This document shows, one piece after another, positions 1 to 64,000 of a stretch of 64,000 nt of DNA; the stretch's first letter is position 1; each line of letters opens with the position of its first letter. The stretch spans positions 16,306,001 to 16,370,000 of the forward strand of contig CM060733.1 in assembly GCA_030704615.1 (NCBI GenBank). The letters run 5' to 3'. Source of the stretch: Takakia lepidozioides. Lineage: Eukaryota; Plantae; Bryophyta. A program made the position numbers and the translations under genes. The notes beneath the pieces are model-generated. The model was not told where the DNA came from. It ran no database searches and worked only from the letters and a program-made list of their open reading frames with translations.

Positions 1-3000
1 CAAATTTTGCACCAAGAAGAAAACACCACAGCAGGTTCGGGGTGAAACCTGTGCCAAGAGTGAGGTCCACGATACGCGCCCCCGGATGGGAACAAGTCTC
101 CACAATTGTTTGAATAAATGTTGGGCTCTTCTCCTTGGCCCCTCTCCATGGTGTGGAGTTGGACTTTCGCAAGCATACATTGGAATCCACGTAATTGTAG
201 TGCATGTCGTCCACCACTGGATCAAACTTATCGTTGATGAAACAACCTCCCCCATGAAGCCTGAACTCCTTCACTGCTGTGGGAGTTGAAGCAGGGTGCA
301 CTCTGACGAGGCAGACGGCCTCAAAAAGGTGGGTCTACACACAAGACAACATGAGGCACATATTAGTGAATCCAAAAAAAATCATCTGAAAAGAACAGTG
401 CTTGAAACTTCCGAAAATGAGTGCGTTGACGCACTCATTTCTGCAGGGGTGAAATGGAACTTCAAATGAAGCAGGTAAGAGAAAGTCGATTACCATTTGT
501 CCGGGACAGTCACCCTTTGTCAAGTACAGGCTGTTCACACCATTCCACATTTTGATGATTTTCATCCCCGAGGCCTTGAGGTAGCTTGCAAGCTCCTGGC
601 GACATTTCGTATTGACCGACTGGATCATTACAAGAACCCCTGCATCCGATAAAAAAAATTGCAAAATGAAAAGACCCACCGCCAGTACCTCTCATCAAAT
701 GCATTCCATGTTGGGCAAGTGCCTGTGGGTAGAATGTCCGGAACTGGCAGCCCATCCGGAATGTCCACAATCACCATGTCGGCACAACATGGTTTCAGGG
801 AACCATTGACCCAACACTGCCCTTTCGAAACCTGAAAACAGACAGACGACAAAAATTAAATAACTATCCAAAAGGGAAAACAGTAAATGAGACAAACAGT
901 GGGAATTGGCTTACAGAGTCAAGGAATGCACACAGCTTGCCCCAAGTTCGAGAGGGTTCTCCAGCGTAACCAGATTTTCTGCTTTCCATCATGGCAAGGA
1001 ATGAATCATTGACAATCTCGCATTTACATTCTCGCTGGATTCTGGATGGGTGCTCCACTGCGTCGTATGGCTCAATCTTCCCCTTACCTTTTTGTTCCTT
1101 GTTTCCAATTGGGGTCTGCGCTACCTCACCCCCCGCAATCTCCCCTTGGGTGGCTTTCTCCTTCCCTTTGTCATTTGTACCCTTTCTCTTTCCCTTCCCT
1201 CTCGCAAGAGTTTTGTTAGCTACGGGTTCCTTCTCAGCGAGGTTTCGCAGATTCCTCTCATGCAATTCCTTGTCAGTAAGAGGGGCCAAAGACTCCGCAT
1301 TGTCGTTCTGGTTCCGTGTCTGCAACTCATACCAGGGGCAATCTGATTTCGGAATGTCTAGATACCAGCAGCAGTCTTTCAGATGATATCTCCCGTAGTC
1401 TCTGAGGATGGCTGCAGTGTACATGGTCTGACTGTTAGAGGGGTCAGACCACAAGTCGATGAAGGCAGGGTACTTACCGAGGTTTTTTCCCAGAATGAGC
1501 ACGTTCTTGATATACCTACAAAACAAAAGAGGTACACTTTTAGACATTGAAGGAAAAAAAGCATATACTGCAGCCCTCCCAAAATGTGTGCGTCGACGCA
1601 CACAGTTTGGGGTGCACAAATACTTGAGCATTAGGCAACCAAAATACACTCACTAGTACCAATGCAAGAACAGGAGAAAACAAAGGGTTCCATATGCAGA
1701 AAGATATCCCTTTCTCGGCAGACAGATATTCCATTCAGAACTGCCAACGAAACAATGAAATCCATGATGGAGGAGAGAACACATCTGAGTTTGTGGCCCT
1801 CCAAAACTGCGTGCGTTGGCGCACGCAGTTTTGCATGGCCAAAAACTGTCTGTCTACTGATTGCCAAAGATAGTTTTCAAACATAAAACAAAAACTAACG
1901 AACCTGTATAGGACCCTCTTCATGGCTCCCTCCGCCCCGTACTGCTGGTCAAAGTCATTTGTGTGGGAGATTCCTCCATCTCGGGAAAACTCTCTGAAGA
2001 AGCAGTGGCCTTCCACTGCCTCAAGTAATCCTCCAGAGTGTCCTCGGGCACGGGTAATTTTGTAGTCATAAAGCTGTTTCTCCAGCACCTGGTTTGCACG
2101 AGCTTTAATCTGCAGGTATTCATATGCATGTGTTAGAGTCCATTCATGGGAAGATATTCTCAGAATTTCAAGCAAAGAAAGTCCTTAAAAGTACGTGGCT
2201 CCAGTAGGTGGCTTTGTGCAACCATGTATCAAGAACTTGGTCGTTGATGTGCCCGGTGTTCTCATCTCTTTCACCCCTAGGGAAGCAGTATGTATCCTTG
2301 ACAGTTGGGTCGGAATTCCAAATCTCCAACCATTTCACTTTCTGGTCAACTTCCACAGATGCAGTTGACAACCGGTGAAGCTTTTCCTGTGTCATCTCCG
2401 GTTTGGTGTTATTGTTCCAGTGGATCCTCACCTGGTTAAGAAACTCGGGACCAAAATCAGGGTCAGCTATTCTCAGCTATTTCACGAAAGCGCTCATGAG
2501 CTTCTTCCGTATCTCATTCATCGTAAATTTCATGGCTTCTGCCACTCCCTTGGACGTCCTCATACCCTCCGGGTTTTTCAAATAGTACTCCGCTTTTCCT
2601 CTCTCTCCAGCTTCAACTATTTCTTGCTGCAAAACGTAATCCGGAATGAGATCACTTGTTACTGACAATCACAACAGACAATGGAAGGCCGGAGCGATGG
2701 AATACTTACAGTGTACATGTACTCCATGAATGTTTCCCTCGTTAGCTTGTACCGGGTATCTGACGTTTTCGATGTCAAACATTTCTTGAATGACTCCGCA
2801 CTCAGGATGCTCTTGAATGAATTGAGGGGCATCTGGCCGATATTCTGGATCCTGAATAGTGTGTGAAGAAGGTTCGTTGTCACATGGGCGGTTTCAGTTC
2901 CCCTGTCACATACAATGGTGTGTCGTCAGTGAGTGCTAAAAGCGAATAGACAGTCAAGGAAAAAATGCGGACAATAACAAGTGAAGAAGACACTTACTTG

Positions 3001-3734
3001 TTAACGTCATGCATTGCCGTCAACAGTGCAGTGATGTTTCCCTTGGGATCCAGCACCATTGAGGCCACAGAATAGTGCCACTCCTCCTCGGTGCTATGAT
3101 ATCTCTCGATCATGTTCCTACAGGCAAGCAATCGGTGGTTGCCATCCCAGACATGAAACATCTTGCCAGAGAAAGGTTGGGTGACGAGCCTCTTGCAAAT
3201 GATAGATTCAAACTCCTCATTTATCTGTCGCCAGATAGGATCCCAGCCTCCAACAATGGACTCGTCCACCAACACCTCTCTGCCAGCGGAGTCCGCCAAG
3301 AAGATGGCAAGTAAGAGAATCACCTGAGGTCCTTTGGCCGACGAACTCCCAGATGCCTTTGATGTGGCAACAACGGCGGTCGTCCTCCCAGTTTGGGCAG
3401 CCTTCTTAACCTTTGGCATCCCCTCCTCCTCCACGACGTTCTTCCCCTTCGGCGTGGATTCCTTTGCAAGAGCGTCTGCCTCGTCTGTGTCCATAGCGTC
3501 TGTGTCGTTCTCTGACACAGTTTCGTCCGCAACTTCATCAGGAGCTGGCAGCTGGTCCTCCCCCGCCATGTGTTTGGTTTCCAGGGCTGCGCTCTCCTCT
3601 GCGATCTCCTTCAGTGTCATGTTCAGCTTTCGGCCTTTCATTCTCTCTCTTGCCTTCTTCCTCTCTCGCGCTGAAGTAAAAAAGAATGATTGTCTTCTAG
3701 GCCTTCCACTCTCTCGTGCGGAATTCTGTCTCAT
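1..3734 (-). pseudogene. Multi-exon ParB/Srx-like domain + beta-class amino (N6A/N4C) DNA methyltransferase gene, copy A (3' end outside window; ~0.9 kb deletion at 3300, stops and frameshifts)
   Basis: FHVWDGNHRLLAC (ParB-like) in 2994-3734; ADMVIVDIPDG (motif IV position) and FLSDAGVLVM in 490-850; KEKSPAFIQTIVETCSHPGARIVDLTLGTG (motifs X-I) at ~45-140; GT..AG introns, e.g. ~335-493 and ~1516-1903. Confidence 0.75.
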
Positions 3735-4401
3735 GCTACTCTCCAGCTTGAAAAACTACGATCTACTGGAATGAGAGACGTCGTGCGATGAGTAGCAGCC
3801 GGGGCATCGCTCTCGGCGGTTATGCATGTATTCACTGCATACGTGTCCCCCTCCTAACGACACACTCGTCCATTCTGCGGTGGCTGCCGTCTTTCATTAT
3901 GGAGGTATGGCCTTCGCATGGATTTGATTCGGATGGATGACTAATTTCAGTAGATTTTTTGGATTCTCCCAGATCAACATCTTCCATTCGTTCGACGCCG
4001 ATTCGTCTTAAATCCTACACTCAATGCATTGTCGGGTTCCACGTGGCTGAACACATTGGGGTGGCATGGGATGTTGGTCTCCGCCGTCATTTCACATGGG
4101 TCTGTAAAGGCACATAACTGCTTAACAACTGTTTTATGAACTGTTTTGACAACTGTTTCTGAAAGGCTCTTTAACGGTATGTCAGCTTTTAAAATAGGTC
4201 TTGACTGACCCTTCCATAACGGTTTGGGACATACATGACGAGTTGTCCTTTGCCGACCTCGTTAGTAAAGGTGACGGACTTTTAGGTTTCGGTCTGAAAT
4301 GCAAAGCATGAGAAATGTAATCCCCACTATCGTTTGTAACAAGAATCCGCACATAAGTTGTGGCTTCCGCACTTTTGCGAAGGAATTTCTCTTGCAGCAA
4401 C

Positions 4402-7400
4402 ATGGCTTCCTCCGAAGCAGAGTTTTACTCTGTGGAGAAACCAGTACCTTTCTCGAAGAAGACCGATGACAATGGTTTTGCAATTGCGGAGGAACATCTC
4501 CTAGCAACGCGTTTCGAGTTCCAGTATGGTACTGTGTGGCTGGAAAGAGAGGTTTACGGTGTCGATGGGAAGTTGAAGAAGTATGCTTTCCAGAAACCAG
4601 ATGAAAACGCACTTATGAGTCAGTGGAGAGTTCCTCCAGGAAGATACAAAGTCTTTGGAGCTCATTGCCGGCAGTCGATTGGTTCGTATGTGACGTCGAA
4701 AACTGCTGCTTCTGTTGTTCAAGACAAGAGGAATGTGGTCGTGAAGACGGAGCCCACAACTTCTAGACAAATTGTTGAGCTCTCCGAGTCCTCAAAGGAG
4801 GACGTCCCGAAAATTCCTTTTGTGGCTCCTTCTCCGGTGGTCGTGGTGCCGGAATTGAAGGACTTGTGTAGTGTCATTCCTAAACTGAAGTCAATGGGAG
4901 GAATGCCCGGTTTCAAGAGTGAATTGCGGGGGATTGATTAGGACACTGTCCCTGTTGAGCGTGTGCAGTACCTTCCAAAAAAATTTGATGGGGATGTCGT
5001 CTTCGAGCTGCCTCCACCTGGGCGGGGTGGACCCATTTGGAGCCTCATGCACGGAATGGACAAGAGACACGATGGACACCTATGGTGCAGAACGAAGACA
5101 TCCAATATTCAACATGATGACAAGCTCGTGTTCAGGAGAGCGGTGTGCAATGGGCACCTGAGGTGCGAGAATTTGAGTTGCAGACATTTCCTGCGGTCAG
5201 AGGTTCAGAACCAGAGCGAGTGGGAGGGTGTCGCCGAGAATCCTTTCAAGCCCGGTGAAGCACCTCCAAGCTCCAACACTTTCGTTTGCAAGTTCTGCAA
5301 ACGAGCGCCTTCCTGTGTGGCAGTGTGTGGAGCAAGAATGTACTATGTGGTGCACCATTTTCCAACCTTGACTAGAGCCGGTGTGCATTTCGGGTTCCAC
5401 AACCATCCAGTGTCGAAGGGGGATTACAGGGAAAGCGTTGAAACAGTATCCAGGTTGATAAGACAAGAGTATGAGAGCAATCCAACAGCCACCACCTCCA
5501 CAATTGTTCTTGGAGCAAACAAGACTTCCTGGAAACCCATATTCTTAGTGAAGGAGATTCTGTGGGCAGGAAACTCGACGGGTCAGCCTTGGACAATGTT
5601 ATGGATCACTTCTCTACCTTGAGCTCGCCGAACATTAAAACCAGGTGAATGCATTGAGGATGGGCTCTACTAACAGAGGGTACGTTGATAACATTTTTGA
5701 GTTGAAGCGACGGAGCAGGTATGACTACATTCAAGAGAGTGTGTTCCCAGGTCAAAGGTCGAACAAAGTGTACGTTTTCAAAATGTTCACAGCCGGGGAG
5801 GGCAGCGGAGTCAGTCTTGTGAAGCGCATGCAGAAGGGTGGCGATCTTCAGAACTGTTTCCTTATGTTTGATCACGTCAAACGAGTGAAAGACTGGACTA
5901 CAATGGCGTGTCATGTTTACGATCCTTTCTACCAGCGAGTGATGACAATTGCAGTGTGTGACATGCAATCAGAGGATGCGGATTCACAACAGCTAATGTG
6001 GAGAAGTCTCATTCGCATTATGGACTCCCAAGGTGTCCCATGTCCAAATTTCGCCGGATTTATGGCAGACAGTGCTCAGCGAATTTCAATGCTATTCGCA
6101 TTGTGTTTGGATTAGGAGATCCAAAGGTGCCAATGCCAAGAAGAGAGCGAACATATCTTTTCCATTGGACCAGTCCCTTGAGAAACATACAAAGGCAGAC
6201 ATCAAACCAAAAATGCAACCTGTTCATCTTAGGCTATGCAAACAGTACAAAGATGCCAAAAGCATGGCAGAGGCGAATACATTGTTCCAGACAATTCGTG
6301 CCTAGTGGTTCTCATCTAGGTGCATCAGAAGACAATATGAGAGCGCTAGAAGACTGACTAGCATTTTGGCACTTCCGGTACAGACAATGGGGAGTATGCA
6401 TGACAACGGTGCGTGCATTTGAAAACTTGAAAATTTCATTGAGTTTGTATCCATTTCCAATCATGTCTGTTGTGGTGAGGTGTGCATGTCCTCTTTCTGA
6501 TACATGTTTTTCCATTTTGCAGCACTTCTCAATTGAGAAGATGGCGGACATGCCCTCTTGCAATCTGGCGGAGACGGTGCACAATGTATGGTTGCAACAA
6601 TCTGGAAAGCGGGGCCGGGATTTGTATGTGGCGACGGCAGATGATCTGATTCGAGCTCTACTGCAACAGACGAGATATCGGGAGTTCTTGCGGGGTGGCG
6701 TTGGTGGCAAGGGTCCAGACAAGTCCGAGTTGATGTTGCGAGTAGCAAGAAGATCAGGGGATCCGAACAAGATTGCCAAGGCTATCAGCATGTGTGCGGA
6801 AAGAACTCCACTGGTGTCCAGAGTTCCCCATCTGGAGGGTGAGGAGAGATTCGGGTCTTGTAAATGGAAATTGAACACCTTTCCTGGGTCGGATGCGGAC
6901 TCCCACAAGCCGGACAGGGACAACTTCTCCATGCCGCGTGTTCCATTTCATCAGAGGTTCGTTTCCGGCATATCCTGTGCGAACGATCCTTTGTCACAAA
7001 GCCAAAGGCAGCCATCTCCCACAGTGAGTGCAATGGGGCAGGAGGCGAACGTGCTCCCCCCTGTGGTGGAGTCCATGTGCCCCGACGAAGTCTGGCACAT
7101 AGAACGCACCACTGCTGGGTCTCGAGTGAAGTGCACGGCAATCAAAGCAACCAATCGTGAGAAATGCAAGTCCTCCATATCCAGAGGCAAGGTCCGAACT
7201 CCGGCTTTGACCTTCACTGGTTTGTTCATGCCTTACGGGCAAGCCGAGGCGAAGAACCACAAATTCTGGTTCTGCCCTGACGACTGTGGTAGGTGCGTGC
7301 GTGGGACTGTACGACCATCGGTTATCATGAAGCCTCCTCCACCAAGCGTTTGGCCTGTGAAAGTGGGGACACATCTCACAACTCACGAGATTGCCATGCT

Positions 7401-7905
7401 GGAGGAGGCAGGCTTCTCCCTTCAGCGAGCCCCCTCTGTACATGCAGGTGCTTCTACTTCAGCAAGTTCTGGAGTGCCACCACCGAACGCTGATGCATGG
7501 CCAACAAAACGAAATGGGAAGCTGGTTCGTCGTTTCCCTCCGACTGCCGAGCATTTCGGCAAGGTGGAATCCGCTCGAATGCTTCAAGGTCGTGTTACAG
7601 GCACTACGGAAGTTCCACATCCCGGGTATGGACGAATCTACACTATGATGACCTCCACATCCGCTATGCACGACCGGTTGTACGACATCACAGTTTCAAA
7701 TTTCCCCAACTGCACATGTCCTGATTTTGTTGGCATGCTTACAACAAGTTTGGGAAAGACAGACAAATTTATACCCTGCAAACATCTGTATTTTATCTTC
7801 TTGAACAGAATGGTTTGTGATCCCAGACGCGACATCTTCATTCACCAGGCCACCATGAGTTTCAACGAGGTGAACACACTTATGCAGCGGGATAGGAGCA
7901 CATAG
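4402..7905 (+). pseudogene. MULE-type transposase with N-terminal GCM/WRKY-like Zn domain, DDE core and C-terminal SWIM finger; disrupted
   Basis: DGHLWCRTKTSN..CNGHLRC..C..CKFC..C..GFHNHP; LMFDHVK..TIAVCDMQSED..GFMADSAQ..NAIRIVFG..YLFHW; SWIM CTCPDF..PCKH; stop at 4939-4941, frameshifts, probable intron ~6409-6522. Confidence 0.75.
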
Positions 7906-8134
7906 CATCCTCTTCACTTTGGTCATCTACAAATTCCATTACTGGATTTTACAAGAGTTGAAACTTGAACTTGATGTCCCTTCATATATTTGATGCCAAT
8001 GCAGCCTCCAATTATGTTGTGCAATGTGTGCCATTTCTTTCTTGTGTGTAGTCGTTCGAATAAAAATGGAATGGATGCAAATGCTTTCACAAGTCGTTCC
8101 TGTATTTTAATTTCTGGTGTTTTGCATGAATGTA

Positions 8135-8567
8135 TGTCACGGCTATAGGCCCCTCGGCTATAGGTGCTACATGTTTCTGATGATATGGCATCTGCCAAGT
8201 TGTCCAGATGCCACGTTATTCTGACGACTGCCACGTCAGTCGGATATTGACACGTCAGCCTCACGCTCACGCCACGTCAGCGCGACCCCACGCTCACGTC
8301 ACATCAGCTGGTGTGAGCCTGCGCTCACGCCACATCACCTCCGCGTGAGCGTACGCTCTCACGCTCACGCGGAAGTCACGTCCCTTTCGGGGGTGGGCTC
8401 TATGTGGCTACAGTTCTATTGTGTTCTATTGTAGCACAAGCTATTATAGATTGTAAAAAGAAGTTCTTCGATGTCATAGGGCCCACCCCCGAAAAGAGGG
8501 AAATAGCGGCGAGGCAAAGTGGCTCTTAGTTACGCCGGCTTTGGTCGGAGTCTTTTCTCTCTCTATT
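8135..8567. repeat. Right terminal/subterminal inverted repeat of MULE copy A
   Basis: Blocks ggctataggccc, gccacgtcag (repeated), ctctcacgctcacgcggaag and the terminal ~60 bp have inverted counterparts at 34351-34630. Confidence 0.8.
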
Positions 8568-9199
8568 TCATTGATATCTTTATGGGTTTACCTGGGTTTG
8601 TCAATGATTGTCGGGTGTGGGAACAGTGCATCTCTATTGAAGTTTGAAGATAGATTCCAGATTTTCGTGGAATGACATCTTATGGTCGAAGAACGGATTA
8701 GAGTCAAACACAAGGTATGGTGGACTGTGAGTATGCTAGCTGGTCTGGCTTTAAGGCGGGCCTTGTACATGGCGTCGGCCTAATAATGTTGCAAAGCATG
8801 GTTTTCTTAACTCAATATTAATCACTTTGCAATAGAAAAGGTACTGGCTGGCCTTGTACATGGCGCCGGCCTAATAATGTTGCAAACCATGGTCCTTTTA
8901 ACTTGAGTATATTATTCACTTTGCAATAGAAAATGAATCAACATTAGCTGGGCCAATCAATGCACATATTTATGAAGTTTAAGGGACAGTCAATGTCAAA
9001 TTTCCCTTCAGTCACAAACTGGTTCATAAAAGCCAAACTGTCATATGTAAACAAGGAAACTGTCTTTCCATCTCCAAGAATTTACTAGGCCATCATGGGA
9101 TGTCTTCATTTTGAAATCAACAGGCTAAAACCAGCAATCACAAGTAGACAAGTTGTGGTACACTTTTAACAGTAAGATGTTTAATAGAATACAACGCTG

Positions 9200-10375
9200 A
9201 CAATTGGCAAGAACATAGGCCCATTTGAGTACCTGAACGTCCGGAAACTTGAACAACAAGTGCAGATCTGTTGGGGGCAAGACCACAACCCCTTAAGAAT
9301 ATTCAGAGCTCAGGAGGCCACCATAACTTGATCACACTAGTTTTTAGGAATGTTTCAAGCCATAGCACACCACAACTAGAGCAATTGGCAATGAGATAGG
9401 CCTATCTGAGTACGTGAACGCCCGGATACTTCAACAACAAGTGCAGATCTGTTGGGGGCCAGACCACAACCCCTTAAGAAAATTCAGAGCTCAAGAAGCC
9501 ACCATACCTTGATCACACTAGTTGTTAGAAATGTTTCAAGCCATAGCACATCACAACTGGAGAAATTGCCAATGAGATAGGCCCATCTGAGTACCCGAAT
9601 GTCCAGAAACTTGAACAACAAATTTGTTGGCGGCCAAACCACAACCCCTTAATGAGATTCAGAGCTCTAGAGGCCACCATACCTTGATCACACTAGTTGT
9701 TAGAAATGTTTCAAGCCATAGCCCACCACAATTGGAGCAATTGGCAAGAAGAGAGGCCCATCTGAGTACCTGAACGTCCGGATACTTGAATAACAAGTGC
9801 AGATCTGTTGGGGGCCAGACCACAACCCCTTAAGAAAATTCAGAGCTCAGAAGGCCACCATACCTTGATCACACTAGTTGTTAGAAATGTTTCAAGCCAT
9901 AGCACACCACAACTGGAGCAATTGCCAAAGAGATAGGCCCATCTGAGTACCTGAACGTCTAGAAACTTGAATAACAACTGCAGATTTGTTGGGGGCCAGA
10001 CCACAACCCCTTAATAAGATTCAGAGCTCTAGAGCCCACCATACCTTGATCACACTAGTTATTAGAAATGTTTCAAGCCATAGCACGCCACAATTGGAGC
10101 AATTGACAAGAAGAGAGGCCCATTTGAGTACTTGAACGTCCGAAAACTTGATCAACAAGTGTAGATCTGTTGGGGGCCAGACCACAACCCCTTAAGAAAT
10201 TCCAGAGCTCAGGAGGCCACCATATCTTGATCACACTAGTTTTTAGAAATGTTTCAAGCCATAGCACACCACAACTGGAGCAATTGCCAAGGAGATAGGC
10301 CTATCTGAGTACCTGAACGTCCGGAAACTTGAACAACAAGTGCAGATTTGTTGGGGGCCAGACCACAACCCCTTG
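9200..10375. repeat. Tandem satellite, ~181-bp unit, ~6.5 copies
   Basis: Units recur at about 9204, 9385, 9566, 9741, 9922, 10102 and 10283 (gagtacctgaacgtccggaaacttgaac..gaccacaacccctt..gatcacactagt). Confidence 0.95.
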
Positions 10376-10416
10376 AAAATCTTTATGGCTCTGAAGGCTA
10401 GCATATCTTCATCACC

Positions 10417-10756
10417 CTACTTGCTACAAATCCACCAAGCCATAGCACACCCAAATTGGAAAAATTGGCATGCAGATAGGGCACAACATAAATGAATGTG
10501 ACTCGGTCTGGCTTCACCCCCTGCTGATGTGCATTTGCTCACAGGTCTCCAAAGCCTCCATCCCCCATATCCATGATGTGCATGTCCTGCAATCATAGCA
10601 CTCCAGAACACCACATCTTGTTTGCCCATTAAACACTTCATTTGCATCCACAGTGTTCCCACATTTGGCATACATATCAACAAGGGTATTGTTCAGAATG
10701 ACATCTGGTACTATTCCAGCCTTGACGATGTCACCATGGACCTCTTTTTCCTTCAT
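10417..10756 (-). pseudogene. PLS-class PPR gene fragment
   Basis: EVHGDIVKAGIVPDVILNNTLVDMYAKCG..A.EVF and QDVVFWSAMIAGHAHHGYG in two frames. Confidence 0.85.
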
Positions 10757-11899
10757 GAATATATAAATGGCTGAGGCCTAGAATACAACTTCCTGGCAAT
10801 GGTGCCCATAAAGAGCCAGCAACAGAAGACCCAAGCCTGGAGCGACCTACTGCAACAAAAGCATGAGAAATGAAGAGGGTGGGAGCGAGATTGATGGAGA
10901 GTTGGAGAGCGCTTGGGCGTGGACTAAGGAGAAGCAGACAATGTGAAAGAAAGATGGGGTAGAGAGGAGGGTGGAGAGGACGATATTATGAAAAAACTAG
11001 GAAGCTGTTGAGCTTCAACCCTCCCCGCATCAATTGCGCGCATGTCTCCAAAGCTGTTAAGCTCAACCCTCCCCGCATCGCTTGAGCGCAAGTGGTCTCC
11101 AAATCTTCCATCTCGGACCCTAGCTATGCACGTGCAAATCATCCCACGACATAAACAAAGAAAACGACCAAGTCCAAGACTCATCGTTCAACACACAACC
11201 CCGCAACCCTAAATCCATTTTGAATGATTTTGAACTTTTATTGGATAGTACACTTTTTGTTACCCCAGTGGTTTGGTGCTCAAATCCTGCTACGTCATTT
11301 TTATATGTGGTACGGTATGTGAATTTCACTTTATTGTAATGAGTACAATGTTAACTTTTATATGACGTGGTAGTAGAAATCGATAAAGGCAGGCCAAAAT
11401 GAACTAATGAATATGACCAAATTTAAATTATGTAATGTATGTTTGGCCATATCCGGGTCATATGAAACCTGTTTGACGTAGTTTTTAGGGGGATAGCTTC
11501 AGGGCTTACAATGCTACCCACCTACACCTCATTTTTGGGCTCTTACAAAAAGTCTATAGATTTTTCCAAAGTATATTAGATTATCTATTTTTAAAAATAA
11601 AAAATAAAAGAAAACACCTATGAGCTACAGCTCACAAATCAGGCTTATCTACGAGATGTGACATATAAAAAATTGAATGAAATATAAACAAATGTTGTCA
11701 AGCCTTGTAGTGAGTTCAATTATTTGGAAATTTTATATTTTTGGAACTGGCTTAACTTATTTTCATTCTAAAATTCATCGTTGAAGTTTGGACATTGGAG
11801 AAAATAAAATTTTTGATGGTCTACGGGCACCCTCTACCTTATCAGATCAGCCCATACCTAGGTCATTAGATGGTGCCACGGCTCTAAGTGGAGAAGAGC

Positions 11900-12960
11900 T
11901 GGCTATGTTGGATACCATATTTCAAGCTAGTTTCGTATGACCAAACATTGTTCCAGTTGAGGAAAGTGCTTCAGAGAATGGATACTGTGATTCAGATTCA
12001 GAATAAAGTTGATTGTTTGGAACCATTTGTTCAATAGCATCATCCTACAATGATTTGGACACTTGTATATTTTTTAAAGTCTGCCATAGGTGCACAAACC
12101 ACTTAAACATTTTCATGTACCACCACAAGAGTGGTACCAGTCACTGAGGTGTCTTTAACCACTCATTATGTACCACTATCCAAATGGTACTAATCACTGA
12201 GGTGTCTTTAACCACATAACATTCTAGAACTAACATGAGAGACTGAAGACCTGGCTATGTTGGCTACCTACATTCAAACGGCATTTGTACAACCAACCGC
12301 TATTCCAGTTGAGGAAAGTGATTCAGAGGGTGACGAATATGTTTCAGATTCAAAAAGTTTATTGTTGGAACCATTTGTTCAATAGCATCATCCTACAATG
12401 GTCTGGACACTTGTCTGTTTTTCAAAGTCTGTCACAGGTGCACAAACCACTTACAGTTTTTCATGTATCACCACAAAAGTGGTACCAATCACTGTTGTGT
12501 AGGCAACCACTCATGAGCGACCACTAGTATAGTGGTTCCAATTACTGCAGTGTCTTTCCCACCCCACACTCTACCACTGTCAAAGTGGTACAAATCAATG
12601 AGGTGTCTTTAATCACTCAAGATCAACGTGCACTGTCCCCGTCCACGTGGAATATTATATTTATTAATTAGAATATATTTCCAAATCATAAATCATAAAT
12701 AAAATTTGAATTATTACACGTGGAGTAGCAAGTGGTTTCAACCACTTCCCATCACTGAGGTGTCTATAACCACTCACAATGACCACTGCACCCGCCCACG
12801 TGGAATATTATATTTGTTAATTAAAATATATTACCAAATAATAAATAATAATAATAAACACATTATTACACATGGACTACTGAGTGGTTGAAACCACTTC
12901 CAACCACTGTCTGTGATGCCACCATGGCATTTCATCAGGATTAACCACTGGCAAGTGCCG
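11900..12960. repeat. Degenerate local duplications / short tandem repeats
   Basis: 11900-12200 resembles 12253-12530; recurring gtggtacc..cactgaggtgtctttaaccactca and ccacgtggaatattatatt. Confidence 0.6.
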
Positions 12961-14650
12961 ACGTTCGTCTGAGCAGCACGCTGCGAGGAAAAGAGACTTG
13001 TGCCAAGGTGTGGCACAAAAAGAACGTCGTTGAGGACAGCGTCCTCGTGACTGCCATCGCCAAGATCGACGCGGATGTTGATATTCCCGACGCCAAGAAC
13101 TTCAAGAATGATGCCACTAACCCCTTCAACTGTGTGGTGCTCGGAGGTGATGTCTTCGTAGGAGCAAAAGAAATCCCTCGTGTTTGTCATGTGCCCGGTA
13201 CAACCACTATCGACAAACCAAGAGTATGGGTCAACATTGGTTGAGTGCGCCATATAAGCTCGAGGCTGAGGCAGTTGGGCATCTCCTATGGTGGGGTTCG
13301 GGAGCAAGCCACCAGCGTCATCACCCTCTGGACATTCACGGGACCAGTGACCCAGCTTCTTACACTTCCAGCAGGGTGTAACCTTCTTCTGCTCAGCAAT
13401 AAGCCGGCGCCGCTCTTGGCGTTGCTCGTACGTCAACTGTGGCTGGTTGCCATTACTAGCGGTTGTGTTACTGGTGGATCCCTTGCTAAACGAAGCGACA
13501 TAGGCAGAGGAGACCTTAGACTCTAACTGTGCGGATTCTTGCTCTTCGGCACTGAGCAGTCTGGACTCTTGACGAATGAGACGAATGGTGAGATTACTGA
13601 GGGTGGCGTCATCAACGTTGTCCCATGAAGAAAGAAAATTGACATACTCGGGAGGAAGGTTAGCAATAATCTTGGCGATGAGACTATCGTTAGTGACGGT
13701 ATTGTCGCCCATGTTGACAAGCTGAGACTTAATGATTTTGAGTTTGCCAAGAAAAGATACTATAGTGTCGCCGCTATCCATCTTACACTTGTAGAAACGT
13801 TGCTGTACATGGTGCACAGACTCGTGGGTTTGCTGATCATGGAGTAGTTTTAGCTCATCCCAAATAGCCTTTGAGGTGGTGCAGTCCATGAGGACTTCGA
13901 GAATACTCTCATCGACTGCTTTACAGAGCAGGGAGGTACATTGATTGTCCTTCTGGATCCAATCGCGCTGGGCTTCGCCAGCATCAGGTTTAGGGACGGT
14001 GCCATCAACAATGCCCATCAGATCCTGGCCAAGGAGTATGTCACGGATCTGAAACTTCCACAGATGGAAGTTCATTCCATTATAGAGCTTGACGTTCCAC
14101 AACTCGGCGGTGGTATCTATAGTGCACTATGACGTATTGGACTATTACTTTGGTAAACGTGTTGTAGACACAACAAAAAATAGGACACGTACTGTGAACA
14201 CAGTACTTCACGCGTGGGGTATACTGGAAGGAATAAAGGGCCATTTTCTTGAGCTAATGCGCTACAGGATGCGTGTCTGTGGGCCCATAACCTATTGTAG
14301 TCTCAAGAAAAGATCAACATACAAAGTGAAAAAGACACAAGCAGGGATTGACACAGGCAAACGCCTACGAGACAAGAGTAAAGATAAGGCCCTGATTCTC
14401 TTGATTAAAGTACACGAGCAGTACAGAAAAGCTCAAGCTGACACTGACACAGCTCACACGCTTGATACTACGGTTCTTGGAGCAAAGCAAACAGCACACA
14501 CGCCAAGCTAGAGAGAGAGAGAGTTAAAAGGGGGGAAAACGGGGAATATACACCCAGACGGCCAGGGAGGGAAAAGCCAGATCATGATGGTCGGCACATG
14601 GGTTTAAAAGGGGCCTACGTGGTGATGTACAAAGGTTTGCATTCTATATA
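12950..14650 (-). mobile_element. Ty1/copia 5' remnant (LTR region, PBS, gag, CCHC knuckle, protease), copy A
   Basis: ORF 12831-14102: NFHLWKFQI gag start, CWKCKKLGHWSREC, WFVDSGCTGHM; truncated after protease; LTR outer edge not defined. Confidence 0.85.
14281..14292 (-). promoter_or_regulatory. Copia primer-binding site GGTTATGGGCCC (half-tRNAiMet type)
   Basis: Minus strand reads ...gactacaata-GGTTATGGGCCC, ~160 bp upstream of gag. Confidence 0.75.
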
Positions 14651-14699
14651 GCGGAGCTGGACATTCCAGCTGTACAGTTACCTCTCACGTAATGACTAC

Positions 14700-14865
14700 A
14701 ACACAATGTACTCAGATTTGGTTGTGCTTCTCGACGTACAAGGTGCTTCTGGCTGAGCCGTGTTACATGGCCGTTGTTGAGGAACAAAACAACTCCACTG
14801 TATGACTTCCGATCATCGATATCAGCCGCATAGTCAGAGTCACAGTACGCAGTCAAGACATGTGG
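14700..14865 (-). mobile_element. Copia RNase H fragment
   Basis: LTAYCDSDYAADIDDRKSYSG..FLNNGHV..LSQK. Confidence 0.8.
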
Positions 14866-16121
14866 ATACAGTACACAAAAGGATACGCAAAGCGAGACTC
14901 TGTGTATCGCTCGATCTCCCATCTGCGTTCAACTTCAACTTATAGATCTCTTTTCAGCTGATACGTTTCCGACCTGGGGGTAATGGCTGCAATTCTCATG
15001 TATCGTTTTCAAGCATAAACTCAATCTCTGCATTCATTGTTTGCTTCCACGTACTGAAGCAATCTCTAACATGCGGATGTGTACGAATGGTGCATGACAA
15101 GTGCATGACAAACTGGATACATGTGTTCGTTTGCATAATTTGCGTCTATTTGCAAATGCTCATCACGTGTGTAAGTCCTATGATAACATTCACCAAGTTC
15201 ATTTGGGTGACATTGACAGCACTATCATGAGACCTGAAGTAGTCCAATTGCTTAAATTACAAACCTTTGATCACTTACTATCCTCAATTACAAGGTTGGA
15301 ACTTGCGTGTACAGATGGTCGATGGAATCAACAAGATGTTGGCTCCTTTTCTCAGTGGCTTTGGCATGCATTGTCTTATCACGAGCCTGAAAAATAGCTA
15401 CGTTTAACTCTTATATCTCCCACAGATCGGCCTCATCTGTTAATTGAACTTGGAGTCATGGAGACGGCTTGTGTTGTGATTGGGTTGATGGGGGGTTGCT
15501 TGTAGAGTCACTGGGTCAAGATAGGGGTGACCTGGTGGGATATGAAGTACATTGTGCATTGTCACTGGAACCTCTTTTTTGTGCACTGTGGTTGTAGGGA
15601 AACATCCAAGTTTTGCCATCATGGCAAATTTTAGGAGCATATTCATCTTCACCATATCTTTGGCTCTTCTCATTCAAGTTTATAGCATCTTCAAGTATGA
15701 GCCCTTATATGCGGTATCCACCTATATTGTCAATTTTTTGCTGTCACAACAAATCATCATATTCCTAATTGCTATTAGTGAGAATGGACCAGACAAACAT
15801 ATAAAGGCTCATCTATATATTCCAAGTCTTATTACAAAAAATCCGAATCTCTATAGGTTATTTACCATAAAAAGTTACCACATTTCATTAAAAAAAAAGG
15901 CGTCATGGATTTTTTTTTTCGTAAGATTCATAACAATATTAAAAAAAAAATGACTTACCCAAAATGTGCTTTGAGGGATGAAGAATCTAGAATGAAAACA
16001 TTCAATCAAAAGTATTAAGTTAAACAATATTGACGTCCTATTTTGAGCCTCTAAAATAGCTATGTTCGTAAAGTCATGTATGAAATGAAATTATTTGAAA
16101 TAACAAAATTACCTTCCTTAA

Positions 16122-16897
16122 CCCCTAAAGGACGACGCGACTCTTTTTGCCACGCTCCAGTTTGATAGTGGATGGAAGTGAACCCTAAAGATAAATTGTG
16201 GATGTCAGAGAGGAGCACGTGTGGGAATTTACAGTGCCAATAAATCATAAAGGCTATGCTCCCTAGAATTTTTCAAAGTGCCAAGGGGTCAGAAAATCCA
16301 GTGTTAAAGCACCATTGACCTGCCTACGTGGCAGCCAAATGGGCAATCTTCGAAATAACATCTAGGGCTGAAAATTTATCATAATCCCAAATTTTTTGGA
16401 CAGGGCACATTGAAATGTTACTGGGCACTTACTTACCAGAGGAATTGGAAAACATATATCATCTCATGGGTGTAATTGTGAAAGAAGCCAAAACAAGACA
16501 ATTTACCACCCCAGATTTCACATACAAAGCAGCCTATCTGAATTTTTGGAATTTTGGTCTGATTTTTGTGGGAGGCAGTGGTTTAGGTGCCATATAATTA
16601 GATTATGGAGGGCCTTTGTCTAGGAAAATTCAACTCGATATTGTAATATTATGGTCAAACAATTTGCATGCAATTTTTGAATACACTTACAAATTGGGGC
16701 ATATTATTTTGTTATAATCTCCCAAATGTAATGGTCAATTTGCCTACATTTTTTACAGGACGTGAACATAGTAGATATGCACATAAGTATAAGGTTCATC
16801 CCCCTGGATGATTGGGGGTAAGAAGTTACACCCCCATCCATAAGTGTATATACTCTTTTTTAGTGGGCCCACCAAAAAATAGCTCGTCCTTTAAGGG
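16122..16897. mobile_element. Non-autonomous piggyBac-type element (MITE), copy A
   Basis: TTAA|CCCCTAAAGGACGA ... TCGTCCTTTAAGGG|TTAA (14-bp TIR, 1 mismatch, TTAA on both sides); no transposase. Confidence 0.85.
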
Positions 16898-16943
16898 TTA
16901 AACATGTTAGTTTATGTTAGATGAAGGGTGGATAGAAGTTTAA

Positions 16944-19900
16944 CCCTTAAACGCCCAGAAGCCCGGTTTGGGCCTTTGAAATCAGGAAATTTGCAATAAC
17001 TTCACAGGATCTTAGCCATTTTTTTTGAGTTTTGGATATGTTATGCCCAGCCACCTGGGCTAATCTGAACCGTTGGGCGATTTTCCCTGATCAAGGTTAG
17101 GGTTCCGGAATTGCTGCGAGAGTGGCGGGGGGTCAGCTCCCGCCATTTTGCTTCTCTCTCCCAAACACTGTGCTCTGGGTCCCGCGCTTTCTGAGTTCCT
17201 CGCGCGAGTTGGAGGGTGCTTGCAGGTGGCCGTTTGGATTCCTTGCAGGTTGCCGTTGCGTTTCCTTGCTCTTGTCTCCTTCTATAACTGAAGCTCCCGC
17301 CGTCGCTGCATTAGGAAGCTCTTAGCATTCAAGGCGTTGTTGGCTCATTGCGGCTAGTATGACACCTCTCTTCTATTGCCTGTCATCAAGCTTTGTTTCT
17401 TCATGTATATTGTAGATGCGAGCTTCTTCTTGCATTGAAGGCTTTGCTTCATTCCTGTAGGCTTGCAGGCAGAGGAACTTAGGGAGACAAGTTGCCAAGA
17501 TTCCCTGTTGTCATTGAAGGAGAAAGAAGGCCCGTTACTGGTGACTATATAGGAGAGGAAACATGGGTTCTGCAGACATGCCTCCAGCAGCTCCTGTGCA
17601 TTTGCTAGAAGAGTCTCTTGTTATTGGCAATTAGGCTCGCGCTTTGGGCGCCTCTCCAGAGCAAGTCGCCCAATTGATTGGGTGTTTGAATGAGGATTAT
17701 CTTATGTGCTTGAAGAGGCCCAAGCGGGTGAAGTGGCCCGCATTTCCAAAACCAGCCAATTTTCGGTACTATTTCGTCGTCAGGCTGCGGAGATTCTCGG
17801 GTGGGTTGATCGTAAAGAGGAAGGTGATCCACATGGCTTTTCTCCTGAGGTAAATGAGTGTTTGAGGCTATCTGTGTGGCCTGATTTTGATGGATCCTCA
17901 TCTGCCACCAACGATGAGACTGAAGGTAGTAGCAAGGTCCAGAGGTAAGAACGATTATGGGCATGTGAGACTTGATGACATTGCGAGTTCAATTTCTGGT
18001 TTTGATTCGGGTCTTGCATATTCTCTGCGTAGTTCTCAAGTTGCTAGAGATGTTGCAGGTCATAGCCAATCTTGGGAAGATCTAGGGGTGCTGGGATCCA
18101 CTGTAAAGGTTGCAATGAACCATTTGTACCTGCCTAACATGGCTTCTTCTTCCAACGTCCAAGAATTTGGTTATGGTACTGTCGTGGACAAGTCGTGGGA
18201 CATTGTGAGTGCGTCTGATACATATGTTGTCTCCTTCTTTGCTGGGCTTGGGGTGCATACCGTGCCCTCTCATGTTTGCCTTCCTGTGGACCTTGACGAG
18301 CCTATGCCAGTTACAGTAAGTGCCATGCTTGGTTTGGATGATGTTGTTGAGAACACGGTAGGGTCTGAATCTGAGACAGAATGTGACTCGGACTCTGACT
18401 ATGATCCGGTAGAGGAAGAGAGAGGTAATCCAGATGCTGGTCAGGATCCAGACTTGTGGGATTACTGTGTGGACACTGGAAATGCGGCCCATGAGCTCGG
18501 GCTTTATGATTTGGCTGAATCTTGGCGTGAATGGCCACCGAAAGATAAATTCGCAGATGACATGTGGAATTCACAGTGCACAGAGCTGCCTCAGGTAACG
18601 TGGAGTGGGGGGGAGACGGATCATAAGGTGCCTTTGGATGATAGTGCTCTCCCTGTAGATTTTTTCAATTTGTTCTGGCCGGCACCTGTGATGCGGAAAA
18701 TCTGCAGAATGACAAACCTGTATGCCCAGACCTTATATAGAAGGGGGCAAATGAAGGGGGGAGAGTGGTGGTATCCTGTGAGTGTTGTGGAATTGAAGGC
18801 GTGGTTGGGAGTTCATATTCTCATGGGAATCAAGAGATTGCCCAACACAAGATGTTACTGGAAATGTAACAATGAGTTCTTCAAGTGTCCTTCCATTATG
18901 CGCATCATGAGTCGCAATAGATGGGAAGCAATTTTGAGGTGTTTGCACCTAGTGGACAACCGGTTAGTGGAGGTGGATAAATCAGCCCCTGCTTATGATA
19001 AAATCGCAAAGACCCGTTGGTTGTTAGACCAGCAAAATGACTTGTATGCTCGCTACTGGCAACCCGATCAAAACCTGTGTGTGGATGAGATGATGGTGAA
19101 GTACAAAGGTAAGTACTCTAACCTGCAGCAGTATATGAGCAAAAAACCAGTGAAATGGGGTATAAAGTGGTGGTGCTTGGCTGGTGCCAAAAGCCGATAT
19201 GTTCACAAGATGGAGGTGTACCTTGGCCGTGATGATGCAATTGATTTGACACACGGGCAGGGATATTCTGTTGTAACCAGACTGCTGGCTGGTTTTGAGG
19301 GGAAATGGCACATAGTGACCATGGATAATTTCTTTACTAGTCCTATTCTTTTCTATGACTTGGCTGTCCAGAATATCTATGCTACTGGTACTGTGAAGAC
19401 AACTCGGGTGGGATTCCCTTCATGTCTTGATTTTGGAAAGAGAGGAGAGAGAAGCACTATGCAGTACCGCATGCATAGATCTAACAAATTGGTGGCACTG
19501 TCTTGGTTTGACAACAAACCAGTCACATTGTTGAGCACTGCTTGCAGCCCTGTGGGGGCAGATTGCTTCATTGAGCGGTGGCACAACGGTGCTCGCCGCA
19601 TGGTCCCCACTTCCCCCATTGTGAAGCACTATCAAGAACACATGAGGGGGGTTGATGTGCAGGATCAATTGAGGGGCTACTACAATGTGCAAACGCGTGA
19701 TTACAAGTGGTGGCACTGCTTGTTCTTTCATAGCATTGACACATCGCTGGTGAATTCTTATTTGTTGTATCTGGCTTGGATGAAAGAGAAGGACAGGAAG
19801 CCGCGGTCTCATGCGCTCTTCAACATTCAAGTGGCCAATGGGTTGATTGTCGGGTGGGTTGCTCCCATGAGAACTGTCTTGGAAGGGGCTTCTGTTCCAA

Positions 19901-20766
19901 ACCCGGGAGCACTTCACTTCTCCCAAAAAAGTGCTAGGAGAAGGAAGTGTGTCGAGTGTGGTGCCCGACAAAGGTTTTTTTGTGCCTTGTGTGGAGATGT
20001 TAGCATCTGTTTGGGGACCTGCTTTGTGAAACGTCACAGCCTGGTTTGAGACAATGTCAGTTGGAATTCATGGCTAGAATTCATGGCAATGTGAGTTCAT
20101 GGCTGCAAAGAGGTGGTAGATTGCTTTAGTGGTTAGTCCCCTTGCCAAGTGGGGGTGCACACAAGGGGGGGATCCTCCCCCTTGTGTTCATGTGTGAGCT
20201 GCCAGTTGGGGCAGCTTAGTGGGTTCAAACCCTACTCACACATTGTTCCTTGGTGTGAGGAGGGTAGGAGTGGGGTGGTGGGATATCTTGCTTTGCAAAG
20301 CGCTTGCTGCAGCAAACACTCCAGGGTACAGGTAGCATTGGCATTTTTCCAAAGAACACTAAATCCTCAATTTTGACCCACTCTGCTTTGAACAAATGTC
20401 AGCAGCCCATTTTTTGTCCAAATTGCATTTTGTTTTCTGCAATGGATGTGAGATCCCACCAGGATGAATGGGGAGCAGAATCAACTCATTTGGAAATCAT
20501 CCCGTCACCCATTTCTGCAAATTACTCATTCTAATTTACAATTTTGGTATGTGGGTCCCAAAAAAGGGCCCCAGTCTCAACGGTGGCATTTTCTGGATTT
20601 TCATCTGATTTCCCTCAAAATTGGCATGCACCTGCATCAGTTAGGTACGCTTCTGGTGTACGGTCAAAATTTTCAAACTCCAAATTTTTCGAAAATTACA
20701 CCTGTTTTTAGCACCAGGGGTCAGGTTTTTGGAAAAAGTCAAAAATAAGTACTGGGCGTTTAAGGG
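16944..20766 (+). mobile_element. Full-length piggyBac transposon
   Basis: TTAA|CCCTTAAACGCCCAG ... CTGGGCGTTTAAGGG|TTAA (perfect 15-bp TIR, TTAA TSD) enclosing a transposase ORF. Confidence 0.95.
17887..20049 (+). CDS. piggyBac (PGBD-like) DDD transposase; true start uncertain
   Basis: Open 720-aa frame: MSRNRWEAILRCLH, CVDEMMV, QYMSKKPVKWGIKWW, VTMDNFFTS, MRGVDVQDQ, C-terminal Cys-rich C..C..C..C..C..CF..H. Confidence 0.93.
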   Translation: MMDPHLPPTMRLKVVARSRGKNDYGHVRLDDIASSISGFDSGLAYSLRSSQVARDVAGHSQSWEDLGVLGSTVKVAMNHLYLPNMASSSNVQEFGYGTVVDKSWDIVSASDTYVVSFFAGLGVHTVPSHVCLPVDLDEPMPVTVSAMLGLDDVVENTVGSESETECDSDSDYDPVEEERGNPDAGQDPDLWDYCVDTGNAAHELGLYDLAESWREWPPKDKFADDMWNSQCTELPQVTWSGGETDHKVPLDDSALPVDFFNLFWPAPVMRKICRMTNLYAQTLYRRGQMKGGEWWYPVSVVELKAWLGVHILMGIKRLPNTRCYWKCNNEFFKCPSIMRIMSRNRWEAILRCLHLVDNRLVEVDKSAPAYDKIAKTRWLLDQQNDLYARYWQPDQNLCVDEMMVKYKGKYSNLQQYMSKKPVKWGIKWWCLAGAKSRYVHKMEVYLGRDDAIDLTHGQGYSVVTRLLAGFEGKWHIVTMDNFFTSPILFYDLAVQNIYATGTVKTTRVGFPSCLDFGKRGERSTMQYRMHRSNKLVALSWFDNKPVTLLSTACSPVGADCFIERWHNGARRMVPTSPIVKHYQEHMRGVDVQDQLRGYYNVQTRDYKWWHCLFFHSIDTSLVNSYLLYLAWMKEKDRKPRSHALFNIQVANGLIVGWVAPMRTVLEGASVPNPGALHFSQKSARRRKCVECGARQRFFCALCGDVSICLGTCFVKRHSLV

Positions 20767-21420
20767 TTAATGGACAAAATAATGTCCACCTACGTACGAA
20801 ATCAACGATTTTTGAAAACGCTTCTAAACTGTCAATAATATAGGGTCTATGTAAACTCAATTGTGTCAATCCAATGGTTGAATGTTTTTTTTTTTTTTTT
20901 TTTGGTCAATTTATGTACTCAATACTGGCTCACGATCTGCCTTTCATTGTAGGTTTGTGCAAATTCATGCAATTGTTTGCTAAGATTCAAGAGTGGAGAA
21001 GAGCACTCCAAACTCATGACCAATTGCCGCCGTTGCAATCGTCCCAAGTGGAGATAGTTGTTCCAAAGAGATCCATGGATAGATGTGCGCAATTTATGTC
21101 GAGCTGTGAGTTGATACATTGTGTAGTAGCTTGAGTGTAATTTACAATTCTAGAAAGCAAACGCGGCGAGGTGGTAGCACTGTATGGGCAAAGAACTCAA
21201 ACAAAAATACAACAATGGAGTTACCTGCTGGGGAACAAGGATGCGACATATGCAATGTGAACGTGGGTAGGGCTAACTTACGCGGTAAGCTAGCCATGTG
21301 GGTAGAGAAAGGTCAATAAAAAAAGGGAGAGAATTTTTTTTTTCTTGTCACGAAAAGGTCTTGGGACAGCACGCCAAATATAAAAGTTTGCGATGTCGGG
21401 CTGTGCTGCCAAGGGGATGA

Positions 21421-23738
21421 TAGCTTTGAGGACCCGGAGAAGCAGAGGGTGGCGGACGAGGTAATAATAAGACCTAAGTTGGACGCGCCAGGCCAGAGCA
21501 CAGGTCCTTGTCAACGAGGGTTGACTGACCAGTGTCCCAGTATATTACCCCGCACACTGCGCTCACTCCCTCACACCATCACTCTCTCTCATCGCCTCCC
21601 TTCCTCCCCACCCGCTCTTCCCCGCTACCACCACCCTCATCTCTCTCTCTCTCTCTCCGACGTGTCTGACAAATACACTGAGCTACACTCCGTCATCGGC
21701 CTCTGCACTACCCACACAGATCGGGTCTTCCTCAACACCATAATACCATGGGTCCGAAGGCGAAGATATCTGGGCCGGAGCCTTTCGATTACATTGAGAA
21801 ATGCAGCTCCGATGGACGAGAGAAACAGACCGTGATATCCGATTTGGATGGCACCCTGGTCAGAGGGCGGAGCTCATTTCCCTACTTCATGCTGGTGGCA
21901 TTCGAGGCCGGCGGCTTTCTCCGTTCCCTCCTCCTCCTCCTCTTCGCCCCCATTGCTTGGTTCCTTTATCACTTCGTCTCAGAAGCAGCAGGGATCCAGG
22001 TGTTAGTCTTTGTCACCTTTGCTGGTCTCAAAGTGACTCAAATTGAGACTGTAGCGCGCGCGGTTCTGCCAAAGTTCTACTGCGAGGATCTGCACCCAGA
22101 GACATGGCGTGTGTTTTCCTCCTTTGGGAAGCGCTATGTTCTGACTGCCAATCCCCGCATAATGGTGGAGACCTTTGCAAAGGAGTATCTGGGTGCCGAT
22201 GCGGTGCTTGGGTCCGAGATCGAGGTGACCAGGAACGGGCGCGCAACAGGTTTCCTCAAAGCCCCCGGTGTCCTTGTGGGTGTGAAGAAAGAAATTGCTT
22301 TGAAGGCAGCTTTCGGGGACGATGCACCGGACGTTGGCCTGGGCGACCGCAAGACTGACCACCCCTTCATGGCTCTGTGCAAGGAAGGCTACGTGGTGCC
22401 CGCCAACAAGGTACAAGCTGTGCAAAAGGAGGAGCTGCCGAAGCCGATCGTGTTCCACGACGGGCGGCTTGTGCAACGCCCTACTCCACTCAACGCTCTT
22501 CTCACCCTCGTCTGGATGCCTATCGGTTTCCTTCTTGCCGTGCTTCGGATTGCTGCAGGGTCCTTGCTCCCCATGTCCTTGACATACTACGCTTACGTTG
22601 CCCTCGGGGTGCGTGTAAAGGTCACGGGAACACCCCCACCTGCAGTGAAGGATGGAAAGCAGGGAGTCCTGTTTATCTGCTCCCATCGGACCTTGTTGGA
22701 CCCCATCTTCCTGTCGGTAGCCCTCGGGCGACCTATCACAGCAGTCACATACTCCATTTCACGTGTCTCGGAGGCCCTTTCCCCAATCAAGACGGTTGCT
22801 TTGACTCGCAACAGAGAGCAAGATGCTGCCAACATCAGCAAGCTTTTGGAAGAAGGAGACTTAGCCATCTGCCCAGAGGGAACAACATGCCGGGAGCCAT
22901 TTCTCCTACGATTCTCAGCGCTTTTTGCGGAGCTGACGGACAAGATCGCCCCCGTGGCGATGTTCAACAGAATGTCCATGTTCCACGGCACGACCGCCAC
23001 AGGGTGGAAGGGCATGGATCCTTTCTTCTTCTTCATGAACCCAAGACCTGTCTACGAGGTTACATTTTTGAACCAACTGCCTATGGAGCTTACATGTGCG
23101 GGTGGAAAAACATCGGTGGAGGTAGCCAACTACATCCAAAGGGTTATTGCAGGGACACTGAGTTTCCAGTGCACAAACTTCACTCGCAGGGACAAGTACA
23201 AGGTTCTCGCTGGGAATGACGGCAGCGTGCCCGCAAAGACCAAGTCGCATTCCACCGGCAAGATTACTAGTTGCTAGTGCCCGAACTCGGCCATTGTAAG
23301 CTGCCACCCCACCGATCTGAAGGAGACTGTTTTTCTTGCACGAATTCAGTGAATGGGTGTAACTTGATGGAGCGACTTGACTCGCTACTAAACTAGACCT
23401 TTGCCTGCGAGCTGCAGCCATTCATAGAATCTGCATTTCTCAATTCTTGGGATTTCTCTCAAAGAGAGAGGGCCCTTACTTTCAGTATACAGAACTTCAC
23501 TGTAGAGTCGATCCATCCAAAACAATTGTAGTCTTAGAAACTCCAAATTTAGAAAACAGAGTTTCCCATTGTACATATTGTACCATGAAGAGAATTTGCG
23601 TACTGCACAACTTGCAGGTACCATCTTCAATTAATCAAATTGATCCTGGAGTTCAGATGATGTTCACGAATTGTTTCTTTCAGATGGTCGTCCTCCTCAG
23701 GACTCACAAAATTTATTGTGCCAACCCACGGTCATTCT
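21421..23738 (+). repeat. Left arm of a near-perfect inverted duplication (partner 31250-33567); weaker similarity continues to ~23890
   Basis: tagctttgaggacccggag at 21421 is the reverse complement of sequence ending at 33567; all ORFs are mirrored. Confidence 0.95.
21748..23277 (+). CDS. GPAT: sn-2 glycerol-3-phosphate acyltransferase/phosphatase, RAM2-like (GPAT4/6/8-RAM2 group), intronless
   Basis: 509 aa; HAD motifs DLDGTL and GDRKTD; acyltransferase motifs HRTLLD and CPEGTT; [11 protein letters not shown] and GWKGMDPF segments resemble RAM2 as I recall it. Confidence 0.95.
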
Positions 23739-24037
23739 CCTCGCTGACTGGATTACTCAATGGATCACGTCTTTGCTAACTGTACATACATCGAGTAAAT
23801 AGAGAAGTACCTGCATTGACATTCATTTTCAGCAGTAATTTACACCATGAATCTTGATCAGGATTGTGCTGCTATAGTCAACATTTCAAGAACCCCACCC
23901 CAAGTGGCAGACTGTCAAGAAGTTATGCCAGAAACTCATCTAGAGAGCTGGATACGAGCTTCACAAAAATTACCAGACTCCGTCATTTGGTATGTTTCGA
24001 GCTGTCAAGTGCAAGTTCCAGACTTCTTCATTTTACG

Positions 24038-24115
24038 TACATGGTTCTCGCCCGCTGGGAATGATGGTAGCGTGCCCACCAAGTCGCCAGTAGAAAGAGC
24101 TGACACTAGTTGGTA
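24038..24115 (+). pseudogene. Short degenerate duplicate of the GPAT 3' coding end
   Basis: tacatggttctcg..ctgggaatgatggtagcgtgcccaccaagtcgc..actagttg resembles 23197-23275. Confidence 0.65.
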
Positions 24116-25439
24116 CTTACACTTCCACTTCCCCATCAAAAGCTAACATGGTGCCCCGCTATTTTCTAACTTACAGAGATTACTATACAGAACGATGCCC
24201 ATATGTCAAAACTCTAGAGCCTTTGAGCATCATTCTTGTTACACGAACTTTCAAACTCCAAGCTGTTAAACTTACTTTGCTTTCAGTTACTTTTGCTTTC
24301 AGCAATAGTTGAACAGTTTGAGGAGATCATCTAAGACTGAGAAACAGAGCATTTGTTAAGAACGATGTATTTATTCATAGCTCACTGCAGTAAACAGTTG
24401 CGGTCACTCTGAAGAGAATATCTTGACCTGCCTACAACCCAAAACCCCATGGCCCTAAAGCTGTGAACAAGGCATGTCGATGGTACCTTGCTTAGCTCTC
24501 CTAGTTGTACACAGTATTAGATGTGTCTCAAGAACTCGCCTGCAAAAACGAGCTTAAACAGAGCTGCCAATGATGTGAAGAGTTTGGAAGTTCTGCTCCA
24601 AAAGTCTCTTCTGCACAGTGCAGATGGACATAGGATGCTGACTTCGGTATTCCAGATATGTCAAACATTCTTTCTAGCACCAAGTCATTTCAATATGCAT
24701 CACTTACTATCTAGACTAAATGCACTAGTTAAGAATCTTGAGTTTGTGAGATAAACAAAGATGGATCCGGATATGTATAGGCCTGGAAAGTGGGTGGAGT
24801 AGAAGCCAGCTGCGTATGGGTTGCATAGTAGAAAGAGTGCTGGTCCTGGATTTTGAGGAAGTAGTTGTTCTGCAGAGAGGCTGTATGGTTTGAAGAAAGT
24901 TGAAACATACATATCTACATGTCCTCGAGTTCCGCGTTCTCGAGTCTAGAAGAGAAGTTATGGGGGGCTAATTAGTGGGGGTTGGAGCAATTGCAATCTT
25001 GTCAAGAACATTATAGAGCTCTGGGAGGGGCGGCAAGCATCATTCCTCATTTTATGCTTGGCGACACCTGCATCATGTTTAGAGCTCTGATGCATGCATT
25101 AGAAATCCAAATACTTTTAACCTCCAATCGCTCTGGCTTGTTGGCTCTAGAGATCTTGTTCTCGAGAGGGCTTCTTTAGCAGCACCAATACCAGCCCTGA
25201 AATCAGCACTCGGTGAACTTGCGACTTGGGTGGGCATAGGGGCTGTGCATGAGACTAATGGTGATTTTAGCGTTGACAGCCTGGTAGGTTTTTGCCCGGG
25301 CAAACCACTGTTTTCAAGGGTATGCGTAACCAATCCTCAAGAGCAGTGAATTAGTAAGTTTCACAGAGCTGGACAAAGTCTTGGTCTCTCATCCACGTAA
25401 TGGTATCAACCCCCTTTTGGTGAGATTGACAACAAGCCT

Positions 25440-26335
25440 GTGGTTGTATTTGCTGCAGATCATACCCACTACAGAGCAGCTGTGATTGAAGCAGGACCAG
25501 CTGGACTAGCAGTGGTGGCCACCTTGTTGGACACCGAATGTACACCCATCCTGTGGATTGATCCCCACTTCCAGGCCGGTCGCCTCTCCACGTACAAAGA
25601 AGTACCAAGCAATACCAAGGTGAAACTGTTTCAGCAGTTTGTGACAATTTTACCTAGCTTAGTGCAATTTCCTGACAAGGCTCTCTCTCCCTTTCTTGGG
25701 AGGGATCCTGACAGCGGGTGCCCTCTCTCTCTTGCAGTTGATGGTGAAGACTCTTATCCATGGCATATGGACAGTGGCTACATGCTGACCCCCTCTCACA
25801 TTCCAAAACGGGTGGCCCCTTTCGATACAATTGAAATAGTGGGAAGCAGCCAAGTTCAGCTGTGCTGGTGGCGCTCAAGAATCTGCGTGAATGTGAACAA
25901 CGACCTCAAAAGCTAATCAACTTTTCTGGTCAGCCTCTATTGTACGCAAGCTACATGCCAGACAACTGGATTTTGTTTGATAATACAGGGCTCAAGGGAG
26001 TGGCGGCTGACTGGGCCAGGGTGAATTTGGAAACAGAGAAATTGGAAAGGGAGAAGCTTCTAGAACGTGTTTGTGTGAAGGATATGTGTATCAAAGAACA
26101 GGAGGAGCTTTGGAAGAAATGTACCAAACTTGTAGGTGCAGTTGGGTATAATCGACACCCCTTACCCAAAATTTCAGTGAACAGCCACCAACTGACTAAA
26201 GTTGAGTATGATCCACATAGAGGGAAAATTGCTGATAGTCTTTTCAGATTTGGAACAGCATTTCCTGAGCAACAGTGGATCCCTATGGTAAGGAAGAGTA
26301 TGCTGACGTGGGATTATGGAAGTTCATGGAGTACT
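25440..26335 (+). pseudogene. FAD/NAD(P)-binding pyridine nucleotide-disulfide oxidoreductase-like gene, frameshifted and probably internally deleted
   Basis: AAVIEAGPAGLAVV (Rossmann), WIDPHFQAGRL..YKEVPSNTKVKLF, WILFDNTGLKGVAA, AVGY, FGTAFPE, then (frameshifted) DPYG...VGLWKFM. Confidence 0.7.
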
Positions 26336-29300
26336 CACTGGTTTGCAAAAGCTCATTCCAAACTTATTCAAAATAGTTTGAATATACTTCTTCTGACTTA
26401 AGTGTAAAGTACCCTTGTCCCTGTCTCGTTCAACTTGAATACCCATAAAATAATGAATGTCTCTAAGATCCGTCATATCAAATGTAGCATGTAAACGTTG
26501 TTTTGCATGTTTCAATGCTTCCACATCATTGCTGACTAAAATTGAGTCATCTACATATAGTGCAATGAGTACAAACTTGTCCTCTTTGAATTTAATGTAC
26601 ACATTACTATCTGCTGGAGATGCCACAAAACCTTCAAAGATTAAATAACCATTAAACTTCTGGAACCAGGCTCGAGGTGACTGTTTCAAGCCATATAGGA
26701 TTTTTATCAACTTACAGACCAAGTCTTCTTCTCCTGGAGCAATGAGCCCTTGAGGCCGCTCCATATAAACCTCCTCCTCCAAATCTCCATTTAAGAAGGC
26801 GGTTTTCACGTCCATTTGATGGACCTCCAGATTTGATAGTGCGGCAATAGCCAAAATAGTCATGATAGAAGATATCTTTGCAACAGGTGAAAATGTCTCA
26901 TTATAATCCACTCCTTCTCTTTGAGAAAAGCTCTTGCAACTAGTCTGGCTTTATACCTTTCCACTGATCCATCTGCTTTAAGTTTGAGTTTATAGATCCA
27001 CTTACATCCAACAGTCTTTCTCCCTTGTGGAAGTTTAGTTAGCTTCCAAGTACCATTCTTTAGTAAGGATGCAAACTCTTTATTCATAGCCTCTTGCCAT
27101 CTTGACGACTCTCTACAACTGAGAGCTTCCTTAAATGACATTGGCTCTTCATTTTCAACAAGCATTGTTTGTGACAAATCGAGAGATTTCTCTCTCTCAT
27201 GGACCTGCGAACTTGGATATCAAGTTGAGCCCTAGGTGCTTGTAGTTGAGGTTGAGCCACTTGAACATTTGCTGGAATATTACTTGGCTATGGTGTCTCT
27301 ATTTCCTCATCAGAGCCAGAGTCACAATCTTCGTCCATGTCCAAACCTAGATCCACATCTGATCCCTTCTCAGGCTCACCACCTCGAAGTGTCTTTGGTT
27401 TCCATGCTTCATTGAAAACCACATCAGGACTAACTAACAAGACTTTGTTAGCTAGATCAAACAACCGATAAGATTTACTGGCTTCCGAATAACCCACAAA
27501 AATACTTTCTCTTCTCCTTAGTGACCAGTCCAAACTTCTTCTGGTGTCCTTCCTGGCACAGCACTTGTAGGTACCCTGTTTAATACATAGTTGGTCGTTT
27601 GCACAACATCTGCCCACCATTTGTTGTCTAACCCACTATGCTTCAACATTGTCCTTGCTGCTTCTACCAATGACCGGTTCTTACGTTCAGCCACCCCGTT
27701 CTGCTCTGGGGTGTAATGAGCAGACAATTGATGCTCAATTCCTTCTCTCATGCAAAATTGAGCAAAAACGTTTGACTTGTACTCCCCTCCATTGTCAGAG
27801 CGCAATTTCTTGACTCGCTTCTCTGTCTGTGTTTCCACCAGAGACTTATAGATCTTGAACTTGTCTAAAACTTCACTTTTATTCTTCAGAAAATAAACTA
27901 GTGTTCTTCTAGACAAATCATCTATGAACGTCATAAAGTATTTTGCTCCTCCAATTGATATTGTTTGCATGGGGCCGCAAACGTCTGAATGTACAAGTCC
28001 AACAACTCCACAGCACGACTTCCTCCTCCTTTAGGAAATAAATGCCTATGTTGTTTGCCAAATATGCACTCTTCACAAAAAGAGGTTCCAACTGAGCAAT
28101 CAATATTGAAATCTTGAACCATGTTCTTAGAATGCATCAGACGTAGAGTTTTAATACTGAGATGGGCCAGCCTACGATGCCAAAGATCAACTCTTCTGTC
28201 TTTGACGATTAAGGCACTTTCAGATGCTTTATCGACTAAAGAAGCACACAACTTATACAAGTTACCTTCTCTCACCCCCTTCGCCACCACATCTCCATCT
28301 GTTGTCTTCAAAAGACAATAATTAGCATAAAACTCAAGTTGTAATCCAGAGTCAGTAACTTTACTCACTGACAATAAATTCTTGGTCAACCCTGGAACAA
28401 ATAACACATCATCTATATACTTCTTTCTTTCTTCTTGCATAAAACAAATCTGGCCTTGACCCTGAATTATGTGACTACTGTCGTCTCCCAAGTAAAACTG
28501 CCGAACAAGATCCCATTGTTTGTACTTTACAAACAGATCTTTGTTAGAGGTCATATGTTGAGAAGCCCCCGAGTCAATATACCAGTCATCAAGATCCTTT
28601 GAGAAAGAAGTAGAAAGAGCTGTAACAAATAATTTCTCACAATCAATACTATCAGCATCCTCCACTGAATGAGCTTGGGTATTTCCATCTCCCTTCTTCA
28701 TCTGCCCGTCTGTCATTCTCTTCCTACATTGCTTCGCCATGTGATCGACTTTCTTGCAATAAAAGCATTTACCCTTAAATTCTTTTTTCGTAGGTGTAAG
28801 AGAATCACTTGACAAACCATTTGATGATCCTTTTGTTGGTGTACTACTAAGACTCATATTGTTATTTTTATTTGCTTATGAGGTTCCTTTCTTTTTATTA
28901 AGACCTGATTTCCTTCCAACAAATAAAGCAACACTCTCAGTTGTCCCAACCCCGAAATCTCTTCGCCTCATCTCTTCTTGTAGTAGCATTCCAGTTACCC
29001 TTTCTATAGTCAACGCTTGCTGACTACTAAGAGAAATGACTAGGCTATCAAAAGATTCTGGTAGACTACCTAATAAGGTGACTACCTGATCGTCTACAGA
29101 CACAGGAGACCCTACCCCTGCCAATTGATCAATCAATGATCTAAAGTTACTAACATGCTCTGCTATAGATTCTGATTCAGACATTTTTAAACGGAGCAGT
29201 CGTCTTCTTAAATAAAGCTTAGAAGTAACATCTTTTGTTTCAAATACTGTCACTAAATGATCCCACGCTGCCTTAGATGTTGTAGCTTGACTAACGTGCA

Positions 29301-29541
29301 AAAGCTGAGAGTTTTTTAAGTTTAATAGGATTGATGCAAGTATTTTTCCATCTCTCTTCTCCCACTCTTTCACAACATTTTGATCTGTAGGAGCAGGCTT
29401 CGCTTCAGTCCCGTCTACTATGGACCAAAGATCTCTATCTAATAATAGCATTCGGATCTTAAGCTTCCAAATATGGAAATTTTCTCCATAAAACGTATCT
29501 ATTAAACGGAGTTTTCCCGAGTTCCTGACTACTCCAGCCAT
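26324..29541 (-). mobile_element. Ty1/copia internal region (gag-PR-INT-RT), degenerate, truncated before RNase H, no LTRs found
   Basis: gag 28876-29541; CFYCKKVDHMAKQC, WYIDSGASQHM, LWHRRLAH 27931-28857; RSDNGGEY..PEQNGVAER 27518-27970; YKARLVA, QMDVKTAFLNG, LYVDD 26324-27177. Confidence 0.93.
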
Positions 29542-31249
29542 GCTTACGAATTGATCTAGTTCTCTCTTAGAAACGACACTGTCTTTCCGCCTTGCTCTCT
29601 AAGTGGCTCTAATACTCGGCAGCCCCTTCATTGATGGTAAAAGGGATCTCGGGAGATCGAGGCCTCTTCTTCTTACCTTGTCAAGTCTATGGGATTTTAG
29701 GAAGTGTGACAGTACTTTTGACACATTTTTAGGGAAATGATATGATTTTTACATAAAAGCTTTCCTTTACTCTGTAACTCCTTCATTTCTTCTCTCTTGC
29801 TGCCTCTATATCTAAACATCTTTGAAAATTTCAAGGCCAAGCCTAAAGCCATGGCCCTTCTGGGGTCTTAACTGCAGGGCAGATCACACACACAGCATAC
29901 TGATGCTTGTGTGTAGGGCTCTCTAGAGGAAATCTGATTTAAGCCCAAACAAATTGTTAGTGCCCAGCAAACCAGGACTTGATTGGAGCAACGAAAACAT
30001 TCTTAACATGAGGATTTTGCAGTGGTGCCAGCAGCAATCGAACCTGTACAGATCTGTAGTCCTACTCGGTTCCATGAAATTCAAAGAGACAACAGGTCTT
30101 CTGGGAGAAAACATGCAGCTGCATCCTCAATCAGAGGTGATGGGGATATCAAGATTGTCCTGTTTTGAAGAGCTTCCCTAGTCATTCGACTGCAGACAAG
30201 ATTGTGGCACAGGTGTAGGGAGAATGCCCAATGAGCTGGAGACGGGAGATTCGTTTCCAGGCTCCGATCCAGACGTCTGCTAGCACCAGCCGTGGGACGC
30301 CCCATTGTCGATGAGCGCCTATTAATTATGAAAGTAAATTATGACTTGTCAAGCGTTGTCTGTTTCTAACTTCGACTTTCCAGGAATGGGCAGAAATACA
30401 TCATGTGCGATTTCACTGTATATATTTCCGATGCACAAGCTGCAGTAGAAGAGCATACTTCCCAGTCACATCTGGAAGAGCCCGTGTGGTGTAGACAGGC
30501 CTCCTCTTGGCGACCCCCCGGATATGCGTCAACAGCATGCATCCCAGGTGTACAAATGTGGCCCAGGATCATGCACATTTCCTAGGTAAGATTTCATTTG
30601 AATTATCTGATGTCGATTCCGGTCCGTGGATGGTGGTGGAGAAGCTTCGTAGTTGGGAAATGCCAAATGTAATCTGAGCTGTAGGCTGCTCCGAGGAAAG
30701 TTGTTTAAAGTTACACTGAGTTTCCAAAAACATCCCTTGATTTTCAGCTCCCCAGGTGAGGCAATTTGGAGCTGAAACTGCAGCCTGGCCGGCTAACTGC
30801 CCGCTTTCAAGAAAAACACGGAGATGATTTGGCAAGTCGGATCCGTATAGATTCATGATCCTGTATGTGTGTATTTGTTTTAATTAGAGAACACAAACCA
30901 GTTGAGCATTCATGAATGACGATAACCGGTCATTGATCCTGAATTCAATCAGAGCTGCGAGTTGAACGACGTCGAGGACCAAGAACCCAGACTTTGATCT
31001 TGCTGTTAATAGTGCCGCACCGCAACCAACGCTACCAGGAACTATCAGTCAGTGATATTGACGACTGAATATTTGGGGGATCTCATCATATCAAAGAGAC
31101 ATGCTTGCGTGAAACCGCCTTGTCAACAATGTTGACTATCCCAGCACAATCCTGAGGAAGATTCATGAATATCATTGCAGGTACTCGTGTCTATCTAATC
31201 CACAGTTAGCAAAGACGTGATCCATTGAGTACTTCAACTGTCAGCTAGA

Positions 31250-33567
31250 AGAATGACCGTGGGTTGGCACAAAAAATTTTGTGAGTCCTGAGGAGGACGA
31301 CCATCTGAAAGAAACAATTCGTGAACATCATCTGAACTCCAGGATCAATTTGATTAATTGAAGATGGTACCTGCAAGTTGTGCAGTACGCAAATTCTCTT
31401 CATGGTACAATATGTACAATGGGAAACTCTGTTTTCTAAATTTGGAGTTTCTAAGACTACAATTGTTTTGGATGGATCGACTCTACAGTGAAGTTCTGTA
31501 TACTGAAAGTAAGGGCCCTCTCTCTTTGAGAGAAATCCCAAGAATTGAGAAACGCAGATTCTATGAATGGCTGCAGCTCGCAGGCAAAGGTCTAGTTTAG
31601 TAGCGAGTCAAGTCGCTCCATCAAGTTACACCCATTCACTGAATTCGTGCAAGAAAAACAGTCTCCTTCAGATCGGTGGGGTGGCAGCTTACAATGGCCG
31701 AGTTCGGGCACTAGCAACTAGTAATCTAGCCGGTGGAATGCGACTTGGTCTTTGCGGGCACGCTGCCGTCATTCCCAGCGAGAACCTTGTACTTGTCCCT
31801 GCGAGTGAAGTTTGTGCACTGGAAACTCAGTGTCCCTGCAATAACCCTTTGGATGTAGTTGGCTACCTCCACCGATGTTTTTCCACCCGCACATGTAAGC
31901 TCCATAGGCAGTTGGTTCAAAAATGTAACCTCGTAGACAGGTCTTGGGTTCATGAAGAAGAAGAAAGGATCCATGCCCTTCCACCCTGTGGCGGTCGTGC
32001 CGTGGAACATGGACATTCTGTTGAACATCGCCACGGGGGCGATCTTGTCCGTCAGCTCCGCAAAAAGCGCTGAGAATCGTAGGAGAAATGGCTCCCGGCA
32101 TGTTGTTCCCTCTGGGCAGATGGCTAAGTCTCCTTCTTCCAAAAGCTTGCTGATGTTGGCAGCATCTTGCTCTCTGTTGCGAGTCAAAGCAACCGTCTTG
32201 ATTGGGGAAAGGGCCTCCGAGACACGTGAAATGGAGTATGTGACTGCTGTGATAGGTCGCCCGAGGGCTACCGACAGGAAGATGGGGTCCAACAAGGTCC
32301 GATGGGAGCAGATAAACAGGACTCCCTGCTTTCCATCCTTCACTGCAGGTGGGGGTGTTCCCGTGACCTTTACACGCACCCCGAGGGCAACGTAAGCGTA
32401 GTATGTCAAGGACATGGGGAGCAAGGACCCTGCAGCAATCCGAAGCACGGCAAGAAGGAAACCGATAGGCATCCAGACGAGGGTGAGAAGAGCGTTGAGT
32501 GGAGTAGGGCGTTGCACAAGCCGCCCGTCGTGGAACACGATCGGCTTCGGCAGCTCCTCCTTTTGCACAGCTTGTACCTTGTTGGCGGGCACCACGTAGC
32601 CTTCCTTGCACAGAGCCATGAAGGGGTGGTCAGTCTTGCGGTCGCCCAGGCCAACGTCCGGTGCATCGTCCCCGAAAGCTGCCTTCAAAGCAATTTCTTT
32701 CTTCACACCCACAAGGACACCGGGGGCTTTGAGGAAACCTGTTGCGCGCCCGTTCCTGGTCACCTCGATCTCGGACCCAAGCACCGCATCGGCACCCAGA
32801 TACTCCTTTGCAAAGGTCTCCACCATTATGCGGGGATTGGCAGTCAGAACATAGCGCTTCCCAAAGGAGGAAAACACACGCCATGTCTCTGGGTGCAGAT
32901 CCTCGCAGTAGAACTTTGGCAGAACCGCGCGCGCTACAGTCTCAATTTGAGTCACTTTGAGACCAGCAAAGGTGACAAAGACTAACACCTGGATCCCTGC
33001 TGCTTCTGAGACGAAGTGATAAAGGAACCAAGCAATGGGGGCGAAGAGGAGGAGGAGGAGGGAACGGAGAAAGCCGCCGGCCTCGAATGCCACCAGCATG
33101 AAGTAGGGAAATGAGCTCCGCCCTCTGACCAGGGTGCCATCCAAATCGGATATCACGGTCTGTTTCTCTCGTCCATCGGAGCTGCATTTCTCAATGTAAT
33201 CGAAAGGCTCCGGCCCAGATATCTTCGCCTTCGGACCCATGGTATTATGGTGTTGAGGAAGACCCGATCTGTGTGGGTAGTGCAGAGGCCGATGACGGAG
33301 TGTAGCTCAGTGTATTTGTCAGACACGTCGGAGAGAGAGAGAGAGAGATGAGGGTGGTGGTAGCGGGGAAGAGCGGGTGGGGAGGAAGGGAGGCGATGAG
33401 AGAGAGTGATGGTGTGAGGGAGTGAGCGCAGTGTGCGGGGTAATATACTGGGACACTGGTCAGTCAACCCTCGTTGACAAGGACCTGTGCTCTGGCCTGG
33501 CGCGTCCAACTTAGGTCTTATTATTACCTCGTCCGCCACCCTCTGCTTCTCCGGGTCCTCAAAGCTA
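31250..33567 (-). repeat. Right arm of the inverted duplication
   Basis: Reverse complement of 21421-23738. Confidence 0.95.
31726..33240 (-). CDS. GPAT: Second RAM2-like GPAT copy, 504 aa (AAG>TAG removes the last 5 residues)
   Basis: Translation identical to 21748-23277 up to ...SHSTG. Confidence 0.93.
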
Positions 33568-35519
33568 AGGACAGCGGGTGATTGTGGGTAAAAGATCCCG
33601 ACTGCCACAGTGCGCTTCCTGCAAGTTTCCCAGCAACTTAAGTATTCCTGCTCTTGTTGGAAACAAAGTAGATAACACAGAAATGATATAATATCCCAGC
33701 GAATGACACGGTAGGGGAGCAGACAACTTCCCGTGTTTGTACGCAGAGTAAACGCGGTTGATTCGCTTGGTCGCAGTCAACTGCGGGGCCCACTTACAGA
33801 CCGCGGACACGTTGTGGGCCCTAAAAAGGCGCCTAGCTATTTTCTATGTGGAAACCTTCTCAGACGGGAAGTTTTCATCCTGATACGAGAGGCACCTTAA
33901 GAAAATTGGAACTCGATGATTTTTGGTTTTTTTTCCCCTTAAAACCCAACTCACCATGCCATTAATGGCGCTTGTATGAACTAGTAATGTCGGTATCTTC
34001 AAATATTACCGATAGGATCAGCCCTTCAGTTTTTTTTCGATTTCTGTTGACAGTCGATAGGTGGGCCAAGAACTAATTTAGAATGAACAAATCAACATTG
34101 TTTGGAATAGCTCAGAGACTCAGACCATTGATTATCATGCAAGACACTAAATATCGCATGTTGAGATTTGAGTTGCATGTTCAGTTTATAAATTAGCTCA
34201 AGGAGCAAATCTGTTGATATATATGTAGTGAATTGTTTGTTGTCGGCTGTGTATTGCTCCATAGATTTATACATGCTATGAATGTTGTATATGAAGATGT
34301 CATTCAGTGGCATTTGCAGGTGATTATTACTATTTCAAACTGGTGGCTACAATAGAGAGAAGACTCCGGCCAAAGCCGACTTAACTAAGAGCTATTTCAC
34401 CTTGCCCCTTTTGGGGGGGGGGGTGCTTCCGCGTGAGCGTGAGAGCGCGTGAGCCTAGGCGGGCTCATGCCATGTCATCAGTTATTGCCACGTTGGCTGA
34501 CGGGTCTGACGCCACGTCAGCCGACTTCGCCAGCGTGCCCGACGTCACGTCATGCCACGTAATTTTCATAGGCATGGCCCCTATAACCGCGGACCGAACA
34601 GGCAAATGGGGGCCTATAGCCGTGGATTGCGCATTTGGCAGACAGGGAACCATGTGTGGGCGATGAGGCGAGGTGCAGAAGAAAGTTTAGGGTTTGTTGG
34701 TGAATGTTGCAGAATGATAATGTTTGTAGAGACTGAAATGGTTGTGGATGTATTAATGTCCAGGTCATTAGTCTACAATGGTCCTCAGATGATTTAATGC
34801 CATGCTAATGTGGTATTTTACGTTGTTGTCATCAGTGTAGAATGGTTGTGGATGAGTTAATGAGGATGAAGCAGAGCCAATGTGGATGGGACACTGCTAG
34901 TATGGATGAATGAGGATGAATAGTTGTGGACAAATATGGATGAAATATCGTGAATGGATGATAGAGTGGATGAATGTTGAGCGAGGATGTCATTCTAACA
35001 TTTATGAAAACCAAGCACAACGATCAATGTCGTTTGCACAAACATTAGAAATTGTGCCTAAAATCCGTCCTGAAGCACTTGATAAGATTTAGTGAATGTC
35101 TGGCATTTGGGGAAAGGTAGACACATGACAACAATGTAGAATAAGACAACACAACAGATGTGAGAGTGATCTTTCATTCTGCGACTTTGTCCGAGTGCTT
35201 ACTGCAACATTCTGGTGTGCAGCACGCTCCTCTTTAGTTATCCTCTTCAGTGTCGACACATTGCGAGCCATTTCAGCACTATACTTCCTGCAACGCACCA
35301 CCTGACCACGGTAAACATGGTGTGGACTCCAATGCGTATTGCGGTCCCTGCCAGTGAGGTAGAAATGTGCACTTGTATGTTACGAGAGTACTGCAATTTT
35401 CATGGTTTTTCATCAGGACCATTATACAACAACATTCAAAATGAATTTGGCTCTCGTTTGTGCATGAGGAGGAATTCCGGGTCTTACAACATTGTGTAAC
35501 AGAAATTGACAAAACGTCT

Positions 35520-35850
35520 GCATTGTCTTCTTGTTTGACCCATAACCAATATTATGCATGAGGATGTTGTCCTTGAACTTGCGCTAAAACCGAGAGTCCA
35601 CCAATCATCCCCTAGGTGCCTTGTCTTCTTGTTTGACCCATAACCAATGTTATGCATGAGGATCCCGCCTTTGAACTTGCGCTGAAACCGAGAGCCCATA
35701 CACCATCCACTAGGTGCCTTGTCTTCTTGTTTGACCCATAACCAATGTTAGGCATCAGGAGGCTGCCTTAGAACTTGCGTTTGACCCGAGAATCAATACA
35801 TACATCATCCCCTAGGTGCCTTGTCTTCTTGTTTGACCCATGACCAACCA
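35520..35850 (-). repeat. RPL32: ~3.3 tandem ~100-bp copies of a captured ribosomal protein eL32 coding fragment
   Basis: Minus-strand translations [29 protein letters not shown] and [28 protein letters not shown]. Confidence 0.85.
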
Positions 35851-38800
35851 TTTGCTGTACATTTCAATCAAAGCCTACAAGCCAAGATATAACTATCTAC
35901 TGTATGAAGTGCATAGAAGCCATTGTTGTAAATGCATACACGGCAAGAAAATGAGAAACCATCTTTTAACAACATTACAACGAACATGCACAAATTTTAT
36001 TACAAAGTTGTGGAGGGACACAAAATGTCTGAAACTGTGAACATCACGAGACCCCCCAAAATGATGAAATTTGCATTTCAGTCACTAGAACTATCCCCTG
36101 AAACTTGTGCAGTATCATCGACGTAAACCCGAGCTCTGAGGTGCTTGTTGTGCTTTCGAGCACATGGGGGAGATAACATGAAACTCTGTTGACGAGCAAT
36201 GGCCTCCGCGTAGTCGGGTAGGATGTATGAACGTGGAGGGCTGCACCACAAGTCACTGTGAATAAAAGAGACGTCGACCAAAGGAATAGCTTTCAATACC
36301 CTGCCACCCAAAGAACCACAATTGCATTAGCCACCATTAATGGGAAAGGGGGGGCCGTTTCCGAGGGAGAAATCGGATGCTTACAGAAAAACAACTTACT
36401 CACATGCGAAATCGTCGTCCAAAACTTTGTCATCCCCTTCGTTGATTTCCACATGCACTATACCCTCCTGTTGTTGGGCGGCAGGTGCCGGCGCTGGCGC
36501 TTCCAAGTTATAGAGGAGGTCATTGAAAATGTCCGCATCCCCTTCCATACCAAACAAATGCCTCCCCGCTGCCTTGCAAGCATGGTACGAAGCTCCTGCA
36601 AGACATAGTACTCTTAGGACACATATAAACAAATTTTGCACCAAGAAGAAAACACCACAGCAGGTTCGGGGTGAAACCTGTGCCAAGAGTGAGGTCCACG
36701 ATACGTGCCCCCGGATGGGAACAAGTCTCCACAATTGTTTGAATAAATGCTGGGCTCTTCTCCTTGGCCCCTCTCCATGGTGTGCAGTTGGATTTTTGCA
36801 AGCATACATTGGAATCCACGTAATTGTAGTGCATGTCGTCCACCACTGGATCAAACTTATCGTTGATGAAACAACCTCCCCCATGAAGCCTGAACTCCTT
36901 CACTGCTGTGGGAGTTGAAGCAGGGTGCACTCTGACGAGGCAGACGGCCTCAAAAAAGGCGGGTCTACACACAAGACAACATGAGGCACATATTAGTGAA
37001 TCCAAAAAAATTCATCTGGAAAGAACAGTGCTTGCAACCTCTGAAAATGAGTGCGTCGACGCACTCATTTCTGCAGGGGTGAAATGGAACTTCAAATGAA
37101 GCAGGTAAGAGAAAGTCGATTACCATTTGTCCGGGACAGTCGCCCTTTGTCAAGTACAGGCTGTTCACACCATTCCACATTTTGATGATTTTCATCCCCG
37201 AGGCCTTGAGGTAGCTTGCAAGCTCATGGCGACATTTCGTATTGACCGACTGGATCATTACAAGAACCCATGCATCCGATAAAAAAAAATTGCAAAATGA
37301 AAAGACCCACCGCCAGTACCTCTCATCAAATGCATTCCATGTTGGGCAAGTGCCTGTGGGTAGAATGTCCGGTACTGGCAACCTATCCGGAATGTCCACA
37401 ATCACCATGTCGGCACAACATGGTTTCAGGGAACCATTGACCCAACACTGCCCTTTCGAAACCTGAAAACAGACAGACGGCAAAAATTAAATAACTATCC
37501 AAAAGGGAAAACAGTAAATGAGACAAACAATGGGAATTGGCTTATCGAGTCAAGGAATGCACACAGCTTGCCCCAAGTTCGAGAGGGTTCTCCAGCGTAA
37601 CCAGATTTTCTGCTTTCCATCATGGCAAGGAATGAATCATTGACAATCTCGCATTTACATTCTCGCTGGATTCTGGATAGGTGCTCCACTGCGTCGTATG
37701 GCTCAATCTTCCCCTTACGTTTTCGTTCCTTGTTTCCAATTGGGGGTCTGCGCTACCTCACCCCCCGCAGTCTCCCCTTGGGTGGCTTTCTCCTTCCCTT
37801 TGTCATTTGTACCATTTCTCTTTCCCTTCCCTCTCGCAGGAGTTTTGTTGGCTGCGGGTTCCTTCTCAGCGAGGTTTCGCAGATTCCTCTCATGCAATTC
37901 CTTGTCAGTAAGAGGGGCCAAAGACTCTGCATTGTCGTTCTGGTTCCGTGTCTACAACTCATACCAGGGGCAATCTGATTTCGGAATGTCTAGATACCAG
38001 TAGCAGTCTTTCAGATGATATCTCCCGTAGTCTCTGAGGATGGCTGCAATGTACATGGTCTGACTGTTAGAGGGGTCAGAGCACAAGTCGATGAAGGCAG
38101 GGTACTTACTGAGGTTTTTTCCCAGAATGAGCACGTTCTTGATATACCTACAAAACAAAAGAGGTACACTTTTAGACATTGAAGGCAAAAAAGCATATAC
38201 TGCAGCCCTCCCAAAATGCGTGCGTCGATGCACACAGTTTGGGGTGCACAAATACTTGAGCATTAGGCAACCGAAATACACTCACTAGTACCAATGCAAG
38301 AACATGAGAAAACAAAGGGTTCCATATGCAGAAAGATATCCCTTTCTCGGCAGACAGATATTCCATTCAGAGCTGCCAACGAAACAATGAAATCCATGAT
38401 GGAGGAGAGAACACATCTGAGTTTGTGGCTTTCCAAAACTGCGTGCGTTGGCGCACGCAGTTTTGCATGGCCAAAAACTGCCTGTCTACTGATTGCCAAA
38501 GATAGTTTTCAAACATAAAACAAAACTAATGAACCTGTATAGGACCCTCTTCATGGCTCCCTCCGCCCCGTACTGCTGGTCAAAGTCATTTGTGCGGGAG
38601 ATTCCTCCATCTCGGGAAAACTCTCTGAAGAAGCAGTTGCTCCAAGCAGTGGCCTTCCACTGCCTCAAGTAATCCTCCAGAGTGTCCTCGGGCACGGTCA
38701 TGGTAATTTTGTAGTCATAAAGCTGTTTCTCCAGCACCTGGTTTGCACGAGCTTTAATCTGCAGGTATTCATATGCATGCGTTAGAGTCCATTCATGGGA

Positions 38801-39889
38801 AGATATTCTCAGAATTTCAAGCAAAGAAAGTCCTTAAAAGTACGTGGCTCCAGTAGGTGGCTTTGTACAACCATGTATCAAGAACTTGGTCGTTGATGTG
38901 CCCGGTGTTCTCATCTCTTTCACCCCTAGGGAAGCAGTATGTATCCTTGACAGTTGGGTCAGAATTCCAAATCTCCAACCATTTCACTTTCTGGTCAGCT
39001 TCCACAGATGCAGTTGACAACCGGTGAAGCTTTTCCTGTGTCATCTCCGGTTTGGTGTTATTGTTCCAGTGGATCCTCACCTGATTAAGAAACTCGGGAC
39101 CAAAATCAGGGTCAACTATTCTCAGCTATTTCACGAAAGCGCTCATGAGCTTCTTCCGTATCTCATTCATCGTAAATTTCATGGCTTCTGCCACTCCCTT
39201 GGACGTCCTCATACCCTCCGGGTTTTTCAAATAGTGCTCCGCTTTTCCTCTCTCTCCAGCTTCAACTATTTCTTGCTGCAAAACGTAATCCGGAATGAGA
39301 TCACTTGTTACTGACAATCACAACAGACAATGGAAGGCCGGAGCGATGGAATACTTACAGTGTACATGTACTCCATGAATGTTTCCCTCGTTAGATTGTA
39401 CCAGGTATCTGACGTTTTTGATGTCAAACATTTCTTGAATGACTCCGCACGCAGGATGCTCTTGAATGAATTGAGGGGCATCTGGCCGATATTCTGGATC
39501 CTGAATAGTGTGTGAAGAAGGTTCATTGTCACATGGGCGGTTTCAGTTCCCCTGTCACATACAATGGTGTGTCGTCAGTGAGTGCTAAAAGCGAACAGAC
39601 AGTCAAGGAAAAAATGCGGACAATAACAAGTGAAGAAGACACTTACTTGTTAACGTCATGCATTGCCGTCAACAGTGCAGTGATGTTTCCCTTGCGATCC
39701 AGCACCATTGAGGCCACAGAATAGTGCCACTCCTCCTCGGTGCTATGATATCTCTCGATCATGTTCCTCCAGGCAAGCAATCGGTGGTTGCCATCCCAGA
39801 CATGAAACTTCTTGCCAGAGAAAGGTTGGGTGACGAGCCTCTTGCAAATGATAGATTCAAACTCCTCATTTATCTGTCGCCAGATAGGA

Positions 39890-40581
39890 TGTCGTGCGCA
39901 TACATATCGCTACACAACTACATCGCTATCCAAAACCACACAACACATGTGCACGCCACACACACTAGTATATCACTAGTCCACCACTAGTCCAACCACT
40001 AAGGTATAACTAGTCAGTCACTAGGCTGCCACTATGCTGTCCACTATGGCAGTCACTAGTCCACACAATCGATAAAGACAGAAGAAAGAAGAGGACATAC
40101 AAGCACAAGCTCACAAGCTGAAGCATAAACTCATGCATATATAACCTCATCACTCAAATACAAGTCAAACCAAGTGCACCCCACGCCATGGAGAATCCAC
40201 ACTACGGCGCCATAGCTAGGCGCGGTGAGGCTCAACTCGAGAAAGATGAGCCTCCCGCGCTTGCCGTGAAGATAACCACTCCAGGGCCTAAATCTGCCTT
40301 GACCCCTGGATTGACACTTGGGCCAATCCCAAATGTCAATATGTAAAAACTAGCTATTTTCTAGCTAGTTTCACACTAGTGGTAAAATAACTTGACAGCT
40401 GTCGTGCGCATACATATCGCTACACAACTACATCGCTGTCCAAAACCACACAACACATGTGCACGCCACACACACTAGTATATCACTAGTCCACCACTAG
40501 TCCAACCACTAAGGTATAACTAGTTAGTCACTAGGCTGCCACTATGCTGCCCACTATGGTAGTCACTAGTCCACACAATCG
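39890..40581 (-). repeat. 3' terminal repeat block Y-gc-X-Y (Y: 40400-40581 and 39890-40070; X: 40071-40397)
   Basis: tgtcgtgcgcatacatatcg..ccacacaatcg occurs twice; gataaaga..aaataacttgaca matches 49092-49416. Confidence 0.92.
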
Positions 40582-40837
40582 CCCCCCTAGCTGGTGCTTC
40601 GGTCCCTCTAAGTCCAGGTAGCCATAAGATGTGATAGTGACCATAGCCTGACTAAGTCTTCCACCACTGTCCCTACTACACTCAAACTCGATAGATCAAG
40701 AGGCCGGGTGCGAGAGTTGCCCCAACATTAGTCGCCGTCTTGCAACCTGTGAACTTGAGCTTGGGATCTCATGTATTGACTCCTATGAGCTTGGCCTCCC
40801 ATGTCTTGTTAGTTGCCTCCAGTCATGTCCACTGCCA

Positions 40838-41060
40838 CTATCCCAAGCAGTGTGGACACAACCAATCTCCATCAGGAACCCTCTCAAGAGGTGGTGTCAA
40901 GCATCCCATATGCCAACCTCTTGAGCATCGATCACACACCAGCATGGTGGCTGCCGCTTTGGCAGACCCACAGAACATGCACCTCAAACCTGCAGGTACC
41001 ACTGCCAAGTTTGGGTCAACTCTGCCATCGACATTGGGAAGGTGACATGGCGCACAATTA
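40838..41060 (-). pseudogene. PHD finger at the integrase C-terminus
   Basis: CMFC..MLVCDRCSRGWHMGCLTPPLERVPDGDWLCPHC (C4HC3). Confidence 0.92.
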
Positions 41061-41118
41061 CGCACATGGTCCTTCCAAGTCATGCCGAACAAGAGGGACA
41101 TCTTCAAGACACTCCAAT

Positions 41119-42624
41119 TCAGGACATGAGCTGGACATAGTGTCCACAATTGAGTACAGTAACCAAGATCAGGACCCCTGAGGGCAACACCTCTCGAACC
41201 CTCAGAATAACACGCCCTGCATTGACATCCATGGTCGTAGGAGCAGTCTGCTGCAAATAAACATAGTCACCAGGGCTAAACCTCCAAACCCCAGGACAAT
41301 ATCCTCCACCACGTATAGTGGCATACCTCAACGTATCACGGTGCTGTGCAATGGCAAGGTTCTCAAAAGCCATGGGCATGACTTTCTTAAACAACTCTGC
41401 ACGCTGATCACATGCACGTACCCACACGTCCGGATCGTCAAGGTTAAGGACTTGAGCAGTGTCCTTACGAATGGCTGCAGGCAAATCCGGCTCTCGGCCA
41501 AAGAGAAGGAAATATGGTGAGAAGGAGGCAAGTGATGCTTGTTTGCTGAACCTGTAGCCCATGGCTAACCAAGGAACCTGAAGATCCCAATCTCCTAGGT
41601 GTCCCTTCTGCAAGCCATACTTGCGCAAACCCCTCTTCACCGTCTGGATGACTCTCTCTGCCAAGCCATCGGCCTCAGGATGATCCCGAGAAGTGGTGCG
41701 GTGGTCTATCAAGGCTTTATCACACAAAGCCTGAAACTCCCCCAAGAACTCTCTCCCTTGGTCCATGAGTACCTCAGCTGGAGCACCAAATCGGCTAAGC
41801 ACACGATCCAAGAATGCATACGCAGCCCCCTCACTAGCCTTGTCAGGCAATGGAACCAACTCAATCCACTTGGAGAAGTGCTCCACCATCACCAACACAT
41901 ATCTGTGGTGGCGCATAGTCAGTGGCAACGGTCCTGCGAAGTCAAGACTCCACCTGTAGCCCAATCCCATGATTGGTAAAGGATGCAACTGTGGTGTAGG
42001 GGCGTTGAATGAAGCACGCACCCTGTCACACACCATGCACCTAGCCACGAACTATTGCACCTCTGTATGCATACCACGCCACCAATACTGCCCTTGCAGT
42101 AAACTGTGAGTGCGTCGCACTCCAAAATGCCCCAACTCCTCATGGGCATGCCGCACTAACCGTGCACGCTGTGTGGGGTGAGGCACAATCCTCACCCGAC
42201 CATCCTCCCACACTCAAAAGTAGGTGTATCCCCTCCCACTTGAACCTCTTGGCTCGTTGCAGGATCCGATCCCTCTCCCTGGCAGTCACAGTGGCTGCCG
42301 TGTCTCCAGTGCGGAGGTAGTCCAACACAACTGAATCCTCATGTATATCTTTGGCACCACCTGGCTCATCACTAGCCTCAGGGTCCTCAGACACTCTGTC
42401 TACAGTCATCCCTGCTGGAGGTCCAACCTGACCTCCCGATGCCAAGATACACAAAAATGCAGATGTGTGCCATCCCGGCACCATCTCCTCGTCCGTCTCA
42501 CCATGCCCCGAGCTCCAGTGTCATCCTGCTGGCTCGTGCATGGATTGCGACTCAATCCATCCGCATCCTTATTGACCAAACCCGGTCGATGCACAACCTG
42601 AACATGTCTCTCATGCTCCTCCAC
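41119..42624 (-). pseudogene. Gypsy RNase H C-terminal end + integrase (HHCC, DDE core)
   Basis: VVHRPGLVNKDADGLSR; HEELGHFG..YW..CMVC; WSLDFAGPLP, MDQGREF, HPEADGLAER, SPYFLLFGR, FSPGDYVYL. Confidence 0.92.
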
Positions 42625-42788
42625 CGTAGCACGAGAGGCAAAGCAATTCCTGTAAGCCTCAGGAACCGCCGTATACGTCGTCTCTCTTCTCTAATGACAA
42701 TAGGTCCAATGTCAAGCTCCCAATTGCCCTTTGTAACTGCAACCTTAAGTCCAGCAGACTTAGAGGTAGAGGACGCGTCCCGTGGTTG

Positions 42789-44360
42789 CTATGCCGCAAC
42801 CTCTTGAGCAGTACTCCCTGCCTGTTCAGTCAATGATAAGGCCTCATCCTGCCCCATCATCTCATCATTGAGAACCTCTTCAACCCGAGAAGAATCCCCA
42901 ACCTCATCCATCACAGCTGCCTTGGCTGCCAACTCCCTCTGAATCTCGAGCACCTCCCACATGTGCCATGGATGTCTACACCCCGTGGTCCTCGCCGGCT
43001 CGCCCCCACTCGTTGCCTGTACCGTCTCGGTAGGCAGAGAGACTGTAAAGGGAAGTGCACTCCGCACTCTACGTTGCTCAGCCATAGCCAAGTTGATAAT
43101 CCAGGTCAAGCAATTGAGATCCATTGCTTGCCCCAACACCTGACGACGTGATGCCTCAAAAAGAGACGGCACCGCCGTGGTACCAGTGGTAAAACCCATT
43201 GCCCACTCACGCTCGTCAACATTAGGCTCCACTAACTGCTGCAACTGAGCATCCCACAGGAGGCCAGGTCCACTATCCTGGAAAGCATGCGATCCTGGGA
43301 AGCTGAGCAGTGTAGGTAGTGCTACTCGTGGTTAACCCACCTTGTTGACCACTGCCAAAGGCGAACGGTCATCGTGTCTCACACGTTGAGACTGCCTCCT
43401 TGTGTCCAAAATGCTATCCACTGTGAGATGTGCTGGCCGCTGCACCCCATCAAATGCACGCTTGAGCAGTGTGGGTGGCATCAAGTTAGTCCACCATAGC
43501 CGTGGACGATGAGCCCGTGATCCCACTGCAGCTGCATCCAGCAGCACTACTGACCCAAGCCACGTCTGGACTTGATGCACACTGGCCATCACCCTGGCCC
43601 AAGAATCGCCCATCAGTGGCACATTCTCCAAGATGTATGTTGGCGATACAGCTTGATGAAGCTGCAAGTGGTGCAAAATCCGCACCATCTCCCAAAACAG
43701 ACCCGTCCTCGAGTCTCGCAATCCATTGTCATGCCCGGCTGATGAATGCCCTTGGCAGGGCCAACCTGCCACTACCAGATCAATGGAGCCAACCTGCTCC
43801 AAATCCGGCGCCCCCAGCAAAGAAATGTCTGCTGGCAAGGCCTGCTGATATCCACGAACTGCAGACACCGGCAACAACTCAGGGTACTGCTGCACCATCT
43901 GAGCAACATGACGGAGTGAGACGCGTCGTGCAGTCTCATCCCTCTCCACATACAAGTAATGCCTTACCCGCACACCTGCCTGTAGCATAGCAGCCAATCC
44001 GGTGCTGATCCCACCAAACAAGTCCAGAAGACAAATGCCTTCATCTGGATACTGCCACACAATAGGTGTGGTGTCCAATGGAGACAACTGAGGTGGTCCT
44101 GGTGCAATCCCCGCACTCTCCTCCTCTCCTGACGGTACAAAAGCCTCCACCCAGGCTTGTTGCACCCGTTGATCAGCATCCCGCTGCAAATCCTTGCTCG
44201 TGCCCCATAATGGAGTCTGAGCAACCATGGTAGGCAACTCCGCCATACCATACATGTCATCCTGCTCTCCCGGAGGTGGCACATCCTCTGAATGAGCGTT
44301 GCCCTCAAGCAACTCTCTAGGCCAACTCACTGCCGCTGTGAATGCTGCTAGTGTCGGCAT
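42789..44360 (-). pseudogene. DNMT3-like C5 cytosine methyltransferase domain inside pol (one in-frame stop at 43332-43334)
   Basis: Motifs I LLDLFGGISTG, II YVERD, IV VAGWPCQGHS, VI YILENV, VIII AHRPRLWWTN, IX/X EREWAMGF..RRQVLGQAMD; ORFs 43332-44360 and 42789-43244 are in the same frame. Confidence 0.92.
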
Positions 44361-46941
44361 CTTGCCTCGCTGGGCAACCGCAACTCCTCATATGAACGTC
44401 ACAGGGAGCTGCACACGCCGGCCCTCCCCTGACTGCCATCTAGGCCTATAGGAAGCTGACTCCTCCCAAAAATCCATGGTGAAGCCCATGGGGTATAATA
44501 CTGCCCCACCAACCAGGACATCGTACGAGACCGCGTCTGTCACAATGGCCTTGGCTCGCATCACTGAGCCATCTATAGGATGATCCGGCTATAGTCTGAT
44601 AGCCAACTCACGCCGTGTCATGCCTCGAGCCTGCTCCAATCCTCCCAGAGACGTCTGTATCTGGTAAGGACAAGGCTCCATATCCGCCTCCGTGAGGCCC
44701 AAGCCTGCAACAGCAGCTTTGCCCAGCATCAATGGCTGAGCTCCCGAGTCTAACAAGACCCGCAGTGGCCGGTACCTCTTGCCTGCCGGTCCACTCAAAC
44801 AGAAAATACCATCCTGGTTGTCTAACAAGACAACTCCGGGTGTCACCATGGCGCGCTCAATGGCTGGCCTAGCTGGCAGCTCCATCAACCTGACAGCTGC
44901 AGCTTGCCAAGGCGCCGCCGTGGCAGTCTTGACCCTCAAATCCGAGGATCCCTCCGGTACTACACCTCCCACTATCTCCGCAGAAGATGAAGTAACCTCC
45001 ACACTCTCACAGAGTGTAGCTGCCAGCCTGAACACCTCAGCTGGTTTTACCCCAGCGTCGCAATCATGGTAGCCGAGAACAATGGAGCCTGGCACACAGA
45101 TGTGGCCGCTCCCAGCAGCACACTAGCTGCCGTAGTGTTGGCAACACTAGGTAGTGGTGCTACCCGTGTAGCTCTCCCCAATGGCATAGTAACCTCCGCC
45201 TCGGTAACAGTCGGGCGAGAACTAGGTGCCATGGATGGCGTCGACACTGTCTCTGCCAATGTGAATGACTGAGGAAGCCTAGCCTGACGGCTTGCCTCCC
45301 CACGTTGTGGATCCAACTCCACCTCTGCACCTCGTGGCTCAGGAACTTGTGCTGTTCCTCGAGTCACGGCTGCAGCAGACTTGACCTGCACTAGTGGTAG
45401 TGCTGCTCCACACATGAATCCCATGTCTCTCATATCTCCTCCCTTAGGAACAGGAGGTGGACCATCCGGCATTGGAGCCGGTACCACCTGAGCTGTAGCC
45501 ATGGCAGCGAGCCTTTGTTCTAGCTGCTGAAGCCGGTTGGCCATGCCTTGGCCACCACCTTGACCTCCGCGTCCTTGGCCATGTTGAGCTTGCCCTTGGC
45601 CTGCACCTCGTGCCTAGCCACCTCGTCCTCTCTGGGCTGCTCCACCTCGCCCCCGGCCACCATTGTTCCCTTGGAACTGGCCTGGGTGCAACTCAGGATG
45701 CAAACCATAACACTGGGCCTCTCCATGCCCGTGCTTGCCACAATGCCCACACTGCAACTGTGCAGGCTGTGCATATGCTAGCCCTTTGCCTTCCTCTAGG
45801 CAATCCTTCTTGACATGGGGTCCTCCACATGTCCAACACACCACATCCGCCCGTTGTTGGCCTGCAAATGAAGGGAGAGACCCCTGCATCTGAGGTTCTC
45901 TCTGTCCTTCCCTGGGCTTCACCTAAGCCCCCTTGTTGCCTTGAGCACGTTGAGGTAGTGGTTGGCTAAGCACCACTACCCCGTGGTGTCTCCTTAGCAA
46001 ATCCCACCATGACCACTCGTTCCTCCACCATGTTGAGCTCTATCCGCTCTGCCAGCAAAAACACATTTGCTAAGGTGGGTTGGGCCGCTTGTAGGAGAGT
46101 TGCATCCCGCACCCTTCTCCTCAGCTCCTTGTCCAATATCCCATACCAAAATTGGACTGCCTGAGCTTCCGTAACCCCTTGGGTTACATTTATCAAGCGC
46201 CTCATGCAAGTGAAAGCCTCCCTCAAGCTCTCAGTCGGCTTCCGTTGGAACTCTTGCAAGCTCCGCAACTTCTCTGTCCTCACCCCTTGGTAGTTCCCTC
46301 TTAACTCTTCGAAGAACTCCACAACAGGGTTGAAGGCAGGCACCGCCACTGGTGCTGGTGCAGCAGTAGCTTGGGTGGACGTCGTAGCTATGGTATCACC
46401 AGTCCCACTGCTGCTTGGCTGAAGCTGCCGGTGCAGCGGCAGCTGTAGCCAATGCCCTCGTGGCTCTAGTGCCCCTAGTGATGGAGACATAGTCGGGTGA
46501 CCAATACATCCTCCACTCCTCGATCTCAACCTCATGCCCCCGCCCGAACTCATGGTAATCATCCATAGGCGGCCCCTCAAGGTGCTGAAACAACCCCTTC
46601 CATACCATGAAAGGCGTAAATAGTTGTGGATTGCGCATTTGCTGCAAATCACACCAACTATCAAACTCTTGGATAAAATCATCCAACTCAATGGTGCCCA
46701 CCGCCCCAGAGTACCTTCGTGGCCCCTTGGTAGCTCCATATATCTCCTCCATTGTGTCCCACAACAATGACAAGGAAACAACTTGCACCGCCGGTATGAG
46801 TCCTCCTAATTCACAATCCGAATTAGAACCTTCCGTAGAAGACACAAGAGGTGAAGGTGGCCTAAACCGCACACCTCGTCTCGTGTACCCATTAGTATCG
46901 TTAGTGCTCAAACCGGCACTCTCCCCAGCAACTAGTGGCAC
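44361..46941 (-). pseudogene. Gypsy gag (two CCHC knuckles) and aspartic protease
   Basis: FQRKPTESLREAF (gag), CWTCGGPHVKKDC and CGHCGKHGHGEAQC, VLLDSGAQPLML..YDVLVGG. Confidence 0.88.
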
Positions 46942-47509
46942 CTCCGTGTTGACAAACTGTCACTCAACCGGTCATGAACATGTCTCTAACCCCCTCTCCA
47001 CAAGGTTACCGGGTAGAGAACCTGTTGCAGCTTATGGTTTGGAATACTAGATTCCTAACATAGCCTACACCTGCACCTGCATCCACCGCAAGCACTCCTA
47101 TGGTTGGCTGGTCATCACCTCCAACCTCACCACAGGAGAAACAATGATGGTCTGACTGGTCATCACCCCAGCCTCACCATCGACAGCATGCTCTAGGACT
47201 GGCCGGTGATCAAATCCGGACCAATCACCTATAAAAACAAGTGCCCACACAAAACTAACATGGCGCACAGTCAAGCATGCAGGTGTGGGGGGGATCCAAA
47301 CACAAGAAATCAGAACGACAACTCCCCCACACCAAAAACAACTCCACGGTGTTGCTCCTGCAATGACACCCCAGCCCAAACCCGGACTGACTCTTGCCTC
47401 CACCTACGGAAAGGTCTTGGCCTAATGAGAGGGTGGAAAACTACAAGGAAGAGAAGCTAAAGCAATGCCTAACCCCAGCATGCTCTCATCCCGTCCAACA
47501 GTTGGAATC

Positions 47510-48565
47510 TGTCGCCAGTCAGTCCGCTTGTCAGTCGCCAGTCTGCTGGTGAGTCCACTTGCCAGTCTACCGGACTGAGTCAGTCTGCTTGCCAATCGCC
47601 AGTCCGCTCGTCAATCACCGGTCTGCTGGTGAGTCCACTCGCCAGTCTACTGGACTGAGTCAATCCGCTCGCCAATCACCGGTCTACTGGTGAGTCCACT
47701 CGCCGGTCTACCGGACTGAGTCAGTCCGCTTGCCAATCGCCAGTCTGCTCGTCAATCACCGGTCTGCTGGTGAGTCCACTCGCCAGTCTACCGGACTGAG
47801 TCAGTCCGCTGCAGAGCTGCAGAGAACCAAAAAGCAAGTGGAAGGAGCAGGGCTGCCCACAGCCTCTTCTTCATCAGTCGACTCAGTCTCAGGAGAAGCT
47901 GGAATGGCTTTATCACCAGCCCCCTTACATCTGGGGATCCAGTCCAAAGGTAAGGGAAAAGCCTCTCCAAACACGCCACTAAACTCAATGGCAAACAACC
48001 AAGCCCTGCTGGCTCCCAGCCCTTGTGAGCACTCATTCAAGCACTCTCCTTGGCCATAGCATCTGTCTTAGAGCCTATTCCAGCCCCCTACACCTGCCAC
48101 TTCAAGAGCCATGCTCTACCTAGGCTTGGGGTTGAAACCTCAACTCACATATGCCCTACAAGTGGTCTTCTTTCACCCAAGTGGGAACCAGCCCTAGCCC
48201 TTCCATTCTAGCTCTCTAAAGCTTGAAAACAAAAGCCTCAATGGGCTGAAGGCATGCTCCACACATGCCCCACTCTCACCATGAGAGAATCAGCTCTTTT
48301 GCTTCATTTCTTGCACCCACAAACCTGAAAATACAAGCTTCAGCAGGCTGAAAACATGCTCCACACATGCTCTACAGGGCAACCAGCCCCTTCCTTCCTT
48401 TCTTGCACTCCCAAACCTGAAAGTACAAGCCTTCAACAGGCTGAAAGCATGCTCCACACATGCTCTACAGGGCAACCAGCCCCTCCTTCTTTCTTTCTTG
48501 CACTCTCTCCAAGCTTGAAGATGGCAGCTTCAACGAGCTGAATACATGCTCCACACATGCAACCT
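47510..48565. repeat. Two tandem repeat clusters in the gypsy 5' leader
   Basis: ggtgagtccactcgccagtctaccggactgagtcagtc about 4 times (47510-47810); ggctgaa..catgctccacacatgc 4 times (48230-48565). Confidence 0.85.
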
Positions 48566-49091
48566 CTTCACACAAGAGGTATCAGCCCCCTATCTTGGCT
48601 CCTTGGCTCCTTGATGCTCTCTAAGACAAGACTAAGCACTCCACAGCCCTTGCCACTCCTGAAACCCTAAGGCTTACATTTCCAGCCCCAAGAGACTCCT
48701 CTTGTGGTGCAAGAGCTCTTCTTCTTCCAAGCTCTGAAACCCTAGGTGCACATTCCATGGCCTTGCCGCACATCTTAGCTTTTGTTCTAGCCCTACTCTT
48801 GCCATGACAAGAGCCCTCTCAATGCTGAAGCTCGAGATTGAAACCCAATCTCCACATACTCCACAAAGTGCACTGATTTGCCCCAGCCAAATCAGCCCTT
48901 TCGCTTGGTCTTACAATCCTTCACACAATGAAAGCTCGCATTCCCAAGTCCAGTTCTCAGCTTTGCCACCAAGCCACTCCATGGTGCTCCTTGCATAACA
49001 ACCTGGTTTCTCTCATTCTCAAGCAAAAACCACAAGTGCTACAACTAACTCGAACCTGGCACTCACAGACTCGGGCTGATCTTTCTCGAGT

Positions 49092-49416
49092 GATAAAGAA
49101 AGAAGAAAGAAGAGGACATACAAGCACAAGCTCACAAGCTGAAGCATAAACTCATGCATATATAACCTCATCACTCAAATACAAGTCAAGCCACGTGCAC
49201 CCCACGCCATGGGAATCCACACTACGTGCCATAGCTAGGCGCGGTGATGCTCAACTCGAGAAAGATGAGCCTCCCGCGCTTGCCGTGAAGATAACCACTC
49301 CAGGGCCTAAATCTGCCTTGATCCCTGGATTGACACTTGGGCCAATCCCAAATGTCAATATATAAAAACTAGCTATTTTCTAGCTAGTTTCACACTAGTG
49401 GTAAAATAACTTGACA
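49092..49416 (-). repeat. 5' terminal repeat X of the gypsy element
   Basis: Near-identical to 40071-40397; Y is not adjacent. Confidence 0.92.
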
Positions 49417-51498
49417 AGGATCCCAGCCTCCAACAATGGACTCGTCCACCAACACCTCTCTGCCAACGGAGTCCGCCAAGGAGACGTAAAAACAGATTGA
49501 CCCTCTACGTACCCATGGCAAAAATCACGTTCCAACTTTTGAATGTCATTCATCAGAGCTGGTCGAACAAAGGGCATGGAGATCAAACGACATAGGGGTA
49601 TCATTATTTTTCCCCCAGGGACGCCCATGGCCTTGATGACTTGGGCAGAATTCACTTTGGAGAATGAAAGCAGATCTTTCGCTTTGTCTTCATATGACCT
49701 GCCATCGTCCTCCTCCTCAACAACCACCAGTTCCTGCTCAATCACTTCTTCCTCGACCTGAGTAGCACCTTTCATTTTCTTTGTCTGCACTCAAAACGAT
49801 ATATTATGAATGTAAAAGACTTGCCAGAAATTGCGTGCTTCAACGCACGCAATTTTCTACCCTCTGAAAGGTACTCATTTCTTTGCCTATTTCATACCCA
49901 ATGTCAATCTACTCTCTTGCATCAAACATTTAATCTAATCTCGCTGTAGGCTGAAAGGTGAGTGCGAGAGAACCTCCAGAAACTGCGTGCGTTGACGCAC
50001 GCAATTTCTGGGGGTTCTCTCACACTCACTTTTCTGCCTATTCATGGCTTCTGTCGCAGTTAACACAGCACAGCTGAGAGAAGGTCATAGAGAGAACATT
50101 CAGAAATTGCGTGTGTTGACGCACGCAATTTCTGGAGGTTCTCTCTATGACCTTCTCTCGGCTGTCGAACTCTAATCGAACTACTTGGGATGGTACAACC
50201 ATTGTGCAATGTGAAAGTCTCTCCTCCTATGCAGTACATGAAAAGTGAGAAGTAGGTCACACCCGGGTTTGGTTGTTATGCATTGCCTGCATCCCTGTGG
50301 TCTTACTCTAAATGATCAAGCATAAAAAAGCAGAAGAGATGGCAAGAAAAATGTGTGCGCCACCGCACGTAGTTTTCATGCCCTGGAAACTTGACAGAAA
50401 ATGGCAAGTAAGAGAATCACCTGAGGTCCTTTGGCCGACGAACTCCCAGCTGCCTTTGATGTGGCAACAACGGCGGTCGTCCTCCCAGTTTGGGCAGCCT
50501 TCTTAACCTTTGGCGTCGCCTCCTCCTCCACAATGTTCTTCCCCTTCGGCGTGGATTCCTTTGCAAGAGCGTCTGCCTCGTCTGTGTCCATAGAGTCTGT
50601 GTCGTCCTCTGACACAGTTTCGTCCGCAACTTCATCAGGAGTTGGCGGCTGGTCCTCCCCCGCCATGTGTTTGGTTTCCAGGGCTGCGCTCTCCTCTGCG
50701 ATCTCCTTCAGTGTCATGTTCAGCTTTCGGCCTTTCATTCTCTCTCTTGCCTTCTTCCTCTCTCGCGCTGAAGTAAAAAAGAATGACTGTCTTCTAGGCC
50801 TTCCACTCTCTCGCGCGGAACTCTGTCTCCTGCTACTCTCCAGCTTGAAAAACTACGATCTACTGGAATGAGAGACGTCGTGCGATGAGTAGCAGCCGGG
50901 GCATCGCTCTCGGCGGTTATACATGTATTCACTGCATACGTGTCCCCCTCCTAACGGCACACTCGTCCATTCTGCGGTGGCTGCCGTCTTTCATTATGGA
51001 GGTATGGCCATCGCATGGATTTGATTCGGATGGATGACTAATTTCAGTAGATTTTTTGGATTCTCCCAGATCAACATCTTCCATTCGTTCGACGCCGATT
51101 CGTCTTAAACCCTACACTCAATGCATTGTCGAGTTCCACGTAGCTGAACACCTTGGGGTGGCATGGGATGTTGGTCCCCGCCGTCATTTCACATGGGTCT
51201 GTAAAGGCAGATAACTGCTTAATAACTGTTTTATGAACTGTTTTGACAACTGTTTCTGAAAGGCTCTTTAACGGTATGTCAGCTTTTAAAATAGGTCTTG
51301 ACTGACCCTTCCATAACGGTTTGGGACATACATGACGAGTTGTCCTTTGCCGACCTCGTTAGTAAAGGTGACGGACTTTTAGGTTTCGGTCTGAAATGTA
51401 AAGCATGAGAAATGTAATCCCCACTATTGTTTGTAACAAGAATCCGCACAGAAGTTGTGGCTTCCGCACTTTTGCGAGGGAATTTCTTTTGCAGCAAC

Positions 51499-54400
51499 AT
51501 GGCTTCCTCCGAAGCGGAGTTTTACTCTGTGGAGAAACCGGTACCTTTCTCGAAGGAGACCGATGACAATGGTTTTGCAATTGCGGAGGAACATCTCCTA
51601 GCAATGCGTTTCGAGTTCCAGTATGGTACTGTGTGGCTGGAAAGAGAGGTTTACGGTGTCGGTGGGAAGTTGAAGAAGTATGCTTTCCAGAAACCAGATG
51701 AAAACGCACTTATGAGTCAGTGGAGAGTTCCTCCAGGAAGATACAGAGTCTTTGGAGCTCATTGCCGGCAGTCGATTGGTTCGTATGTGGCGTCGGAAAC
51801 TGCTGCTTCTATTGTTCAAGACAAGATGAATGTGGTCGTGAAGACGGAGCCCACAACTTCTAGACAAATTGTTGAGCTCTCCGATTCCTCGGAGGAGGAC
51901 GTCCCGAAAATTCCTTTTGTGGCTCCTTCTCTGGTGGTGTGGTGCCCGAATTGAAGGACCTGTGTAGTGTCATTCCTAAACTGAAGTCAATGGGAGGAAT
52001 GCCCGGTTTCAAGAGTGAATTGCGGGGGATTGACTAGGACACTGTCCCTGTTGAGCGTGTGCAGTACCTTCCAAAATCTTTTGATGGGGATGTCGTCTTC
52101 GAGCTGCCTCCACCTGGGTGGGGTGGACCCGTTTCGAGCCTCATGCACGGAATGGACAAGAGACACGATGGACACCTATGGTGCAGAACGAAGACATCCA
52201 ATATTCAACATGATGACAAGCTCGTGTTCAGGAGAGCGGTGTGCAATGGGCACCTGAGGTGCGAGAATTTGAGTTGCAGACATTTCCTGCGGTCAGAGGT
52301 TCAGAACCAGAGCGAGAGCCCGGTGAAGCACCTCCAAGCTCCAACACTTTCGTTTGCAAGTTCTGCAAACGAGCGCCTTCCTGTGTGGCAGTGTGTGGAG
52401 CAAGAATGTACTATGTGGTGCACCGTTTTCCAACCTTGACTAGAGCCGGTGTGCATTTCGGGTTCCACAACCATCCAGTGTCGAAGGGGGATTACAGGGA
52501 AAGCGTTGAAACAGTATCTAGGTTGATAAGACAAGAGTATGAGAGCAATCCAACAGCCACCACCTCCACAATTGTTCTTGGAGCAAACAAGACTTCCTGG
52601 AAACCCATATTCTTAGTGAAGGAGATTCTGTGGGCAGGAAACTCGACGGGTCAGCCTTGGACAATGTTATGGATCACTTCTCTACCTCGAGCTCGCCGAA
52701 CATTAAAACCAGGTGAATGCATTGAGGATGGGCTCTGCTAACAGAGGGTACGTTGATAACATTTTCGAGTTGAAGCGATGGAGCAGGTATGACTACATTC
52801 AAGAGAGTGTGTTCCCAGGTCAAAGGTCGAACAAAGTGTACGTTTTCAAAATGTCCACAGCCGGGGAGGGCAGCGGAGTCAGTCTTGTGAAGCGCATGCA
52901 GAAGGGTGGCGATCTTCAAAACTGTTTCCTTATGTTTGATCACGTCAAATGAGTGAAAGACTGGACTACAATGGCGTGTCATGTTTACGATCCTTTCTAC
53001 CAGCGAGTCATGACAATTGCAGTGTGTGACATGCAATCAGAGGATGTGGATTCGCAGCAGCTAATGTGGAGAAATCTCATTCGCGTTATGGACTCCCAAG
53101 GTGTCCCATGTCCAAATTTCGCCAGATTTATGGCAGATAGTGCTCAAGCGAATTTCAATGCTATTCGCATTGTGTTTGGATCAGGAGATCCAAAGGTGCC
53201 AATGCCAGGAAGAGAGCGAACATATCTTTTCCATTGGACCAGTCCCTTGAGAAACATACAAAGGCAGACATCAAACCGAAAATGCAGCCTATTCATCTTA
53301 GGCTATGCAAACAGTACAAAGATGCCAAAAGCATGGCAGAGGCGAATACATTGTTCCAGACAATTTGTGCCTAGAGGTTCTCATCTGGGTGCATCAGAAG
53401 ACAGTATGAGAGCGCTAGAAGACTGGTTGGCATTTTGGCACTTCCGGTACAGACAATGGGGAGCATGCATGACAACGGTGCGTGCATTTGAAAACTTGAA
53501 AATTTCATTGAGTTTGTATCCATTTCCAATCATGTCTGTTGTGGTGAGGTGTGCATGTCCTCTTTCTGATATATGTTTTTCCATTTTGCAGCACTTCTCA
53601 ATTGAGGAGATGGCGGACATCCCCTCTTGCAATCTGGCGGAGACGGTGCACAATGTATGGTTGCAGCAATCTGGAAAGCGGGGCTGGGATTTGTATGTGG
53701 CGACGGCAGATGATCTGATTCAAGCTCTACTGCAATAGACGAGATATCGGGAGTTCTTGCGGGGTGGCGTTGGTGGCAAGGGTCCAGACAAGTCCGAGTT
53801 GATGTTGCGAGTAGCAAGAAGATCAGGGGATCCGAACAAGAGTTCCAGGGCTGTCAGCATGTGTGCGGAAGGAACTCCTCTGGTGTCCAGAGTTCCCCAT
53901 CTGGAGGGTGAGGAGAGATTCGGGTCTTGTAAACGGAAATTGAACACCTTTCTTGGGTCGGATGCGGACTCCCACAAGCCGGACAGGGACAACTTCTCCA
54001 TGCCGCGTGTTCCATTTCATCAGAGGTTCGTTTCCGGCATATCCAGTGTGAACGATCCTTTGTCACAAAGCCAAAGGCAGCCATCTCCCACAGTGAGTGC
54101 AATGGGGCAGGAGGCGAACGTGCTCCCCCCTGTGGTGGAGTCCATGTGCCCCGACGAAGTCTGGCACATAGAACGCACCACTGCTGGGTCTCGAGTGAAG
54201 TGCACGGCAATCAGAGCAACCAATCGTGAGAAATGCAAGTCCTCCATATCCAGAGGCAAGGTCCGAACTCCGGCTCCGACCTTCACTGGTTTGTTCACGC
54301 CTTATGGGCAAGCCGAGGCGAAGAACCACAAATTCTGGTTCTGCCCTGACGACTGTGGTAGGTGCGTGCGTGGGACTGTGCGACCATCGGTTATCATGAA

Positions 54401-54975
54401 GCCTCCTCCACCAAGCGTTTGGCCTGTGAAGGTGGGGACACATCTCACAACTCACGAGATTGCCATGCTGGGAGGAGGCAGGCTTCTCCCTTTAGCGAGC
54501 CCCCTCTGTACATGCAGGTGCTTCTACTTCAGCAAGTTCTGGAGTGCCACCACCGAATGCTGATGCATGGCCAACAAAACGAAATGGGAAGCTGGTTCGT
54601 CGTTTCCCTCCGACTGCCGAGCATTTCGGCAAGGTGGAATCCGCTTGAATGCTTCAAGGTCGTGTTACAGGCACTACGGAAGTTCCACATCCCAGGTATG
54701 GACGAATCTACACTATGATGACCTCCACATCCGCTATGCACGACCGGTTGTACGACATCACCGTTTCAAATTTCCCCAACTGCACCTGTCCTGATTTTGT
54801 TGGCATGCTTACAACAAGTTTGGGAAAGACAGACAAATTTATACCCTGCAAGCATCTGTATTTTATCTTCTTGAACAGAATGGTTTGTGATCCCAGACAC
54901 GACATCTTCATTCACCAGGCCACCATGAGTTTCAACGAGGTGAATACACTTATGCAGCGGGATAGGAGCACATAG
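51499..54975 (+). pseudogene. MULE-type transposase, copy B (more disrupted than copy A)
   Basis: Collinear with 4402-7905, with additional stops, frameshifts and a small deletion near 52316. Confidence 0.75.
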
Positions 54976-56276
54976 CATCCTCTTCACTTTGGTCATCTAC
55001 AAATTCCATTACTGGATTTTACAAGAGTTGAAACTTGAACTTGATGTCCCTTCATATATTTGATGCCAATGCAGCCTCCAATTATGTTGTGCAATGTGTG
55101 CCATTTCTTTCTTGTGTGTAGTCGTTCGAATAAAAATGGAATGGATGCAAATGCTTTCACAAGTCGTTCCTGTATTTTAATTTCTGGTGTTTTGCATGAA
55201 TGAATGTCACGGCTATAGGCCCCTCGGCTATAGGTGCTACATGTTTCTGATGATATGGCATCTGCCAAGTTGTCCAGATGCCACGTCAGTCGGATATTGA
55301 CATGTCAGCAGACCCACGCCACGTCAGCCTCACGCTCACGCCACGTCAGCGCGACCCCACGCTCACGTCACATCAGCTGGTGTGAGCCTGCGCTCACGCC
55401 ACATCACCTCCGCGTGAGCGTACGCTCTCACGCTCACGCGGAAGTCACGTCCCTTTCGGGGGTGGGCTCTATGTGGCTACAGTTCTATTGTGTTCTATTG
55501 TAGCACAAGCTATTATAGATTGTAATAAGAAGTTCTTCAATGTCATAGGGCCCACCCCCGAAAAGAGGGCAATAGCGGCGAGGCAAAGTGACTTTTAGTT
55601 ACGCCGGCTTTGATCAGAGTCTTTTCTCTCTCTATTTCATTGATATCTTTATGGGTTTACCTGGGTTTGTCAATGATTGTCGGGTGTGGGAACAGTGCAT
55701 CTCTATTGAAGTTTGAAGATAGATTCCAGATTTTCGTGGAATGACATCTTATGGTCGAAGAACGGATTAGAGTCAAACACAAGGTATGGTGGACTGTGAG
55801 TATGCTAGCTGGTCTGGCTTTAAGGCGGGCCTTGTACATGGCGTCGGCCTAATAATATTGCAAAGCATGATTTTCTTAACTCAATATTAATCACTTTGCA
55901 ATAGAAAAGGTATTGGCTGGCCTTGTACATGGCGCCGGCCTAATAATGTTGCAAACCATGGTCCTTTTAACTTGAGTATATTATTCACTTTGCAATAGAA
56001 AATGAATCAACATTAGCTGGGCCAATCAATGCACATATTTATGAAGTTTAAGGGACAGTCAATGTCAAATTTCCCTTCAGTCACAAACTGGTTCATAAAA
56101 GCCAAACCATCATATGTAAACAAGGAAGCTCAATTGTCTTTCCATCTCCAAGAATTTACTAGGCCATCATGGGATGTCTTCATTTTGAAAACAACAGGCT
56201 AAAACCAGCAATCACAAGTAGACAAGTTGTGGTACACTTTTAACAGTAACCAGATGTTTAATAGAATACAACGCTG

Positions 56277-58160
56277 ACAATTGGCAAGAACATAGGCCCA
56301 TTTGAGTACCTGAACGTCCGGAAACTTGAACAACAAGTGCAGATCTGTTGGGGGCAAGACCACAACCCCTTAAGAACATTCAGAGCTCAAGAGGCCACCA
56401 TAACTTGATCACACTAGTTTTTAGGAATGTTTCAAGCCATAGCACACCACAACTAGAGCAATTGGCAAGGAGATAGGCCCATCTAAGTACGTGAACGTCC
56501 GGATACTTCAACAACAAGTGCAGATCTGTTGGGGGCCAGACCACAACCCCTTAAGAAAATTCAGAGCTCAAGAAGCCACCATACCTTGATCACACTAGTT
56601 GTTAGAAATGTTTCAAGCCATAGCACATCACAACTGGAGAAATTGCCAAGGAGATAGGCCCATCTGAGTACCCGAATGTCCGGAAACTTGAACAACAAGT
56701 GCAGATTTGTTGGCGGCCAGACCACAACCCCTTAATGAGATTCAGAGCTCAAGAGGCCACCATACCTTGATCACACTAGTTGTTAGAAATGTTTCAAGCC
56801 ATAGCCCACCACAATTGGAGCAATTGGCAAGAAGAGAGGCCCATCTGAGTACCTGAACGTCCGGATACTTGAATAACAAGTGCAGATCTGCTGGGGGCCA
56901 GACCACAACCCCTTAAGAAAATTCAGAGCTCAAGAAGCCACCATACCTTGATCACACTATGTTTCAAGCCATAGCACATCACAACTGGAAAAATTGCCAA
57001 GGAGATAGGCCCATCTGAGTACCCGAACGTCCGGAAACTTGAACAACAAGTGCAGATCTGTTGGGGGCAAGACCACAACCCCTTAAGAACATTCAGAGCT
57101 CAAGAGGCCACCATAACTTGATCACACTAGTTTTTATGAATGTTTCAAGCCATAGCACACCACAGCTAGAGCAATTGGCAAGGAGATAGGCCCATCTAAG
57201 TACGTGAACGTCCGGATACTTCAACAACAAGTGCAGATCTGTTGGGGGCCAGACCACAACCCCTTAAGAAAATTCAGAGCTCAAGAAGCCACCATACCTT
57301 GATCACACTAGTTGTTAGAAATGTTTCAAGCCATAGCACACCACAACTGGAGAAATTGCCAAGGAGATAGGCCCATCTGAGTACCCGAATGTCCGGAAAC
57401 TTGAACAACAAGTGCAAATTTGTTGGCGGCCAGACCACAACCCCTTAATGAGATTCAGAGCTCAAGAGGCCACCATACCTTGATCACACTAGTTGTTAGA
57501 AATGTTTCAAGCCATAGCCCACCACAATTGGAGCAATTGGCAAGAAGAGAGGCCCATCTGAGTACCTGAACGTCCGGATACTTGAATAACAAGTGCAGAT
57601 CTGCTGGGGGCCAGACCACAACCCCTTAAGAAAATTCAGAGCTCAAGAAGCCACCATACCTTGATCACACTATGTTTCAAGCCATAGCACATCACAACTG
57701 GAAAAATTGCCAAGGAGATAGGCCCATCTGAGTACCCGAACGTCCGGAAACTTGAACAACAAGTGCAGATCTGTTGGGGGCAAGACCACAACCCCTTAAG
57801 AACATTCAGAGCTCAAGAGGCCACAATAACTTGATCACACTAGTTTTTATGAATGTTTCAAGCCATAGCACACCACAACTAGAGCAATTGGCAAGGAGAT
57901 AGGCCCATCTAAGTACGTGAACGTCCGGATATTTCAACAACAAGTGCAGATCTGTTGGGGGCCAGACCACAACCCCTTAAGAAAATTCAGAGCTCAAGAA
58001 GCCACCATACCTTGATCACACTAGTTGTTAGAAATGTTTCAAGCCATAGCACACCACAACTGGAGCAATTGCCAAGGAGATAGGCCTATCTGAGTACCTG
58101 AACGTCCGGAAACTTGAACAACAAGTGCAGATTTGTTGGGGGCCAGACCACAACCCCTTG
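56277..58160. repeat. ~181-bp satellite, ~10.5 copies with a 4-unit higher-order repeat
   Basis: Same unit as 9200-10375; the same ~11-bp deletion (atcacactatgtttc) recurs at 56951 and 57664. Confidence 0.95.
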
Positions 58161-58201
58161 AAAATCCTTATGGCTCTAAAGGCTAGCATATCTTCATCAC
58201 C

Positions 58202-58541
58202 CTACTTGCTACAAATCCACCAAGCCATAGCACACCCAAATTGGAAAAATTGGCATGCAGATAGGGCACAACATAAATGAATGGGACTCGGTCTGGCTTC
58301 ACCCCCTGCTGATGTGCATTTGCTCACAGGTCTCCAAAGCCTCCATCCCCCATATCCATGATGTGCATGTCCTGCAATCATAGCACTCCAGAACACCACA
58401 TCTCGTTTGCCCATTAAACACTTCATTTGCATCCATAGCGCTCCCACATTTGGCATACATATCAACAAGGGTATTGTTCAGAATGACATCTGGTACTATT
58501 CCAGCCTTGACGATGTCACCATGGACCTCTTTTTCCTTCAT
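58202..58541 (-). pseudogene. PPR gene fragment, copy B
   Basis: NNTLVDMYAKCGSAMDANEVF; RDVVFWSAMIAGHAHHGYG. Confidence 0.85.
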
Positions 58542-59889
58542 GAATATATAAATGGTTGAGCCCTAGAATACAACTTCCTGGCAATGGTGCAAAGAATCGG
58601 CAACAGAAGACCCAAGCCTGGAGCGACCTACTGCAACAAAAGCATGAGAAATGAAGAGGGTGGGAGCGAGATTGATGGAGAGTTGGAGAGCGCTTGGGTG
58701 TGGACTAAGGAGAAGCAGACAATGTGAAAGAAAGATGGGGTAGAGAGGCGGGTGGAGAGGACAATATTATGAAAAAGCTAGGAAGCTGTCGGGCTTCAAC
58801 CCTCCCCGCATCAATTGCGCGCATGTCTCCAAAGCTGTTGAGCTCAACCCTCCCCGCATCGCTTGAGCGCAGGTGGTCTCCAAAGCTTCCATCTCGGACC
58901 CTAGCTATGCACGTGCAAATCATCCCACGACACAAACAAAGAAAACGACCAAGTCCAAGACTCATCGTTCAACACACAACCCCGCAACCCTAAATCCATT
59001 TTGAATGATTTTGAACTTTTATTGGATAGTACACTTTTTGTTACCCCAGTGGTTTGGTGCTCAAATCCTGCTACGTCATTTTTATATGTGGTACGGTATG
59101 TGAATTTCACTTTATTGTAATAGTACAATGTTAACTTTTATATGAAGTGATAGTAGAAATCGATAAAGGCAGGCCAAAATGAACTAATTAATATGACCAA
59201 ATTTAAATTATGTAATGTATGTTTGGCCATATCCGGGTCATATGAAACCTGTTTGACATAGTTTTTAGGGGGATAGCTTCAGGGCTTACAATGCTACCCA
59301 CCTACACCTCATTTTTGGGCTCTTACAAAAAAGTCTATAGATTTTTCCAAAGTATATTAGATTATCTATTTTTTTAAATAAAAAAATAAAATAAAACACC
59401 TATGAGCTACAGCTCACAAATCAGGCTTATCTACGAGATGTGACATATAAAAAATTGAATGAAGTATAAACAAATGTTGTCAAGCCTTGTAGTGAGTTCA
59501 ATTATTTGGAAATTTTATATTTTTGGAACTGGCTTAACTTATTTTCATTCTAAAATTCATCGTTGAAGTTTGGACATTGGAGAAAATAAATTTTTTGATG
59601 GTCTACGGGCACCCTCTACCTTATCAGATCAGCCCATACCTAGGTCATTAGATGGTGCCACGGCTCTAAGTGGAGAAGAGCTGGCTATGTTGGATACCAT
59701 ATTTCAAGCTAGTTTCGTATGACCAAACATTGTTCCAGTTGAGGAAAGTGCTTCAGAGAATGGATACTGTGATTCAGATTCAGAATAAAGTTGATTGTTT
59801 GGAACCATTTGTTCAATAGCATCATCCTACAATGATTTGGACACTTGTATATTTTTTAAAGTCTGCCACAAGTGCACAAACCACTTAGG

Positions 59890-61600
59890 GTATGGGTCAA
59901 CATTGGTTGACTGCCATATAAGCTCGAGGCTGAGGCAGTTGGGCATCTCCTATGGTGGGGTTCGGGAGCAAGCCACCAGCGTCATCACCCTCCGGACATT
60001 CACGGGACCGTTACCCAGCTTCTTACACTTCTAGCAGGGTGTAACCTTCTTCTGCTCAGCAATAAGCCGGCGCCGCTCTTGGCGTTGCTCGTACGTCAAC
60101 TGTGGCTGGTTGCCATTACTAGCGGTTGTGTTATTGGTGGATCCCTTGCTAAACGAAGCGACATAGGCAGAGGAGACCTTAGACTCTAACTGTGCGGATT
60201 CTTGCTCTTCGGCACTGAGCAGTCTGGACTCTTGACGAATGAGACGAATGGTGAGATTACTGAGGGTGGCGTCATCAACGTTGTCCCATGAAGAAAGAAA
60301 ATTGACATACTTGGGAGGAAGGTTAGCAATAATCTTGGCGATTGTTAGTGACGGTACTGTCGCCCATGTTGACAAGCTGAGACTTAATGATTTTGAGTTT
60401 GCCAAGAAAAGATGTTATAGTGTCGTCGCTATCCATCTTACACTTGTAGAAACGTTGCTGTACATGGTGCACAGACTCATGGGCTTGCTGATCATGGAGC
60501 AGTTTTAGCTCATCCCAAATAGCCTTTGAGGTGGTGCAGTCCATGAGGACTTCGAGAATACTCTCATCGACTGCTTTACAGAGCAGGGAGGTACATTGAT
60601 TGTCCTTCTGGATCCAATCGCGCTGGGCTTCGCCAGCATCAGGTTTAGGGACGGTGCCATCAACAATGCCCATCAGATCCTGGCCAAGGAGTATGGCACG
60701 GATCTGAAACTTCCACAGATGGAAGTTCATTCCATTATAGAGCTTGACGTTCCGCAACTCGGCGGTGGTATCCATGGTGCACTATGACGTATTGGACTAT
60801 TACTTTGGTAAACGTGCTGTAGACACAGCAAAAAATAGGACACGTACTGTGAACACAGTACTTCACGCGTGGGGTATACTGGAAGGAATAAAAGGCCATT
60901 TTCCTGAGCTACTGCGCTACAGGATGCGTGTCTGTGGGCCCATAACCTATTGTAGTCTCAAGAAAAGATCAACATACAAAGTGAAAAAAGGCACAAGCAG
61001 GGATTGACACAGGCAAGCGCTTACGAGACAAGAGTAAAGATAAGGCCCTGATTCTCTTGATTAAAGTACACGAGCAGTACAGAAAAGCTCAAGCTGACAT
61101 TGACACAGCTCACACGCTTGATACTACGGTTCTTGGAGCAAAGCAAACAGCACACACGCCAAGCTAGAGAGAGAGAGAGTTAAAAGGGGGAAAAACGGGG
61201 AATATACACCCAGACGGCCAGGGAGGGAAAAGCCAGATCATGATGGTTGGCACAGGGGTTTAAAAGGGGCCTACGTGGTGATGTACAAAGGTTTGCATTC
61301 TACATAGCCGAGCTGGACATTCCAGCTGTACAGTTACCTCTCACGTAATGATTACAACACAATGTACTCAGATTTGGTTGTGCTTCCCGACGTACAAGGT
61401 GCTTCTGGCTGAGCCATGTTACATGGCCGTTGTTGAGGAACAAGAACGAATTTCGATTGATCTCATATTACTCTGGGGCCTCTTACATGGCACATTGAAC
61501 ATAGTGGCCAAGTCTCAAAGCGAACCAAACAACTCCACTGTATGACTTCCGATCATCAATATCAGCCGCATAGTCAGAGTCACAGTACGCAGTCAAGACA
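59890..61600 (-). mobile_element. Copia remnants, copy B (gag/knuckle, PBS 60936-60947, LTR region, RNase H fragment)
   Basis: Collinear with 13225-14860; ~1.1 kb (12107-13224) missing at 59888. Confidence 0.85.
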
Positions 61601-63214
61601 TGTGGATACAGTACACAAAAGGATACGCAAAGCGAGACTCTGTGTATCGCTCGATCTCCCATCTGCGTTCAACTTCAACTTATAGATCTCTTTTCAGCTG
61701 ATACGTTTCCGACCTGGGGGTAATGGCTGCAATTCTCATGTATTGTTTTCAAGCATAAACTTTGCATTCATTGTCTGCTTCCACGTACTGATCTATTTCA
61801 TTCGTTAATGCATGGCTCACTGACCTTAGCTATTACCAAGAAAACTACAACATACACAAGCACATATGTAAAAGCTAAAGTGCATCCTGCAAAAGCTGAT
61901 CACGAGAAGACAAAATATTAAGTAAAAGTGGAGCATTGCTCTCTATGTCCATGTACCAGTTATAGTAGAGTTCTCACACAATTTGGATGAGTGACCTTTT
62001 ATAAGTGGGGTACTAGTTCTTGATTAGTTACTTGATCAAGAAGGCTTATCAAGAAGGCTTATTAGGAAGGCTACCGTATGTCGTAGAATAAATACATCCA
62101 ATACTTCACTCTTTTTCGTCAACGACATCATCATGTGGAAGATTAATAGAAGCAATCTCTAACATGCGGATGTGTACAAATGGTGCATGACAAGTGCATG
62201 ACAAACTGGATAGATGTGTTCGTTTGCATAATTTGCGTCTATTTGCAAATGCTCATCACGTGTGTAAGTCGTATGATAACATTGACCAAGTTCATTTGGG
62301 TGACATTGACAGCACTATCATGAGACCTGAAGTAGTCCAATTGCTTAAATTACAAACCTTTGATCACTTACTATCCTCAATTACAAGGTTGGAACTTGCG
62401 TGTACAGATGGTCGATGGAATCAACAAGATGTTGGCTCCTTTTCTCAGTGGCTTTGGCATGCATTGTCTTATCACGAGCCTGAAATATAGCTACGTTTAA
62501 CTCTTATATCTCCCACAGATCGGCCTCATCTGTTAATTGAACTTGGAGTCATGGAGACGGCTTGTGTTGTGATTGGGTTGATGGGGGGTTGCTTGTAGAG
62601 TCACTGGGTCAAGATAGGGGTGACCTGGTGGGATATGAAGTACATTGTGCATTGTCACTGGAACGTCTTTTTTGTGCACTGTGGTTGTAGGGAAACATCC
62701 AAGTTTTGCCATCATGGCAAATTTTAGGAGCATATTCATCTTCACCATATCTTTGGCTCTTCTCATTCAAGTTTATAGCATCTTCAAGTATGAGCCCTTA
62801 TATGCGGTATCCACCTATATTGTCAATTTTTTGCTGTCACAACAAATCATCATATTCCTAATTGCTATTAGTGAGAATGGACCAGACAAACATATAAAGG
62901 CTCATCTATATATTCCAAGTCTTATTACAAAAAATCCGAATCTCTATAGGTTATTTACCATAAAAAGTTACCACATTTCATTAAAAAAAAAGGCGTCATG
63001 GATTTTTTTTTTCGTAAGATTCATAACAATATTAAAAAAAAAATGACTTACCCAAAATGTGCTTTGAGGGATGAAGAATCTAGAATGAAAACATTCAATC
63101 AAAAGTATTAAGTTAAACAATATTGACGTCCTATTTTGAGCCTCTAAAATAGCTATGTTCGTAAAGTCATGTATGAAATGAAATTATTTGAAATAACAAA
63201 ATTACCTTCCTTAA

Positions 63215-63990
63215 CCCCTAAAGGACGACGCGACTCTTTTTGCCACGCTCCAGTTTGATAGTGGATGGAAGTGAACCCTAAAGATAAATTGTGGATGTCA
63301 GAGAGGAGCACGTGTGGGAATTTACAGTGCCAATAAATCATAAAGGCTATGCTCCCTAGAATTTTTCAAAGTGCCAAGGGGTCAGAAAATCCAGTGTTAA
63401 AGCACCATTGACCTGCCTACGTGGCAGCCAAATGGGCAATCTTCGAAATAACATCTAGGGCTGAAAATTTATCATAATCCCAAATTTTTTGGACAGGGCA
63501 CATTGAAATGTTACTGGGCACTTACTTACCAGAGGAATTGGAAAACATATATCATCTCATGGGTGTAATTGTGAAAGAAGCCAAAACAAGACAATTTACC
63601 ACCCCAGATTTCACATACAAAGCAGCCTATCTGAATTTTTGGAATTTTGGTCTGATTTTTGTGGGAGGCAGTGGTTTAGGTGCCATATAATTAGATTATG
63701 GAGGGCCTTTGTCTAGGAAAATTCAACTCGATATTGTAATATTATGGTCAAACAATTTGCATGCAATTTTTGAATACACTTACAAATTGGGGCATATTAT
63801 TTTGTTATAATCTCCCAAATGTAATGGTCAATTTGCCTACATTTTTTACAGGACGTGAACATAGTAGATATGCACATAAGTATAAGGTTCATCCCCCTGG
63901 ATGATTGGGGGTAAGAAGTTACACCCCCATCCATAAGTGTATATACTCTTTTTTAGTGGGCCCACCAAAAAATAGCTCGTCCTTTAAGGG
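63215..63990. mobile_element. piggyBac MITE, copy B
   Basis: TTAA|CCCCTAAAGGACGA..TCGTCCTTTAAGGG|TTAA. Confidence 0.85.
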
Positions 63991-64000
63991 TTAAACATGT

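Follow-up and report, generated by a model that had tools for sequence, protein, structure and literature searches.

A dead Gypsy retrotransposon in Takakia lepidozioides belongs to a bryophyte family with a DNMT3-like methyltransferase, a PHD finger and split terminal repeats

Does a cytosine methyltransferase domain inside a Gypsy-type retrotransposon of the bryophyte Takakia lepidozioides belong to a family of elements, and how would an element with split terminal repeats integrate? We addressed these questions in a window of 64,000 nucleotides (contig CM060733.1), meaning here the whole stretch of DNA analysed. The preliminary description had placed a Gypsy pol with an embedded methyltransferase and a terminal PHD finger at 40838..45095. 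An element with both domains does lie there, but it is larger, running on the minus strand from 39890 to 49416 between 4-bp target duplications (AGGA), and its terminal repeats are split rather than ordinary (Table 1). A Pfam scan of 11 ORFs of the element that received the insertion named none of them, and an empty site with a single AGGA was found near 3237-3241, in a duplicated segment of the window. The proposed land-plant setting was borne out by a GPAT gene in the window with 81% identity to a Marchantia protein and by 118 of the 120 matches listed, which carried land-plant names or plant-transcript labels or were unnamed at 65-73%.

Table 1. Positions of the features of the element in the window.
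Feature	Position	Strand	Remarks
Target-site duplication, left copy AGGA	39886..39889	.	boundary analysis
Repeat B2 (182 bp), element end ...GACA	39890..40071	-	4/182 differences from B1
Repeat A2 (326 bp)	40072..40397	-	7/324 differences from A1
Internal junction GACA-GC-TGTC	40394..40403	.	palindrome of element end, GC and element start; putative integrase cut site
Repeat B1 (182 bp)	40400..40581	-	boundary analysis
Polypurine tract AGGGGGG, abuts B1	40582..40588	-	sequence signature
PHD finger C4HC3, terminates pol	40847..40981	-	Pfam E 8.7e-12; frame differs from integrase in window copy
Integrase, HHCC zinc finger and D-D-E core	41164..42213	-	rve E 8.3e-14 (Pfam); one stop
Start of RT region, RT remnant, RNase H tail	42508..42788	-	two deletions removed RT and most of RNase H
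Family-wide stop, read-through-type context TAG CAA CCA	42783..42791	-	seen also in relatives
DNMT3-like C5 cytosine methyltransferase domain	43068..44042	-	Pfam DNA_methylase E 3.6e-13
Aspartic protease, DSGA near 44750	44400..44830	-	stop 44589-44591; Pfam E 0.0035, under curated cut-off
gag, two zinc knuckles	45050..46752	-	three frames, with stops; 37-78% identical to Marchantia P0003
Putative primer-binding site, 13 nt	49079..49091	-	complement is mid-A site, not tRNA; sequence signature
Repeat A1 (325 bp), element start TGTC...	49092..49416	-	boundary analysis
Self-primer, predicted RNA 5' end, within A1	49254..49266	-	predicted
Target-site duplication, right copy AGGA	49417..49420	.	boundary analysis

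The window copy is dead: it carries stops and frameshifts, and its RT is deleted. A 30-nt RT remnant persists at 42603-42632, and other copies, whose loose ends lie at 42602 and 42632, continue there into RNase H and RT sequence. That the methyltransferase lies in frame between protease and RT, as first proposed, holds for the frame itself, which is common to the DSGA protease, the methyltransferase (DNMT) and the start of the RT region once stops are ignored, but four stops break it (44589-44591, 44388-44390, 43332-43334 and 42789-42791), the third being private to this copy. The full C5-methyltransferase motif set was indeed present, with DLFGG, GWPC, ENV, RxR and two C-terminal motifs and with the catalytic PC (near 43760) and ENV (near 43628) intact. 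The C4HC3 finger past the rve integrase was likewise found and is present lineage-wide, in the place of a chromodomain, which is absent after the integrase. Its best relatives among solved structures are CHD4, PHF12, KDM5A/B, ATXR5 and PHF21A, and it resembles readers of unmethylated H3K4. The Ty3/Gypsy order gag-PR-RT-RH-IN with a DDE integrase is preserved apart from the deleted RT and is complete in loci L032, L006 and L022, and the ends are those of Ty3/Gypsy elements (TG..CA with a 4-6 bp target duplication). Two complete identical LTRs bounded by a primer site and a purine tract are absent; the repeats are split, and the purine tract precedes B1 and not the TG end.

Profile comparisons gave the methyltransferase an E value of 1e-20 to DNMT3A, against 4e-10 for a DRM-type entry and 2e-7 for M.HhaI, and DNMT3A/B were the top folds for a predicted model of a natural relative's domain (pLDDT 88). 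The domain is DNMT3-like, non-rearranged and conserved in the family. It is found family-wide in land-plant Gypsy elements and is not a host gene captured once, the outcome that the preliminary description had named as counting against it. Relatives were found in Marchantia, Calypogeia, Riccia, Sphagnum, Klebsormidium and chlorophytes. The domain adjoins the protease in 27 proteins or loci of several lineages, and Marchantia polymorpha, with many annotated copies, accounts for 16 of 27 matches. The dN/dS ratios of 0.13 (L031/L032) and 0.17 (L001/L005) indicate purifying selection on the domain; ratios of 0.35-0.41 between decayed close copies count against this, and synonymous sites are saturated in comparisons with the window. 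In P0053, a protein of Klebsormidium nitens, the domains run PR-DNMT-RT-RH-IN, and the identity is 41% over 176 aa of the window's methyltransferase domain. In the integrase tree P0053 and P0034 join the PR-DNMT-RT side with an SH-aLRT of only 80, the methyltransferase tree leaves P0053 out, and we do not equate this protein with the published Klebsormidium element. Thirty weak matches (27-43%) to phage-type methylases among viral contigs were set aside.

The terminal repeats follow the layout A1-internal-B1-GC-A2-B2 with outer ends TG..CA, and the divergence between A1 and A2 equals that between B1 and B2 (2.2% each). The internal junction is identical in L022 and L006 and reads GACA-GT-TGTC in L032. 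L022 shows this layout too, with repeats of unrelated sequence and a target duplication of its own (AAGG), B1-GC-A2 is present in L006, and L029 and L034 have a short form (A-internal-B) with 4-bp target duplications. It is very improbable that the odd ends or the methyltransferase arose by accident, through nested insertion, misassembly or one-off capture. The window copy is heavily rearranged, as such an accident might leave it, but the layout of L022 with its own duplication and the 27 proteins or loci with the domain beside the protease refute an accident of this copy, and contigs of other family copies cover the element deeply and evenly. We conclude that the window holds a broken, RT-deleted member of an abundant bryophyte Gypsy family with a DNMT3-like domain, a PHD finger and split repeats.

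Signals for priming lie beside these repeats. The purine tract was at the same position in L006, L009, L013, L022, L024, L029 and L034, with a G7 tract in L032. The complement between the primer site and the self-primer measures 13 nt in the window, 17 nt in L019, L021 and L022 and 16 nt in L032, representing three subfamilies with different sequences; the probability of the window's 13-nt match by chance is about 5e-6. TATA-like boxes stand about 26 nt upstream of the predicted self-primer in L019, L022 and L032, and ARAGORN found zero tRNA genes in the window. The complement did not exceed 8 nt in 3 of 13 ends and lay off-site or was offset in another 3; L029 and L034 did not pass the duplex test. 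Together these signatures suggest that the family likely primes itself. The combination of purine tract, junction and self-primer was not found in 8 chlorophyte-type loci, most of them without their ends; in L060 no self-primer complement accompanies the TCA-GC-TGT junction, which follows a G7 run.

Given a purine tract that abuts B1 and a self-priming site of the Tf1 kind following A1, the cDNA repeat should have the form B-GC-A and contain the TG..CA ends within it. We propose, with fair confidence, that the dead copy stems from a family that primes itself, packages its methyltransferase with Gag and integrates by way of a junction within the terminal repeat; the integration route taken by itself we also regard as probable. 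The RNA would start mid-A. Its first 13-17 nt would anneal to the site that immediately follows A1 and serve as the primer for reverse transcription, in the manner of Tf1; plus-strand synthesis would begin at the purine tract next to B1. The resulting cDNA, [B-GC-A]-internal-[B-GC-A], would not end in TG..CA; its ends would be joined, in a circle or in repair after insertion, and the integrase would cut the internal CA/GC/TG junction to give A-internal-B-GC-A/B. The short form could derive from a one-repeat circle or from later recombination. This mechanism is deduced from DNA sequence signatures.

The A2/B2 joint bears on this route and on its main rival. It differs in the three insertions that could be read, being nearly exact in the window (40071/40072), short of a few bases in L022 and retaining about 11 nt of primer site in the internally rearranged L017/L018. 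Such variation, with primer-site nucleotides retained, is expected of joined cDNA ends, which the joint probably represents. The rival takes its pattern from DIRS-type split-repeat elements such as PAT and Ngaro: the whole element would be transcribed, B1-GC-A2 would act as an internal template that rebuilds the ends and joins them into a circle, and the integrase would open the new circle junction, so that B2 would be inherited and not newly made. We consider this splint, inherited B2 included, rather unlikely. It has in its favour that the layout matches the split repeats of DIRS-type elements, a likeness already pointed out for KnitGypsy-Dnmt3 (PMC5890265), and that it accounts for the absence of the mirror form A/B-GC-A-internal-B among 13 readable 5' ends (11 distinct insertions), a form expected if a circle has two equivalent junctions. 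It gives no reason, however, to expect a primer site adjoining A1, a purine tract adjoining B1, or joints that vary inside a single subfamily while retaining primer-site sequence.

The methyltransferase appears to sit upstream of a leaky stop. Of 32 loci, 28 have a TAG-CARYY-type stop in the RT frame, corresponding to 22 of 25 distinct insertions, whereas the context accompanies 0.81% of background stops; a stop followed by CARYY in some frame occurred in 9 of 51 control stretches. Some stop separates the methyltransferase from RT in 30 of 32 loci and none does in L060/L061, and proteins P0040, P0055 and P0137 have both domains in one frame without a stop. L032 keeps two open frames, 1369 and 1047 codons long, with that one stop between them. 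The read-through consensus is stop-CARYYA (PMC5397192); the commonest context here, CAA CCC ATG, is without the last A and supplies a start codon. Since a leaky-type stop parts the two domains, the methyltransferase likely travels with Gag rather than Pol: Gag-protease-DNMT would be made in bulk, and RT-RNaseH-integrase-PHD through read-through of one stop. The earlier placement of the domain in pol thus holds only for a read-through product, but in most land-plant relatives the domain closes the Gag-protease ORF before the conserved stop. Splicing or re-initiation past the stop could produce Pol instead, which we think unlikely. The ATG after the stop in the largest subfamily would suit re-initiation, and Marchantia and Sphagnum annotation models (from RNA or ab initio) fuse DNMT to RT omitting the linker; yet the window, L001, L032, L054 and L059 have no ATG and keep CARYY, and the linker remains in frame with a single stop.

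The weakest steps of the proposed cycle concern what the two added domains do. Inside the particle, the methyltransferase may methylate newly made cDNA; the PHD finger may bind unmethylated H3K4 and so favour non-promoter chromatin. It is conceivable, if doubtful, that the methyltransferase domain does not methylate element DNA but serves inside the particle as a DNA- or RNA-binding domain, or has RNA or host DNA as its substrate; the integration model would still stand. CpG depletion is no stronger in the element (observed/expected 0.46) than in a nearby Copia element (0.45), and the KnitGypsy-Dnmt3 enzyme, in the available text of PMC5890265 the sole Gypsy DNMT3 assayed, gave no methylation in yeast, a result its authors call inconclusive. 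Against this reading, the PC and EN motifs are kept in both domain orders, and related dinoflagellate DIRS DNMT3s methylate CG, according to the same text (PMC5890265).

Judged by its domains and repeats, the element appears to be a land-plant version of KnitGypsy-Dnmt3, which de Mendoza et al. (2018, PMC5890265) described from the alga Klebsormidium nitens. The available text of that paper describes the same Gypsy domains, non-rearranged DNMT3-like domain and purifying selection, and the legend of Fig. 4c a DIRS-like repeat layout; it places the methyltransferase in the pol ORF, whereas most land-plant loci have the conserved stop before RT, and it mentions neither a PHD (0 occurrences) nor self-priming, a purine tract or an integration route. 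DIRS-type elements share the A1-ORFs-B1-A2-B2 order (review file of PMC5890265), a methyltransferase domain and a likely circular intermediate. Unlike them, the window element has a DDE integrase, a protease, a 4-bp target duplication and TG..CA ends, and no tyrosine recombinase was seen in 11 ORFs scanned. A primer site that complements the element's own 5' repeat and not a tRNA is described for Tf1/sushi and plant Tcn1 in the text available from PMC4600332 and PMC6317226, and the window carries it as a signature; those elements are chromoviruses with ordinary LTRs, in contrast to the PHD, methyltransferase and split repeats here. Gypsy-7a_cRei of Chlamydomonas, compared through its published description, also has a PHD finger; its legend lists no methyltransferase, and its left LTR stops 8 bp short of the end of the right one, perhaps the same asymmetry on a smaller scale (PMC9940879). 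Troyka was rejected, as the accessible part of PMC12440569 gives CG..CG ends, a 3-bp duplication and animal hosts only, against TG..CA, 4 bp and a plant here.

Our literature search, which covered sources other than Repbase and subscription journals, found no land-plant account of DNMT3-bearing Gypsy elements and no account of an internal-junction integration route; the wording 'streptophytes (Gypsy-DNMT3)' in the available part of a 2026 preprint may cover land plants. The end structure points to a DDE integrase acting on the internal junction of joined cDNA. To our knowledge, LTR elements do not integrate end-joined or circular cDNA as a rule. An internal attachment site and joined cDNA would leave every full copy one intact junction (CAGCTG, a symmetric CHG site). 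In a bolder version, which we hold to be distinctly improbable, an old green-plant Gypsy lineage moved its attachment site inside the terminal repeat, integrated end-joined or circular cDNA and used a Gag-level DNMT3 to methylate the CAGCTG junction, shielding it from its own integrase. If true, such methylation would explain why only one of two junctions is cut, akin to a restriction-modification pair.

What methyltransferases do for the retrotransposons that carry them has been a question since 2018, and the only material studied has been algae that are hard to handle. For Marchantia polymorpha there are long-read genomes, methylomes and mutants, and with its many annotated copies the question becomes testable. 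Split-repeat elements would also escape LTR finders, and they appear in annotations as hypothetical genes, which inflates host DNA methyltransferase counts.

The element on the minus strand of the window encodes, besides the domains tabulated below, a protease. We found protease, methyltransferase and the beginning of the RT region to lie in a single frame, which agrees with the preliminary description in placing the methyltransferase in frame between protease and the RT position, but four stops interrupt this frame and RT itself is missing, together with most of RNase H. Contigs from other copies diverge from the window sequence at 42602 and 42632 and then continue into RT/RNase H domains. 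The stop within the methyltransferase is specific to this copy, as nearly all aligned depth differs inside that codon. The window copy is dead. The PHD finger does follow the integrase, as originally described. The long 5' untranslated part contains 61-bp and ~100-bp tandem repeats (47517-47810 and 48177-48560).

Coding features of the retrotransposon copy in the window
Feature	Position	Strand
gag	46752-45050	minus
C5 methyltransferase	44042-43068	minus
integrase	42213-41164	minus
PHD finger	40981-40847	minus

The family is abundant, with 83,916 contigs of one sequencing run matching the window element, a figure that gives no copy number. A methyltransferase search (E up to 1e-10) returned 27 proteins: 16 from Marchantia, one each from Calypogeia and Sphagnum, and nine without a species name. 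An integrase search returned 234, and the 120 matches listed include Klebsormidium, Riccia, Marchantia, Pleodorina and Tetrabaena. Two domain orders occur among the 146 proteins compared, one with protease and methyltransferase (DNMT) before RT, the other with DNMT between RNase H and integrase (loci L041, L044-L047 and L049-L053, proteins P0025 and P0084; one named Pleodorina). In a DNMT tree of 45 rows, from which P0053 was omitted for its short cover, the two orders form the opposite sides of a single branch (100/98), which suggests an old relocation or two captures. In a quick integrase tree (43 rows), Klebsormidium proteins group with the protease-DNMT-RT side at a support of only 80; neither tree contains host DNMT3 or DRM. 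Our literature search found no land-plant description of a DNMT3-bearing Gypsy element, though the wording of one 2026 preprint, which speaks of streptophyte Gypsy-DNMT3 (10.64898/2026.05.21.726589), may include land plants.

A 15-row methyltransferase profile matched DNMT3A (E 1e-20), a DRM-type entry (4e-10) and M.HhaI (2e-7), and the predicted structure of the open domain of locus L001 (pLDDT 88) had DNMT3A/B as its top folds. The PC motif is kept in every row covering it except L050, and EN in all rows. DNMT dN/dS was 0.13 and 0.17 in two pairs; for decayed copies, of which two pairs were compared, it was 0.35-0.41. Synonymous sites were saturated in five pairs. The Klebsormidium DNMT3-like domain was reported to be inactive in yeast (PMC5890265). 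For the PHD finger, the best-matching solved relatives were CHD4, PHF12, KDM5A/B, ATXR5 and PHF21A, most of which read unmethylated H3K4. Readers of H3K4me3 carry a tryptophan two positions before the histidine; of 92 PHDs in the family, 88 have glycine there. A PHD finger in a Chlamydomonas Gypsy element has already been published (PMC9940879), and this part of the architecture is therefore not new.

The insertion spans 39890-49416 (9,527 bp), starts with TGTC, ends with GACA and is flanked by the target-site duplication (TSD) AGGA; a duplicated segment supplies its empty site. This ~17-kb segment occurs twice in the window (1-16907 and 36630-64000; 96-99% identity), both times with 181-bp tandem arrays; the second copy holds the retrotransposon, and the first, which contains the empty site, lacks ~0.9 kb nearby. 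A multi-exon-like gene of the segment is broken by the insertion (36399-39909 and 49398-49790, minus strand). Pfam names none of its frames; it contains DGNHRL, which we take to be a ParB-like motif, and, downstream, VDIPD and DLTLGTG, which presumably resemble amino-methyltransferase motifs. Elsewhere in the window, an intronless GPAT (RAM2-like) gene is present as two inverted copies (21421-23885 and 31128-33567) that are identical across 2328 nt and lie on either side of a Copia element (~26300-29600). The GPAT product shares 81% identity with a protein from Marchantia polymorpha, and the other 119 matches listed, at 65-73%, are from land plants where a species is named. Judged by these matches, a liverwort is the likely host. 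A PiggyBac-type transposase has an open frame of 727 codons at 17866-20049 on the plus strand (Pfam DDE_Tnp_1_7, E 1e-77).

The terminal repeats of the window element are split into parts A and B, arranged A1-internal-B1-GC-A2-B2, and the B1-GC-A2 junction reads GACA GC TGTC, that is, the element end joined to the element start. L022 has the same layout with a different repeat sequence (TSD AAGG), L006 has B1-GC-A2, and the junction in L032 is GACA GT TGTC. L029 and L034, both flanked by 4-bp TSDs, have the short layout A-internal-B, and L009 and L013 stop after B. A1/A2 and B1/B2 are equally diverged (7/324 and 4/182). A DIRS-like arrangement is shared with the Klebsormidium nitens element KnitGypsy-Dnmt3, whose repeats are so termed in the Fig. 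4c legend of de Mendoza et al. 2018; the text consulted there gives no mechanism (PMC5890265).

The 13 nt after A1 in the window are the exact complement of a mid-A site (chance ~5e-6). Complements of different sequence occur in L019, L021 and L022 (17 nt) and in L032 (16 nt), ~26 nt downstream of TATA-like boxes. Across 13 ends tested, seven had a complement of at least 10 nt at the expected place, three were offset or off-site and three had at most 8 nt; a duplex test was passed in four of six. Such a self-complementary primer site is the signature of Tf1 (PMC4600332, PMC6317226), seen here as sequence alone. In the window and seven loci, B1 is immediately preceded by a purine tract, and L032 has one at the corresponding place. 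Primer site and purine tract would delimit the cDNA repeat, which would thus have to be B-GC-A; the cDNA ends would not be TG..CA, and the attachment site would be internal. If these ends were joined and then cut at the left-repeat junction, exactly A1-internal-B1-GC-A2|B2 would result, and A2|B2 would therefore be expected to be a joint formed by repair. No two of the three joints that can be read are alike: the one in the window is nearly exact, L022 has lost a few bases, and L017/L018, of the same subfamily as L022, retain ~11 nt of primer site. The proposed route does not account for the absence of the mirror form (A|B-GC-A-internal-B) among 13 5' ends examined; the mirror form may collapse fast by recombination between its A repeats, or one of the junctions may be shielded. 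Our literature search found no account of such a route.

Finally, the stop between DNMT and RT in the window (42789-42791) reads TAG CAA CCA; the plant read-through consensus is stop-CARYYA (PMC5397192). We fetched 70 loci, 32 of which have RT after DNMT, and 28 of these 32 carry stop+CARYY in frame with RT, at a distance of 38-50 codons ahead of the RT match. Merging seven duplicate pairs leaves 22 of 25 insertions, most belonging to one subfamily. The motif is present with one letter altered in L028 and L048. No leaky stop exists in the distant relative L060/L061, because its DNMT, RT, RNase H, integrase and PHD share a single 1908-codon frame, overlapping an upstream frame of 2027 codons. 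The background frequency of stop+CARYY was 84 of 10,376 stops, and 9 of 51 control stretches had it in some frame. L032 has two open frames, 1369 and 1047 codons long, with only this stop between them. Splicing or re-initiation may take the place of read-through past this stop. Judging by the conserved stop of read-through type that follows it, DNMT is likely made at Gag levels.

What the first reader, a model, noticed from the sequence alone, without database searches (positions are those of the whole stretch)
49820..50380. Repeated GTCGAC-centred palindromes confined to introns of the ParB-MTase gene (parS-like or VANC-target-like sites)
Seen: a ~26-34 bp palindrome, consensus roughly AAAnTGCGTGCGT-CG-ACGCACGCAnTTT, recurs at 415-440, 1578-1612 and 1802-1833 in copy A. 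In copy B it recurs at 37045-37070 (perfect), 38211-38243, 38434-38465, 49826-49858, 49977-50010, 50101-50134 and, degenerately, 50346-50376. All fall in predicted introns of the same gene. Arms co-vary between sites (GAGT/ACTC, GTGT/ACAC, GCGT/ACGC), so symmetry is maintained. Known: bacterial ParB loads at palindromic parS sites, and VANC proteins target motifs repeated in non-coding parts of their own MULE. Inference: these are cis-acting loading or recognition sites for the element-encoded protein, making a self-targeting protein-plus-site system.
Basis: partly seen in the sequence, partly recalled or inferred. Interest (0 to 1): 0.88.

Follow-up and report, generated by a model that had tools for sequence, protein, structure and literature searches.

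The report
Transposon intron palindromes beside ParB-fold gene
A broken plant jumping gene carries seven copies of one 28-letter palindrome, all inside non-coding gaps (one shown spliced, two predicted introns) of its second gene, whose product has a predicted bacterial DNA-clamp fold plus a methylase-like tail and likely docks on these palindromes to keep the element active, an idea already proposed but untested for algal transposons.

Summary
The palindromes are real. They are seven distinct sites, because copies A and B are a segmental duplication. The unit is two inverted half-sites, AAAHTGHGTGCG, around a variable 4-bp spacer. GTCGAC is the centre in only 2 of 10.

All sites lie in introns 1, 4 and 6 of a roughly 1,070-1,090-aa gene opposite a SWIM-bearing, Mutator-like transposase. 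Intron 6 is spliced in two RNA-guess runs. A modelled homologue of the N-terminal domain has the ParB/sulfiredoxin fold. The C-terminus is a beta-class amino-methyltransferase homologue with an altered catalytic motif (DIPD).

The core is conserved as sequence rather than as pairing, and shows no G-U bias on the transcript strand. The claimed arm co-variation is weak. No high-copy MITE signal was seen.

Best reading (0.55): loading sites for the element's own protein. Binding, NTP use and methylation are untested. The same protein layout (Ectocarpus Sola1-1_Ec32) and the idea of a ParB protein plus its own inverted repeats (red-algal PAG3) are published. This is a land-plant, intron-dispersed variant.

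The parts
49828..49855 (.). Palindrome core, intron 1 (spacer TCAA)
   Evidence: intron 49785-50420
49947..50040 (.). Palindrome core 49980-50007 (spacer TTGA) with 47-bp site-specific arms, intron 1
   Evidence: 49942-50029 skipped in one contig of run X5
50070..50165 (.). Palindrome core 50104-50131 (spacer TTGA) with 48-bp site-specific arms, intron 1
50348..50375 (.). Degenerate palindrome core, intron 1 (spacer CCAC)
38436..38463 (.). Palindrome core, intron 4 (spacer TTGG)
   Evidence: intron 38148-38534
38213..38240 (.). Palindrome core, intron 4 (spacer TCGA, one mismatch to the pattern)
   Evidence: diverged contigs align up to 38240-38244 and then leave
37044..37071 (.). Palindrome core, intron 6 (GAGT/ACTC variant; TCGA here, TTGA in other copies)
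   Evidence: intron 36965-37123 joined across in contigs of X7 and X8
414..441 (.). Copy A duplicate of the intron-6 site
1581..1608 (.). Copy A duplicate of an intron-4 site
1804..1831 (.). Copy A duplicate of an intron-4 site
36396..50736 (-). Accessory gene, copy B: 8 predicted exons, about 1,070-1,090 aa (my sum of exon lengths; start codon not fixed); ParB/Srx-fold N-domain, unassigned middle, beta-class amino-methyltransferase-like C-domain; broken by a retrotransposon, frameshifts and stops
39647..49784 (-). Exon 2 (49784-49417 plus 39890-39647): ParB-fold domain with VRP and WDGNHR motifs, split by the retrotransposon
36396..37460 (-). Exons 6-8: methyltransferase-like domain (motif IV reads DIPD, motif I reads DLTLGTG)
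   Evidence: (weak)
1..3640 (-). Accessory gene, copy A: runs off the window; lacks the equivalent of 49484-50396
51460..54975 (+). Transposase-like gene of copy B (A: about 4390-7905), frameshifted, with C-terminal SWIM finger; Mutator-like by recalled motifs
   Evidence: SWIM E 0.0021, under the Pfam cut-off
34354..34560 (.). Candidate left end: 59-bp inverted repeat (81% to the right end) and subterminal GCGTGAGCGTGAG / GCCACGTCAGC repeats
55270..55630 (.). Candidate right end (A: 8210-8560) with the same subterminal repeats inverted
39891..49416 (-). Inserted Gypsy-like retrotransposon (not part of the system), 4-bp duplication TCCT

Best explanation
The palindromes are likely double-stranded DNA loading sites for the transposon's own accessory protein, which is predicted to have a ParB-type nucleotide-binding fold and a methyltransferase-like tail and would dock on them, spread along the element and counter host silencing. 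Shown from sequence and calls: seven 28-bp inverted repeats with a fixed core and a free 4-bp spacer, only in non-coding gaps of this gene, with one gap spliced. Predicted: ParB/Srx fold from a homologue's model; beta-class methyltransferase homology. Inferred: binding as a dimer (two half-sites), NTP-gated sliding by analogy to ParB and KorB, and the outcome. The catalytic motif lacks its aromatic residue (DIPD), so I favour protection of the element by occupancy or base recognition over active 6mA/4mC writing in this family (about 60:40). The long arms of two sites are best read as local inverted duplication or template-switch by-products.
For: Confinement: introns are 13% of the element and 30% of its non-coding DNA; counting only the three introns as events, P = 0.002 and 0.028. 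Sequence-type conservation: of 12 core columns in 14 half-sites, 6 are invariant and 13 of 18 deviations sit in two columns (P 6e-5 and 0.003 under uniform change; half-sites are not independent). The spacer is free. Flanks outside the core are alike in only 6 of 91 half-site pairs, 4 of them within the two long hairpins. In diverged copies the alignment stops at the palindrome's edge, and one X8 contig matches only 38199-38244, with 3 differences. Arm CpGs are kept (4 of 28 decayed) while the spacer CpG is lost in 5 of 7 (Fisher p 0.006; ancestral state unknown). Protein: AlphaFold model of homologue P0005, pLDDT 89.8; the top VIA rows are KorB (Z 8.0, rmsd 2.6, 92 aligned), PadC, SerK, Srx and ParB; Foldseek ranks Srx, Noc, ParB and KorB first, though none at E <= 0.001. 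GxxR is kept (G 0.90, R 0.82 of 78 rows). Methyltransferase profile E 1.9e-5, 20.2 bits against a best shuffle of 5.3 in 1,000. Precedent: PMC12477816 and 10.1101/2025.02.11.637652 (passages).
Against: No binding, nucleotide or methylation data. No DNA-binding helix-turn-helix was shown: the middle region had no Pfam match over cut-off and was not folded. A shared fold shows no function: Srx and SerK have it without clamping DNA (PMC12704722, passages), and Z 7-8 is common in that search. There are no sites in the intergenic promoter or at the ends, where VANC21 also binds. Half-sites of 12-16 bp are longer than the 8-bp halves of a 16-bp parS (listing). Introns 1 and 4 are only predicted, and X7/X8 contigs run through intron 1 unspliced. 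The metagenome scan's 2 of 2 hits were bacterial intergenic hairpins with no such gene, so the pattern also arises elsewhere. Both window copies are dead. The methyltransferase profile was seeded from a weak hit to this same exon (E 6), and only motifs X-I scored.
Confidence: 0.55

Rival explanations
1. The sites are cis elements read by another protein, either the element's transposase or a host transcription factor, acting as intronic enhancers of the accessory gene.
For: The same sequence-type conservation. The subterminal repeats share a GCGTG core with the half-site. Transposases themselves activate cognate copies (10.64898/2026.08.24.746577, abstract start and passages).
Against: The full half-site is absent from the ends: 20 of 23 matrix hits are the ten sites, and the other 3 are lone, weaker and outside the element. 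The gene that holds the sites encodes a fold whose best-known members bind palindromes.
Confidence: 0.17
2. The sites work by structure: hairpins in the pre-mRNA (splicing control, small-RNA source) or DNA cruciforms.
For: All fold on the transcript strand (-13.5 to -28.7 kcal/mol for 40 nt; about -70 for 100 nt around the two long ones). The transcript strand is the more stable in 5 of 7. Outer positions are more symmetric within than between sites (0.55 vs 0.30 at 16-22). There is one symmetric transversion. Fast loss of the spacer CpG would fit a single-stranded loop.
Against: Transition mismatches would be G-U on the transcript in 5 cases and on the other strand in 12 (stem lengths set by eye; p 0.14), and 3 against 4 in the core. 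The core is fixed in sequence across three introns with no extra within-site symmetry (0.89 vs 0.87). The loop is not conserved. Rfam was not searched.
Confidence: 0.14
3. Neutral debris: footprints of a small palindromic mobile unit that landed in these introns, spread by local duplication and kept symmetric by template switching.
For: Introns with sites are longer (636, 387, 159 bp) than those without (81-96 bp). Two intron-1 sites share 56 bp at 91%. One site is mostly missing in an X5 contig, and copy A lost four. Between A and B the cores differ at 3 of 84 positions, against 17 of 773 in other intron sequence, so no slower change is seen in these dead copies.
Against: Summed contig depth over the sites (X1: 214-666) is within the range of exon bins, whereas the retrotransposon end gives 124,000-174,000 (the tool warns depth is not copy number, and a 28-bp core may be too short to be laid). 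The conservation is column-specific, there is no shared outer unit between introns, and the site persists where the rest of the intron is unalignable.
Confidence: 0.14

Closest known systems
Accessory gene of Sola1-1_Ec32, Ectocarpus (PMC12477816; passages read, supplements not read)
   Same: About 1,100 aa (1,104 there), ParB-like plus N4C/N6A methyltransferase domain, on the strand opposite the transposase; proposed to bind and modify its own element.
   Different: Brown alga and Sola1 there; a plant and a SWIM-bearing Mutator-like transposase here. That text has 0 occurrences of 'palindrom'. Homology of the two proteins was not tested directly.
PAG3 of red-algal Plavaka elements (10.1101/2025.02.11.637652; passages read, supplements not seen)
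   Same: Transposon accessory protein with a ParB-like N-domain and the element's own inverted repeats nearby; the same hypothesis is stated there.
   Different: PAG3 carries a 2OG oxygenase and the methylase is a separate gene (PAG2). The repeats are tandem arrays adjacent to the gene, not single sites dispersed in three introns.
VANC21 / VANDAL21 of Arabidopsis (PMC5735166; passages read)
   Same: Mutator-like element with an accessory gene; motifs in non-coding parts, including the accessory gene's introns.
   Different: The VANC21 motif is 9 bp, arrayed in one orientation in tandem repeats, and binding and hypomethylation are shown. Here the site is a 28-bp palindrome, the protein is ParB-fold, and nothing is shown.
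Bacterial ParB-parS and KorB (PMC12704722 passages; PDB 8qa8, 6sdk)
   Same: N-domain fold, GxxR motif, palindromic candidate site.
   Different: No ParA partner, no helix-turn-helix shown, longer site, extra methyltransferase-like domain; nucleotide unknown (the fold also binds ATP or GTP).
Phage ParB_N + N6_N4_Mtase fusions (PMC12704722 passages; example L017, 445 aa)
   Same: Domain order ParB then beta-class methyltransferase.
   Different: Intron-less, much shorter, motif IV intact (DPPY in L017); no detectable sequence match to the family's ParB profile.

Membership tests
ParB/Srx fold | Fold of the N-terminal domain | tested here: met
   Model of homologue P0005 (not the window's own exon), pLDDT 89.8; the 8 rows with Z >= 5 include KorB, PadC, SerK, Srx, ParB-N and SbnI. 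Pfam ParB_N matched 0 of 78 members.
ParB/Srx fold | Box II GxxR motif | tested here: met
   WDGNHR in both copies; G 0.90, N 0.99, H 0.91, R 0.82 across 78 rows.
ParB-parS clamp systems | Helix-turn-helix domain that reads the palindrome | tested here: inconclusive
   No Pfam hit over cut-off in the middle exons scanned. Atlas structure rows for fern homologue P0119 include ParB_N and HTH_ParB clusters, all under the bar.
ParB-parS clamp systems | CTP-dependent loading and sliding | not testable with these tools
   Needs biochemistry.
ParB-parS clamp systems | ParA partner | tested here: not met
   The element holds two genes only; no ParA family match among the ORFs scanned.
Beta-class N6A/N4C methyltransferases (PF01555) | Permuted order, motif IV before motif I | tested here: met
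   Alignment to 13 phage enzymes; E 1.9e-5 among 1,002 sequences. Single exons did not reach Pfam.
Beta-class N6A/N4C methyltransferases (PF01555) | Catalytic motif with terminal aromatic residue (DPPY type) | tested here: not met
   DIPD in both copies; no variant row at that codon among the 40 of 143 rows shown. Fern homologue P0119 has DVPF.
Mutator-like elements | MULE DDE transposase, often with SWIM | tested here: inconclusive
   SWIM E 0.0021, under cut-off; no Pfam MULE hit on the frameshifted pieces. The assignment rests on recalled motifs.
Mutator-like elements | Terminal inverted repeats and 8-11-bp target duplication (PMC6446971, passages) | tested here: inconclusive
   59-bp inverted repeat at 81%. 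An 8-mer CTATTTCA flanks both sides, but lies 16 bp off on the left and also occurs inside the repeat.
VANC-type anti-silencing system | Motifs in the element's non-coding DNA | tested here: met
   introns only.
VANC-type anti-silencing system | Short motif in same-orientation tandem arrays | tested here: not met
   Sites are palindromes; no tandem array reported over them.
VANC-type anti-silencing system | Protein binds the motif and removes methylation | not testable with these tools
   No binding or methylome data.

The most novel reading that the evidence does not exclude
Seed-free land plants harbour a large family of transposons that run a bacterial-style parS/ParB system on their own DNA: an NTP-gated clamp loads at intronic palindromes, slides along the element and shields or marks it with 6mA/4mC, with the site sequence changing in step with the protein between families. 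It would be a sequence-addressed sliding clamp acting on eukaryotic chromatin, and a programmable anti-silencing tool.
Probability: 0.25. Interest if true: 0.85.

Novelty: new variant of a known kind. Interest (0 to 1): 0.52.

Why it matters
Two papers propose that ParB-like transposon accessory proteins bind and modify their own element, and one states that VANDALs are the only transposons known to do so. My searches found no test of the idea and no report from land plants. This locus supplies a defined 28-bp candidate site with invariant and free positions, and a protein family of at least 731 clusters with fern members. That makes the binding, nucleotide and methylation questions directly testable. 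The concept itself is not new.

Tried and rejected
No whole genome is held, so no genome-wide motif scan was possible. Related-locus scans of viral contigs and GTDB genomes gave no relative except L003 (50 aa, 36%), which I judged spurious and did not examine. So no DNA of a related family was obtained, and protein-site co-variation between families is untested. Word-based protein searches: 0, 1 and 0 hits. The first fold, with 4 rows, failed (pLDDT 35). PDB sequence searches found nothing relevant. The homodimer prediction of P0151 gave no answer (score 0.00, alignment not used) and is not evidence either way. No RNA holder was listed by the run search. Rejected: 'GTCGAC centre'; 'co-varying arms prove symmetry selection'; a shared larger mobile unit around the core; kinship to Marchantia DN4MT1 as closest known (TSPPY motif, host gene; 10.1101/2021.02.12.428880, passages). 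Noted but not pursued: 5 of 10 centres fit GTYRAC, a known amino-methyltransferase target (recalled), which CpG decay explains equally well. Iyer et al. (PMC4738411, passages) and 10.64898/2026.05.21.726589 (abstract start; term search, 0 'ParB') do not describe this element. Supplements of the Ectocarpus paper, its references 50-51 and bioRxiv supplements were not seen and may already list plant members or palindromes.

Full report
1. Observation. The pattern RAAHTGHGTGCG-N4-CGCACDCADTTY matches 10 places in the window at up to 3 mismatches (6 exact, 4 with one mismatch). The pattern came from the sites themselves; a pattern-free scan for 13-bp arms found 8 of the 10 among 19 loci. A half-site matrix gave 23 hits: the 20 halves (15.5-24.1 bits) and 3 lone weaker ones outside the element (12.7-15.0). 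Copies A (from 1) and B (from 36630) are a 96-97% segmental duplication, and A lacks 49484-50396, so there are 7 distinct sites. The centre is a variable 4-bp spacer; GTCGAC occurs in 2 of 10, and other genomic copies read TTGA at 37057.

2. The element. Without a 9.5-kb retrotransposon (39891-49416), copy B is about 11.75 kb, with candidate inverted ends at 34354-34412 and 55570-55630. It holds a plus-strand transposase-like gene with a SWIM finger (E 0.0021, under cut-off; Mutator-like by recalled motifs only) and, head to head, a minus-strand gene of 8 predicted exons. Introns: 1, 49785-50420 (four sites); 2, 96 bp; 3, 83 bp; 4, 38148-38534 (two sites); 5, 85 bp; 6, 36965-37123 (one site); 7, 81 bp. 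Intron 6 is supported directly: contigs of runs X7 and X8 (RNA by the tool's guess, two studies) stop at 37124 and continue with the next exon's sequence (compared). Intron 2 is supported by homologues: P0008 reads straight from exon 2 into exon 3, and 35 of the 50 hits (of 150) that carry the exon-end motif stop within 2 residues of it. Introns 1 and 4 are predicted only; X7 and X8 contigs cross intron 1 unspliced. Both copies are dead: frameshifts, stops, a broken donor in B, the insertion in B and the deletion in A. The family is multi-copy in its host (773 and 335 contigs laid from X1). The host is probably a seed-free land plant (inference from fern homologues).

3. The protein. Standard families miss it (Pfam; PHROG ParB-like E 0.15 and DNA methyltransferase E 0.09). 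A profile search found 731 clusters at E <= 0.001. A 78-row alignment gave a model of homologue P0005 at pLDDT 89.8. Its structural neighbours are KorB (Z 8.0, rmsd 2.6, 92 aligned), PadC (7.8), SerK (7.3), Srx (6.8) and ParB-N (6.4); Foldseek lists the same families first, without reaching E 0.001. GxxR is conserved. The last three exons, read with X at the break, score 20.2 bits on a profile of 13 phage beta-class methyltransferases, against 5.3 for the best of 1,000 shuffles. The seed came from a weak hit to the same exon, and only the motif X-I part scores. Motif IV reads DIPD, without the aromatic residue. Fern homologues carry both domains: P0119 has DVPF, and P0083 has the motif X-I part. 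So the fusion is shared with ferns, but catalysis in this family is doubtful. No helix-turn-helix was shown.

4. What kind of site. Three tests favour a sequence-read DNA site over a hairpin. First, in 14 half-sites of copy B, 6 of 12 core columns are invariant and two columns hold 13 of 18 deviations. Second, core symmetry within a site (0.89) is no higher than similarity between sites (0.87). Third, transition mismatches would be G-U pairs on the transcript in 5 cases and on the other strand in 12 (stem limits set by eye; not significant). The spacer CpG is lost in 5 of 7 sites, arm CpGs in 4 of 28. Diverged contigs stay alignable to the outer edge of the 38213 site and no further. Against: outer arms are site-specifically symmetric, strongly so in two sites; the transcript strand folds better in 5 of 7; site-bearing introns are longer; and A-versus-B divergence is not lower in the cores (3 of 84 against 17 of 773). 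Depth over the sites matches exon depth, unlike the retrotransposon end, which argues weakly against a high-copy MITE. The genome-wide test could not be run, and the metagenome scan returned 2 unrelated bacterial hairpins.

5. Mechanism. Most likely (0.55) the accessory protein binds the two half-sites as a dimer and, like ParB or KorB, uses nucleotide binding to close and spread, keeping the element from being silenced, either by occupancy or by adenine/N4-cytosine methylation if the altered motif still works. Site anatomy and location are shown; fold and homology are predicted; binding, sliding and outcome are inferred. Rivals: sites for the transposase or a host factor (0.17), RNA or DNA hairpin function (0.14), neutral debris (0.14).

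6. Known systems. Ectocarpus Sola1-1_Ec32 carries a 1,104-aa ParB-like plus N4C/N6A methyltransferase gene opposite its transposase, proposed to bind and modify its own element (PMC12477816, passages). Red-algal PAG3 has a ParB-like domain and adjacent tandem inverted repeats, with the same proposal (10.1101/2025.02.11.637652, passages). VANC21 binds a 9-bp motif in non-coding parts of VANDAL21 (PMC5735166, passages). Phage ParB-N6N4-methyltransferase fusions are common (PMC12704722, passages). Earlier notes of this scan report similar gene-plus-palindrome elements in other genomes (27 and 37 notes). They are unchecked and are not counted as support, but they pointed me to the Ectocarpus paper, which lowered my novelty rating.

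7. Verdict. A real, non-random feature; a new variant of a published but untested kind of system. Interest 0.52.

Noticed in passing
window 39891-49416 (minus strand): Gypsy-like retrotransposon with gag-like and protease-like pieces (under cut-off), a C5 cytosine methyltransferase (PF00145, E 3.6e-13), integrase (rve) and PHD finger. Its ends are split direct repeats: Y at 49092-49416 and X-Y-X at 40400-40581, 40071-40397 and 39891-40071, unusual for an integrase-bearing element. Its end is very abundant in run X1.
   Followed up: partly
window 34427-34560 and 55270-55445 (A: 8210-8372): Subterminal repeats GCGTGAGCGTGAG and GCCACGTCAGC, inverted between the two ends, including a separate imperfect palindrome at 55412-55439; candidate transposase sites sharing GCGTG with the intronic half-site.
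   Followed up: partly
window 35519-35847: 98-bp tandem array (3.3 copies) inside the element, downstream of the accessory gene; it does not contain the palindrome.
   Followed up: no
window 9201-10480 and 56278-58265: 181-bp tandem array with 7 copies in A and 11 in B, outside the element.
   Followed up: no
window 17866-20049: Uninterrupted 727-aa frame with DDE_Tnp_1_7 (E 1e-77), piggyBac-like by recall, possibly intact.
   Followed up: no
window 21421-23885 and 31128-33567: Inverted 98% duplicate of an intron-less gene that looks like a GPAT acyltransferase (label recalled), around a Copia-like element at about 26300-29600.
   Followed up: no
window 37270-37340: Summed contig depth jumps about tenfold over part of the methyltransferase-like exon, with diverged loose ends; may mark a more abundant related sub-family.
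   Followed up: no
P0119 (fern homologue): Its nearest Atlas structure row is a fungal cluster in which 22% of members carry DUF3723 (under the bar), hinting that DUF3723 proteins belong to the same ParB-fold group.
   Followed up: no
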